48,976 bases of DNA from a virus (lineage: Duplodnaviria > Heunggongvirae > Uroviricota > Caudoviricetes), in the IMG/VR virus record IMGVR_UViG_3300016467_000502, positions 76,785-125,760 of that record. One strand, 5' to 3'. A program made the position numbers and the translations under genes. Numbering within the stretch: the stretch's first letter is position 1; the number at the start of each line of letters is the position of its first letter. Positions 1 to 48,976 of this stretch are shown piece after piece. The notes beneath the pieces were generated by a model. The model was not told the DNA's origin, ran no database searches, and saw only the letters and a program-made list of their open reading frames with translations.

Positions 1-1
1 T

Positions 2-3000
2 GTTCATTACTGCATACATGACTGTAATACCAATTTCTGTGTCACCCTTATCCTGGATAAGGTTACCCATTTCAGAAATATTGGTAACCTTGCCAAGTAC
101 GCGACGGCTAGCACCACCGGTAACATCATCTATGTACTTAGTATAGTCTTTCTGTAAAGGATTGATAAGCCTGTACAGTTGGGTGCTGTCGCTCAGGTCG
201 CTGACCTTACCCCAGTCTTTGAAGTAGTTGGCTAGGAATCCATCGTATCCATACACTTTACCTTTTGCCCACATAAAGTCACCTTGACTAAAGTGGTCAC
301 TTTCAAAGTTGCCCGCAGCAATCCATGACTGTACGTTACCAGAGATGTAGTTTTTCATCTGGCTGGCTGCGTCAAATCCCATACGGATGAACGCCGTGTA
401 AGCCATCAGCTGTTTCAGACGCTTTCTCAGTACACGAGTCTTAGCATCTTCTGCATCATCTTGTCCATATGCAAACTTCTTACGCTCAAACTTTAGCTGG
501 TCAATAATTTTATCAAGCTCGCGCTGACGAGACGCCATATCCACCGCCACTGATTTACCTGTTACAGGATCTGTAATATAAGTCGCTCCTGCTTCAATTT
601 CTTTTTTCAGACGTCCTGACATCATCTCCAGGTAAGTGATTGCGTTGTCTGCCATAGGCACAGCATCTTGCATAGCGATGTTGAAGTTAGCTTCCAAGAC
701 ATACTTAATCACTGCACCAATCGCATCCTGGGTCTGCATGTTTTCAGGAAGCTGTTCTGTATAACGCATGCGAATGCGTCCGCCCAAATCTCCAAATACG
801 TTATCTATACGCTCTTGTTCTCCCCTTGCTCTGACAGATTTGTCTACAAACTTGCTCCATTCTTTTTGCAATCCGCCTACAAGACCTTGTTCTGCAAGAT
901 TCTCTACAAGTGACGCGGCATAACCTGGAACCATATATCCAACCTTAGTACCCTCAACTTTTTTCTGGAGGTTGAAGAACATGTCCATCAGCTTGTTATA
1001 AAAGTCAAATACCTTAGGATCAGCCATTAACTTCTTATAGTTTTCATTGATGTTGGGACTGTTCTCAAATCCACGCTCAATCTGATAGTGACCGTTGGCA
1101 TCTACTATAATTCCCTTAGGCATAGGTATACCATCAGGGCTCTTTAGATACGCTGGATTCTTAGCACTCTCTCTGATACGCTTGATACTAAACTTAGGAT
1201 GTGGCAGTTCCGTATCCATGTACTGACTGTGCACAGATGGATTTACAACAACCTCTTCGTTGAATGCTTTGGGTGTTACGTTACCGCGCACATCGTAGCC
1301 TTTGGCAATAGACTCATAAGGCTGGTAGTGATTCAAATTATACCATTGCTCAAAATCAGACTCCACCACATCAAACTGTACAGTATAAAAGCGCAAGTCT
1401 TTCTGAGCTTTCTTTACTAGTTCAGGATCTCCCTTTCCTCTGGCCACCGCCAAATCGTTCTCTGCGTTGATCATGTTACGGTAAGCAGTATCCAACATGC
1501 GGTACTTGTCATCAAACAACTCCGTGTAGTATTTGCTTAACTGTCTGACACTCAGCATTTCTAATTGAGCATTGATTGTACTCAACTCCTGCTTTTCATC
1601 TTGAGTAAGTTTAGGTGCGGTCTTATCTTCTTGACGCTCTGCAATGATGTCTTGTATCTCGCCCTCAATTCTATCCAACTCTTCAATCTCTTCAGGCTGC
1701 ATGTACTTGGGATTGAACCTGCCCGCAGCGTCTTTGTGTGGACGCATTATGGCACGCTTCTCCTCCATGAGTTTCTGAATGCGGTCGTCTGTACCAAATA
1801 TGGCAGCACGCGCCTCATACAGCTCAGCCATCTTCTCATACCACTCTGTCTTGGGACGGCTAACGGTGTTCTCCTTCAGCCACTTGGCCCACATATCAGG
1901 GTCATCTGCATAACGGTTGAACGCGTTGTCATACATACGCTTGAACAAACCTTCATTGGGTACAAACTCAAAAATGGCGTCAAACTCCTGCATGTAACGG
2001 GCATAGTCCGGGTTACGCTTCTTGGCTTCTGCCTTCAGTTTTTTAATCTCCACCTGAATCTCTCTTACGCGGTCCAGGTCAGACTCTTCCAACAAAACTT
2101 CGTTACGCGCACCCACCTGGTGCATGATTACCTGAATCTCTAGGTATTTCTTCTGCATCTCATCGCGGATGTCGTGCGGCAACAACTGTTGCAATCTGTA
2201 GTACGCATCCACATATGGTAAGCTGGCGTTCTTCTGAAGCCAGGTCATGTAGTTGTCCACCTCTCTTTCACGCTCGCGCTTCTTATCCAGGTACGCTTTT
2301 TCCAGCGTCTTCATGGCAGCTTCTTTTTGCTTCATATCCTTTTCCACTGTCGTGTTGGTAGGATCTGTAGAAAAAAGTTTAGCAGCTTTGCTATATAGAC
2401 TGAACGCGGCAATATAATCGCGATTGGCGTCATACACTGCTCTATTCATTGTGCGCATGTTGGATGAGTACTCGCGGTACGTTTGCTCATATGCCTCACT
2501 CATGGGCTTGGTCAAGTTTAGCACACGCTTTTCCTGTACCTTGCCATCTTTATCCACATACTTAGTGGTTCTCCATTCGCTTACAAGCTTGTTAAGATCT
2601 CCAATGCTCATAGATTTTAGCAGCTCATCACGTGATTTGTCAAAGTCAAGACCAATCAGATTACGCATTGCTTCACGTTGCCCATTTGCCTGGGCGCGTT
2701 TAAACATCTGTACGTACGCGCTGACAATCATGTTGCTGCTGCTGGCTCCTGCAATTAACTCTCCGCCGGATACAATGTTGCCTAGCCCGGCAAGTGCACT
2801 GTTGTTGAAGATGTCTGAAGACGCCATATGCAAATCGCTATTGGGGTCTGTAATACCCTCGATGAACTTTTTCAGGTCATCATCTTCAAACGATACTCCT
2901 GTTTCCAGGAACTGCTCCAAATTCTTGATTTGAATTTCCAGCGCAGTAACCTGATTCATCAACGCTTTACCATTAGGACCTAACCGCTCCTCAATCTTGT

Positions 3001-4993
3001 CGCGGTATTCTTTACTCAAGAATGACATTGTGGTATTCTTAATCCATGGCATTACTCCTGCAAATTCTCCCTTCTGGAGCTTTTCCAGTTTCTTCTTGAG
3101 CGCATTAATCTTTGGAATCAAACCTTCCTCTGACTGTCTTTTCACGCCTTCAAAAACTTCTTTGCCCATCATCTTGGCAATCTCCACCATGTTTTCTAAA
3201 CCAATCTCCGCAAAGTTTCCTTCAATACGGGCGTTGGCCATCTCCATAGATTGAAGCTTCTTACTGATCTCTGAGTCTAGACCTAGCTTTTCTTTGTTGG
3301 CTGGATTACGACGGCCCTCATCCACAATCTCTTTCAGCGCCATGATCACACTCCACATCCCACGGGATTTGTTGTAGACCATGCCAATCTGTGTCTTATA
3401 CTTGTTGCGCTCAGAAAGTGAGGTTACGCTCTTAATACCCGCAATGGCCACGTCGCTGGATTCTTCTAGCTGTATAAGGTCATTCTGCAGGTAGTCCAGT
3501 ACCAATGAAAAGTTTACACTGGCTGACCCTTCTTTCATCTTCAGGATGTCATCAAAACTTCTTAGGGTTTCTCTGCGGTCTGCTAGCACCTTTCTGCGGT
3601 CTGGATCTTTATTGTCGCTTTTCTCCAACTCTGCAATCTGAGTCAGTACGTCGTTCAGTTCTTTCTCAACAGCTTGCTTCAGCGCGACCATCAGCTTTTC
3701 CATACCTTTCTCAGAAGGTTCAAAGTCAAAGATGTTGGCTTTCTTCTTGGCCTGCTCAGTCTTGGCAGAACCAGGAAACGGTACCTCTTCGTCAATGATG
3801 CGACGCATGTCTGCAATGCGCTGGTCTGATGTACTTAATTTAGTCTCCAGCTCAAAGTTGGTACCAGGCACAAGTACTCCACGGGCGTAGTCGTAGTAAT
3901 TGTCTTTGCTGAATATGCTCAGGTTAGCAGCACGGTAGCTACCAGAGTCCTGGTCAGTTTCATATAGCAACGCCACAATCTGACTGTTGTTAGTATTTAT
4001 TCCATGTTGTGCCAGAATGTTTTCATAAGTCTTGAGCTGTAGTGTCCACGTGTCATACGCGGTGCGGTACTGTTTCTTTAATAGTCTCAGTGTACCGGCT
4101 TTGCCGTCTACCTTAGTATTCTTATGTGCCAGGTGCAGCATTACAGAATCCATATTCATGTATGTGTCACCCGTGATAGGATCTGTTATTGTTGTTCCGC
4201 TAACCTTTTTGGTCTTGAAATCAAAGATTTCCACATTACCATCAGAGTCAATCAACAGCATATCCAGACGCCCGATTACCATGCTGCCGCTTTTGGTCAT
4301 ACCTGTTACAGTAATCTCAGGCAAAATCATATAGTTGTTGTCTGCCTTAGCTGTAACCTGTATGGCAATACGCGTGGCCAGGTTGTACATCATGTCCTTA
4401 GGAAAATCCTTGACTTCTTTTTTCTTACCCTCTGTATAGAACTTCTCAAAACGTTTGTCAAAGAATTCCCTGGTAAGCACTTGAGAAATATTACGACCTG
4501 TACTAAGCGCGTCCTGCTGTGCAAGCTCAATCACTTCGTGCATAAATATCCCAAACTCCTTGAACTCCTCGTACTTGCTAGGGTCACCTTTAAAATCTGC
4601 AGAACCTAACAGGTTAGATACGCTGACTGTTTTAACAGGTTGCTCCCCGCGTGCAGCTTTATCTATGTTGTCTTCCAGAAACTTCTGGTAAGAACGGTTC
4701 ATGTTAATGAGCACCTGGATTTGCTCCTTCTGTGCATTGGTACCACGCAATAACATTTTTTCCAAATGCTTCTCTTGCTGCTTAGCACGAATCAGTTTAA
4801 ATTCATCACTGGACAGTGAGATTTGTTCGTCTTTCTCCTGAGTGGGAAGGTTCTGCAAAAGCTTGTGTGCGGTAGCCACATCAGGCACCTCAAAGTTGTT
4901 CATTTTGTAGACCGTCAACGCGTCACCCTCGCTGCCAAGTGCGGCAACAAGGGCTTTCCATGAAGGGTCATTAGGGTTAGGGCAGGCGCTCAT
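2..4993 (-). CDS. Giant virion/ejection protein with N-terminal PD-(D/E)XK nuclease domain (partial, >1664 aa, runs off the left edge; absent from the ORF track)
   Basis: Manual translation from ATG at 4993 gives MSACPNPNDPSWKALV... and I found no stop down to position 2 (...DKGDTEIGITVMYAVMN). Nuclease motifs: FGIFMHEVIE, LPEITV, GRLDMLLID (about 4262-4273), EIFDFKT (about 4211-4222), WTLQLKTY. The rest is helical/coiled-coil. It starts 3 nt after the stop of the RNAP gene, the position expected for a crAss-like giant cargo gene. Confidence 0.88.
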   Translation of the reverse strand, partial: MSACPNPNDPSWKALVAALGSEGDALTVYKMNNFEVPDVATAHKLLQNLPTQEKDEQISLSSDEFKLIRAKQQEKHLEKMLLRGTNAQKEQIQVLINMNRSYQKFLEDNIDKAARGEQPVKTVSVSNLLGSADFKGDPSKYEEFKEFGIFMHEVIELAQQDALSTGRNISQVLTREFFDKRFEKFYTEGKKKEVKDFPKDMMYNLATRIAIQVTAKADNNYMILPEITVTGMTKSGSMVIGRLDMLLIDSDGNVEIFDFKTKKVSGTTITDPITGDTYMNMDSVMLHLAHKNTKVDGKAGTLRLLKKQYRTAYDTWTLQLKTYENILAQHGINTNNSQIVALLYETDQDSGSYRAANLSIFSKDNYYDYARGVLVPGTNFELETKLSTSDQRIADMRRIIDEEVPFPGSAKTEQAKKKANIFDFEPSEKGMEKLMVALKQAVEKELNDVLTQIAELEKSDNKDPDRRKVLADRRETLRSFDDILKMKEGSASVNFSLVLDYLQNDLIQLEESSDVAIAGIKSVTSLSERNKYKTQIGMVYNKSRGMWSVIMALKEIVDEGRRNPANKEKLGLDSEISKKLQSMEMANARIEGNFAEIGLENMVEIAKMMGKEVFEGVKRQSEEGLIPKINALKKKLEKLQKGEFAGVMPWIKNTTMSFLSKEYRDKIEERLGPNGKALMNQVTALEIQIKNLEQFLETGVSFEDDDLKKFIEGITDPNSDLHMASSDIFNNSALAGLGNIVSGGELIAGASSSNMIVSAYVQMFKRAQANGQREAMRNLIGLDFDKSRDELLKSMSIGDLNKLVSEWRTTKYVDKDGKVQEKRVLNLTKPMSEAYEQTYREYSSNMRTMNRAVYDANRDYIAAFSLYSKAAKLFSTDPTNTTVEKDMKQKEAAMKTLEKAYLDKKREREREVDNYMTWLQKNASLPYVDAYYRLQQLLPHDIRDEMQKKYLEIQVIMHQVGARNEVLLEESDLDRVREIQVEIKKLKAEAKKRNPDYARYMQEFDAIFEFVPNEGLFKRMYDNAFNRYADDPDMWAKWLKENTVSRPKTEWYEKMAELYEARAAIFGTDDRIQKLMEEKRAIMRPHKDAAGRFNPKYMQPEEIEELDRIEGEIQDIIAERQEDKTAPKLTQDEKQELSTINAQLEMLSVRQLSKYYTELFDDKYRMLDTAYRNMINAENDLAVARGKGDPELVKKAQKDLRFYTVQFDVVESDFEQWYNLNHYQPYESIAKGYDVRGNVTPKAFNEEVVVNPSVHSQYMDTELPHPKFSIKRIRESAKNPAYLKSPDGIPMPKGIIVDANGHYQIERGFENSPNINENYKKLMADPKVFDFYNKLMDMFFNLQKKVEGTKVGYMVPGYAASLVENLAEQGLVGGLQKEWSKFVDKSVRARGEQERIDNVFGDLGGRIRMRYTEQLPENMQTQDAIGAVIKYVLEANFNIAMQDAVPMADNAITYLEMMSGRLKKEIEAGATYITDPVTGKSVAVDMASRQRELDKIIDQLKFERKKFAYGQDDAEDAKTRVLRKRLKQLMAYTAFIRMGFDAASQMKNYISGNVQSWIAAGNFESDHFSQGDFMWAKGKVYGYDGFLANYFKDWGKVSDLSDSTQLYRLINPLQKDYTKYIDDVTGGASRRVLGKVTNISEMGNLIQDKGDTEIGITVMYAVMN

Positions 4994-4996
4994 AGG

Positions 4997-7900
4997 TTAT
5001 AGGCAGGTAATATCGTCAATTATGTCTTCAGTGCTTTTCACTCCACGCATCTTGTCTGCAAAGCGTTTTGCTTCCTGAGCAAACTTTTCAAACGTCATGC
5101 GTTGGCTACTATTTGCATACAAATATCGTAAAGCTTTGTCTGATAGATTCAGGTCAACCAAATCTTTTTCAAGTGATGCTTCCAGATTTCCATCTTCATC
5201 CTCAAAGATTTCAGGTCCTGCAGGTTGTTGTTGAACTTGAGCAGGTTTGTTATTGTCCAGCAACTCAAACTCAATAGCTGCTGCTCCTGTTTTGAATCGG
5301 TCTATTACAAACGCATCTTCTTTGCGCCATCCTTCTTTCTCCCAGGTTCCTTTCCATCCAGGTGTACCTTTAGGGTGAACAGCTGTTACGCGCGCAAGCA
5401 CCTGCTTGGTTGTACCATCGGCAGATGTTCCAAAGTGCTTAATGACGTCCCCTACCTGTATGTTATACTTGGCCATCTCTTTCTCAGAACGAGTGGTCCT
5501 AGTTCTGAAACCTCCAAGAATCATATCAATAGAACGTGCATCTGGTCCTAGTGCCGCTTCTACTTGAGCATTGGCTTTTACCAGGCTTCCGAAACTTTCT
5601 ACTCCACTTACTTTGTTCTGAGGAATGCTTGCTTTGATGTTACTGTTTTCAGTTATGTTTTTAGCAGGTGTTTTAGCCAGCTCCATGATTGCCAGGCGGT
5701 TGCCATCATTCTCCGCCCACTTCATTTGTTTGAAGGTTGCCATAGAAATGATGTTTCCTTTTGGTGTTACCATGTACTGCTGATCTTTGTAGCTTACAAT
5801 CTGCGCGCTTTCAGCCATTGGTGTCAGGTTGCGCTCAGCAACAGATACCTTGGAACCAGCACCTTCTTTGGTTGGGTTATAGATCTGTATGGTTTTGTTG
5901 GCGTTAATCTTTGTGACAATGTATACAGCGTCATTAAACTTCACATAACGACCTGGCTCCAGTGCAATCTTTTCCTTAGGTTCCTTTGGTGTGATGTCTT
6001 TGGTCTCAGTTTTTTCAGCTGTAGGTGTTACAACAGGTTCACTGACTTTGATACCTTTTTTTCTGGCCAAGATTCTGGCAGCCATGCTAGTGTCTTCTGT
6101 CATACCAGAACCTTCCGTCTCATCTACTTCTTCAGGGCCGTCCTCTTCTTCTATTTCTGGTTCAGGTGTGCTGCGCAGGGTTTGCGTAGCTCTGAAGTCT
6201 GTAGGTACATAGTTGTCTTCTGATTCAACAACTGTCTCTACTTTCTCAACCATGATCTCTGCAAACTTGTTGATCTCGTCTGCATCGAATCCCATAGGAG
6301 AGATGGCTTCTGCCATCAGGTTGCTTGGCATCAGGGTGTAGCGTGCAGCTTTACCAGACGTGGCAAATGATGTAGACTTGCCAGACAGCGTGTTAAATAC
6401 ATTCTCTCCAATTGTACCGCTTACTTCGTCTCCAGCTCCCTGTAACATGTACACAGAACCGTCCTGGAATTTAATCACCATAGGAAAAGCAAACTGTCCT
6501 TCGTTGCCAGTCTCAATACCAAACATGCCGGCAAGGCGTGCAATGGCAAAGTCATTCAGACCATAGATACCCAGTGCTTCGTCAGTCATGTTGATGACAA
6601 ACTCTGCACCCAGTTCTTTTTGTCCCATAGGCAATACCAGGTTTCCGCGTGAAGGTGTAGGTATAATCTCACCAGACTTACCAAACATAGCATTAATTAC
6701 ATTGGTGATTGCTGCACGCTTGTCGTCCGCGCTCATACCTTCAGGTACAGGCAATGTTTGCATCAAACGCTTCTTCTCACTGATATTCAAATTGAATCTG
6801 GTCTTGATGCGGGTATTGTTGGGTTCCTTGATAGCGTTATACACCATGTTGGTGAACAGCATATCAAATGCGTCATATACTTTATCATTGTCCGTCGCGC
6901 CAAAGAAGTCTTGAATCATCTTCTCAAATGCGTCAGGATCATTGTAAGTTGTCTTCAGGGTATTGACAAACAAGTCAATGTTATTGCTCAGTTCTTTTCT
7001 GAATACACGTGGCAGGAAGTTGTAGAACATGTTCTTCTTGTTTCCCATACCTCCGCGTGCCAGTTCATGGTAGAACAGTTTCTTTAAAAACAGTTTACCC
7101 TCCTGGTCATTCATCAAGCTCATTACGTCGTTGTACACACCACTAGCCTCATCGCTCTTCAACTTGACCGTGTTGATCATCTTGATAAAGCGCATAGGCA
7201 GTTGTTCCTCCCCAATCTGTGCAATCTGGGATTCTACCACTTCTTCTTTCAGGTAGTTCAGAAACTTGTTGTTAGGGTACTTGGCCTGGAAGCTGCGAAG
7301 CTCCTCACCCAGGGTGTTGGTGAACCAGAACTCGGCAGTGAACGTGTCACGCAACGCCTGGTCCTCACGATCGATCAAACTCTGGATGTATGAATCTGCA
7401 GACTTGCGGCTGCCAGGTAATGTGTCTCTCAGACGCTTGATACCTACATAGCCCACAATTGTCTTGGCAATATGACTCTTATCCATGAACAGTTCCTTGA
7501 ACACGTTGTTAATCTGTTTAAAGAACGGACCGCGCTCCAAGAACAGGTTAGATGACTGTTGTGCAAGGTCAGTACCCATTTTGAACAGTTCGTTCCACAC
7601 CTGGTCTTCCAGTAATGGCTTCATTGATTCTTCTGTAAAGATGCTTTCTCCACTCATCATGGAAGCCATGTTGCTGTATATCTTATCAAAGCTAGTGAAC
7701 TCAGGATTCAGCGCCTTTAGCATGTTAATCATAGAACCGGCAGTAGCAATGTCAAATGACTGTGCAGCCTGCTGTTCGTACATGTTTAACAATACCCACT
7801 TTTGAGCATCTTCTGAAAGAACTGCATCAGACTTTAATCCTTTAACAGTGTATCCAATCTCACCAATCGTCAGCTCATTGTTGGACATGCGAGTGTCATC

Positions 7901-10900
7901 TAGTTTCATGCCACGCTCCAGTGGGGTGCTAAACTCAATAACCAGCTTGCTCTTGTTGATCCTTGGATCAAAGAACGGCATGTCCTCATCAAACAATCCA
8001 GCTTCTGTCAGCTCTTGGAATACCTCTGGTGTCAGTAGTTCTGCAGCCGCCTTTCTGACTTCAGAAGACAGTGACGCAAATTGTTTATCTGTAGTAGAAC
8101 GTAATGCGCGTTGTGCGGCAATGACTGTTGCACTGGCTTGGGCAATTTCAGGAATGAAGTTGAACCCGAGCGCAAACTCAGGACGCAGACCCACACCGAT
8201 CATGGCCAGGGTAACACCTGTGTTCACATCGTTCATCTTCAGTGCAGATGGAATAGGCTCTTTGGCACCATCGGCAAACATACCCAGTACGTTACCAATC
8301 AGTGCAATTACGCGCTGCTTTTCTGCGTTGATAGCGCCAAACTTATGAAGGCGGTTCCAGTTCTTGCCAGTCTTGTCAGAATGGAATTGCCATACGGGTT
8401 TTTCCAACTCCAGCTCATACCAGCTGGCCATTGCCAAAAACTTGTTCATGTTGGCGGTGATACCAATACCATCTTTAAAGATACCATTGTCAGCTTTAGA
8501 GCGGATCATGGAGGTGATGGTATACTGGTTAGTTTTCAGACCTGCTTTCTTCAGGTCAATGCCAAATTCTTTAGCAAGCTGTTTAAAACGATCCACACTG
8601 GAACGTTCTTTCTTATACAAGTAGTTGAATATCTGTTCGTTACCCAGGATAGCCTGGCGAGCATTCAGGTTCTGGTTTTGGTACTTGTCCGCCACCAGGT
8701 CTTGCATGAACTCATGCTTCTCAAACTCCTCAATGTTGATTGGAATGTCAAACTTGCTCAGTACGTCAAACATTGCCTTTACCTTGGCAGCAGCATACAT
8801 GAACTTCTCCGCTGTAGAAGCAGCTTCCCAAGATTCTTCTTGAAGTGGGCGGATGTCTTTGATAGTATCAGCTAGTTGTTGCTTTACACCACGGATCTCA
8901 TCAATGGCTTTGCTGCGCTTTTGCTTGATGTCCTTCAAGCTGTTCACACGCTTCTTGCCACCCTTCTTGGTTTCACCCAGTGCAATCTGGTCTTTCAACT
9001 CATCCAGGTAATCACCCAACTCATCTCTTTGTTCAGACAGCGCCTCAATGTCTGCCTGCATTTCTTCAATGCGGGCATTAATCTGAGAAAGGTTGATGGT
9101 CTTGACAAAGTCATCGGTGGTAAATCCAAGCATCTTCATGTACTTGAACACATCAGAATCAGAGTCCAGATCAAACGTACCTTCTTCTCTGATTTCACGC
9201 AAACGACTGGCAATCAAGTCTTTGAATTCATCCTTCTTAGTGATGAAGTGCATGAACTCCACAAACTTACCTTCGCGCTCGTTGCGGTAATTCTTATAGT
9301 CACCATACTTCACAAACTGGCCGTTCATATTCTTGTAGTAGGAGTACGCCTGTGCATACAGGGTATCTACGTCAAAGTCAGAACCGGCAAGCATGTGTAC
9401 AAAGTATGGTACAATGATACCGTTGAGGTTGGAGCTGTCCATGTAGTCCACTGCTTTCAGGATTACCATGGAACGTTTGTCCTCCGTAGGAATACGAGTG
9501 GCAAACAACCTGGTCAATTCCTGTTCAAAGAACTCGCGGAATTCTGGGTTGTCCCTGAATGGCTCAGGCAGGATACATTCTACCATGTAGATGGTGCGTC
9601 CTGTAGGTTTGCCGTCTTTGTCCAACTCTGGTTCTGACGTCACACCCAGCTTTCTCACACCCACGTTAGGATATGCCGCTTTGTTTTTAGCATACTCCTG
9701 GGTCTTGATCACTTCGCCTGTGTCCTTGTTGTAAAGAACGTCATAACCAAACTGGCTAATGTGGATAAACTTACCTCCTGAACCTTTTTCATCGGTCACA
9801 TGCTTAGAGTACTGAGAAAAGAAGTAGTACTCCAGCATACTGCGGATCTCTGGCAGGTTGGGGCTGTACACCGGTTTACCCGCTGCGTCCAGTTCAAACA
9901 TCTCCAGCATTTGCTGGGGTGCTCCTTGAACCGCCAGGTTCTCACGGATCATGTTATAGATTTTGCTCACCTTGAAGTTACCGGCCTCCACAATGTCATT
10001 GACAATGTCTTCCGCTGCTTCATAGGTTTCTTTGGATACACTCTTGTCGTTAGCCAGAGCATCCAGCACCAAACGGGCGTTTTGCTTGTGACGCTCTGTC
10101 ACAGCTTTGGTACCCTTGAAATCATTGATGATGTCTCCTAACTTGCTAATTTGTGCAGCAGCTTCTGAAGACACTTTATCCTGGTTAGCAATCTTGGATA
10201 GCTCTTTTTGACGAGCTAGTGCATCAGAAGGTACCATGCCTCTCATAATGTTGGTCAGGTACAACAAACGCGCGCGGGTAGCGTCACGCAAACTGTCCTG
10301 GTAATCTGCTAACAATCTATCAGCCAGATTATCCAAGAACTCACGCTCTGACTTGTTAAGCTTGCGGTTATCCGCAATCTCAATCAGGTCAGCCAGTTTC
10401 TGAATGTCTGCCGGTAACAGCATCTTAGCCTGTACAGAAAGCTTAGCCTTATCTTTTACACCTGAAGTTTCCACCTGCAGGAACTTATATCTGTTGTCTA
10501 CGTCTACAGCAATAAAGTCAAAATTTAAGTACCCTGCTTTCTTGGGAGCTCTCAATACATTGATAGGCAAACGTGTTGCGTTCTTAGAAGCTTCCGCGTC
10601 CATGAACTGGTCAATTTGGAAGTACTCCATAGCGTTCAGGATTTCATGCGCCCTTACCCTGTGAGGTAGTGGCTCATAAAACTCATGAATCATTCTTACC
10701 GTATCCTGTATCTGAGAAAACGTAGCCTTAGAATCTTCTCCTGTTTTTAACTGACGCTGATACTGTTTACGAAGCTCATACACTTTTGACCACATGGTAT
10801 GCAGCATGTCATATACGTCCTGCTCTGTTTCTTCAGTACCGTCAAAGTACTCGTCTTTGATGCGGCTAACATCCAGGCGGTCGAACATGTTTTCAGACTG

Positions 10901-13900
10901 CTTGTGGTAGCTGTGACGTGAAGCCGTGATGGTCTTCTTGGAGTTGTTTACCACCTTCATCGCCTGAAGGGTCATAATCTCTGACTCTGTCAGTTTGCGA
11001 TAGTGCTTGGCAATCAACAAGTCATGCACCTTGCTGGTCATACGACCTAAAGTTTCGTGCATGTCCATTTGGTGCATTAACAGAGATACAGACTGACCGT
11101 CAAAGATCTTCTGCAGCATACCTGCATACTTACCTCCAAAATCTTCAGCACCATTTTCTTCTGCAATTGCCCTTTTAAAGTCCTCTGCCAGAATAACTTT
11201 CAGTTCTGGAGTAGTCATAGGGTCCTCAGCAATCTCTTCTTCTGAGAAGTAAGGCCCATACTCAGGATGATCCTCATGGATGAATCCTTTGATGGTGTCT
11301 ACTACAGCAGCGCGGTGCGTTCCTTCCTGCATGCTGTCACCAGCAGCAATATACTTTTTGTTACGCTTAACTGCATCTTGCGCACTCTTTACGTTCATGG
11401 CCTGGTTGCCATCAAATATATCGTTGAAGTGTAACGCGTTAGTCCAGTTGTTATAGAAATAATCAGCCAGTACTGCCTCCCAATTTAAGCGGGAAACTGC
11501 TGTACCTTTTACGTTACCATAAATCTCCATCAGGTTAACCGGTTTCTGGTAACCCACTTTAAGTTTAGAAGGCAACAGGGTGCTAAAGAAATAGTTAACC
11601 GGAGCAGCGCCCTCAGCTGTATTATCTTGCGCGCTCTGGATAATGTTGTTATTTTCCAGTACTTTCAAAAACGTATTAAACTCCTGCTGTGCATATTCAT
11701 CTAAATACGAAGGTACGCCACCTAGATCAAGTTCATCAAACTCAATTCCATCCTGAGCAGCTTCTACAAGCGCCTCTTCAATAGCAGGATTGGCTGCAAA
11801 GAAATCCGCAAGCTTGTGAAATTTATAAGCTCTCAACGGCTTACCGTCTTTGTCAGTAAACTGAACTTTATCATTTGCGTCCAGTCTGCCGTTAAACTCT
11901 TTGATAAACTCATCAGATGTTTGGCTTTCAAAAAGCTTTTTAAACTCCTCACGACGACCAAACTCTTTACGCATGCTTTCGTACTCTTGGCGAATAACAC
12001 CAATCAGGTCTTGCACAATCGCTTTGTATGTTCCAGGTACACCTTCAATCTTTACTTTTTTCACACCATTCTTATCAGCAAACTGACGGTACAAAGATGT
12101 AACCAGGAAGTTGGTGTTAGATGACTCCAATTGGTGGAAAGAACGACGGTATGTTTGTATAGTAACCTTGCCATCCTTTTCATTGGAGGTTTCCTCCATG
12201 CGGCTTAAAAACGATGTAAAGTTCAGGATGTGCAGAGTGTGTTCATCCAAATCACCAAACGTTCTACCGTCTAGTATAGTATCTCCCACTTTACCTTGCA
12301 CTCCACCAAACATCTCCACGCGCATATTGTTTAACAGAAGCTTGACCATCTTGGTCATCTCGTCTGTCTTACCTTCCATGACACCGCCCAACAAATGGTT
12401 GTTTGTAATAAAGTCTTTCAGGTATGACTCATAGAATTGGTCTTCTGCCAGTGAAGCCTCCAGCCCTTTTTGACGCACGTCTTCTGCAGTAATAATCATA
12501 GGTGAATACTTGATGTATTCATAGATTGGCTTACCTTCTGCGTTGTATACAACAGAGCTGAACGCGGTCGGGTCATACTTGACCATGAACTTGGCAGCCT
12601 TACGCAATATGCTGTTAAAGCTTTTTACTTCTGGAGACGCTGTACTTTCATCATCCAGCATATTTTCAAACATCTTTGGAGTGGCACCTTCTGTTCCAGC
12701 AGCTGCTTCCAGGATGTTCTTCAGATTGGTGAAGAATGTTTTCTCCAGGTATTCTTTCTCATTGGCAAACTGGCGATCCAGCTCGTATTGCTCCAACGTC
12801 TTTTCATCCAGCTTAGAGATGGTTTTCTCATTCTCCATTTCCTGGATAGCAATCATAGAGAACCGCAACATGGACTTAGGGATCTGCAGACCAATAGTCC
12901 ACAGACTCTTGTGCAACTCGTCCACCATATTGTCCAGGCTTCTCTGGCTCTTGTCACCAGTGAACAGCGTCTCTGCTGTAGAAATCTTGGTAGCAATCTG
13001 GATAGCATTCAACAGAGCTTTGCGGTAAGCATCGCTTCCACGCTCAGACTTCTGAGTCAGGATCATGCGCTCTACAAGCCTGTTCTTTTTATTATTGATG
13101 TCCTTATACTGAATCTTGTCAGAAATGCTGAACTTGGGCGTAGTGTCCTTGTCCACCATCTCCTCAATGTTGTCCATGTCTGGCGCCTCAAAGTACTGCA
13201 TGTTGAACATCACGTAACCAATACGTGTTCCGTGCAGCACGTTCAGAACCATTCGGTACATCTGTGCGTTGGTCATGGGTATAGACCCATTGTCCAACAG
13301 TGTCAATTTCTTAATCTCGTTGTACACTGCCTCCAGGTCCATGGCTTCATTGATCAGACCATCGTCGTACCAACGCTCATACACCATTTTCAGGGTAGGC
13401 AGGATTTGCATGGGCTCTTTGTTGGCAGCGATCTTTAACAGCGTGGGGGTCAGCTTACGACCATCCACAATCGCAGGAACCAGGATACCATACACCGGGT
13501 GGACATAATCCCTTCTGATGGTGCTCAAGAATTTCTTAAACTCACCGGGCAAGCTGTCCATACGGTTAATCTCATTGATGGCTTTCTCAAAATCTGCAGA
13601 CTCTGGGTTCTCCTCGCGGTTTTCCGCGTTCTCGTCCAGCGGTTTAGCCACAGCATTCATTGCTCCTTCCATGTTCTCTACACTGATAGGATTGGTAGAG
13701 CTGACACTAAACTCATTCAGGCGCTTACGCACCAAACCCATAAGGGTTGCCATAGACTCAGAACCATCTGTGTTGCTTCCGTTATCCAGGAACAGTGCGT
13801 CGTTTTCTTCCTTACCTGTTGTGTTAATATCATACACCTGTGTTTCCACACCGGCTTTCAGGTCACGCATACGCTGACCCAGGATGAAACGCATCTGGTT

Positions 13901-16900
13901 GTATTTAGGCAGGAATTCCTTTTTGATGTCCTCATGGAACTTAGGATCTGCCTGGCGCAGCAACATGTCTATGTTGTATACTTCATTCAGTAACACAGTG
14001 GCTGCGTCCTGAAACTTCTCTTCAAACTTTCTCTTAGAGTTGTCTGCCAACATCTGTCGTACGACCATGTTCACAGCCTCTTTCTCATATTCGTCCAGCA
14101 ACGTAGTCGCCTGGCTCATCACACGCCCTGTTGGCGTCATCACCACTTTTCTCAGACCCTTAATCTCAAAGGCTGCTTTGCCATCATACGCGGTACCAGA
14201 GATGATGCTTTCTTTGTACTTACCGGTAGCAATGTCACGGTAAGTGGTTTCAATCACATCGCGGTTAGCCTTAAACATTGTGATCAGCTTCTTCAGCAGC
14301 TCAAACAACTTGGCCATAATACCTTTAGGTGCAGTAGCACGGCGGCTACGCATGTAACGCTGGAACCCGTCTGCCAGGATCTCCTCAGCAACCAGGTCCA
14401 TCATTTCCGCCTTGTTGTACACAAAGTTGCGTACACGGGCAAACTCAATCAGGTTTGCATCCGTAAACTGGTCAGCGTATTTAGGATTGTCAATGATGTT
14501 ATTCAGCAGCTCTCTACGCTGTGTGTCTGTCATCAAGTAACGGAACACGCCGTGGAACGCTTCGTGGTAGACAATGCCTTTGCTCAGCATTGATTTATTC
14601 AGGTGCAGTACTTTGTCTTTGAACAGACCCAGTACAGTGCCATCAATTCTCATCAAGTCAACCACGCCTTCCATGTCAGAGATCTCAATACCAAACTGAC
14701 CCAGTGCCTCACGGAACCAGGCTACTTCAGACTTAATATCCTGCATGGTTGCAGCTTCATACTCATCTGCAATCTTAAACGCCTCATCTTCCATTTTAGG
14801 AATAGCGCTTGACGGTCCTGACGGATTGGCTTTTGCTTCCTCACGTTGGTATTCTTCAACAATGCGCTTAGCTTCATCAAGCGTAGGTATATACTCTGCA
14901 ACAATACCATCCTCATTATGCTCAATATCGTATGTACCGTTGATCTTAGCAATTCTGTATGCACCAATGGTTACGCTTGGCTCTGGTGCATTCATCGCGT
15001 CAATAGCATTAGTAAGCTCTTCACGCATCTGGTCCAGCATGCTATTTAGTATAGCTTCTGTTTCTTCATCCGGCATAGCCTCCATCTGCTCTGCTACCAC
15101 GTTCATGTTATCCATGAATCCGTTGTAGATCATTGCATAGGTTGGGTTATTTACAATTTCCTGCTGCTGAGCATTCAGCTCGTTTACAGGAATACCGTCT
15201 GCCAGTGCTTCAAACGCTTCTATGATAACATCTGCGTTTACTACAGCTGCATCAGCGGTGATAGTAGTCACAGGCTCCACGATGTTTACGGGAGGTGCTG
15301 TGATGGAAGTACCTTGTCCAGATGGAGAGGTACGGTCTACCACTTCTTTGGTAGCGGGGGACATTGCTGTTCCTGCCTTGGCTGTGATCAGGGTTTCTGC
15401 GCGGTTGGAGTGCTTAACCGTAAAACGCTTGGAATTTCTGTAAAACGTAGGCGTAGATGCTCCCTTCTTGCGATTGATGCCAACGTGTGGCCATTTGTTG
15501 CCATCGTTATCTTTATCTACCACAAGGTACTCCAGGTTGAACCCTTCATTAGGAAACGTATACGTGCTTCTAAGCGCAGCCTCCACTTCAGGATGCTCGC
15601 CCATTCGTTCTTGTAACGGTTTGACAATCAAGTCAATCATGAACTGCGAGAACTTCTCTCGCGTCTCGTTTAGATAGTCCACCAAGTCTTGAGCAGACTC
15701 TGTCAGGCTGTTGGTCTCTTCCATTACAGACAGTGCTGTATAGAATCCCATACGGCCCTCGACGGTGCTTAAGTCATAAGCCTTCAGGGAAGGATTGTCT
15801 GCAAGCACCTGCTGTATCTTTTTACCTTTAGGTCCCAACTCTTCTGCCAGACCAATCAAGCGAGCTTTGAAGGCATCGCTAAACGCAAACTGAAATTTGC
15901 TACGCTGCTCTAACATTACTTTTAGAGGGCTGGTGTTGCTCTTGTCTTTAGGAACCAGTTCAAATTTCAGCGTACCTTTAAAGAATTCAAGATTGAGGTA
16001 GAATGGTCCGCGTGCACCGCTAAAGCGATACATGCTGTTAAACGCTTGAGCAGCCTGAGTCATTTGACCTTTGGCAGTGCGTTCTTTAGTGCTGACCATG
16101 TCTGCGACCATGTTGATGAAATCCACAAACCCTTCATTGGTCTGCATGGGTTTCTGATCTTCCAGGGTCAAGTAGCTAGTAGGCTGTCCGTCCTTGAAGC
16201 GCACCACAATCATGGTATTCTTCTGACTGTACTTATTATCGCTAAACAGATTCTCTTTAATGAACTGGTCAATGTTAGTGATGCCTAGCTCATACTCAAA
16301 GTAATCTTCTTCGCTATATAAACTATCACCAACCTTGATACGTTCATTAGCAGCCAGTACAGAGTTAGGCATAAAGAACGCAGTATCACGACTACCTACG
16401 CGGTAGAATACAAAAGGTACTTTTCGTTTGGTGGTGCTTAGTACATTCTCATCATCATCTATGGTAGCTACTTCCAGTTCTAGGCTAAGAGAGCTGTCTG
16501 TTTCCATAAACTCTTCCAGGCTTGGATTTTCCCTGGTGCGGCCCTGTGACATGTCAAAGCTCTCAAAGAACTCTTCTGTGAAATCCACAGAGTTGATGCC
16601 TTTTGTGAACATGTCTTCCATTGCTGCACCATGCTTAGCTTTGAATTGCTGCAATTGGTTATACGACTGCATGAGTGCAGCCATATCTGATTCAGTCAGT
16701 TCAACTGGTCCAGCCACACCATTGAGCAATGCCAGCTTCTGGAATCGTTCGCGGTGTGCAGGATTATTGAAGTCTACCTTCTCAGTAGTGTTATTATCAT
16801 ATACAAACACGTAGTTATCCAAGGTCCACAGGTTGAACAGGATGTTCTGACCGTCTTCCATCAGCAACTCCCCTACCAACTGGAACTTGTTTTCTTCTTG

Positions 16901-17998
16901 GTTAGGACGGGCCACAGAAAGGACCACACCGCCGGGTGTGTTCTTCAGATAGCTGATCTGCCCAGTGCTCTCAAATGTTTCATGCTTGCGGTTGGCCAGT
17001 CCTGCCATTTCAGGATTGGTGCTGGCTAACTCCTGGATACGCTCCATACGCGCCTGGGCAATGCCTGGTCTTACAGCATGAATTCTGATACGGCTCATGG
17101 GGTTTTCCATGGTTGCCATCTCTGCTCTTAATTTATCTGCGTCTTCTCCAAATGCTGCCTGAATCTTCATCGCAGAATATAGCATTGTTGGTGACACACG
17201 CTCTTCTGCGGAGTTGCTGTCAAACGGAAGTGGTCGTCCTGCTTTATAATTGCGGATGTCTTCTTTGCTTAACGCAATCATTTCACCCTTGTCGTCAATC
17301 ATGTACAGCACACCATCTTCAATGAATCCCTCTACAAGCTCGCGATTGTTTAAAGAAATCAAAACATTGTTTAACTGAGCTTCAATAGGTAAGTCGTTGA
17401 TATCTACATAGTTAGTAGTTTGCAACAATTCATCTAGTGCCTCAGACATGTACTTACGCATAGTGGCGTTGTACGCAGGATCTTCTGTAAAAGAATCAAT
17501 GATTTCTGTAACGCTCTTGCGGACCATGTCCACATAGCTTCTGCGGTCTTCACCAGTTACCCCATTGGCAGTAAAGAACTGTCTGAGTAAGGTGATGATA
17601 CCTTTATCACCAAATAGATCACGACCACGTTCAAATTCAGTCTGCGTAGACATACTATCCAGGCGGTCCTCAATAATCTTAGCCGTAATAGTTGGAGCAG
17701 CCTTTGTCTTATACAAGCTGTTCATGAATTTCATGTAGGCCTTGGTGTCGCCCAGCAGGTGCACCGCACCCTTAACATCCGCAGCCTTTCCAGGCTCGTA
17801 GAATTTGCTGTCAACACCTGCAAGACCATCATAGATGTAGGCCAGCTGGTGGATAGATAATTTTTTCTGCTCAGGAGTTAGATCGCTGTCAAGCACAAAG
17901 CGAACAGCGTTGTCATAACTGCGGTAAGCAGTAGGATCAAATTTGATCAGTTTTTGTACAAAAGAAATGTACTTGCCAGTTAGAATATCACAGGCCAT
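4997..17998 (-). CDS. Virion-packaged two-barrel DNA-dependent RNA polymerase polyprotein (4333 aa) with zincin (HExxH) and ASCH-like domains
   Basis: Catalytic DxDxD motif AGSDFDVDT (DFDVD at 9365-9379), preceded by RIPTEDKRSM. Beta-like basic motifs NNSKKT and KLSVQAK. Zincin motif VYHEAFH (14552-14566) with downstream AEEILAD. C-terminal ASCH-like segment. Size and context match crAss-like virion RNAPs such as phi14:2 gp66. Confidence 0.9.
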   Translation of the reverse strand: MACDILTGKYISFVQKLIKFDPTAYRSYDNAVRFVLDSDLTPEQKKLSIHQLAYIYDGLAGVDSKFYEPGKAADVKGAVHLLGDTKAYMKFMNSLYKTKAAPTITAKIIEDRLDSMSTQTEFERGRDLFGDKGIITLLRQFFTANGVTGEDRRSYVDMVRKSVTEIIDSFTEDPAYNATMRKYMSEALDELLQTTNYVDINDLPIEAQLNNVLISLNNRELVEGFIEDGVLYMIDDKGEMIALSKEDIRNYKAGRPLPFDSNSAEERVSPTMLYSAMKIQAAFGEDADKLRAEMATMENPMSRIRIHAVRPGIAQARMERIQELASTNPEMAGLANRKHETFESTGQISYLKNTPGGVVLSVARPNQEENKFQLVGELLMEDGQNILFNLWTLDNYVFVYDNNTTEKVDFNNPAHRERFQKLALLNGVAGPVELTESDMAALMQSYNQLQQFKAKHGAAMEDMFTKGINSVDFTEEFFESFDMSQGRTRENPSLEEFMETDSSLSLELEVATIDDDENVLSTTKRKVPFVFYRVGSRDTAFFMPNSVLAANERIKVGDSLYSEEDYFEYELGITNIDQFIKENLFSDNKYSQKNTMIVVRFKDGQPTSYLTLEDQKPMQTNEGFVDFINMVADMVSTKERTAKGQMTQAAQAFNSMYRFSGARGPFYLNLEFFKGTLKFELVPKDKSNTSPLKVMLEQRSKFQFAFSDAFKARLIGLAEELGPKGKKIQQVLADNPSLKAYDLSTVEGRMGFYTALSVMEETNSLTESAQDLVDYLNETREKFSQFMIDLIVKPLQERMGEHPEVEAALRSTYTFPNEGFNLEYLVVDKDNDGNKWPHVGINRKKGASTPTFYRNSKRFTVKHSNRAETLITAKAGTAMSPATKEVVDRTSPSGQGTSITAPPVNIVEPVTTITADAAVVNADVIIEAFEALADGIPVNELNAQQQEIVNNPTYAMIYNGFMDNMNVVAEQMEAMPDEETEAILNSMLDQMREELTNAIDAMNAPEPSVTIGAYRIAKINGTYDIEHNEDGIVAEYIPTLDEAKRIVEEYQREEAKANPSGPSSAIPKMEDEAFKIADEYEAATMQDIKSEVAWFREALGQFGIEISDMEGVVDLMRIDGTVLGLFKDKVLHLNKSMLSKGIVYHEAFHGVFRYLMTDTQRRELLNNIIDNPKYADQFTDANLIEFARVRNFVYNKAEMMDLVAEEILADGFQRYMRSRRATAPKGIMAKLFELLKKLITMFKANRDVIETTYRDIATGKYKESIISGTAYDGKAAFEIKGLRKVVMTPTGRVMSQATTLLDEYEKEAVNMVVRQMLADNSKRKFEEKFQDAATVLLNEVYNIDMLLRQADPKFHEDIKKEFLPKYNQMRFILGQRMRDLKAGVETQVYDINTTGKEENDALFLDNGSNTDGSESMATLMGLVRKRLNEFSVSSTNPISVENMEGAMNAVAKPLDENAENREENPESADFEKAINEINRMDSLPGEFKKFLSTIRRDYVHPVYGILVPAIVDGRKLTPTLLKIAANKEPMQILPTLKMVYERWYDDGLINEAMDLEAVYNEIKKLTLLDNGSIPMTNAQMYRMVLNVLHGTRIGYVMFNMQYFEAPDMDNIEEMVDKDTTPKFSISDKIQYKDINNKKNRLVERMILTQKSERGSDAYRKALLNAIQIATKISTAETLFTGDKSQRSLDNMVDELHKSLWTIGLQIPKSMLRFSMIAIQEMENEKTISKLDEKTLEQYELDRQFANEKEYLEKTFFTNLKNILEAAAGTEGATPKMFENMLDDESTASPEVKSFNSILRKAAKFMVKYDPTAFSSVVYNAEGKPIYEYIKYSPMIITAEDVRQKGLEASLAEDQFYESYLKDFITNNHLLGGVMEGKTDEMTKMVKLLLNNMRVEMFGGVQGKVGDTILDGRTFGDLDEHTLHILNFTSFLSRMEETSNEKDGKVTIQTYRRSFHQLESSNTNFLVTSLYRQFADKNGVKKVKIEGVPGTYKAIVQDLIGVIRQEYESMRKEFGRREEFKKLFESQTSDEFIKEFNGRLDANDKVQFTDKDGKPLRAYKFHKLADFFAANPAIEEALVEAAQDGIEFDELDLGGVPSYLDEYAQQEFNTFLKVLENNNIIQSAQDNTAEGAAPVNYFFSTLLPSKLKVGYQKPVNLMEIYGNVKGTAVSRLNWEAVLADYFYNNWTNALHFNDIFDGNQAMNVKSAQDAVKRNKKYIAAGDSMQEGTHRAAVVDTIKGFIHEDHPEYGPYFSEEEIAEDPMTTPELKVILAEDFKRAIAEENGAEDFGGKYAGMLQKIFDGQSVSLLMHQMDMHETLGRMTSKVHDLLIAKHYRKLTESEIMTLQAMKVVNNSKKTITASRHSYHKQSENMFDRLDVSRIKDEYFDGTEETEQDVYDMLHTMWSKVYELRKQYQRQLKTGEDSKATFSQIQDTVRMIHEFYEPLPHRVRAHEILNAMEYFQIDQFMDAEASKNATRLPINVLRAPKKAGYLNFDFIAVDVDNRYKFLQVETSGVKDKAKLSVQAKMLLPADIQKLADLIEIADNRKLNKSEREFLDNLADRLLADYQDSLRDATRARLLYLTNIMRGMVPSDALARQKELSKIANQDKVSSEAAAQISKLGDIINDFKGTKAVTERHKQNARLVLDALANDKSVSKETYEAAEDIVNDIVEAGNFKVSKIYNMIRENLAVQGAPQQMLEMFELDAAGKPVYSPNLPEIRSMLEYYFFSQYSKHVTDEKGSGGKFIHISQFGYDVLYNKDTGEVIKTQEYAKNKAAYPNVGVRKLGVTSEPELDKDGKPTGRTIYMVECILPEPFRDNPEFREFFEQELTRLFATRIPTEDKRSMVILKAVDYMDSSNLNGIIVPYFVHMLAGSDFDVDTLYAQAYSYYKNMNGQFVKYGDYKNYRNEREGKFVEFMHFITKKDEFKDLIASRLREIREEGTFDLDSDSDVFKYMKMLGFTTDDFVKTINLSQINARIEEMQADIEALSEQRDELGDYLDELKDQIALGETKKGGKKRVNSLKDIKQKRSKAIDEIRGVKQQLADTIKDIRPLQEESWEAASTAEKFMYAAAKVKAMFDVLSKFDIPINIEEFEKHEFMQDLVADKYQNQNLNARQAILGNEQIFNYLYKKERSSVDRFKQLAKEFGIDLKKAGLKTNQYTITSMIRSKADNGIFKDGIGITANMNKFLAMASWYELELEKPVWQFHSDKTGKNWNRLHKFGAINAEKQRVIALIGNVLGMFADGAKEPIPSALKMNDVNTGVTLAMIGVGLRPEFALGFNFIPEIAQASATVIAAQRALRSTTDKQFASLSSEVRKAAAELLTPEVFQELTEAGLFDEDMPFFDPRINKSKLVIEFSTPLERGMKLDDTRMSNNELTIGEIGYTVKGLKSDAVLSEDAQKWVLLNMYEQQAAQSFDIATAGSMINMLKALNPEFTSFDKIYSNMASMMSGESIFTEESMKPLLEDQVWNELFKMGTDLAQQSSNLFLERGPFFKQINNVFKELFMDKSHIAKTIVGYVGIKRLRDTLPGSRKSADSYIQSLIDREDQALRDTFTAEFWFTNTLGEELRSFQAKYPNNKFLNYLKEEVVESQIAQIGEEQLPMRFIKMINTVKLKSDEASGVYNDVMSLMNDQEGKLFLKKLFYHELARGGMGNKKNMFYNFLPRVFRKELSNNIDLFVNTLKTTYNDPDAFEKMIQDFFGATDNDKVYDAFDMLFTNMVYNAIKEPNNTRIKTRFNLNISEKKRLMQTLPVPEGMSADDKRAAITNVINAMFGKSGEIIPTPSRGNLVLPMGQKELGAEFVINMTDEALGIYGLNDFAIARLAGMFGIETGNEGQFAFPMVIKFQDGSVYMLQGAGDEVSGTIGENVFNTLSGKSTSFATSGKAARYTLMPSNLMAEAISPMGFDADEINKFAEIMVEKVETVVESEDNYVPTDFRATQTLRSTPEPEIEEEDGPEEVDETEGSGMTEDTSMAARILARKKGIKVSEPVVTPTAEKTETKDITPKEPKEKIALEPGRYVKFNDAVYIVTKINANKTIQIYNPTKEGAGSKVSVAERNLTPMAESAQIVSYKDQQYMVTPKGNIISMATFKQMKWAENDGNRLAIMELAKTPAKNITENSNIKASIPQNKVSGVESFGSLVKANAQVEAALGPDARSIDMILGGFRTRTTRSEKEMAKYNIQVGDVIKHFGTSADGTTKQVLARVTAVHPKGTPGWKGTWEKEGWRKEDAFVIDRFKTGAAAIEFELLDNNKPAQVQQQPAGPEIFEDEDGNLEASLEKDLVDLNLSDKALRYLYANSSQRMTFEKFAQEAKRFADKMRGVKSTEDIIDDITCL

Positions 17999-18028
17999 AT
18001 CAGGTTAGCTATTATCAGAGGTACTGGA

Positions 18029-21000
18029 TTAGAAGCATGCATGTATATCACGAAGGATATCTACAAGGTCTGCTTTCGTCACCGGTGCCTCAGTTTTTGT
18101 AGACGTGTCCTCCTCTACAAATTTACTAATTTCCTGACTATCTTGGTTAGCTTTAGCTTTAAATTCTGCAAGTTTCTCATCCAGGTCTACAAAATCTTGG
18201 AAAGTTAAACTTGCGGCAGTAGCTGTAGTTGTGGTCTCAAACAGCGGTACTTCCTCGCCTGCAGGAGATTCAATCACTACAGGAGCATCTGCTGCTTCTT
18301 GTGTAGATCCTTTCTTCAGGATGCGAGTAGCAATCGCTTTCAGCGTGCTCTTTCCTTTGGCAGTCTTACTAAACTCGTCCAGGCTTTCAAACGGGGTTTC
18401 ACGCTTGGCATTGGCTTTTTCCATAGCAGCCCGCGCTTTCTGGTGAAACTCTGATTTCTGTGGCAGGCTTGCCCCTTCCATGAAACGATACACTACGTCT
18501 AGCTCGCTGCGAGTACGATCCAACGATTGTTGCAAGGCGTCTGCCTCTTCCTGAGTAAGTGGTTCAGGTGTCACAGGTGTGCCTGCCGTGTCTACGACAT
18601 TGGTACCACCGGCCACCTCTTCTGTATGAAAAGATTCACCACTGGCTTCGCGGGCGGCTTGCTGACGCTGTTGACGTTTATTCTTCAGCAATGCTGCAGC
18701 ACTATTGGCTCCAGTATCCCCAGCGCCTTCTGTTTCGTCCTCTTCCTCTGGTTCAGTCTGGTCTTCAGCTGCAGGTTCTGCTACAGGTACGGGTGCCGGA
18801 GCAGGCGGAACTTCTTCAGGTTGTTCTTCCGTGCTTTCTGGCGTAGTAGATGCTTGTGCAATGATGCGATGAGGCTCTTGCGTGACCTGGATCTGTAACT
18901 CAGGGTACTTCTCAGAAACGGCTTGGATGGCATCCAGAATTTGTTGGCGGTCCTCAGGAGATGCGTTTTGTAATCCTGTAGCAATATGCACACCTCCGTT
19001 TAAAATGTCTTCTTCAATTTGCTGAAGCATTTGATCTTCACCTTCATTGACCTGTTCAGGTGTGCCAACAGGCGCAGCCCCGTTTAGTTCTGCAAGCTTT
19101 GCTTCTACAATGCTGCGGTTTTTAGACCACAGAGCCTGACCGTTGTTGTCATAGAAGTAATCATTTTCTTCAGAATTTAATATACCAAATCCCAAAAATC
19201 GATCCTCAACCAGTACATACTTTGGTTTAGTAGTTTCTGTTGCAGGTGTTTCTTCCTCCTCATCTTGATCGTCTTCTTCTTGGTCATCAGGCTCAGCGGG
19301 TGTAGATTCTGTAGAAGCAGGTGTAGCTTCTGAACTAACAGGCGTTTCTGTCTGCGGAGTAGCTTCTACTTCTGCAGACTTATAATCATTCACAATTTCA
19401 TCAATATCTGACTTGTACTTGTCATACACCTCCTGCTCTCTGATAGTCAAGGTAATGTTGTCAAACACCTTGTTGGCAATGCGAATCAGTGCTTTGAATC
19501 CAGGCTTCTTGTCTTGCTTGAACTCCATGTACTCTTCATCACTCAAGTCGGTATATCCATCCATGCTTACATTTCTGCGATACACCTTAGCCATTACCTG
19601 CTTGAGATCATTGCTAATTTTCTCTATTTGCTCTTGCGCATAGCGGTTCATCTGAACACCAGCGTTAGGGTCAAGCACAATAGTTTCTAAGTTTTTATAG
19701 GCATCGCTGTTAAATGTAGCATCAGCAATTTCTTGACGTATGCGCTCGCGCTCCTGTTTCTCCTGGTCGCTATCACCAAATATATTCATCTGGAATACAG
19801 CAATCATCCACTGCTTCTGCGCCAGTTCTTCTACGCTGTCCAGGTACTGCATCACCAGGTACTTGAAGTTACCGTCTGTCATACGATACAGCATCATCTC
19901 AAAGTTCTCCTTGTTGAACAGTACGTCCACCGCTTTCATATACTCCTTAGCGTCCTTATCCAGGCGCATGTAGTCAATGATTTTCTGGAAGGAATCCTGG
20001 TAAGCAGAGGTCAGGTTCATATCTACCTGCAGACCAGCTTGCTTATTCTTTGTCTGCATCAGGCGAACAAAGTTCATAAACACCTCAGGGTCTTGCATGT
20101 CAAACTCGTCGTCTTCCTCAACCTGGAAGCTTTCCGGTCTGGTCGATCCGTCAGCTTGTGTGCGTTCGCCACTCATTGTACGGTAGGTTTTACGACCAGG
20201 CTTACGCTTGCCAATAAACTCATCCAGTGCGTCTTCTTCCACTTCCTCCTCCATGTCTTGACCATTGGCGTCTTTCACGGTTTGAGTAGTAGTTCTTTTT
20301 TTCCACCAGGATGTCCACAAATCAAGTTCTTTGAGCTCATTCTTTTTATCAGCAATCTGATCTTCCAGCTTCTTTTTTTGATCAGGGGTAAGTCCCTCTG
20401 CATTCAAGTTCTGAGTAAGAATGTTGATATCCGCTGCTATGTTTCCAATCTCAGCTTGCAGGGCCATTGGATTGGTCATTATGCGCAGGGCGTAATCTGC
20501 TGAATCTGCAATGTGAGAAATAGAGCGAATGTCATTAGCCAACTCCTGTACACGCTTAACGGTCATCTCACCTTTGATTGCATTGTACGCAATTACAGAA
20601 ACAGCTTCATCTTGCACTTGACGCATTACCGCTGCTACATATCTGTCGCGAGAACCTTCCTGGTATCTAAATGGATCTGCCAGTGTTCCTACTTTTCTTT
20701 TTACTCCCTCAATAATCTCAGAATACTTTTTGACGTCGCGAGCTACAGAATCACTAAACTCAACAGCATTGGCATACTTAGTATCTTCTAATTTTACACC
20801 CATCATCTTGCCAAACTCTTCATTAGTCATTTCCATACCCATATTGCGTATGGCACTTTCAAGAGCTTTAACAGAGTTGGTACGTTGTGCTGCTAGTACG
20901 GCGTGCAGTAGTGCGTTATCCTTACCGTTCTGGAACTCATACTGCTTACCTTGCGTGGCAGCAGTTGCCATTTCTTGAGCGGCATCAACCTGCGCAGCAA

Positions 21001-23008
21001 AGTTAAACATCTTATGCTGCATGTTGTCTGCAGAACTCAGTTGTCTGAATGTTGCATTGAGCATCTTCAAATCGTTGTCCAATGCTTTTTCAGCTTGTTT
21101 GACAGGATCTGCAGCAGGGTCATTTTTATACTGCATACTTGTTGCAGCATTACTCATCTTTTCTAAAAGTCGTGATGAAGCAGATGTAGGTATGCGAATA
21201 ACAGAGCCTGTCATTGCTCCCATCAAGAACGTCTTAAATCCTTGCTTGGTAAACTGCTCACTAAATCCTTCACCAAAAGCTTCTGTCAGAGTCTTGTCCG
21301 CGTTCTGTGCTTTGGCCATATAGTAACTCTGCCAGGATGCAGAACTCATCTCTTGCAAGTTTTCCTGCAAACCTTCTGTCAACTCCATGCGAAGCATATC
21401 TTTTGTAAAGGCTTTTCCAGCCTGATATGCTGCTTCCTTCTTACCAAAATCTTTAGCAATCTGACCCAACACACCGTAGGTTCCAAAGAATCCCTTCTTA
21501 TACCCCTGTGTCAGTAGTTTTTTTGAAGCAATGTCACGACCTTCTACAAATACCATACGCTCTGCACCTTCTTCTAACATTTCTTTAAGGACTTTGTTAG
21601 ATGGGGTAAAGCGATTGAAAAGATTACCAAACTGTAACTTATTGGTTACCATCAAGATAGCCATGTTGGTATTGTAGTTAGAACCCGCAGTAGCAGCCGC
21701 AGCTTCTTTATACTTTTCAAACTCGTCAGAGCTGGGCAGCATTCCATTGTTCCTGTCCTTATGTTCTTTGACAAGTTTATCAAGAGTATCTCCATAAGAA
21801 GTCACAGCTTCAAATGAAGCCTCTGTAGCACTCATGTTTACCTCTTGCGCCAATCGTCTGACACCCTGGAGTGCCATACCCGTAAGCTCAAATGCATTCA
21901 TTCCAGCTTTAGCACCAGCTGCTATCTTCTCTCCATAGCGAACACCTGTTCCCAATACGGGTACACCGCGCAGAAACTGCCCAGCAAACTCTGTAAAGTT
22001 CTTACTGCGCCACATTCCTGAAATGTTGTTTGAATAAACAGTCCAAGTTTCATTCACAACATCTTGCATCCGGCTAGAGAAAGCACGTCCTGTGGCATTA
22101 GCAACATCCGCAGCTTCATCTGCTTTACTTGCTACTTTTGCAGAAGCGCGAATGGCATCTACACTCTGATTACCTGCTGTAAATCCACGACCTATGTCAC
22201 CTATTGCATCTGCAAAACCAAATCCTTTTTTTACACCAGCTTCCAGACCTTCTTTGGCAGCTTTCTTCATTCCAAACTTTGCACCCAATCGCGCAAAGGT
22301 GGCACCAAAAGATCCAGCGCCTCCACCAACGGTAAGAGCTGTAATTGCAGCATCTGCTGCTAGCTCTATGCCTAATGCTGCAAACGTACCCAGGGCAAAT
22401 CCTGAGTTAGAAATCATGTCTGCTGCAAACTTCTTGTTAAATATTCCTTCCTCATCTTCTTTGGACGCAAACACAAAATTTCTGTTCATGTCCAACTGAT
22501 CCTTGTAGTACTGATCAATCATGGTTTGTTCATCGGGACGCATCTTATCCCAATCCAGAGATAACAGTGCATCCGCCATACGGCCATAATCTTTCCACCA
22601 GTCTACAAACGTATTACCAAAACGATAGCCTGCTGAGTCAAATGCTTTACCCATGGCTGTACCCCATGTCTCATTATCAATAGCACGCTGAAAGTTATAC
22701 GCATCTCCTGGGGAGAACGCATCACCTTTAAAATTCTCTTGCTGAATAAACTTATCTACCTGCTCAGGATTCCAATATTCTGTACCAGGAGACTGAGCAG
22801 TTGTCAAACTCTCAAACAATGACATTTTAGGAGCGCCAAAAGCTTGTTCTGCATCTTGTGCAGTAGATTGCTCCATGCTGATTTTAAAAGCTGATGGCTT
22901 ACCAGGGCTGTCAGAAAACTGACCACTCTGAATGTTATCAGCCATCTGCCCAATAGAAGGTGGATCACCCGCACCTTCCTGCATATTCAAATCAAATTCT
23001 TCTGCCAT
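18029..23008 (-). CDS. Giant virion cargo/ejection protein (1659 aa) with Gly/Ala-rich hydrophobic segments
   Basis: Long uninterrupted ORF directly upstream of the RNAP gene. It has a hydrophobic GA-rich stretch (GFALGTFAALGIELAADAAITALTVGGGAGSFGATFA), a helical body and an acidic Pro/Thr-rich C-terminal linker. The function is inferred from context. Confidence 0.75.
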   Translation of the reverse strand: MAEEFDLNMQEGAGDPPSIGQMADNIQSGQFSDSPGKPSAFKISMEQSTAQDAEQAFGAPKMSLFESLTTAQSPGTEYWNPEQVDKFIQQENFKGDAFSPGDAYNFQRAIDNETWGTAMGKAFDSAGYRFGNTFVDWWKDYGRMADALLSLDWDKMRPDEQTMIDQYYKDQLDMNRNFVFASKEDEEGIFNKKFAADMISNSGFALGTFAALGIELAADAAITALTVGGGAGSFGATFARLGAKFGMKKAAKEGLEAGVKKGFGFADAIGDIGRGFTAGNQSVDAIRASAKVASKADEAADVANATGRAFSSRMQDVVNETWTVYSNNISGMWRSKNFTEFAGQFLRGVPVLGTGVRYGEKIAAGAKAGMNAFELTGMALQGVRRLAQEVNMSATEASFEAVTSYGDTLDKLVKEHKDRNNGMLPSSDEFEKYKEAAAATAGSNYNTNMAILMVTNKLQFGNLFNRFTPSNKVLKEMLEEGAERMVFVEGRDIASKKLLTQGYKKGFFGTYGVLGQIAKDFGKKEAAYQAGKAFTKDMLRMELTEGLQENLQEMSSASWQSYYMAKAQNADKTLTEAFGEGFSEQFTKQGFKTFLMGAMTGSVIRIPTSASSRLLEKMSNAATSMQYKNDPAADPVKQAEKALDNDLKMLNATFRQLSSADNMQHKMFNFAAQVDAAQEMATAATQGKQYEFQNGKDNALLHAVLAAQRTNSVKALESAIRNMGMEMTNEEFGKMMGVKLEDTKYANAVEFSDSVARDVKKYSEIIEGVKRKVGTLADPFRYQEGSRDRYVAAVMRQVQDEAVSVIAYNAIKGEMTVKRVQELANDIRSISHIADSADYALRIMTNPMALQAEIGNIAADINILTQNLNAEGLTPDQKKKLEDQIADKKNELKELDLWTSWWKKRTTTQTVKDANGQDMEEEVEEDALDEFIGKRKPGRKTYRTMSGERTQADGSTRPESFQVEEDDEFDMQDPEVFMNFVRLMQTKNKQAGLQVDMNLTSAYQDSFQKIIDYMRLDKDAKEYMKAVDVLFNKENFEMMLYRMTDGNFKYLVMQYLDSVEELAQKQWMIAVFQMNIFGDSDQEKQERERIRQEIADATFNSDAYKNLETIVLDPNAGVQMNRYAQEQIEKISNDLKQVMAKVYRRNVSMDGYTDLSDEEYMEFKQDKKPGFKALIRIANKVFDNITLTIREQEVYDKYKSDIDEIVNDYKSAEVEATPQTETPVSSEATPASTESTPAEPDDQEEDDQDEEEETPATETTKPKYVLVEDRFLGFGILNSEENDYFYDNNGQALWSKNRSIVEAKLAELNGAAPVGTPEQVNEGEDQMLQQIEEDILNGGVHIATGLQNASPEDRQQILDAIQAVSEKYPELQIQVTQEPHRIIAQASTTPESTEEQPEEVPPAPAPVPVAEPAAEDQTEPEEEDETEGAGDTGANSAAALLKNKRQQRQQAAREASGESFHTEEVAGGTNVVDTAGTPVTPEPLTQEEADALQQSLDRTRSELDVVYRFMEGASLPQKSEFHQKARAAMEKANAKRETPFESLDEFSKTAKGKSTLKAIATRILKKGSTQEAADAPVVIESPAGEEVPLFETTTTATAASLTFQDFVDLDEKLAEFKAKANQDSQEISKFVEEDTSTKTEAPVTKADLVDILRDIHACF

Positions 23009-23014
23009 ATCAGC

Positions 23015-25684
23015 TTATTTCTTTGTGCCAGATTCAGCCATGTCTCTTTGTGTAACGTAATCCTCAAATCTCTGGGTCACATAATTACTTGCGCTAATAT
23101 AGGCAGTAGGATCTTCAGGATTTGCAATTTTTTCAAACCTATACATTTTCTCCTCACGCTTGGTGGTTGGATCAAAGTAAGTAAATGTTATGCCTAAACC
23201 AAATGCTCCGGTGTCATCGCGTACACCACTTACGCTATAGTCAAAACCATATGCGTTCATATATCCAGGGGCAGTTACAATGGTGTTAGGATTAGAGGCA
23301 AACTCTGAAAATGCACCTAAGTCTGTAGAGTTAACAGAGTTTCTGCCTAGGTATTTGTTGAAACGCTCCAACGGTAATTGGTTCTCACGAATAGTAGAGT
23401 AAGGCAAGACAACAGTCATTGTTTCTCCTTTTTTAAAGCCTAGTGTTTTAGCTGCTTGAGAGTTGATGTCTACCTTAAATTTAACCTTGACCTTTTCTCC
23501 TTGAGCATCATATGATACAGTTGCAGCATTGCCCATCAATTCCTTGATAGAAGCAGGAGACATTTTAGATAAATTAGCTGGCGATATCTTTTCACCAGTT
23601 TCTGTTACCTCGATACTTGCAGCAGTATTTCCTGAAGATGCACCATCTATCAACTGAAACAACTCAGCAGAAGTAATTCCTGTAAACTCAAATGTATCAC
23701 CTGTAACACGGGCGCGATCATTATACTGAGAATCCAAACGATTGCTTAAGTATGACTGTTGTGCATCAGATAATCCACTAAGGTCGTACACAGCAGTACC
23801 ATCTTCTAATCGATAAAGCAGTTTAGCTGCTTCATAACCAGGCTTCAGATTACCATACCCATCAGTAATTTCCTTGCTAATCTCTCTAGCGTTTTTCAAA
23901 ATGTTTTCACGCTGAGTCATCAACACGTTCATAGAACCTAGTGCCTGGCTAAATGCCTTAGACATTTTCTTAACGTCGCCTGTTTTCTTAATTGCAGTGT
24001 AGTCTTTTACAAGCTCGCGACTGCGATCATATGTGGCAGAAATAAACTCATCAAGCAATGCCTGAGCAGCCTGAGGATTATTGTTAGGATCAACAACTTT
24101 GGCACTTACCTTTTTACCGTATAATTTCAGAATGTTCTTGTCCTCCTCGCTTAACTGAACGTTAGTGTTTCCCTGGGCGATTTGCTGAACCTTGTTGATT
24201 ACGTTATAATACTTGCCGTGTTCAGCAGCACCTACCACAAGATTCATCATACCGTTGTTAGCACCAAACGTTGCGTTAAATAAGTTGTCTCTGTTTTTAG
24301 CCATACCGTCCATGTATACATCTACACCGGTATATGTTTGCTGGCCTGCTGCGTTGCGTCCCAGGTAGGATTCAGAAGGAAGTTCTCCCTTACCCTGTGC
24401 AATCTTGATTTTCAGAGCATACTCGCGGTCAGCGTTTGTCTGATCCTGCTGCATCTCCATCATCTTTAGTTCACGCTCCTGAGCCATCTTAGCTGCGGTT
24501 AACTGACGCTCCTGAGCCATTCTCCATTTGGTTAATACCACGTCATCTGACTTGATATCTACTGTAGCAGTAGCGTCACTATATCCTTTTGCCCACATTT
24601 GAGCAGTCTGTGCTTTAGCTTGTTGAGCAAATATGCCATGGATGTTTTGAGCTACAAAGTTTTCACCATCTTGATCTAATTTAGAAAGCAAAGAATTACC
24701 GCCATCGCGTTGATTTACATAAGCATCTTTTTCTTCAAGCGCTTTTATGTACTGCTCTTTAATGTCGGGGTCTGTAATTCCATCTGGATACTTCTCTTCA
24801 ATAAGTTTGATTTTACTTTCAATCTTTTCAAGCTCTTTGTCTGCAGATACAGTTTCTTCTGTACTTTGGCCTTGTAATTGTTTTGCTAACTGACTAGATA
24901 CCATTTGTAAAGCCTGGTCACGAGACACTCCCTGAGACTGTTGCACGCTTCTGATAGCACTTTCTGCCTGCACCCAACCTTGTTGCTGGAGCTGACGATC
25001 AAAACGATTACCCATTTGAGTTCTAGCCCAGTTTGTAAATGCTGCATACGACATCTTACCATTACCATATGTAACAATGTAAGGGTTCTTGCCATCAGCC
25101 GTTGCAATCTTGACGCCTATGCCTTGTTCTTTAGCAGCTTTGTTAAGATACTCCGCAATGTCCTCCATGGGTACAAACTCCTGAGGACGTACGTTCTGAA
25201 TGGCCCCTTCACCACGTTTGGCGCTGCGAAGATCTTCTTCTGCAAAACCAATAGCCTGGCGACTGAAGTCGTTATACTGTGCACGCATTTTAGGATCAGT
25301 ACTATTCTTGTACTGCTCCATGCGCTGCTTTTGTTTTTGATGAAATGACGTTACCTGCATGTCATAAGCCAACTCTTCATCCTTTGATATAGGATTGAAA
25401 ATTTCTTGTGCACGGGAAACGTTTGTAGGATTGGATAAATCTACACCTGAGATACTCTTGATAGAGTTCTGCAGTTTCTTCATCACCTCTTGGCGATATA
25501 GTTCATTAGACTCGCTTGTCAGTGGATTGTTAAGTGCTGAGTTATAGATGCTCTTCACCATGTTAAATCCACGATCATACTCTGCCTGACGCTGGCCATA
25601 CACTTGTGTTAAAAATGTATAGTCAGGTTTGTACAGCTCTGCGGGTGTAATGTTGTCTGTTAGACCTTGTATGAATGTTGACAT
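23015..25684 (-). CDS. Virion cargo/structural protein (889 aa), crAss-like
   Basis: The N-terminus MSTFIQGLTDNITPAELYKPDYTFL resembles, from memory, the conserved start of the crAss-like cargo gene upstream of the giant proteins. It has coiled-coil segments and a TAATG overlap with the upstream gene. Confidence 0.7.
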   Translation of the reverse strand: MSTFIQGLTDNITPAELYKPDYTFLTQVYGQRQAEYDRGFNMVKSIYNSALNNPLTSESNELYRQEVMKKLQNSIKSISGVDLSNPTNVSRAQEIFNPISKDEELAYDMQVTSFHQKQKQRMEQYKNSTDPKMRAQYNDFSRQAIGFAEEDLRSAKRGEGAIQNVRPQEFVPMEDIAEYLNKAAKEQGIGVKIATADGKNPYIVTYGNGKMSYAAFTNWARTQMGNRFDRQLQQQGWVQAESAIRSVQQSQGVSRDQALQMVSSQLAKQLQGQSTEETVSADKELEKIESKIKLIEEKYPDGITDPDIKEQYIKALEEKDAYVNQRDGGNSLLSKLDQDGENFVAQNIHGIFAQQAKAQTAQMWAKGYSDATATVDIKSDDVVLTKWRMAQERQLTAAKMAQERELKMMEMQQDQTNADREYALKIKIAQGKGELPSESYLGRNAAGQQTYTGVDVYMDGMAKNRDNLFNATFGANNGMMNLVVGAAEHGKYYNVINKVQQIAQGNTNVQLSEEDKNILKLYGKKVSAKVVDPNNNPQAAQALLDEFISATYDRSRELVKDYTAIKKTGDVKKMSKAFSQALGSMNVLMTQRENILKNAREISKEITDGYGNLKPGYEAAKLLYRLEDGTAVYDLSGLSDAQQSYLSNRLDSQYNDRARVTGDTFEFTGITSAELFQLIDGASSGNTAASIEVTETGEKISPANLSKMSPASIKELMGNAATVSYDAQGEKVKVKFKVDINSQAAKTLGFKKGETMTVVLPYSTIRENQLPLERFNKYLGRNSVNSTDLGAFSEFASNPNTIVTAPGYMNAYGFDYSVSGVRDDTGAFGLGITFTYFDPTTKREEKMYRFEKIANPEDPTAYISASNYVTQRFEDYVTQRDMAESGTKK

Positions 25685-28600
25685 TATCTTCCTGTCTTAC
25701 GCTTGATTAATATTCTGAACATCTCTTCTGGAGTAACGATTGCACCGCCTGTCCCATACTCTATAAAACCGCCGTTTCTAAACGCGTAGTCATCATCAGC
25801 TGATGTATACATTGCAGCTTGGGGATTAGTTGTGAGAAGTCTGTTTACACGATTCATCTCACCCATCGCGGCCTGTCTTGCTGCATCTTCTCCAAGCTCT
25901 ACTTTCAATCTCTCATACGTGTCTTTATAGGCTCTGACACCAGCGTCGCTATTCATGGCAGATGCTGCTGCATATGCGTTTGATCCCGACCTTCCAGCTA
26001 CACCTCTTGATGTAGATCCACCATAAGACGGCATATACGTATCAGGACCCATTACGTCACGACCTTCTCCAGAAAATTCAACGTCAAAATTTATAGGATT
26101 AATGTATACCTGACGATTGCGAGCTTCTATCCACTTTTTATCACCCCAGTTAGTCATGCCCTGTATAAGTGCCGCTTTCTTGTTTTTATCCAAAGCGTAA
26201 TTTGTATTCCAGTTTTGCTGACCTTCTGTTGCTAACCGGCTCATATACATATCTCTGTACTTAGCGTTTTGGTCACGCTCTGTGTTTTCAATCTGAGAAT
26301 TGAACTGACCAGATTGTGTAGATGTTTGTGCATTGACAGTGTTTGTCTGTGCATCGCTAAGTGCGTTGTTTTGCATTGCTTCTCCAGCAGTACCTAGACT
26401 TGCAGCAATAGCAACGTTTCCGTCTGCTGAATTCTGAGCCACGTTTGCCATCATTGCAGCATTACCTTGAGTATTAGCCACAGAAGCAGCATTGGTTATT
26501 GTAGTCCACTCAGGTGTTACGTAATCAACTTGTTGCAATGCAGGTTTAAAACGCTCAGGATTGCGGGTAGATTCAAAAGCAAAGTTTACAATATCTTGTG
26601 CCCACCAAGGTCCTTCTTTTCTCTTGCCCGGAGGTGGGAAACCTTTGTCATACGCCTGACACTCCGCCTGCGCTTTTTCCAAAGAGTCGTAAGGGGTAAC
26701 CTTCTTTCCTGTGGGAGGTGTAGGCTGGCTTCCATCTGCGTACTCAACGGTTTGTACAGCACGTGATCCGTCTTCACTTTCTACACAGTAGTAAGCTTGT
26801 TTTTTACCAGGATCAGGAGTCTCTTTAGGGGTCTCTGGCTCAAAATTATCTCTAACTTTCCATGTTTGTTTTGATGTATTATCACCAATTACGTCATCAA
26901 TAAAAGACACGTTCATTTCGTCAGAATCAGCATCTGCACCTCCTTTAGGGTCAATGTCAAATCCTTTTTCCTTAAACTTTTCTATATACGTGGGTTGAGT
27001 TGCTACCTTCTTGGATGCTCTATACGCTGCCTGAAATGCTATTCGACCTAACTGGTCTAATGGTTCAAAACCTAGACGTTTTGCAGCAGCCTCATACATC
27101 TGGTTTCTTACATCTCTTGGATTACCTTTTTCGTCATAAATTTTTCCAACATTAGTACCAAAGCGATCCCATGCCTGCGAAGTCATGTACTCCTCATTAT
27201 CACCATAGGCTGAACGAATAAGAAAATTATCCTTGTTACCCTTTAAAAGATAGTCAATCACTTGTGGTTCTGAAAGATCTTTAAGCTGACTCAGCACATC
27301 TGCCGGAATCTTTTTGTTGCTTTTAGGGTCACTAATAGTCTGCATGAACTCATTATAGATTGCACTTCTTAGCTCTTTATTGTTAGGGTCATTGATAATT
27401 GACTCATATGACTGAATATCAGATTCATACTTGTTCTTGTATGTCTTTGCATCGTAGCCTTGTAACTCAGGAGCTTCAAAGTCTATTAGCTGATTCTTGT
27501 CGTTGTAAACCCTGATCCCGTCAGCTTTGTACTCACGCTTAACCTGTGTCTTCATATCCTTTGTCCAAACAATGGCACCGGTCTCAGCATCACGCACAAT
27601 GTTCAAGTCACCTTTTTTGTATTGCTTAACTTTTCTACCATTGTTGTCTATGACTTCACCCTGATACACCTCGTCATTCTCACCTGCTTTTTGAAACTTG
27701 GTTAAACCATAGACACCCACCATATCATAAGATGGAATGTATGCACCCCCTTCTTCAAAATCTGTTACATCAATTGTATTTGTCCGCCTGTTAGTTCTTG
27801 AAGGCGCACTAGATTGATTTGTTCTTTGCTGTTGCTGTTGAGCCGGTTGTTGTTGTTGAGCAGGCTGTTGCTGTTGTGTTCTAGCGCTATCTGGATCAAA
27901 CAATACAGGAGCACCGTTGGAGCCAGCTCTGTTAATGTCACCCGCTCCAGTCTGTTGAGATTGAAAAGGTTGCTGATTGCTTTCAGTTAAATCAATTTTT
28001 GCAAACTGACGATCTCCTGCTGCGCTAATCAATTCTTGCTGAAACATGTTTTCAGTAGACTGCCCATAAATTGGATTATAGCCTACCACCTTAGTACCTG
28101 TAGAATCATAGACAGGAGTCACCCTTGTTACTTTTAAAGATGGATCTCTGTGCGGATGGTTTGTATACTTTCTTGCAGCATACGGCCAGTCTACGCGATA
28201 CAAGTCGTTACCCTTGAAAAACAGGTCACCCTTGTTCAACTTAGTACCAGCTATGTCAACACCATATTTGTACTTGTACCAGTCATCACCTATAAATGGC
28301 TCATTGCTATCTCCAATATAGTAGTGAAGGTATTGGTCACCATACATTCGATCATGAGGTACAGATGTATTGTAAGATCTGTTGAAGTCATGCTCATTAA
28401 TGTAGAACTTATATCCAGTTTCAGCATCTTGGAACACGTATTCGTTAGGTGAAAACGTGTTGATCTGACTTTCTCCAGCAAGGTAGCGGTGAGGTTTACC
28501 GTTGATGTAAACAATAGTTGCAGGTGTCAGTGCAATTTGATCTCCTCTTGGTTTTACCTTTTTTGCCTCTCCTGCATTTTGATATTTTTTAAGTCCACCC

Positions 28601-29271
28601 CACTTGCCCATTTGCATCTGCTCAGGAGCCATTTGCTCTTGTTGCATTTGTTCAGGAGCTTGAGGTTGTTGCACCATCTCCGGAGTTACACCCAAAACAG
28701 AAGCTGCCATTTCTGCAATAGCAGGAATACCATCTGGAAACCCTTTCATAGACTCTTGTATTAAAGCAAGCGTGCTTAACTTCTGAATGTTGTTTCTCAA
28801 CATTTCATTGGCACTACGCTTGGTGATATTGTCTGCGTCAGGATCTTTTAAATTTGCAACATACTGATTGATCTGATAGTTCTTAGCAATCTCTGCTGGT
28901 GTATAACCACCCTTTTTGGGATTAAGACCAAACACTTTTTTCAGAACTTCTTCATCCTTGATTCGCAGCTTGCGAGTGTTAGAATAAATGAATGAACCAG
29001 CAGGCACATCTACAGGAGTACCTCCTTTGCTATGAGGTTTGCCAGTAAATGTAAACAACTCTAGGAAACCATCTTTGTTGGTGTCTCCTACAACCACCTC
29101 TCCTCGTTCAACTTCAATAGAAGCCTCCTCGCGGGGAACAGGTCCCATTGTTGTTTTGACTTCATCTTCTGCGTTGCCGCCCATACCCGCGTTGCGGTAA
29201 CGGCTGTCGTAGAAGCTGTAGTCTACTTGATCACCCAACTTGGGTGCGGTCTTTATACGTATTCTTTGCAT
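25684..29271 (-). CDS. Mosaic virion cargo protein (1195 aa) with GG motifs and Gln-rich linkers
   Basis: N-terminal EASIEVERGE...FTGKPHSKGGTP domain of the type seen in crAss-like structural genes. It carries KWGGLKKYQNAG and EEGG...GLTKFQKAG motifs and Q-rich linkers. Confidence 0.72.
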   Translation of the reverse strand: MQRIRIKTAPKLGDQVDYSFYDSRYRNAGMGGNAEDEVKTTMGPVPREEASIEVERGEVVVGDTNKDGFLELFTFTGKPHSKGGTPVDVPAGSFIYSNTRKLRIKDEEVLKKVFGLNPKKGGYTPAEIAKNYQINQYVANLKDPDADNITKRSANEMLRNNIQKLSTLALIQESMKGFPDGIPAIAEMAASVLGVTPEMVQQPQAPEQMQQEQMAPEQMQMGKWGGLKKYQNAGEAKKVKPRGDQIALTPATIVYINGKPHRYLAGESQINTFSPNEYVFQDAETGYKFYINEHDFNRSYNTSVPHDRMYGDQYLHYYIGDSNEPFIGDDWYKYKYGVDIAGTKLNKGDLFFKGNDLYRVDWPYAARKYTNHPHRDPSLKVTRVTPVYDSTGTKVVGYNPIYGQSTENMFQQELISAAGDRQFAKIDLTESNQQPFQSQQTGAGDINRAGSNGAPVLFDPDSARTQQQQPAQQQQPAQQQQQRTNQSSAPSRTNRRTNTIDVTDFEEGGAYIPSYDMVGVYGLTKFQKAGENDEVYQGEVIDNNGRKVKQYKKGDLNIVRDAETGAIVWTKDMKTQVKREYKADGIRVYNDKNQLIDFEAPELQGYDAKTYKNKYESDIQSYESIINDPNNKELRSAIYNEFMQTISDPKSNKKIPADVLSQLKDLSEPQVIDYLLKGNKDNFLIRSAYGDNEEYMTSQAWDRFGTNVGKIYDEKGNPRDVRNQMYEAAAKRLGFEPLDQLGRIAFQAAYRASKKVATQPTYIEKFKEKGFDIDPKGGADADSDEMNVSFIDDVIGDNTSKQTWKVRDNFEPETPKETPDPGKKQAYYCVESEDGSRAVQTVEYADGSQPTPPTGKKVTPYDSLEKAQAECQAYDKGFPPPGKRKEGPWWAQDIVNFAFESTRNPERFKPALQQVDYVTPEWTTITNAASVANTQGNAAMMANVAQNSADGNVAIAASLGTAGEAMQNNALSDAQTNTVNAQTSTQSGQFNSQIENTERDQNAKYRDMYMSRLATEGQQNWNTNYALDKNKKAALIQGMTNWGDKKWIEARNRQVYINPINFDVEFSGEGRDVMGPDTYMPSYGGSTSRGVAGRSGSNAYAAASAMNSDAGVRAYKDTYERLKVELGEDAARQAAMGEMNRVNRLLTTNPQAAMYTSADDDYAFRNGGFIEYGTGGAIVTPEEMFRILIKRKTGR
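27825..27880 (-). repeat. Coding low-complexity repeat (QQQQPA)x2-QQQQQ
   Basis: TQQQQPAQQQQPAQQQQQ in the 1195-aa ORF, encoded by degenerate CAA/CAG runs. Confidence 0.6.
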
Positions 29272-29318
29272 AAACTTTAGAAGTTTAAAAGGGTGGGTAG
29301 GCTAAACATCTCACATTT

Positions 29319-29334
29319 AGAATTTACAAATTTA
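29319..29334 (-). promoter_or_regulatory. Shared intergenic 12-mer TTTGTAAATTCT (copy 2), overlapping a TAAATTTG -7-like box, upstream of the 1195-aa gene
   Basis: Minus strand TAAATTTGTAAATTCT in the 103-nt gap. No TTG lies at the -33 spacing. Confidence 0.5.
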
Positions 29335-29374
29335 ATCGCAAAAGTCCTACTGTTGTAGATGTTTTTTGTAGAGG

Positions 29375-31618
29375 TTATAAATATTCAATCTCACCACCTG
29401 CAGCCAGGATGGCCATGATCTCTTCTGGTGATACTTCATAAGTGCCACCCTGACGATACTTTTTCATACCACCATACTTGGCTCCTACTTGTGAGAAGTC
29501 CTGCAGAGGTGTACCCATCACCAGTTGTGAGTTGGGTCCTACAGCCATGTTGGTGCGCTCGTTACCAAAAGGATTCTTAGGGTTGTACGCGTTGTACATG
29601 GAGTCGGTGTTACCCATCGCACGAAGCTGCTGGTCATAATTGTTCTTCCGCTGGTCACGTCTTTCCGCCCAGTCTGCAAAATAACCCAGACCAACGATGG
29701 CATTGTTACCAGCTACAAACCCGGCATTGTCACCGCGATAGGTTGTCTCCCATGACTTTTGCATTTGAACCTTTGGATCGGCAGTGCTTTCAGAACCTGC
29801 TGTTCCTTCACCCATGCCGCTTCCAACGGCAACGTCTCCCAGTGCTCCTTCCAGCTCTTGCTGACCCAGCATGGCGTTGTACATTCCTGAACCAGGTCCT
29901 GTTCCTTCTACAGGCTGACCAGCAGGTCTTGATACAGGGTCAGATGCAACCGGGCCGGGTTGTTGTCCAAATTTCAGCGGACCTGAGTTGGGATTGGTGT
30001 TGCCAGTATTGTTCTGACCAGTTTCTTTTTTCCACATCTCCATTAACGCTTGTTGATTGGACACATTAGCCATTACATCAGCACGTGTAGCGTTCTGTGC
30101 AAACCATTGCTGGAAAGTAACCTCTCCGCCTGGATCAAACTGTGCCAAACCGCCAAAGCGTTTGGTCTGTACGTTGCCACGATTCATGTAATCGTTTAAA
30201 CCTGCAGGAATAGCTGGCATTTGTGGCGCTGAAGTGCTAGTTGTGGTAGTGGGCGGAGTATCTGTGCCGCCAGTATAATCATAGCTTGCTCCTGAAAAAT
30301 CATCATACATGTTACCGTTTTCCAATACCGCACCCATGCCTGAACCACCAGTTCTGGTCATCTTGGTTCTAGGATCTGGATTCATGTCTTTGGGATCAGG
30401 TGTAGGAGGCGTAGGATTGGCTTTGTCATAACGCGCCTTCAGGATATCCTGGGTGTTTCCGTACTCTTCAGTACCTGTGTTCATCAGCTTGCTGTCATGT
30501 TTGTCTTTGGCAAACATCTTCTCATAACCCAGCGTTGCACCTGATAGTCCTGACGCAAGACCAATCATACCTTTCAGGAATGACCCTTTAGGAAGGTATT
30601 GCGTCATGTTACGTGGGTCTGTCAGAGTCGTAGCTGTAGCCAAACCTCTGTTCCACTTGTTGTCCTCCAGGTTTTCCAACCTGCGTTTAGACACTGTATC
30701 TACTTGGAAATCTCCTTCCTGGTACATGTCACTATATGGACCGCTGTAGAAATCACCGCCCTCATCATACATGTCCAGTTCACCACCTTCTGCCCAGGTA
30801 CCAAATCGCTTGTGCCAGTACAAGGGTGAAAATGGATCTTTTGCTTTTGCTGAGTCTTTACCGCCCATGCGGTCCCAAAAACGGTCACGACGGTCGTCAT
30901 TGTGATGCTGGGTATAATCTTTCATACCATCATATCCTCCATGGACCACTTTGTACTGATCACCTTTTTTCGCCAGTACCATCCACTTCTTACCAGGGCG
31001 TGTAGATTCTTTCTTTACACCCACTTTGGTAAAGCCCATATTCTTATAGCGCTCAGGGATTCCTCCACCTTGCGCCATCTCCATCATTTCTTCTTCTTGC
31101 GGTTCACCATACTGCATGTAATCATTGATTGCTGTAGCAGAATGGTTCATCACAGAAAGCTTGTCGCTGATCCAGGGATCTAAGTCAGAGTCTTGTTTGA
31201 TATACTTTCTCAAGTTGTTCAAACGCTCCATCATGGCGTTAATTTGTGTTAAGGCCATACCGCCATCTGCTTCTCCACCGTCAGCGTACATACCACCGCA
31301 TTCATAACAAGGAGTGCCACCGGCTGCAAACATGGGAGGAGCATACGCACCATAAGGCATGCCACCAAATTCCATGTTGCTCATGATCTTCCGCTGCACA
31401 TCAGGAGGCAATGCTTTAAATCCTTCATTGTCTGGCATGCCGCCATCTTCCATGACCTCCATGCCGTACTCCGCAGCTTTGCTCCAGGTACCACCTTTGG
31501 ATTTGTACCACTTGGCAGCCCAGCCATTTGCGTAAGCTGAAGGATACACGTCGAACTTTTGTTTTGCCAAAGACTTTGCTTTTGACCAAAGGCTTGGGTT
31601 ATTGGGTTTGTTTGCCAT
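29375..31618 (-). CDS. Mosaic virion protein (747 aa) of small basic domains separated by xxxGG motifs
   Basis: More than 10 xxxGG motifs (MEDGG, MEFGG, FAAGG, YECGG, YADGG, MAQGG, WAEGG, YDEGG, KRFGG, FDPGG, AKYGG, YRQGG, LAAGG). It also has an N-terminal PSAYANGWAAKWYKSKGG module and an internal KKWMVLAK...FSPLYW module. Confidence 0.72.
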   Translation of the reverse strand: MANKPNNPSLWSKAKSLAKQKFDVYPSAYANGWAAKWYKSKGGTWSKAAEYGMEVMEDGGMPDNEGFKALPPDVQRKIMSNMEFGGMPYGAYAPPMFAAGGTPCYECGGMYADGGEADGGMALTQINAMMERLNNLRKYIKQDSDLDPWISDKLSVMNHSATAINDYMQYGEPQEEEMMEMAQGGGIPERYKNMGFTKVGVKKESTRPGKKWMVLAKKGDQYKVVHGGYDGMKDYTQHHNDDRRDRFWDRMGGKDSAKAKDPFSPLYWHKRFGTWAEGGELDMYDEGGDFYSGPYSDMYQEGDFQVDTVSKRRLENLEDNKWNRGLATATTLTDPRNMTQYLPKGSFLKGMIGLASGLSGATLGYEKMFAKDKHDSKLMNTGTEEYGNTQDILKARYDKANPTPPTPDPKDMNPDPRTKMTRTGGSGMGAVLENGNMYDDFSGASYDYTGGTDTPPTTTTSTSAPQMPAIPAGLNDYMNRGNVQTKRFGGLAQFDPGGEVTFQQWFAQNATRADVMANVSNQQALMEMWKKETGQNNTGNTNPNSGPLKFGQQPGPVASDPVSRPAGQPVEGTGPGSGMYNAMLGQQELEGALGDVAVGSGMGEGTAGSESTADPKVQMQKSWETTYRGDNAGFVAGNNAIVGLGYFADWAERRDQRKNNYDQQLRAMGNTDSMYNAYNPKNPFGNERTNMAVGPNSQLVMGTPLQDFSQVGAKYGGMKKYRQGGTYEVSPEEIMAILAAGGEIEYL

Positions 31619-31626
31619 AGGTATGG

Positions 31627-34600
31627 TTAGTTTCTTTTGTGATTATAGGGTATGCGTTTGCTACTTGTCTTGGTCCTTTTAAACTTGGCTTTCTCAGAAG
31701 GACTCATCTCTGAAGAAGTCTTTGGCGTATCCTCTGATACGCGTTTTGAAGGTCTGCATGCTGGATAATTTCTATCTTCTCCTTCTTGTCTGCCGCATGG
31801 CTTGCCTGTTTTCACATCAACCCACTTCTCAGCAAACCATCTATCTAGTCCGCCATGCTGTCCTCCCCCTACAAATTTACTCAAAGCTCCGCCAAAAGCA
31901 AAGCCTTCAGTATCAGTTTCTTCATCATCCATCATCATGCCTGCGCCTACAGCTGGTATGGCAGCAGGTAACATGCGAATCAGTTTGCGTTTTGAATCAG
32001 CATCTGTTGATCCCTTAAAGAACCTGTTCAGGTTTTGGTCAGCAATCATGTAATCAATGACATCGTCGCCTGGGTTTTGCATATACTGAATCGCTGCTTC
32101 CATGTTAGGAAACTGACCGCTATCTACATAGCGCTTTGCAGTGTTCATGCGCGCAACCATCAGTTCTGAGTGAAGCTCTTTTGGTGACGCGGCCCAGGTG
32201 TAAACCTTGTTGCGGTTGACATTCTTGTACTCAGGAATCTCTATATCCTCTATCTTTTTAATTTTGTCATCATACTCGTTTACAATCTGCTGTGCAAAAT
32301 CATAGTGGTCGTTAGATGATACTTTACCTGAAGCAACATCATCGTTTAATTGCTTAAGCTTGGCAAGCTTCTCATCTCCCAAATCAATTATCTGGCTTCT
32401 TAGTTTTTTATAGCCTGGATCATTAACCCATAAGTTAGGTTCAACCATTGCGTCACCAAACATCTTACCTGTAGGTGTAGCATCATTAGCAAAGTAGTAT
32501 GGAGTTATGTCATAATCATGTTTTGTAATTGCGCTAGACCATGGTTGGAAAGGGCTATTACCAAATCGTTGAAACGTGTGAGCTGTTTCGTGTGCAGAAG
32601 TGTTAGCGATACCTTTAGGATCAACATGATAAAATCCTTGGTTTCTAAGCGTAATGTTGTAGTTAGGATTGTTTGCACCCAGAATCTTACCTCTGTTCTG
32701 GCGAATATAATCTTTAGTGTCAGTACCAATGCGAGCGTCTGCAATCAAATCTTTTGAACGGCTACTAATCATTGTAGAAGGAACCTGATTCAGAATGTTG
32801 TTAGCGTCCATTACAGAACTGTTATTGTCAAACGTCAGCCTGAACCTGTCTACTGTGGCAGGGTCTAACGCGACTGCCCTGTCTACAACCTGTGGTCTAA
32901 TCTCACCATCAGGTCCGTATATCCACTGCTTTACAAAGTCTTCACCTTCTTTAAGTGCAGCATCCTGCTTTGCCCATACACGTTGTTTTTGTGCTTTTGT
33001 CATAGGGAAGATTTCAAAGAAGGGTCTTTCTCCTTCTGCAACTTCCGCCAACCCTTGTCCAAGACCATAAAGATGCTCATCGACTGCAGGTGTTTTTACT
33101 TTACGCATAAAGTTTGCAAGTGTAGACTCACCTTTTGGTTGCCACTTGGCAACATTGTAACCATATCTGCGAAGCTTCCCTGCAATGTTTGCAGAAGTCT
33201 CAGACGCATCTGCTACATCATCTGCATACTTTACAGCTTGTCTAACTCCGCTAGCATCATCCAATAAACCTATACCAACAACATTTAAAGGATCCATTCC
33301 TGCAAGGGAAAGCTCCTCTAAAAACTGTGTGCTGCCAGGTTGTACATATGACTCCATGCTTCCGTAGGTCATAGGTCTGGCGCTTCTACCTTGTGCTGCT
33401 GCAGCAAGGTCTCCGCTGATTGCACCTCTGACAAGATTGCTGGTATAACCAAGCGGAGCAATTGCACCCAGGCGAGATGCTTCTTTGGCTTCTGCTGCTG
33501 TCAAATCTTCATCGTTATAATCCATGCCAAACAAGTTGGCTATACCCTGGCGGAACTGTGTGCCTATATCAGGATTCAGACTATATGCCGCCTGCGAGTT
33601 TTGAATAATATCCAGCTGCTCAGGTGAAAACGACTTCATCCACTCCACACGGTTTCTGTCACCCTGCGGATTATTTGCCAGGATTTGCTCTGCAACTTTG
33701 GTACGGGCATAATCATACGCGCGGTTTTTAGATCGCTTGTCATTATAAGCGTCAAAACCAAGCGCTCTTGCAAAACCTGTGTCTTCTTTACCCGTCCACT
33801 CTTTTGCAAATCTGTCTAACTCAGGGGCATACTCACCGCGATCTGCAGTGATGTTGAGCGGTCTTCTGAGATTATATACAGGCGCATTCTCTTTTGTGTT
33901 CCATGTTGTATATCCATCATCAAACAAAAAGTCAAAACGCCTGTCAGTAGCTGGGTCATAGTCAAACCTACGCTGGCCTTCTGAGGGCTTTACAAACTTT
34001 TCAATAAACTTCTCTTTTTCTTCAGGTGTCAACTCCCGACCTCTTCTCTCTTCTTCCTTGTTAAGCATCTCCACCCATTGCTGTGCGCCTTGTGAATACG
34101 CTCGCCAACCTGCTTCATATTCTGCACGCTGGTCAGCGTTATTCATGGTTTGGTAATTAGCCTCAGGAGCATCTACGCTTTTGCGTTTAGGACCACCTTT
34201 AACAAACTTTGTAATACCTCCTTCTTTCTTTATTCTTCCCTGAGAAGCATACCATGCAGCTTCATCATCTTTAAAAAGTTCTCTTTTCCACCCCGTTTCA
34301 GTGCGTATATCCTCTCCTATTTGATACTGCCCTTTGCGGTGAGCCTGACTTGATTGGTAAACAGGCCTGGTTTCAGGTTTGGGTGGCAATTGTACAGGCG
34401 CTATAGGCTGTAATTCAGGCGTGCTGATTGGCAATCTAGTGATAGGTCTGGGTTCAATTCTTGTCAATCCTTCTTCCGCAGGGCGTTCTTCTAGGACTAC
34501 TGGTCTAGGTTTGTACATGACAGGTATCGGTCTGTCATACATAAAAACAGGAACGATTGTGTTATAACCTTTTCTTGCGTCGTAATAATTTAGTGACTTG

Positions 34601-34923
34601 TATTCGTTATCAGCAATCAGCGAGGCATTCTCAAGATTTGCTGTAATCTTTTTGTTTTCAGGAACACCAATCTGATGATTAATGTGTACCAGTTTGTAAA
34701 CCTGGTCCCTGTAGTCCTTTTTTTCTGCAACGCTTTTGGCAATTAGATTTTCAAGCTCAAGCTGTTTGTTGTACAGATACAAACGTTTGTTGTAATCTTC
34801 TTGCGCTTTTTTAAATTCAGCCTCGTTGGTAAAAACACGCACCTTTTTCTTGGGAGGATCTGTAGCAGCGCCTCCCTTTAAAAATCTTTGTATATGGTCG
34901 TATGTGATTAAATCTTCTGCCAC
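31627..34923 (-). CDS. Mosaic virion protein (1098 aa) with zincin-like metallopeptidase domain and C-terminal basic module
   Basis: GTG start 3 nt after the upstream stop. HETAH at 32578-32592, with a downstream candidate third ligand in SPKELHSE. GG motifs are present. The C-terminus is GLDRWFAEKWVDVKTGKPCGR...YPACRPSKRVS. Confidence 0.72.
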   Translation of the reverse strand: MAEDLITYDHIQRFLKGGAATDPPKKKVRVFTNEAEFKKAQEDYNKRLYLYNKQLELENLIAKSVAEKKDYRDQVYKLVHINHQIGVPENKKITANLENASLIADNEYKSLNYYDARKGYNTIVPVFMYDRPIPVMYKPRPVVLEERPAEEGLTRIEPRPITRLPISTPELQPIAPVQLPPKPETRPVYQSSQAHRKGQYQIGEDIRTETGWKRELFKDDEAAWYASQGRIKKEGGITKFVKGGPKRKSVDAPEANYQTMNNADQRAEYEAGWRAYSQGAQQWVEMLNKEEERRGRELTPEEKEKFIEKFVKPSEGQRRFDYDPATDRRFDFLFDDGYTTWNTKENAPVYNLRRPLNITADRGEYAPELDRFAKEWTGKEDTGFARALGFDAYNDKRSKNRAYDYARTKVAEQILANNPQGDRNRVEWMKSFSPEQLDIIQNSQAAYSLNPDIGTQFRQGIANLFGMDYNDEDLTAAEAKEASRLGAIAPLGYTSNLVRGAISGDLAAAAQGRSARPMTYGSMESYVQPGSTQFLEELSLAGMDPLNVVGIGLLDDASGVRQAVKYADDVADASETSANIAGKLRRYGYNVAKWQPKGESTLANFMRKVKTPAVDEHLYGLGQGLAEVAEGERPFFEIFPMTKAQKQRVWAKQDAALKEGEDFVKQWIYGPDGEIRPQVVDRAVALDPATVDRFRLTFDNNSSVMDANNILNQVPSTMISSRSKDLIADARIGTDTKDYIRQNRGKILGANNPNYNITLRNQGFYHVDPKGIANTSAHETAHTFQRFGNSPFQPWSSAITKHDYDITPYYFANDATPTGKMFGDAMVEPNLWVNDPGYKKLRSQIIDLGDEKLAKLKQLNDDVASGKVSSNDHYDFAQQIVNEYDDKIKKIEDIEIPEYKNVNRNKVYTWAASPKELHSELMVARMNTAKRYVDSGQFPNMEAAIQYMQNPGDDVIDYMIADQNLNRFFKGSTDADSKRKLIRMLPAAIPAVGAGMMMDDEETDTEGFAFGGALSKFVGGGQHGGLDRWFAEKWVDVKTGKPCGRQEGEDRNYPACRPSKRVSEDTPKTSSEMSPSEKAKFKRTKTSSKRIPYNHKRN

Positions 34924-34926
34924 AGG

Positions 34927-37050
34927 TTAGTAGTTTAAAAATTTATGCAGTGGTGAAAATGGCCCACCGTGTTTCTTAATCTCAAGTGTTTCCTGAAGAG
35001 GATTGTGATTAAACAAGCTTGCAAATGTTCGCACGTTTTTCAGATAACTGTTATTTGCCTCTGGAGAATTAGGATCTTTTACAAGAGCTTGATCAGGAGA
35101 AACACCTTCGTCAATAGCGCGCATAATTGTTTTCTTGTCTCCCCTTCTCAAACGATTTGGCATCTGATACATGTAGGGTAAAAAGTCAAGATAGTTGCTT
35201 TCATCAAGCGCTGCTGTTTCTCCTTTTTGCGCCAAACGTCTCAGTTCAGGTAAGTTCTGTGTGCTGACCAACATTGCTGCAATAAACGCTTTCTTAGGAT
35301 CTGACTCAATGTTCTGAGCAGTCAGTCCATATTTCTCTCTATCTTCTTTACTGATGTTGCGGAATTTCACCTGCGTCAAACCACGACTGTAATCTTCTGT
35401 ATTAAGTACTTCGTTTGAGCCCTGGCCTGTTAATCTATTCCATACGTTTTGAACCATTGCTGCACCGCGTCTGGTAGTATCGCTTTCTTTTATGCCTCCT
35501 TTCTTTGTACCAAAACCGGTCTCCTGACCATAGATACCAAGGGTGTTTAATACAACACCGTTAAACTCCCTGTTAGAAATGTTGTATTTCTTCATGAAGT
35601 CTTGCTTCCACTGAGGATCGTTGACCATACCTAGGATCTCTTTGAAGCCAGCGCTTTTTGAAAGTTCGTCAAGATTGTAATCAAACTTGTCAGTGTTTCT
35701 TGTCAAAAGACGATTAGCTTCTTCGCTAAGGGAACCTAAATATTGGTTCCCTTTGCCCAAGTCTTCACCGTACATGTATGCGTGATCGTCACCAGTAAAG
35801 GTAATCAGACCAGGTGCGTATGTAGCCCATCTTCTCTCTTGTCCTTTCTTGAAGAACTGAGGATCCTCATCTTCAATCTTTTGTTTTTTAAGGTTTCGCT
35901 TTTTAACTTTGTCCGCGTCTTCTTTGGAGAAATCACGTGTCAAAAATTGAACTCGATCAGTAGCCTCAGCATCGTAAATTGGGTTATCAATCTGCCACGG
36001 AAATTCAGCACCATCATGTAGAGGATCAACGTTAACTGCAATTGTTTGCAGGCCATTTGGACCTCGCTCATAACGATACCTTTCAGCAGGCGAACCATCA
36101 TAACTTGTTAAATAATTTCCCTGATTATCCATTGCTACAACACCGTCTGTTTTTGGATTAATCCTATAAGACTGCTGATACATTTTACCATCTCCAGCGT
36201 TCATGTAAAGAAGAATATCATATGTGCCATCGGGATTATCTGTCCTGCTGCCAGGAACTACAAGCCCTGCATGATGAGGCAAGCCTGATTTTATTTTTCC
36301 ATCTGGATCAACACCTGATGATAAAAACTGCAAAATATCACCACCTTGAGGATTGCTTGTATCACGGTTAAGTTTCCAGTTTGGCACTTCACCATTTTTA
36401 ACCGCATCTTGTGCAAGGGAGTTAGAAAAAAACTTTATAGGTTCACCAGTTTGAGATATTGTATAACAAACACCAGATATGCAATAGTAACTGTCAGGAT
36501 TATCCAATATGTACTGTGGAATAAAGCCTGTCTTTGTTATATCAAAGAGGCCATCTGGAGATTCATCATACTGCCTTCCGATTTCATTCATAATTCTTTG
36601 CTCATACGCTCCTCTAGCACCGCCGGTATTGATATCACTTTGCACATTGTTGTAAGCGTCAACATCTGCTTGATTGACAAACTGCTGGTTTGCATCATAT
36701 GATGCATTTACACCGTAGCGTTCTGCATCAGCAGGTATAGTAGTTTGCTTACCGGTTTGTGCTTTAGGTAAAAACTTTTTCAAACCACCCATGCGCATCT
36801 CATACTCATCTACGTATTCTGCGCCAGGAAAATGCACCTGGGTTTCATCAAAGGGTTGAAGCTCTGCTTGCATGCCGTTATTACTTACAGCCTTAATGCG
36901 ATGAGGTGTAGGATTGTACAGCGTGTCAGAAGGTATGCGGTAGTTAGTACCGGGAGGAGGTGCTCCATTTTTAAAACCTTCATTACTTACTACCGGCTGC
37001 AATTTTTGTTGCTGCTCTTGAATAAATCTGAGCAAGATGTCTTTTTTCAT
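34927..37050 (-). CDS. Virion-associated peptidoglycan hydrolase (707 aa): NlpC/P60-like peptidase plus lysozyme/SLT-like domain
   Basis: YYCISGVC...PQGGDILQF...PHHAGLVV gives the Cys/His arrangement of NlpC/P60-CHAP enzymes. The later GIYGQETGFG...SRGLTQVKF...DPKKAFIAA matches the lysozyme-like/lytic transglycosylase Glu, GLxQ and P...AA motifs. Confidence 0.68.
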   Translation of the reverse strand: MKKDILLRFIQEQQQKLQPVVSNEGFKNGAPPPGTNYRIPSDTLYNPTPHRIKAVSNNGMQAELQPFDETQVHFPGAEYVDEYEMRMGGLKKFLPKAQTGKQTTIPADAERYGVNASYDANQQFVNQADVDAYNNVQSDINTGGARGAYEQRIMNEIGRQYDESPDGLFDITKTGFIPQYILDNPDSYYCISGVCYTISQTGEPIKFFSNSLAQDAVKNGEVPNWKLNRDTSNPQGGDILQFLSSGVDPDGKIKSGLPHHAGLVVPGSRTDNPDGTYDILLYMNAGDGKMYQQSYRINPKTDGVVAMDNQGNYLTSYDGSPAERYRYERGPNGLQTIAVNVDPLHDGAEFPWQIDNPIYDAEATDRVQFLTRDFSKEDADKVKKRNLKKQKIEDEDPQFFKKGQERRWATYAPGLITFTGDDHAYMYGEDLGKGNQYLGSLSEEANRLLTRNTDKFDYNLDELSKSAGFKEILGMVNDPQWKQDFMKKYNISNREFNGVVLNTLGIYGQETGFGTKKGGIKESDTTRRGAAMVQNVWNRLTGQGSNEVLNTEDYSRGLTQVKFRNISKEDREKYGLTAQNIESDPKKAFIAAMLVSTQNLPELRRLAQKGETAALDESNYLDFLPYMYQMPNRLRRGDKKTIMRAIDEGVSPDQALVKDPNSPEANNSYLKNVRTFASLFNHNPLQETLEIKKHGGPFSPLHKFLNY

Positions 37051-40000
37051 CGGGGGCTGTTAAGATGTTTTGTCATGCCTACTTTGAGAATCATCTTCTT
37101 GTCTGTTGATGCTGTTTTACGCAAGACGACCCTGTTGCCATAGTGGCGGAACTTCTTACGCTCAAGAGCAGGCTTATCATAATTAATATACTGAGGATTT
37201 ACCGTACGTTGGTAACCATTACAATTGGTAATCCACATTGGTGTCTGATTGAAGGTGAACTCACCCCTGTCATTGGTGTTATCCCAGAACTGATTAAAAC
37301 GATATTTGTTTTCTTCTTTGGCAACCAGGATCTCCATGTTATACTGGGTAATAACAGGTTGAGCAACAAGTGCATATGGATCGTTTTTAGGTTTGACATT
37401 CAGTTTCAAGATACCAGAATTTTGCTCTGAGTTATAAATGATTGCTGTGTCAAAGTTTTCATCAAGCACATGATTGTAATCTACACCATTGTTATAGTAC
37501 TTGTATGCTTCCATCCAGTACTCAACGCTTCTAAGTGTAGTAACCCCACTCGCATTCACTACAGGAAATTCTACTTCCCAACCTTTCTGCTGACCGTAGT
37601 ATTCTGTAAAGAGATCCCACTTGGCATTATGTTTCCAGATGCCGTCACCCTTTATTGTAAAGAAGTGCTCATATGCAGGCATGTTCAAATCTGGTGTCCA
37701 GCTATGGAAACTAATCCACTGCTTAGTCTTTGGATCGTATGAGACTGTCCAGTTACAAGGTTCAAAACAATCAGGATTATCAAATGCACAAGGGCACTTT
37801 TTAAATATAGGGTCTCTAGGACGAGGTGTAAGAATCAGTGTACAATTGCTGAGATTGCCCTTGCCATCATCTAAAATCAACGAGTAGATTGTTTCATCAG
37901 CAAGTGGTACAACCACAGCGGAGCCGTCAGTTGGTGCAGGAAACGTTTGAGTATTGCCCGTTGATGTATAAGTCACTTCCAGTTGTGCAGTAGCCGCGCT
38001 AACCGTTGTCCACGTGAGCAGCACCTGTTCGCCTTCTGTAAATACTTCTGTATTTGCTTGAAAGTTACAGGCTAACGATGGCGTGCACGTGCTTGACGCA
38101 ATTGCGGTAGCTACCTGATTAATAGATTCAGGAGATGATGCATTAATACCATAATTGTAACCACCTGGTTGATTAATAGCTCCGTCAGTGGCGCTGATTC
38201 TTTGCAGGTAAATTGGATTATTAGGTATATCAGTGGTAGCAGCGCAAAACGCAGCATAGATAAACTGATTTGCAGGTCCTGATGGATTTCCAATAGAGTT
38301 TGCAGGAATTGTTATAGACTGGTAAGGATTACCTACTCCGGATACCGCACCTGATTCATTTTGCGTGTCTGTAACAAATATCAGTATCTGCTTAAAATTA
38401 GGATTACTTGTGCGGTCACCAAGCTCTGAGTTAGCTTTATCATTTAAAATAGGCTGAGCATGTGTCAAACCTAGTTGAACATTTGTTCCACCTCCTAGCC
38501 AAGTTGTATCATACCATGTTTCAACCTCGGTAGGTGTAATGGTATTACTCATGCTAAATCCGTTTGGATTCATAGAAGAGACGTTGCTACCTGCAGACCA
38601 TTGTGTAAATCCAACCTGAATATCTCCAGATGCCATTGCCGCAGCAATTGCAGGATTTTCCAAGAAACCTTTTACAAATGCAATTTCTCCTTGCTTTATT
38701 CCTCCATTTGAAGTACTACCTGAGACGTCTACTGCAAACACAATATCCAATAAACATGAGGATGATGGTTGAGGTAGACCCGTAATAGCCGTTATTACAG
38801 GATCAACAGGTGGTATAGGTGGGGGAACTGTCTGACCACAGATGTAGTAAGGTACCCCGGTAGGATCGTCAAAGTACAAATCCCTACGTTTAGGTACAAA
38901 GTCTTTCTTGGAGAAATAGAGCAGCTCATACTGCTGGTCATACATTGTCTGACAGCCAATACCTGCTACAGGATTATCATACAGTGGAAAATCTGGATAT
39001 GCTTCCAACAATCTAGAAGGCAGGTGTTCGTTAAACCAGAACTTAAGACCGTCGCGACTAATTTCAGATACCCCGCTTCCGCCATACTGCATGATCTTAC
39101 CTGTCTTCTGAGAGATAAAGAACATACCGTAAGGAGTGTTTACTGCGGAACGTGATGATATACAAGACGCATAATCAAGCGCATCATCAGCGTTAACAAC
39201 ACTTTGCGCGTTTTGCTGGAACAGTCCTCCGTCACCAATAGTGAACTTGGTACCGCCTTTTGTTTGAAGCTGGTCTGTCCCTGAAAATTGTACAGGTTCT
39301 GCGTCTTCAAAAAGTATGATTGCACCTTGAGCATTCAAACTTTTTATAGTGGAAATCCTACCTTTGAAATCCTTGTAGTTTAAGGGTAAGTAGTTTCTCC
39401 AATTGTCACGCCTCATTCCAGATTGCTGCTGTAAACTATAGACAGCCCTGTTAGGGAAGTACTCAAAACATGAGGTGTACAAGGCGGGGTCATAGTCCCG
39501 TGGAAGTACAGATCCCCAGCTTGCAGTGTTGTTGAAGAGCTTGCTGGCTGATAATGAAGTGTCATATTTTGCATAGATAGGCGATTTGATCAAATCTGAG
39601 CGGAACATCGTGCTCAGATCATTGAATGAGTTTCCGTATACATCATAGAACTTTTCGCGGTCGTCTTCACCATAATCACGGTATGCCATGTTTAGTTCAC
39701 TCTCACAGAAGAAGTCACGCACACCGTTGTAGAACAAATATGCCCATACATTTCTCAAGAGGAATGCTCCCGTATTACCTCCACGGTCAAAACGATGGAA
39801 GTCAGAAGGAGTCACCAGGTTCAGCCCAGTAGGTTTGTTGATGCTAATACCCAGGAATGATATCTCTTCTGTTTGAACCTCAATGGCAAAATCCGTCAGG
39901 TCATACTTTGCCAGATTGACCCAATAACGCGGACATGGACCATTCACACTCATGCGATAGTCCATGTCTGTACCATCAGGTTCACCCATCAACCAGTTGT

Positions 40001-42767
40001 TGAAAAAGTAAAACGGGTTCTTCTCTGTATAGCGGTTGATATACACGTCTCCTCCAAAAATAACATTGGTAGATGAGGTAGTTGTTACATCTGCGGTAGA
40101 AGGATATACACAAGAGTTTACCGGAATCTGTACTATACTTTCCAGCAGTCCGTATTGATTTTGGTAGTCAAGTTTAATAGCGCCATAGTACGCCACAGTA
40201 GTGCTGTTAAAAGCACCAAAAGGTGTCTTGTGATTAACAGAACCGCCTACGTCAGCAACACGCTTGCGAGAGCTATCAGTGATGCTTTGAGGATTACTAA
40301 CGTCTGCAGTAACCTTTATTCCCACAAACTTGTTACGATTGTTATTGTTAATGCGATACGTAGCATCAAAATCCTGTAATGCTGCTCCTACATATTTGGC
40401 TCCGTTGTCAGCAACCAGTCGAGTAAACGAAGGTGCGCTTGTTCCACTAGCGCTGTTAGTTACATTGCTGTAGCTGTGGTAGAATCCGTGAGAATTATAC
40501 TGCAACATGTAGTCACGGTAACGACCCATTGCAAAGATGGCTCTAAGCACCTGGTCAATTGCCATGCCTCCATAGTATGCCATTTGTCCAATCATCAGCG
40601 CCACACCGGCAGCGGTAGCTCCAAGAGAACCCTGCGCACCGGTAGTAACAGCTTGAAGACCTGCAGTGGCTGCCAAGTCTCCAATTGCTGACGCCTCTCC
40701 AGATTGTTTTGCACCATATGCATGCACAAATCCACCCAAAGCAGCACCGACCTGGTTACCACCCGTTACGGTAGTTGAACCAAGGCCAATAACAGCCGCA
40801 ACACCCAAACCTACTATCACCGCAGTACCAAATGCACCATCAGTAAGCATCTTGTGCTTAGGATGTTTATACGGAGTCTGAAAACTACCCGTCACCGTCC
40901 CACGTTCTTCAGTGTAAATCCTGACGTAGTTTGCTCCCAGGTAAGGGCGAATGAACGCCGTCTCTGGCGAGTGAAAAGAAAAATAGTCTTTTCTATACGT
41001 GCTAAGCTTGGGTGAACTTTCCGCTTCATCAGAACCGCCTATTTCCAATGCTGAAAAGTCAGGTGTCAGAAATGGGTCAGGACGTAAATCGTTGTAGGGA
41101 TAATTCTGGTACAAGCCTTTCTTGTTAGTGGCAGAACCAGACTGCGGGGTGTATTCCCACATGTTGTTAAACATTCCTTTGGCCACAATAGAGCGATTGC
41201 CCTCACGTGATCCTCTCAGAATTTCATAACCAACAACATCAGTAAGAGGATTGCCATCTTGATCAACAGGATGGGCAATGTTTGAAAACTCAACACCCAG
41301 GACATAGATCTTATCGCCTCCCTGGCTGTGAATATGCATAGTCTCATTAGACGGCATTTTATGGTGACGTATAGGTTTACCGCAAAGGTCTCCCCATATT
41401 TCAGGTTTATCATCAGGATATGTATTTACACTCTCCCAGTAGCCCATCTTTCCTCTGAAGATGATGGGATCGCCATCACTTGTCTCTCCGGTAGCAGCTA
41501 CTTTGGTAGAGGTGTCATACACCTGCCAGCGTTTGTTTTGGCCAGAATATATAACATCAGCACCATTCTGCACTTCTAAGTCAGAACTTGTAGCTGCCCT
41601 GCCAGGAATATGAAATGATGCACTTCTTGCGCCAGTTTTGTAAACCCAGCGAATAAAAAACGAATATACTTCATCACGCATGTAACCAAGCGAAGTACCC
41701 GCACCCCAGTAATAATCTGATGCGTACTCTACCGCGACCCATTTGGTACTAATTTGGTTAGCCAAGGCTTGATAGTTAAAGTAAGGCTGTGTGGTTACAC
41801 CTGTACGAATAAGGTATTCGCCAACTTTGTGCATTTTGTCACTTCTCTCATAGACAACATTTCTTAAAGGAATAGTCGTAATGGGAACAGTCTCTAATGC
41901 AGAGCTGTAATTGTCCAGTGTGACTGTAGACTGGCGTATGGGAAAGTTGCCAATTTTCTTAGCAACAGCGTTTTGTTTTGTAACAGATACTACAACCAGT
42001 TCGTACTCCTCAAAATCCTGGTCAAGGTTGTCAACTTTAATTTCCAAAGATCCACCTATACCTTCATGATCCCACATACCAACAGGTGTGCTAGGCATTG
42101 AATAATCTGTAAGGCGAATACCGTTCTCAGAATAGGCAATGCATGCCATGTAGCTTCCGTTATTTAATTGGCCACCACCTTGCGCACGACGTACATTGAC
42201 ACATGCTTGAGTAACCAACGGATGTAAACGAAGAGCATCACAGTCAAGTTCTGGGGTATACTCAGGAATAAAACAATCAGGATCTTCGCTTAGATTGTTA
42301 CCAGTAGTTTTGTAAGGAATTCTGTCAAGATTCAAAACCCTGTCAGGATTCAGACCATCCTGAAAATATACACTGCGGGTACAGTCATAGTTTTCTTTTG
42401 AAACACCTGTGATAAGATTTGTCTTTTTGAACCCTAAGCAGTTGTTGTTTACAAGCTGCTGGTACGTTTCAGCAACTTCATCAAATATACCAATCTCAGA
42501 CTGGTAGTTGTTAGTTGAAAAAATAATCCACTCAGTACCAGATTTGTGAATTGCCCCAATGATTGTATAAGGTGCAATTGCAGCATTGTAGTTAGCAGGC
42601 TCATTTGACAAAGTTCCCTGCTCACCAAGATGCGAATTGTTTATTGCATTTACAGCATGCGTCCATGCCTGATTGGACATGTAGATGTCAGCAACATCTT
42701 TGTTCATGCCTTTTGCAAACATGTTTGCTTTTACGTCTGATGTATTGGGTGTTGTATTCTGTGCCAT
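37047..42767 (-). CDS. Tail stabilisation / muzzle protein (P22 gp10-like, about 1906 aa) with inserted vWA and Ig-like domains
   Basis: Beta-rich large tail protein in the canonical crAss-like position after the ring genes, with a C-terminal WTVSYDPKTKQWISFHSWTP motif. The vWA insert has LDIVFAVDVSGS (MIDAS DxSxS), GGTN and IFVTD. The start is probably MAQNTT at 42767 (TAA-A-ATG after the upstream gene) rather than 42782. Confidence 0.8.
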   Translation of the reverse strand: MAQNTTPNTSDVKANMFAKGMNKDVADIYMSNQAWTHAVNAINNSHLGEQGTLSNEPANYNAAIAPYTIIGAIHKSGTEWIIFSTNNYQSEIGIFDEVAETYQQLVNNNCLGFKKTNLITGVSKENYDCTRSVYFQDGLNPDRVLNLDRIPYKTTGNNLSEDPDCFIPEYTPELDCDALRLHPLVTQACVNVRRAQGGGQLNNGSYMACIAYSENGIRLTDYSMPSTPVGMWDHEGIGGSLEIKVDNLDQDFEEYELVVVSVTKQNAVAKKIGNFPIRQSTVTLDNYSSALETVPITTIPLRNVVYERSDKMHKVGEYLIRTGVTTQPYFNYQALANQISTKWVAVEYASDYYWGAGTSLGYMRDEVYSFFIRWVYKTGARSASFHIPGRAATSSDLEVQNGADVIYSGQNKRWQVYDTSTKVAATGETSDGDPIIFRGKMGYWESVNTYPDDKPEIWGDLCGKPIRHHKMPSNETMHIHSQGGDKIYVLGVEFSNIAHPVDQDGNPLTDVVGYEILRGSREGNRSIVAKGMFNNMWEYTPQSGSATNKKGLYQNYPYNDLRPDPFLTPDFSALEIGGSDEAESSPKLSTYRKDYFSFHSPETAFIRPYLGANYVRIYTEERGTVTGSFQTPYKHPKHKMLTDGAFGTAVIVGLGVAAVIGLGSTTVTGGNQVGAALGGFVHAYGAKQSGEASAIGDLAATAGLQAVTTGAQGSLGATAAGVALMIGQMAYYGGMAIDQVLRAIFAMGRYRDYMLQYNSHGFYHSYSNVTNSASGTSAPSFTRLVADNGAKYVGAALQDFDATYRINNNNRNKFVGIKVTADVSNPQSITDSSRKRVADVGGSVNHKTPFGAFNSTTVAYYGAIKLDYQNQYGLLESIVQIPVNSCVYPSTADVTTTSSTNVIFGGDVYINRYTEKNPFYFFNNWLMGEPDGTDMDYRMSVNGPCPRYWVNLAKYDLTDFAIEVQTEEISFLGISINKPTGLNLVTPSDFHRFDRGGNTGAFLLRNVWAYLFYNGVRDFFCESELNMAYRDYGEDDREKFYDVYGNSFNDLSTMFRSDLIKSPIYAKYDTSLSASKLFNNTASWGSVLPRDYDPALYTSCFEYFPNRAVYSLQQQSGMRRDNWRNYLPLNYKDFKGRISTIKSLNAQGAIILFEDAEPVQFSGTDQLQTKGGTKFTIGDGGLFQQNAQSVVNADDALDYASCISSRSAVNTPYGMFFISQKTGKIMQYGGSGVSEISRDGLKFWFNEHLPSRLLEAYPDFPLYDNPVAGIGCQTMYDQQYELLYFSKKDFVPKRRDLYFDDPTGVPYYICGQTVPPPIPPVDPVITAITGLPQPSSSCLLDIVFAVDVSGSTSNGGIKQGEIAFVKGFLENPAIAAAMASGDIQVGFTQWSAGSNVSSMNPNGFSMSNTITPTEVETWYDTTWLGGGTNVQLGLTHAQPILNDKANSELGDRTSNPNFKQILIFVTDTQNESGAVSGVGNPYQSITIPANSIGNPSGPANQFIYAAFCAATTDIPNNPIYLQRISATDGAINQPGGYNYGINASSPESINQVATAIASSTCTPSLACNFQANTEVFTEGEQVLLTWTTVSAATAQLEVTYTSTGNTQTFPAPTDGSAVVVPLADETIYSLILDDGKGNLSNCTLILTPRPRDPIFKKCPCAFDNPDCFEPCNWTVSYDPKTKQWISFHSWTPDLNMPAYEHFFTIKGDGIWKHNAKWDLFTEYYGQQKGWEVEFPVVNASGVTTLRSVEYWMEAYKYYNNGVDYNHVLDENFDTAIIYNSEQNSGILKLNVKPKNDPYALVAQPVITQYNMEILVAKEENKYRFNQFWDNTNDRGEFTFNQTPMWITNCNGYQRTVNPQYINYDKPALERKKFRHYGNRVVLRKTASTDKKMILKVGMTKHLNSPR

Positions 42768-42768
42768 T

Positions 42769-43119
42769 TTACTTGATCGCAAAGTTTTTCTTCTTGAGTG
42801 TTTTATACACGTTCTCTGTCAGATGTCCGTTTAGCCATGCTTGTGATTCCTCGTCCACAATATCTATGTCTGATGTAATTGCCATAGTCAGGTGAAAAAT
42901 CTCATGCGCCAAAAGGTTATGACTCAAGGAATCCTCTTTTAATGCCAATACGTATTCTGAGTTTCCCCAGTTAAACACCACACCGTATGTGTCTAAAACA
43001 TCCACATTTGCCTTTTTCTTTTTTCTCACATGTTCTTGCAACTCTTCCATAGTGGAGGTTACAATCAAGACCACCTTGCATTCATACAAGGGTACCTTGA
43101 TGGTAATCTTAGACATCAT
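42769..43119 (-). CDS. Small HExxH zincin-like protein (116 aa)
   Basis: LAHEIFH (HEIFH at 42892-42906) followed by DEESQAWL. It overlaps the upstream stop and abuts the muzzle start, suggesting translational coupling. Confidence 0.65.
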   Translation of the reverse strand: MMSKITIKVPLYECKVVLIVTSTMEELQEHVRKKKKANVDVLDTYGVVFNWGNSEYVLALKEDSLSHNLLAHEIFHLTMAITSDIDIVDEESQAWLNGHLTENVYKTLKKKNFAIK

Positions 43120-44230
43120 AACTTTTAAACATGTTATAGTATTTGTGGTACATTGCCTTGCGGTTCATCTCCCATGTACGCTGCATTTCGCGGAAGTTAG
43201 GAGTGTTTACAAAGGATATGGCGTTGTTACGCGCTGCACGCAGACGCTGTTCAACAAGTTGAATAAACGCGCTTACATTCTCTCCGCCCATAAACAGATT
43301 CTCATAGATTCGCTGTTTGATTGCGTACTCATAAAACTCGTTAACCAAAGGATGATCCATTACCAATAGGTTTCCCTGGTCATCTTCCATCAAGCTTTGA
43401 TAATTGATAAACACAACACCTTCATCAAAGTTAGTCACCAAGAATCCGTTTTTGATGTAACCGGCAAAAGATGCACGACTTTGCAGATTTATACAATCGG
43501 CACTTACGCTTTTGCTTTTGTCAATACGCATCTGAATCAGTTTTTTGGATTCATATCTGCGTCCCTGTGTGTTGTAAATAACTTTAGGTATGTGGTAAAA
43601 AGGATCGTTTACCACTTCTGCAGGGCATCCTCCAGGTTGAATCTGGGTAACTGTTGTTGTAGGCGTATCTGGAACTCCTACTATTACAAATTTCACGCCT
43701 TCCTGTAATGGAGCAGATGATATGATGCGCACCTCATTTGCACTGATTATATCTACTTCAAAACTTAGCAATGTTCCATCAGGAGCATATGCTTCAATTA
43801 CAAGGTTCTGAGTATTAAGGTTATGCGTAAGGGTAGTGTTTCCTGTAGGGACATCTGTAGTAGTCGTGTAATGACCTACACTGTTTTGCAAATAGTATTG
43901 TTGAGCCAGATAAATTCCCTCAAGTACGCCTTCCGTCTTTCCTTCTACGTATGTCTTGTCATCTTCAGGCTCTTGCGGATAGTGATCTTCGCATATCATT
44001 GCAAAATTGAGAACATAAAAATCTGGTGGAAGTTTAGCTTTTCCGTTGTGAACTTCCAGCGCTTTGCTTCGTGAAGGATTTACCTTTAAGCCAAGCTCAT
44101 AGCTGACGCGCTGAGCAACCTTGATAAGCTGCTGAGGATCAATCATTCCTTCCAGATCATAGCTTTTCAAATCAAGCTTGACACTGTCTAAGAGTTCATC
44201 AAAAGTTCTATATTGGGTTTCAGTCAGCAT
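43109..44230 (-). CDS. Ring / tail tubular protein (P22 gp4-like, 373 aa) with inserted THNL-type beta module
   Basis: Helical N-terminus (YRTFDELLDSVKLDL), KAKLPPDFYVL, GFLVTNFDEGVVFINY and HPLVNEFYEYAIK are typical of crAss-like ring proteins. The internal insert is THNLNTQNLVIEAY...NEVRI. Confidence 0.7.
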   Translation of the reverse strand: MLTETQYRTFDELLDSVKLDLKSYDLEGMIDPQQLIKVAQRVSYELGLKVNPSRSKALEVHNGKAKLPPDFYVLNFAMICEDHYPQEPEDDKTYVEGKTEGVLEGIYLAQQYYLQNSVGHYTTTTDVPTGNTTLTHNLNTQNLVIEAYAPDGTLLSFEVDIISANEVRIISSAPLQEGVKFVIVGVPDTPTTTVTQIQPGGCPAEVVNDPFYHIPKVIYNTQGRRYESKKLIQMRIDKSKSVSADCINLQSRASFAGYIKNGFLVTNFDEGVVFINYQSLMEDDQGNLLVMDHPLVNEFYEYAIKQRIYENLFMGGENVSAFIQLVEQRLRAARNNAISFVNTPNFREMQRTWEMNRKAMYHKYYNMFKSYDV

Positions 44231-44240
44231 GCGTTAAAGA

Positions 44241-44915
44241 TTAGGGGCGTTCAATGTGTTTGTTGTCAGCGGCAAGATCCTGAGGAATTTGCAAGAGGGT
44301 TAACATGTCTTTGGCTACCAGTTGTTCAATTTCAGCAAACAGAAACTCAGGCACATGCATTTCTTTGTCTTGCACGTATCCACAGTTGTCTGCAGGATCA
44401 CAGTTGTAATGAGAAACATCACCTTCAAATACGCCTTCTACGCGCACTGCCTCCCAGTCCATGTTAGGAAAATATAGGTAACCGTTTAAAAACCAGTAGT
44501 ACTTTTTCTTGTTGTACTTGAAGTTTTTTTGACGGCTCATCTGTTCAAAGCTTACAGGGTATGTTGGCTGCAAATCTTCTGAGAGATCGAGTGAGGTAAT
44601 GCTGCGAATAAGCGGTCCCCAGTATCCTTCCATGGTTGCGGGAAGTTTGTCTTTGCTGCGCTTAAAGTAACAGCCTGTGTCAATACCACGGCATCCTGCC
44701 TGGGCACGGTCTACGTCAATTAGCTCCACAAAGTCAAGAGTCTGAAAAATGCTGTTGAATTTCATCAGCTTGTTCAGGTTGTCCTGGCGTCGCATAAGCA
44801 GTTTGGCATGCTTCATTACCATGGAGTAGATGAAGCGGTCCGTCATAAAAGCATCCTGGCGCGTAGCCTTGTATTGGTTACGCACGCGGGATATTACTTC
44901 TCCAATGGTTATCAT
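44241..44915 (-). CDS. Ring / tail tubular protein (224 aa)
   Basis: MITIGEVISRVRNQYK...DRFIYS, RSKDKLP, YYWFLNGYLYFPN and the C-terminal DNK pattern fit a crAss-like ring/adaptor protein. It has an ATGA overlap with the upstream gene. Confidence 0.7.
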   Translation of the reverse strand: MITIGEVISRVRNQYKATRQDAFMTDRFIYSMVMKHAKLLMRRQDNLNKLMKFNSIFQTLDFVELIDVDRAQAGCRGIDTGCYFKRSKDKLPATMEGYWGPLIRSITSLDLSEDLQPTYPVSFEQMSRQKNFKYNKKKYYWFLNGYLYFPNMDWEAVRVEGVFEGDVSHYNCDPADNCGYVQDKEMHVPEFLFAEIEQLVAKDMLTLLQIPQDLAADNKHIERP

Positions 44916-45493
44916 AGGTCAAATTCGTTGTAGTTCTCTAGAGTTATCGCATCTTGTTTCAACTGCTCCATTGCATTGAGATTGTTGCGATATACGTAGC
45001 TGATCTTTTTGTGTGGATCAACCATGACATATCGTTTCCAGTACTCAGGGTATGTGCGTCCAACCTCACGTTTAAATGCGCGAGTAGGGTTGAATGCCCA
45101 AAGCTCATGATGTTTAAAGCGATACTTACTGCCAAACGTTGTATAGAAGATCTTTGCCAGGTAGTTGTCGCTCTCCCAGTTGCGGTGCTGAATAACTTTC
45201 TGAAAGTCAGCACTCAACTTGAAGTCTACATTTTTAGACTTCTTGGGTGGGCACGTTCCTATAAAGATGTGGCCCAACTGGTTAGGAAGCTCCACCCCAT
45301 CGCGTACATCTATAGCAGTTTGCCATACAATGCCGTTGAAGGTTTTGATTACCTCTTTAATCTCCTTATCGTTCAGCACATTGCAGCCTGGTACCTTTTC
45401 CCGTAGCTGCTCAATAAATGCCGCGTTTAACATTCCAGACGCACACTTCCTGTAACGAGGCGCATGCAGATCTGGCTTCTTTGCTGCTTTCAT
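44912..45493 (-). CDS. IHF/HU-like DNA-binding protein of the crAss-like tail module (193 aa)
   Basis: Helix-helix (DKEIKEVIKTFNGIVWQTAI) followed by GVELPNQLGHIFIG, which resembles the HU/IHF V-L-G-F beta motif, and a later beta arm ending F.P.R.FK. Its position before the ring genes matches the known crAss-like gene order. Confidence 0.65.
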   Translation of the reverse strand: MKAAKKPDLHAPRYRKCASGMLNAAFIEQLREKVPGCNVLNDKEIKEVIKTFNGIVWQTAIDVRDGVELPNQLGHIFIGTCPPKKSKNVDFKLSADFQKVIQHRNWESDNYLAKIFYTTFGSKYRFKHHELWAFNPTRAFKREVGRTYPEYWKRYVMVDPHKKISYVYRNNLNAMEQLKQDAITLENYNEFDL

Positions 45494-45506
45494 ATTCCCT
45501 ACACTA

Positions 45507-45518
45507 AGAATTTACAAA
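45507..45518 (-). promoter_or_regulatory. Shared intergenic 12-mer TTTGTAAATTCT (copy 1, upstream of the IHF-like gene)
   Basis: Exact match to the 12-mer at 29319-29330. Both copies are intergenic and have TCTACAA upstream. Confidence 0.5.
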
Positions 45519-45555
45519 AAAATGAGTAGATATTGTAGAACTGAGCTGTATAAAA

Positions 45556-46869
45556 TCACAAGGTGTATACAAACTCACTGATTAGTCCTTTGCTCTCATC
45601 ATGCAGGTGCAGGATGGCAGAGCGCTTGTTTCCCACGTACTTGTTATGGTAGTGGTAATAGTCTGAGCTGGTCAGTGCAGGAATGATCCTGGTAACAAAT
45701 CCGTGCTCTTCGTTCTCTGTGACAAACTCCTTGGTCTTGCGCCCGTGGTAGTGACCGGTGTACAGCATCCGGTGCTGGCACATCCCCCACTGCTCTGGGA
45801 ACTCCACGGCAAACACCAGCGGGTTGTTCTTGGCAGACACATCCCCGTGCTCAAAGCAGAGCATGTTTTCTCCGTACTTCAACACTTTGCGTTCTGCGTA
45901 CTCAATGTTAAACGTAACGGTTGGCCACTCTCTGTACACTTGTTTTACCGCGTGCAGCAGATGAAACGAACTCAGGCGATCATGGTTACCTGGTACAAAT
46001 ACGACTTCCACGTTTTGTGAAAAGTGTGACAGAGTTGTCACGGCTTGACAGATTGCGTCAAACGCTTTCAGGTATGTGTCGGTAGCGCTCTCGGAATTTT
46101 CTACAGGCGTACCCTTGGTTGTTGTTCCCCCAAAGGTATCCATATTCAGTGTATCTGGACCAATCACCAGCACTACTTTTTCCAGGAAGTAGTTTTTGTG
46201 TGCTTTGTCAATCAAATACTTCACCGCATCATTCATGATCTCACCCATGTCTTCATTACCTGTCTTACCAAAGTGCAGGTCCTGTAATGAAAAAACCCCG
46301 CAAACCTTTTCCTGTGCTGTGGCATTGAGGAAGTAGGATTCCGGGGCAGGCATAGCAGGGAGGTCATAGTTCTCCAGCAGTTCCAAAAAAGAATGCTGCA
46401 GCTGTTCTGCTTCTGGTTTTTTACTCACCAGGGCGGATACTTCCCAGCGGTCACTCTTCTCTTTGTTCCAGTACTGCGAGAGCTTCCATTTACTGGTGTC
46501 AATACCCAGTATGGCAATGATCTCTTCTGCAGTTCTGGGTTCCACCGATGCAATGCCGGTGATCTTGCTGGTACCAGCTTCCAGGTCTTCGTGTATGCTT
46601 ACACGCTTACCCAGATCTTCTGGTGTCTCCGTTGTGTCCAACGCATATAGGATGTCTTCATCAGTTTTGTGGGAACCTTTTTTGCTCAGTTCTTTTTCCA
46701 CCAGTGCAATGACGATGTCATCAATCTTGTCACCCACGCGGGCGACCACTTCCATGACTTTGTCTTTGATCTTGAGGTAATGAGCGGTAGGGATACCGAG
46801 TCTGGCAGCTTCAGCTTCCGCTGACTTCTTGCGCTTCAGACTGTGATAAACAGCTGAAATAATGGTCAT
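45556..46869 (-). CDS. Calcineurin-like metallophosphoesterase with N-terminal helical domain (437 aa)
   Basis: All five motifs are present in order: LQDLHFG, IGPDTLN, VPGNHD, FEHGD, TGHYHG. Confidence 0.85.
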   Translation of the reverse strand: MTIISAVYHSLKRKKSAEAEAARLGIPTAHYLKIKDKVMEVVARVGDKIDDIVIALVEKELSKKGSHKTDEDILYALDTTETPEDLGKRVSIHEDLEAGTSKITGIASVEPRTAEEIIAILGIDTSKWKLSQYWNKEKSDRWEVSALVSKKPEAEQLQHSFLELLENYDLPAMPAPESYFLNATAQEKVCGVFSLQDLHFGKTGNEDMGEIMNDAVKYLIDKAHKNYFLEKVVLVIGPDTLNMDTFGGTTTKGTPVENSESATDTYLKAFDAICQAVTTLSHFSQNVEVVFVPGNHDRLSSFHLLHAVKQVYREWPTVTFNIEYAERKVLKYGENMLCFEHGDVSAKNNPLVFAVEFPEQWGMCQHRMLYTGHYHGRKTKEFVTENEEHGFVTRIIPALTSSDYYHYHNKYVGNKRSAILHLHDESKGLISEFVYTL

Positions 46870-46899
46870 AGGGCCTTTAAGGATATTGGACTATAGTTA

Positions 46900-46931
46900 C
46901 AAATGTATATACAAAACTCTTTGGTTTACAA
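46900..46931 (-). promoter_or_regulatory. Bacteroidota primary-sigma-type promoter (-33 TTG / -7 TAnnTTTG)
   Basis: Minus strand TTG (46929-46931), N21, TACATTTG (46900-46907). It matches the Bacteroides/Flavobacterium consensus, lies just downstream of the terminator and is 30 nt upstream of the phosphoesterase ATG. Confidence 0.6.
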
Positions 46932-46941
46932 CTATTTGTGC

Positions 46942-46971
46942 AAAAAGAAGCCCCCAGTCACCCAGGGGCTC
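46942..46971 (-). terminator. Rho-independent terminator after the beta-propeller gene
   Basis: Minus strand GAGCCCCTGG-GTGA-CTGGGGGCTT-CTTTTT: a 10-bp stem including G-U pairs, a GNRA tetraloop and a U-tract. Confidence 0.75.
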
Positions 46972-47017
46972 TCTCCATTAGTCAGGAAAACCAACAAACC
47001 TGATTCATGTTTATGTC

Positions 47018-48661
47018 TTAGCGGGGCTTGTTAAACTGTGAGTTAAACACCGAAGCTCCTAGTAAGGCCAGGTTAGAAGGAACCTGGTATTCTGATTGGT
47101 CTCTGGAAGTAAAGTTAAAGTTGGTGATGTTCGGGCCGTAACCCTTTACGCTGACAATCTCTACGATGTTTTGGTTACCTGCTTCAGGATCCATAAACGT
47201 AATGTGCTTACCTGTATGTGGCCAAAGCGCGTTTACGCCACCTCCCGTTCCTGTAAAACCTGGTGAAATACTGTCAATAGTATACATGTTTTGATTGATC
47301 AATATACCATTGCCAGTGACGCCAATTGTTCTTGTGCCTGTTGACACAGAAGATGGAACGTCCCAACCTGTAAGAACCATACCTCCGTGGCGCGTATTGC
47401 CAGGGTTTATTAAACGGTTGTAGGCAAGTGTCATACCATTGGGCAGCGATATACGTTTTGACATTTTGTGGTTACCACTGGCACCTGTAGAACTAGAGTA
47501 TCCCATATCAATAGCAGACATGGTGTTTGTCACAGGGTTGATTACCAGCAAATCCATCGATTGATTTCCTAAAGCCAGCGCTCTGGGTGCGATGTAAATC
47601 TTTAGTGTTGATTTATCATGACTTTCATCCCTTTGCTTTTCAAGGAACGCGTAATAACCACGCACCGTCTTTTGTCCATATCCTGATATAGCAGCAGTAG
47701 ATAAACCAGGTGCGGACACCAGCTCAAGTGATGTACCCCATGCAGCCTGGTTGATATAAAAAATTCTACCTCTGCCGTAACCTGGTATCAGGTAAATACG
47801 ACCGCTTGGATGAGTAACAGCATCTGTTATGATGGAAAAAAGAGTTTCATAGTCCTGACCAGAAGGCTCTGCATATGCCTTGGTTACGCTGTCTAAACTT
47901 GCTACGTCGGTGTAGAGATTGTTAGATGCATCTCTCCATTGCATAGAATCAACGGTAAGCGGGCTTACGATTGTTGCTGTAATTTGAGAAATGTAGTTAC
48001 TATAATAACTGTCTTCCACAGTATCTGCACCAGCATTGACAGATGTGGTAATTCTAAAGGCCTTGCCGCCTTTTCCTGGCAACACATAAATCTTGTTGTC
48101 TGTACCTAATACTGCAGATGCAATGTATGTGTTGGAAATACTTGATACTCCAGATGGTCTTAGTAAATTGGTAACCTTCCAACGATCCGTTGCCGGATCA
48201 AGAATCACCCATTGATTGTTAGCAGAACCACACTGCACTGGTGGAAAATAGATCAACCCATTAGACGCTAGAATACCAGTGTTAAACCTAAACTTAGAAT
48301 TGTCATTTGTATTAGTACTTACAAAGCTGGGTGCGCCCCATTCAGGTCTTGCAAAACCATTAGGTAAGGGCGCCAGTTCTGTGTTTGCTGTAATAAAGGT
48401 AATGGTTGAAGGCTGCCAGTTTGTTGTAGCGGTGTTTGACGTATTAGGCGTAATCTTCATGATGACAAACGCCTGATGTGTTCCGCTAAGATTAATGGCT
48501 GTTACACCTAAGATTGAATACATGTTACCATTAGGCGCAAGCGTAGGCTTAGTGAAAGAACCTATGAAGTTTTCACTGCCATGAAAATCGGTAGTAACGG
48601 AGGCATGGGGATATGTACTATACCCCCATGTCGCAGCCTGGTGTGTTCCTAATGAGATCAT
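47018..48661 (-). CDS. Beta-propeller tail fibre / receptor-binding protein (547 aa)
   Basis: Repeated blade motif: TLAPNGNMYSI, ILASNGLIYFPP, VLGTDNKIYVLP, VTHPSGRIYLIP, ISLPNGMTLAY. It is S/T/G/N-rich and follows a tail-fibre gene. Confidence 0.62.
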   Translation of the reverse strand: MISLGTHQAATWGYSTYPHASVTTDFHGSENFIGSFTKPTLAPNGNMYSILGVTAINLSGTHQAFVIMKITPNTSNTATTNWQPSTITFITANTELAPLPNGFARPEWGAPSFVSTNTNDNSKFRFNTGILASNGLIYFPPVQCGSANNQWVILDPATDRWKVTNLLRPSGVSSISNTYIASAVLGTDNKIYVLPGKGGKAFRITTSVNAGADTVEDSYYSNYISQITATIVSPLTVDSMQWRDASNNLYTDVASLDSVTKAYAEPSGQDYETLFSIITDAVTHPSGRIYLIPGYGRGRIFYINQAAWGTSLELVSAPGLSTAAISGYGQKTVRGYYAFLEKQRDESHDKSTLKIYIAPRALALGNQSMDLLVINPVTNTMSAIDMGYSSSTGASGNHKMSKRISLPNGMTLAYNRLINPGNTRHGGMVLTGWDVPSSVSTGTRTIGVTGNGILINQNMYTIDSISPGFTGTGGGVNALWPHTGKHITFMDPEAGNQNIVEIVSVKGYGPNITNFNFTSRDQSEYQVPSNLALLGASVFNSQFNKPR

Positions 48662-48667
48662 ATGTTA

Positions 48668-48976
48668 TTATACTACTACGTTTGTAAGGTCACCAAACAT
48701 GTACCAGAGTGAATCGCTTCTCTTTACCAGGGTAGCCGCGCTATAACGTGTTCTGAGGTATTGCATATTGTTTGCGCTTTCTATGGTAACACCAGTCGCT
48801 CCAACAATGCGAACCTGACCCGTTCCTTTTTGCATGATGGTCACTTGATGACCTGGAGGAAAATTGGTCAAAGACAAGGGAACAGTGACAATTACCGCAC
48901 TGGCAGATTCTGTTAAGATGACAATACCCGCATCCGTTGTGTTGGATGTTGTTGCAGTACCTCCAGCTGTTGCAGA
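48668..48976 (-). CDS. Tail fibre protein, C-terminal part (partial, runs off the right edge)
   Basis: The frame is open from 48976: SATAGGTATTSNTTDAGIVILTESASAVIVTVPLSLTNFPPGHQVTIMQKGTGQVRIVGATGVTI...RYSAATLVK...WYMFGDL. This is a common phage fibre beta domain. The ORF track shows only the last 69 aa. Confidence 0.7.
   Translation of the reverse strand, partial: SATAGGTATTSNTTDAGIVILTESASAVIVTVPLSLTNFPPGHQVTIMQKGTGQVRIVGATGVTIESANNMQYLRTRYSAATLVKRSDSLWYMFGDLTNVVV

What the first reader, a model, noticed from the sequence alone, without database searches (positions are those of the whole stretch)
4982..18037. Head-to-tail terminal cysteines on otherwise Cys-free giant ejection proteins
Seen in sequence: the 1659-aa protein has a single Cys, at the penultimate position (...LVDILRDIHACF, codon 18035-18037). 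The next gene (RNAP, 4333 aa) begins MAC (17990-17992) and ends ...EDIIDDITCL (5003-5005), and I found only one other Cys in it. The next giant begins MSACP (4982-4984), with no other Cys in my translation of its 1664 in-window codons. The two C-termini also share a [TS]xxD[LI][VI]D..I.C[FL] amphipathic helix. Inference: each C-terminal Cys may pair with the N-terminal Cys of the next protein, by disulfide or a shared metal site. This would chain the three giants in gene order so that they are packaged stoichiometrically or threaded sequentially through the tail during ejection. I am not aware of this being described, but cannot check the literature.
Basis: partly seen in the sequence, partly recalled or inferred. 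Interest (0 to 1): 0.78.

Follow-up and report, generated by a model that had tools for sequence, protein, structure and literature searches.

The report
Terminal cysteines chain crAss cargo proteins
Three giant proteins that this crAss-like phage probably packs and injects, with its RNA polymerase in the middle, have almost no cysteine except one at each end that faces the next protein; relatives keep this pair wherever the genes are separate and drop it wherever they are fused, which suggests the proteins are tied end to end into one thread, a link I found described in no paper.

Summary
Confirmed. Proteins A (1659 aa), B (RNA polymerase, 4333 aa) and C (2011 aa, completed from the genome) hold 5 Cys in 8003 residues. 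Four sit at the facing ends; the two free ends have none. Homologues keep this: 106/107 A tails, 120/120 B tails, 112/120 B heads (the rest look 5'-truncated) and 39/40 C heads, against 0/107 A heads and 0/40 C tails. So do cultured crAss001, phi14:2 and DAC15. Fusions lose exactly the pair at the fused joint, and a triple fusion has no Cys at all. Extra 'link' genes carry a Cys at both ends; an intron-caused break carries none. Best reading: a head-to-tail disulfide replaces a peptide bond, so the cargo is packed and ejected as one thread and probably released by reduction in the host cytoplasm. The pairing is inferred from comparison only; no bond was measured. I found no paper describing this. 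This scan has noted the same feature before, in at least 38 other genomes.

The parts
18029..23008 (-). Protein A, 1659 aa, first link; positional equivalent of crAss001 gp47 and phi14:2 gp67; no Cys at its free N-terminus
   Evidence: homology to gp47 only transitive, through L148 and Lbo-JY46; a direct profile search missed gp47 and gp67
18035..18037 (-). A C1658, its only Cys (tail of joint 1)
   Evidence: 106/107 homologues have a Cys in the last 4 residues
4997..17998 (-). Protein B, 4333 aa, virion RNA polymerase (gp50/gp66 family), middle link
   Evidence: DFDVD motif; tblastn hits to annotated crAss RNA polymerases
17990..17992 (-). B C3 (head of joint 1)
   Evidence: 112/120 homologues, positions 3-7
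9365..9379 (-). Catalytic DFDVD motif of the RNA polymerase (residues 2874-2878)
9575..9577 (-). B C2808, the one internal Cys, about 70 residues before the catalytic motif; not part of the terminal pattern
   Evidence: 52 internal Cys at this offset among 120 homologues
5000..5209 (-). B tail module (residues 4264-4333); in relatives the same module ends a separate small link protein
   Evidence: predicted helical in the link model
5003..5005 (-). B C4332 (tail of joint 2)
   Evidence: 120/120 homologues have a Cys in the last 7 residues
1..4993 (-). Protein C, last link (2011 aa in the genome, 1664 codons in the window); gp49/gp65 family; no Cys at its free C-terminus
   Evidence: family profile hits gp49 at E 8e-41 and gp65 at E 7e-20
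4982..4984 (-). C C4, its only Cys (head of joint 2)
   Evidence: 39/40 homologues; invariant column
4826..4993 (-). C head module (about residues 1-56); missing where C is fused to the protein before it
4184..4570 (-). PD-(D/E)XK nuclease-like domain carried in protein C (residues 142-270)
   Evidence: Pfam PF12705, E 5e-7
23015..25684 (-). 889-aa protein upstream (gp46-like by position); zero Cys; lies outside the chain and marks its boundary

Best explanation
The RNA-polymerase cargo block of Crassvirales behaves as one long polyprotein that may be encoded in one to several pieces. Where it is cut into separate genes, the last residues of one piece and the first residues of the next each carry one Cys, and these two join, most likely as a disulfide, in place of the missing peptide bond. 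SHOWN: the residue pattern, its conservation, and its joint gain or loss with gene splits and fusions. INFERRED: (1) the pieces are made reduced in the cytoplasm and dock through short tail and head modules during head filling; (2) the bond closes on oxidation after lysis, as for the disulfides seen elsewhere in the crAss001 particle; (3) the roughly 8000-residue thread A-B-C passes the narrow tail and the periplasm in fixed order and 1:1:1 ratio, with Cys purged elsewhere so that host Dsb enzymes cannot scramble it; (4) cytoplasmic reduction frees the polymerase without a protease.
For: Polarity: Cys on all facing ends, on none of the free ends (0/107 A heads, 0/40 and 0/57 C tails). Cultured phages: phi14:2 gp67 C1797 only, gp66 C3 and C2179 only, gp65 C3 only; crAss001 gp47 C2339, gp50 C5 and C2404, gp49 C5; DAC15 likewise. 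B+C fusions (p-crAssphage, crAss002, cr110_1, Lbo-JY46) keep joint 1 and have no Cys at the new free end. A+B fusions (Fpv3, cr50_1, cr1_1, cr4_1, L046, L135, L148, L158, L171) keep joint 2 and have no head Cys; several have one Cys in over 4000 aa. Sister pair: L076 is split with both Cys; L077 is a triple fusion with 0 Cys in 4256 aa and lacks about 54 tail and 53 head residues. Link genes of 137-946 aa have a Cys at both ends; those tested end in the module that ends B here. Negative controls: passenger genes lack terminal Cys while their flanking giants keep them; the group I intron break in cr108_1 has none. A rough tree shows these architectures interleaved, so the rule held through repeated changes. 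Only 3/111 joints have a third Cys nearby; His is near 1 tail and 14 heads. Inter-subunit disulfides exist in the crAss001 virion (PMC10172136). Cys depletion of ejected proteins is known in Schitoviridae (PMC11445570). Isolated gp66, purified with DTT, has untraced residues at both ends (10.1101/2020.03.07.982082), so its two Cys probably do not hold its own fold.
Against: No bond has been measured. The cytoplasm where heads are filled is reducing, so the bond cannot easily drive packaging itself, and this genome shows no thioredoxin or glutaredoxin. Tail sequences differ widely between clades, so there is no single docking code. Fully fused L077 shows that release by reduction is not needed everywhere. 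L150 is Cys-rich and its last Cys is 26 residues from the end. Homologue counts share ancestry and are not independent events.
Confidence: 0.7

Rival explanations
1. Same head-to-tail pairing, but through a metal ion (for example Zn bound by two tail and two head Cys from two copies of the joint) rather than a disulfide. This could form in the reducing cytoplasm during packaging.
For: It removes the redox problem. Several copies of each cargo protein could fit in the head (for example 6; PMC10172136). Many tails are rich in Asp and Glu.
Against: Each end has one Cys; a third Cys occurs in 3/111 joints and His near 1 tail and 14 heads. No other ligand column is conserved near the Cys.
Confidence: 0.12
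2. The pairs are real, but they form only during passage through the periplasm (host DsbA) or serve to hold the ejected complex together afterwards, not to thread it in order.
For: The comparative data show who pairs with whom, not when or why. The periplasm is oxidising, and these proteins are expected to cross it (PMC10172136).
Against: Other disulfides are already formed in purified crAss001 particles. A bond made in the periplasm would be reduced again in the cytoplasm, where the polymerase works (general knowledge).
Confidence: 0.09
3. Each terminal Cys pairs with the same Cys of another copy of its own protein, B closes on itself, or the Cys anchors the protein to a third virion part.
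For: Symmetric disulfides occur in crAss001 (gp57 47-47). Fusion removes termini under any model.
Against: It does not explain why free ends never carry a Cys, why each split carries exactly two, or why A+B fusions keep the B tail and C head Cys, which a 'B ring plus A-C' scheme would leave unpaired. No locus has a tail Cys at joint 1 without a head Cys (0/92).
Confidence: 0.05
4. Other thiol chemistry (ligation or splicing into a true peptide bond, lipid or other modification), or stop-codon read-through that joins the frames.
For: Both joints in this window are in frame (gaps of 30 and 3 nt).
Against: In relatives joints fall in all three frames (55/32/34), and gp47 can lie on the other strand. 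The Cys sits at positions 2-6 from the start and 1-10 from the end, too loose for splicing or a fixed enzyme motif. No intein or protease family was hit in B or C.
Confidence: 0.04

Closest known systems
RNA-polymerase-associated cargo block of Crassvirales: crAss001 gp47/gp50/gp49 (PMC10172136) and phi14:2 gp67/gp66/gp65 (gp66 = PDB 6VR4; 10.1101/2020.03.07.982082)
   Same: Three giant genes, DFDxD polymerase in the middle, C in the gp49/gp65 family, sometimes fused into a polyprotein; the cultured phages show the same terminal Cys.
   Different: Neither paper links the three proteins by a bond. The polymerase preprint never uses 'cysteine' or 'disulf'. The atlas passages read report disulfides in tail and capsid-vertex proteins and leave ejection order to packing and unspecified interactions.
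Cys-free ejection proteins of Schitoviridae (N4 gp50-52, DEV gp71-73; PMC11445570)
   Same: Giant virion polymerase, ejected through the periplasm, with Cys strongly purged.
   Different: There Cys is suppressed throughout and no conserved terminal Cys is reported; the polymerase is unrelated.
Disulfide-linked two-chain proteins released by reduction, such as A-B toxin chains and viral envelope subunits (from my own knowledge, not tested here)
   Same: A disulfide stands in for a peptide bond and can be cut by cytoplasmic reduction after translocation.
   Different: Those usually come from one cleaved precursor and have one link. Here separate genes, even on opposite strands, would form an ordered chain of several links whose joints move in evolution.
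Structural disulfides of the crAss001 tail hub, rings and gp57 (PMC10172136)
   Same: Inter-subunit disulfides in the same kind of virion.
   Different: They stabilise the outer shell; they are not described as terminal or polar, and they are not on cargo.

Membership tests
Crassvirales RNAP cargo block | Giant protein with the DFDxD catalytic motif, related to crAss polymerases | tested here: met
   DFDVD at 2874; tblastn to p-crAssphage gp44 and others, best E 6e-14
Crassvirales RNAP cargo block | Downstream partner in the gp49/gp65 family | tested here: met
   profile of C homologues hits gp49 at E 8e-41 and gp65 at E 7e-20
Crassvirales RNAP cargo block | Upstream partner in the gp47/gp67 family | tested here: inconclusive
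   no direct hit; transitive through L148 and Lbo-JY46, E about 1e-8, plus position
Crassvirales RNAP cargo block | Located behind the muzzle-like and C1/C2-like genes of the virion module | tested here: met
   virion-protein PHROG hits on the 1911-, 373- and 224-aa genes upstream; same layout as; C1/C2 identity by position only
Crassvirales RNAP cargo block | Present in the virion and ejected | not testable with these tools
   found by mass spectrometry for crAss001 and phi14:2 orthologues, not for this phage
Head-to-tail disulfide chain (proposed) | One Cys at each facing end, none at free ends | tested here: met
Head-to-tail disulfide chain (proposed) | Pair lost at fused joints and present at extra splits | tested here: met
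Head-to-tail disulfide chain (proposed) | Covalent S-S bond between tail and head in virions | not testable with these tools
   needs non-reducing gels and disulfide mapping
Self-contained Cys/His metal site (zinc hook or finger type) | Three or four conserved Cys/His ligands per joint | tested here: not met
   two Cys per joint in 108/111; His rare; a site shared by two copies is not excluded
Split intein / protein trans-splicing | Intein domain and fixed nucleophile at the splice junction | tested here: not met
   no intein Pfam hit up to E 1 in B or C; Cys position varies
Read-through polyprotein | Joints consistently in frame on one strand | tested here: not met
   frames 55/32/34; gp47 on the opposite strand

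The most novel reading that the evidence does not exclude
Crassvirales and related phages build a multi-gene covalent polyprotein. Terminal Cys pairs act as reversible substitutes for peptide bonds, so that about 8000 residues of cargo, including the polymerase and exchangeable passenger links, are pulled through the tail as one ordered thread and unlocked by the host's reducing cytoplasm.
Probability: 0.5. Interest if true: 0.93.

Novelty: categorically new. Interest (0 to 1): 0.84.

Why it matters
[quoted passage not shown] This finding names four residues in cultured phages (phi14:2, crAss001, DAC15) and makes the question testable with a non-reducing gel. It explains why the block can split and fuse so freely, and it gives a rule for telling chain members from passenger genes. 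It also suggests a redox switch for releasing the polymerase. The proteins belong to a known family; what is new is the proposed end-to-end link, for which I found no description. My search covered only open-access papers and bioRxiv; the Nature version of the phi14:2 paper and the 2018 family paper were not held.

Tried and rejected
I did not try to find which rows pass; I resent only the window's own two fragments without alignments. Result: no verdict, score 0.08 against a mark of 0.34. It is not used as evidence either way. Fold of a link protein (L027; mean pLDDT 79, pTM 0.53): Foldseek gave no PDB match at E<=0.001 and one unnamed viral match at 7e-4, so no known fold was assigned; no distances are returned, so head-tail contact was not judged. 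Pfam and PHROG gave nothing for A and B. Nucleotide search of the phage collection found nothing, and the PDB sequence search with B missed 6VR4. No thioredoxin or glutaredoxin in this genome; the Erv1 search had no working control and says nothing. Read-through was considered because both joints here are in frame, and rejected. IAS virus is unclear at one break because of ambiguous bases. L063, L041 and L074 look like frameshifts or insertions and were not interpreted. Literature searches and term searches in six papers found no mention of terminal Cys in these proteins.

Full report
OBSERVATION. The window is the last 49 kb of a complete 125,760-base phage genome. Three giant genes lie in a row on the minus strand: A (18029-23008, 1659 aa), B (4997-17998, 4333 aa) and C (from 4993; 2011 aa when completed from the genome). 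A has one Cys, second from its end. B has C3, C2808 and C4332. C has only C4. The completed C has no Cys at its C-terminus, and A has none at its N-terminus, so the pattern is polar: facing ends have a Cys, free ends do not. Cys is 0.062% in the three giants and 1.18% elsewhere; chance placement is about 1e-9 or less (windows chosen after the fact). The literal helix pattern in the finding matches neither tail.

WHAT THE GENES ARE. B carries DFDVD at 2874 and matches annotated crAss polymerases. A profile of C homologues hits crAss001 gp49 (E 8e-41) and phi14:2 gp65 (E 7e-20). A is tied to gp47/gp67 only transitively and by position. This is the polymerase cargo block of Crassvirales, whose members are found in virions of crAss001 and are expected to pass the tail partly unfolded (PMC10172136).

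CONSERVATION. Among 120 B homologues, all have a Cys in the last 7 residues and 112 in the first 7. The 8 without are mostly short and begin in mid-sequence, as if cut off. Internal Cys is 0.019%. Several clades keep the Cys on tails that are otherwise unlike one another. Of 107 A homologues, 106 have a tail Cys (the exception is annotated as partial) and none a head Cys, with one internal Cys in 170,000 residues. Of 40 C homologues, 39 have a head Cys and none a tail Cys. Cultured phages follow the rule. phi14:2 gp67, gp66 and gp65 hold four Cys in total, all at facing ends. crAss001 has gp47 C2339, gp50 C5 and C2404 (plus one internal) and gp49 C5. DAC15 is alike. In crAss001 and DAC15 the A gene is on the opposite strand, so the order is functional, not transcriptional.

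NATURAL EXPERIMENTS. I read the gene chains in 120 distinct loci. Between B and C, 111 of 121 neighbouring pairs have both tail and head Cys. Nine of the ten exceptions arise where a small passenger gene without terminal Cys sits in between and the flanking giants keep theirs; the tenth is L150, Cys-rich, with its last Cys 26 residues from the end. The free end of C has a Cys in 0 of 57. Upstream of B, 63 loci have both Cys. In 18 only the head Cys is seen, and the upstream neighbour is an unrelated small gene, as in crAss001, where A lies on the other strand; A itself was mostly outside these loci. In 11 neither is seen, and none has a tail Cys alone. Those with neither are A+B fusions where tested: gp47, gp67 or A homology lies at their N-terminus in L046, L077, L135, L148, L158 and in cr1_1, cr4_1, cr50_1 and cr108_1, also L142 and L171. 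They keep the second joint; Fpv3 gp32 has one Cys in 4287 aa. B+C fusions (p-crAssphage gp44, crAss002 gp33, cr110_1, cyanophage Lbo-JY46) keep the first joint and have no Cys at the end; in crAss002 and cr110_1 the head Cys is third from an internal Met, so the annotated starts are probably too early. L076 and L077 are sisters at 44% and 34% identity. The first is split with a Cys on each side; the second is a triple fusion of 4256 aa with no Cys, and the roughly 54 tail and 53 head residues are gone. Many relatives insert a link gene of 137-946 aa between B and C, with a Cys at both ends. In those tested, the last 60-70 residues match B 4264-4333 of this window, so one module is part of B here and a separate piece there, and the extra split carries its own pair. 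A tail ending in Cys plus one hydrophobic residue precedes 37 of 40 heads with a Cys-Pro start, in line with matched modules, though shared ancestry contributes. In cr108_1 the polymerase is broken at its catalytic motif by a group I intron (Rfam RF00028, E 7e-21), and that break has no terminal Cys. A rough FastTree of the polymerase core, without support values, shows split, linked and fused forms interleaved. The direction of each change is not settled.

MECHANISM. Fusions fix the partners: fusing A to B leaves the B tail and C head Cys in place, and fusing B to C leaves the A tail and B head, which is what head-to-tail pairing predicts and what a ring of B plus an A-C link does not. I put physical tail-head pairing at about 0.9. 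On chemistry, each end brings one Cys, a third is rare (3/111) and His is rare, which fits a 1:1 disulfide. Inter-subunit disulfides exist in the crAss001 particle. Purging of Cys from ejected proteins is known in N4-like phages and has been ascribed to passage through the periplasm (PMC11445570), so the retained Cys are kept against that pressure. Isolated gp66 has only these two Cys, was purified in DTT and has untraced residues at both ends (10.1101/2020.03.07.982082). The weak step is timing: heads are filled in a reducing cytoplasm and this genome shows no thioredoxin or glutaredoxin. I therefore infer non-covalent docking first and oxidation after lysis. Threading in order and release by reduction are inferred, not shown. 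I give the disulfide chain 0.7, a metal bridge 0.12, a bond made only in the periplasm or after ejection 0.09, symmetric pairing 0.05 and other chemistry 0.04.

NOVELTY. The proteins are members of a known block; that they can be fused into a polyprotein is stated in the phi14:2 preprint. I found no paper that mentions the terminal Cys or a covalent link among them (term searches), within the limits of an open-access library. A June 2026 paper still calls the relations among these proteins open (PMC13434306). This scan has reached the same reading on other DNA: 38 findings in at least 38 genomes held my search words, and the eight shown agree. I had formed and tested the reading before looking, and I count those notes neither for nor against.

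VERDICT. A real, widely conserved feature of Crassvirales and related phages, strongly supported by comparison, unproven in chemistry, and cheap to test in cultured phages. Interest 0.84.

Noticed in passing
window 34927-37050, 31627-34923, 29375-31618, 25684-29271 (minus); genome 73493-75691: Five other large proteins of this module each have exactly two Cys as a pair (5, 13, 3, 42 and 6 residues apart). crAss001 gp45 (C390/C398) and phi14:2 g069 (C369/C378) also have one close pair. Possibly a single internal disulfide each.
   Followed up: partly
window 23015/23008, 18029/17998, 4997/4993: Three successive gene joints are all in frame (gaps 6, 30 and 3 nt). Not a rule in relatives, so probably chance.
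   Followed up: yes
window 4184-4570 (minus): Protein C carries a PD-(D/E)XK nuclease-like domain right behind its head module: a nuclease that would be co-injected.
   Followed up: no
L027:14413-14991, L033, L042, L045, L072 (link genes): Link proteins between B and C vary from 137 to 946 aa between their two terminal Cys; this may be a slot for exchangeable injected cargo. Their middle parts were not annotated.
   Followed up: partly
P0041, P0059, P0086, P0109 and others: Polymerase homologues carry variable inserted domains (PF00075 RNase H, PF08719, PF13532, PF18760, PF25176) while keeping both terminal Cys.
   Followed up: no
L181:16790-17108: A group I intron interrupts the cr108_1 polymerase inside its catalytic motif.
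   Followed up: yes
L078, L085, L147 (between B and C): A passenger gene of about 160 aa without terminal Cys sits between the giants in one clade; it looks ferritin-like by eye, untested.
   Followed up: no
L150:5639-17420, L154, L156: A few lineages have Cys-rich cargo (28 Cys in 2568 aa in L150) yet keep the head Cys; in L150 the tail Cys is displaced. Possibly relaxed selection or a different host envelope.
   Followed up: partly
L011:7303-20807 (Cellulophaga phage phi17:2) and L010:8723-21629 (cyanophage Lbo-JY46): The rule also holds in phages not filed under Crassvirales, including one with a cyanobacterial host.
   Followed up: partly
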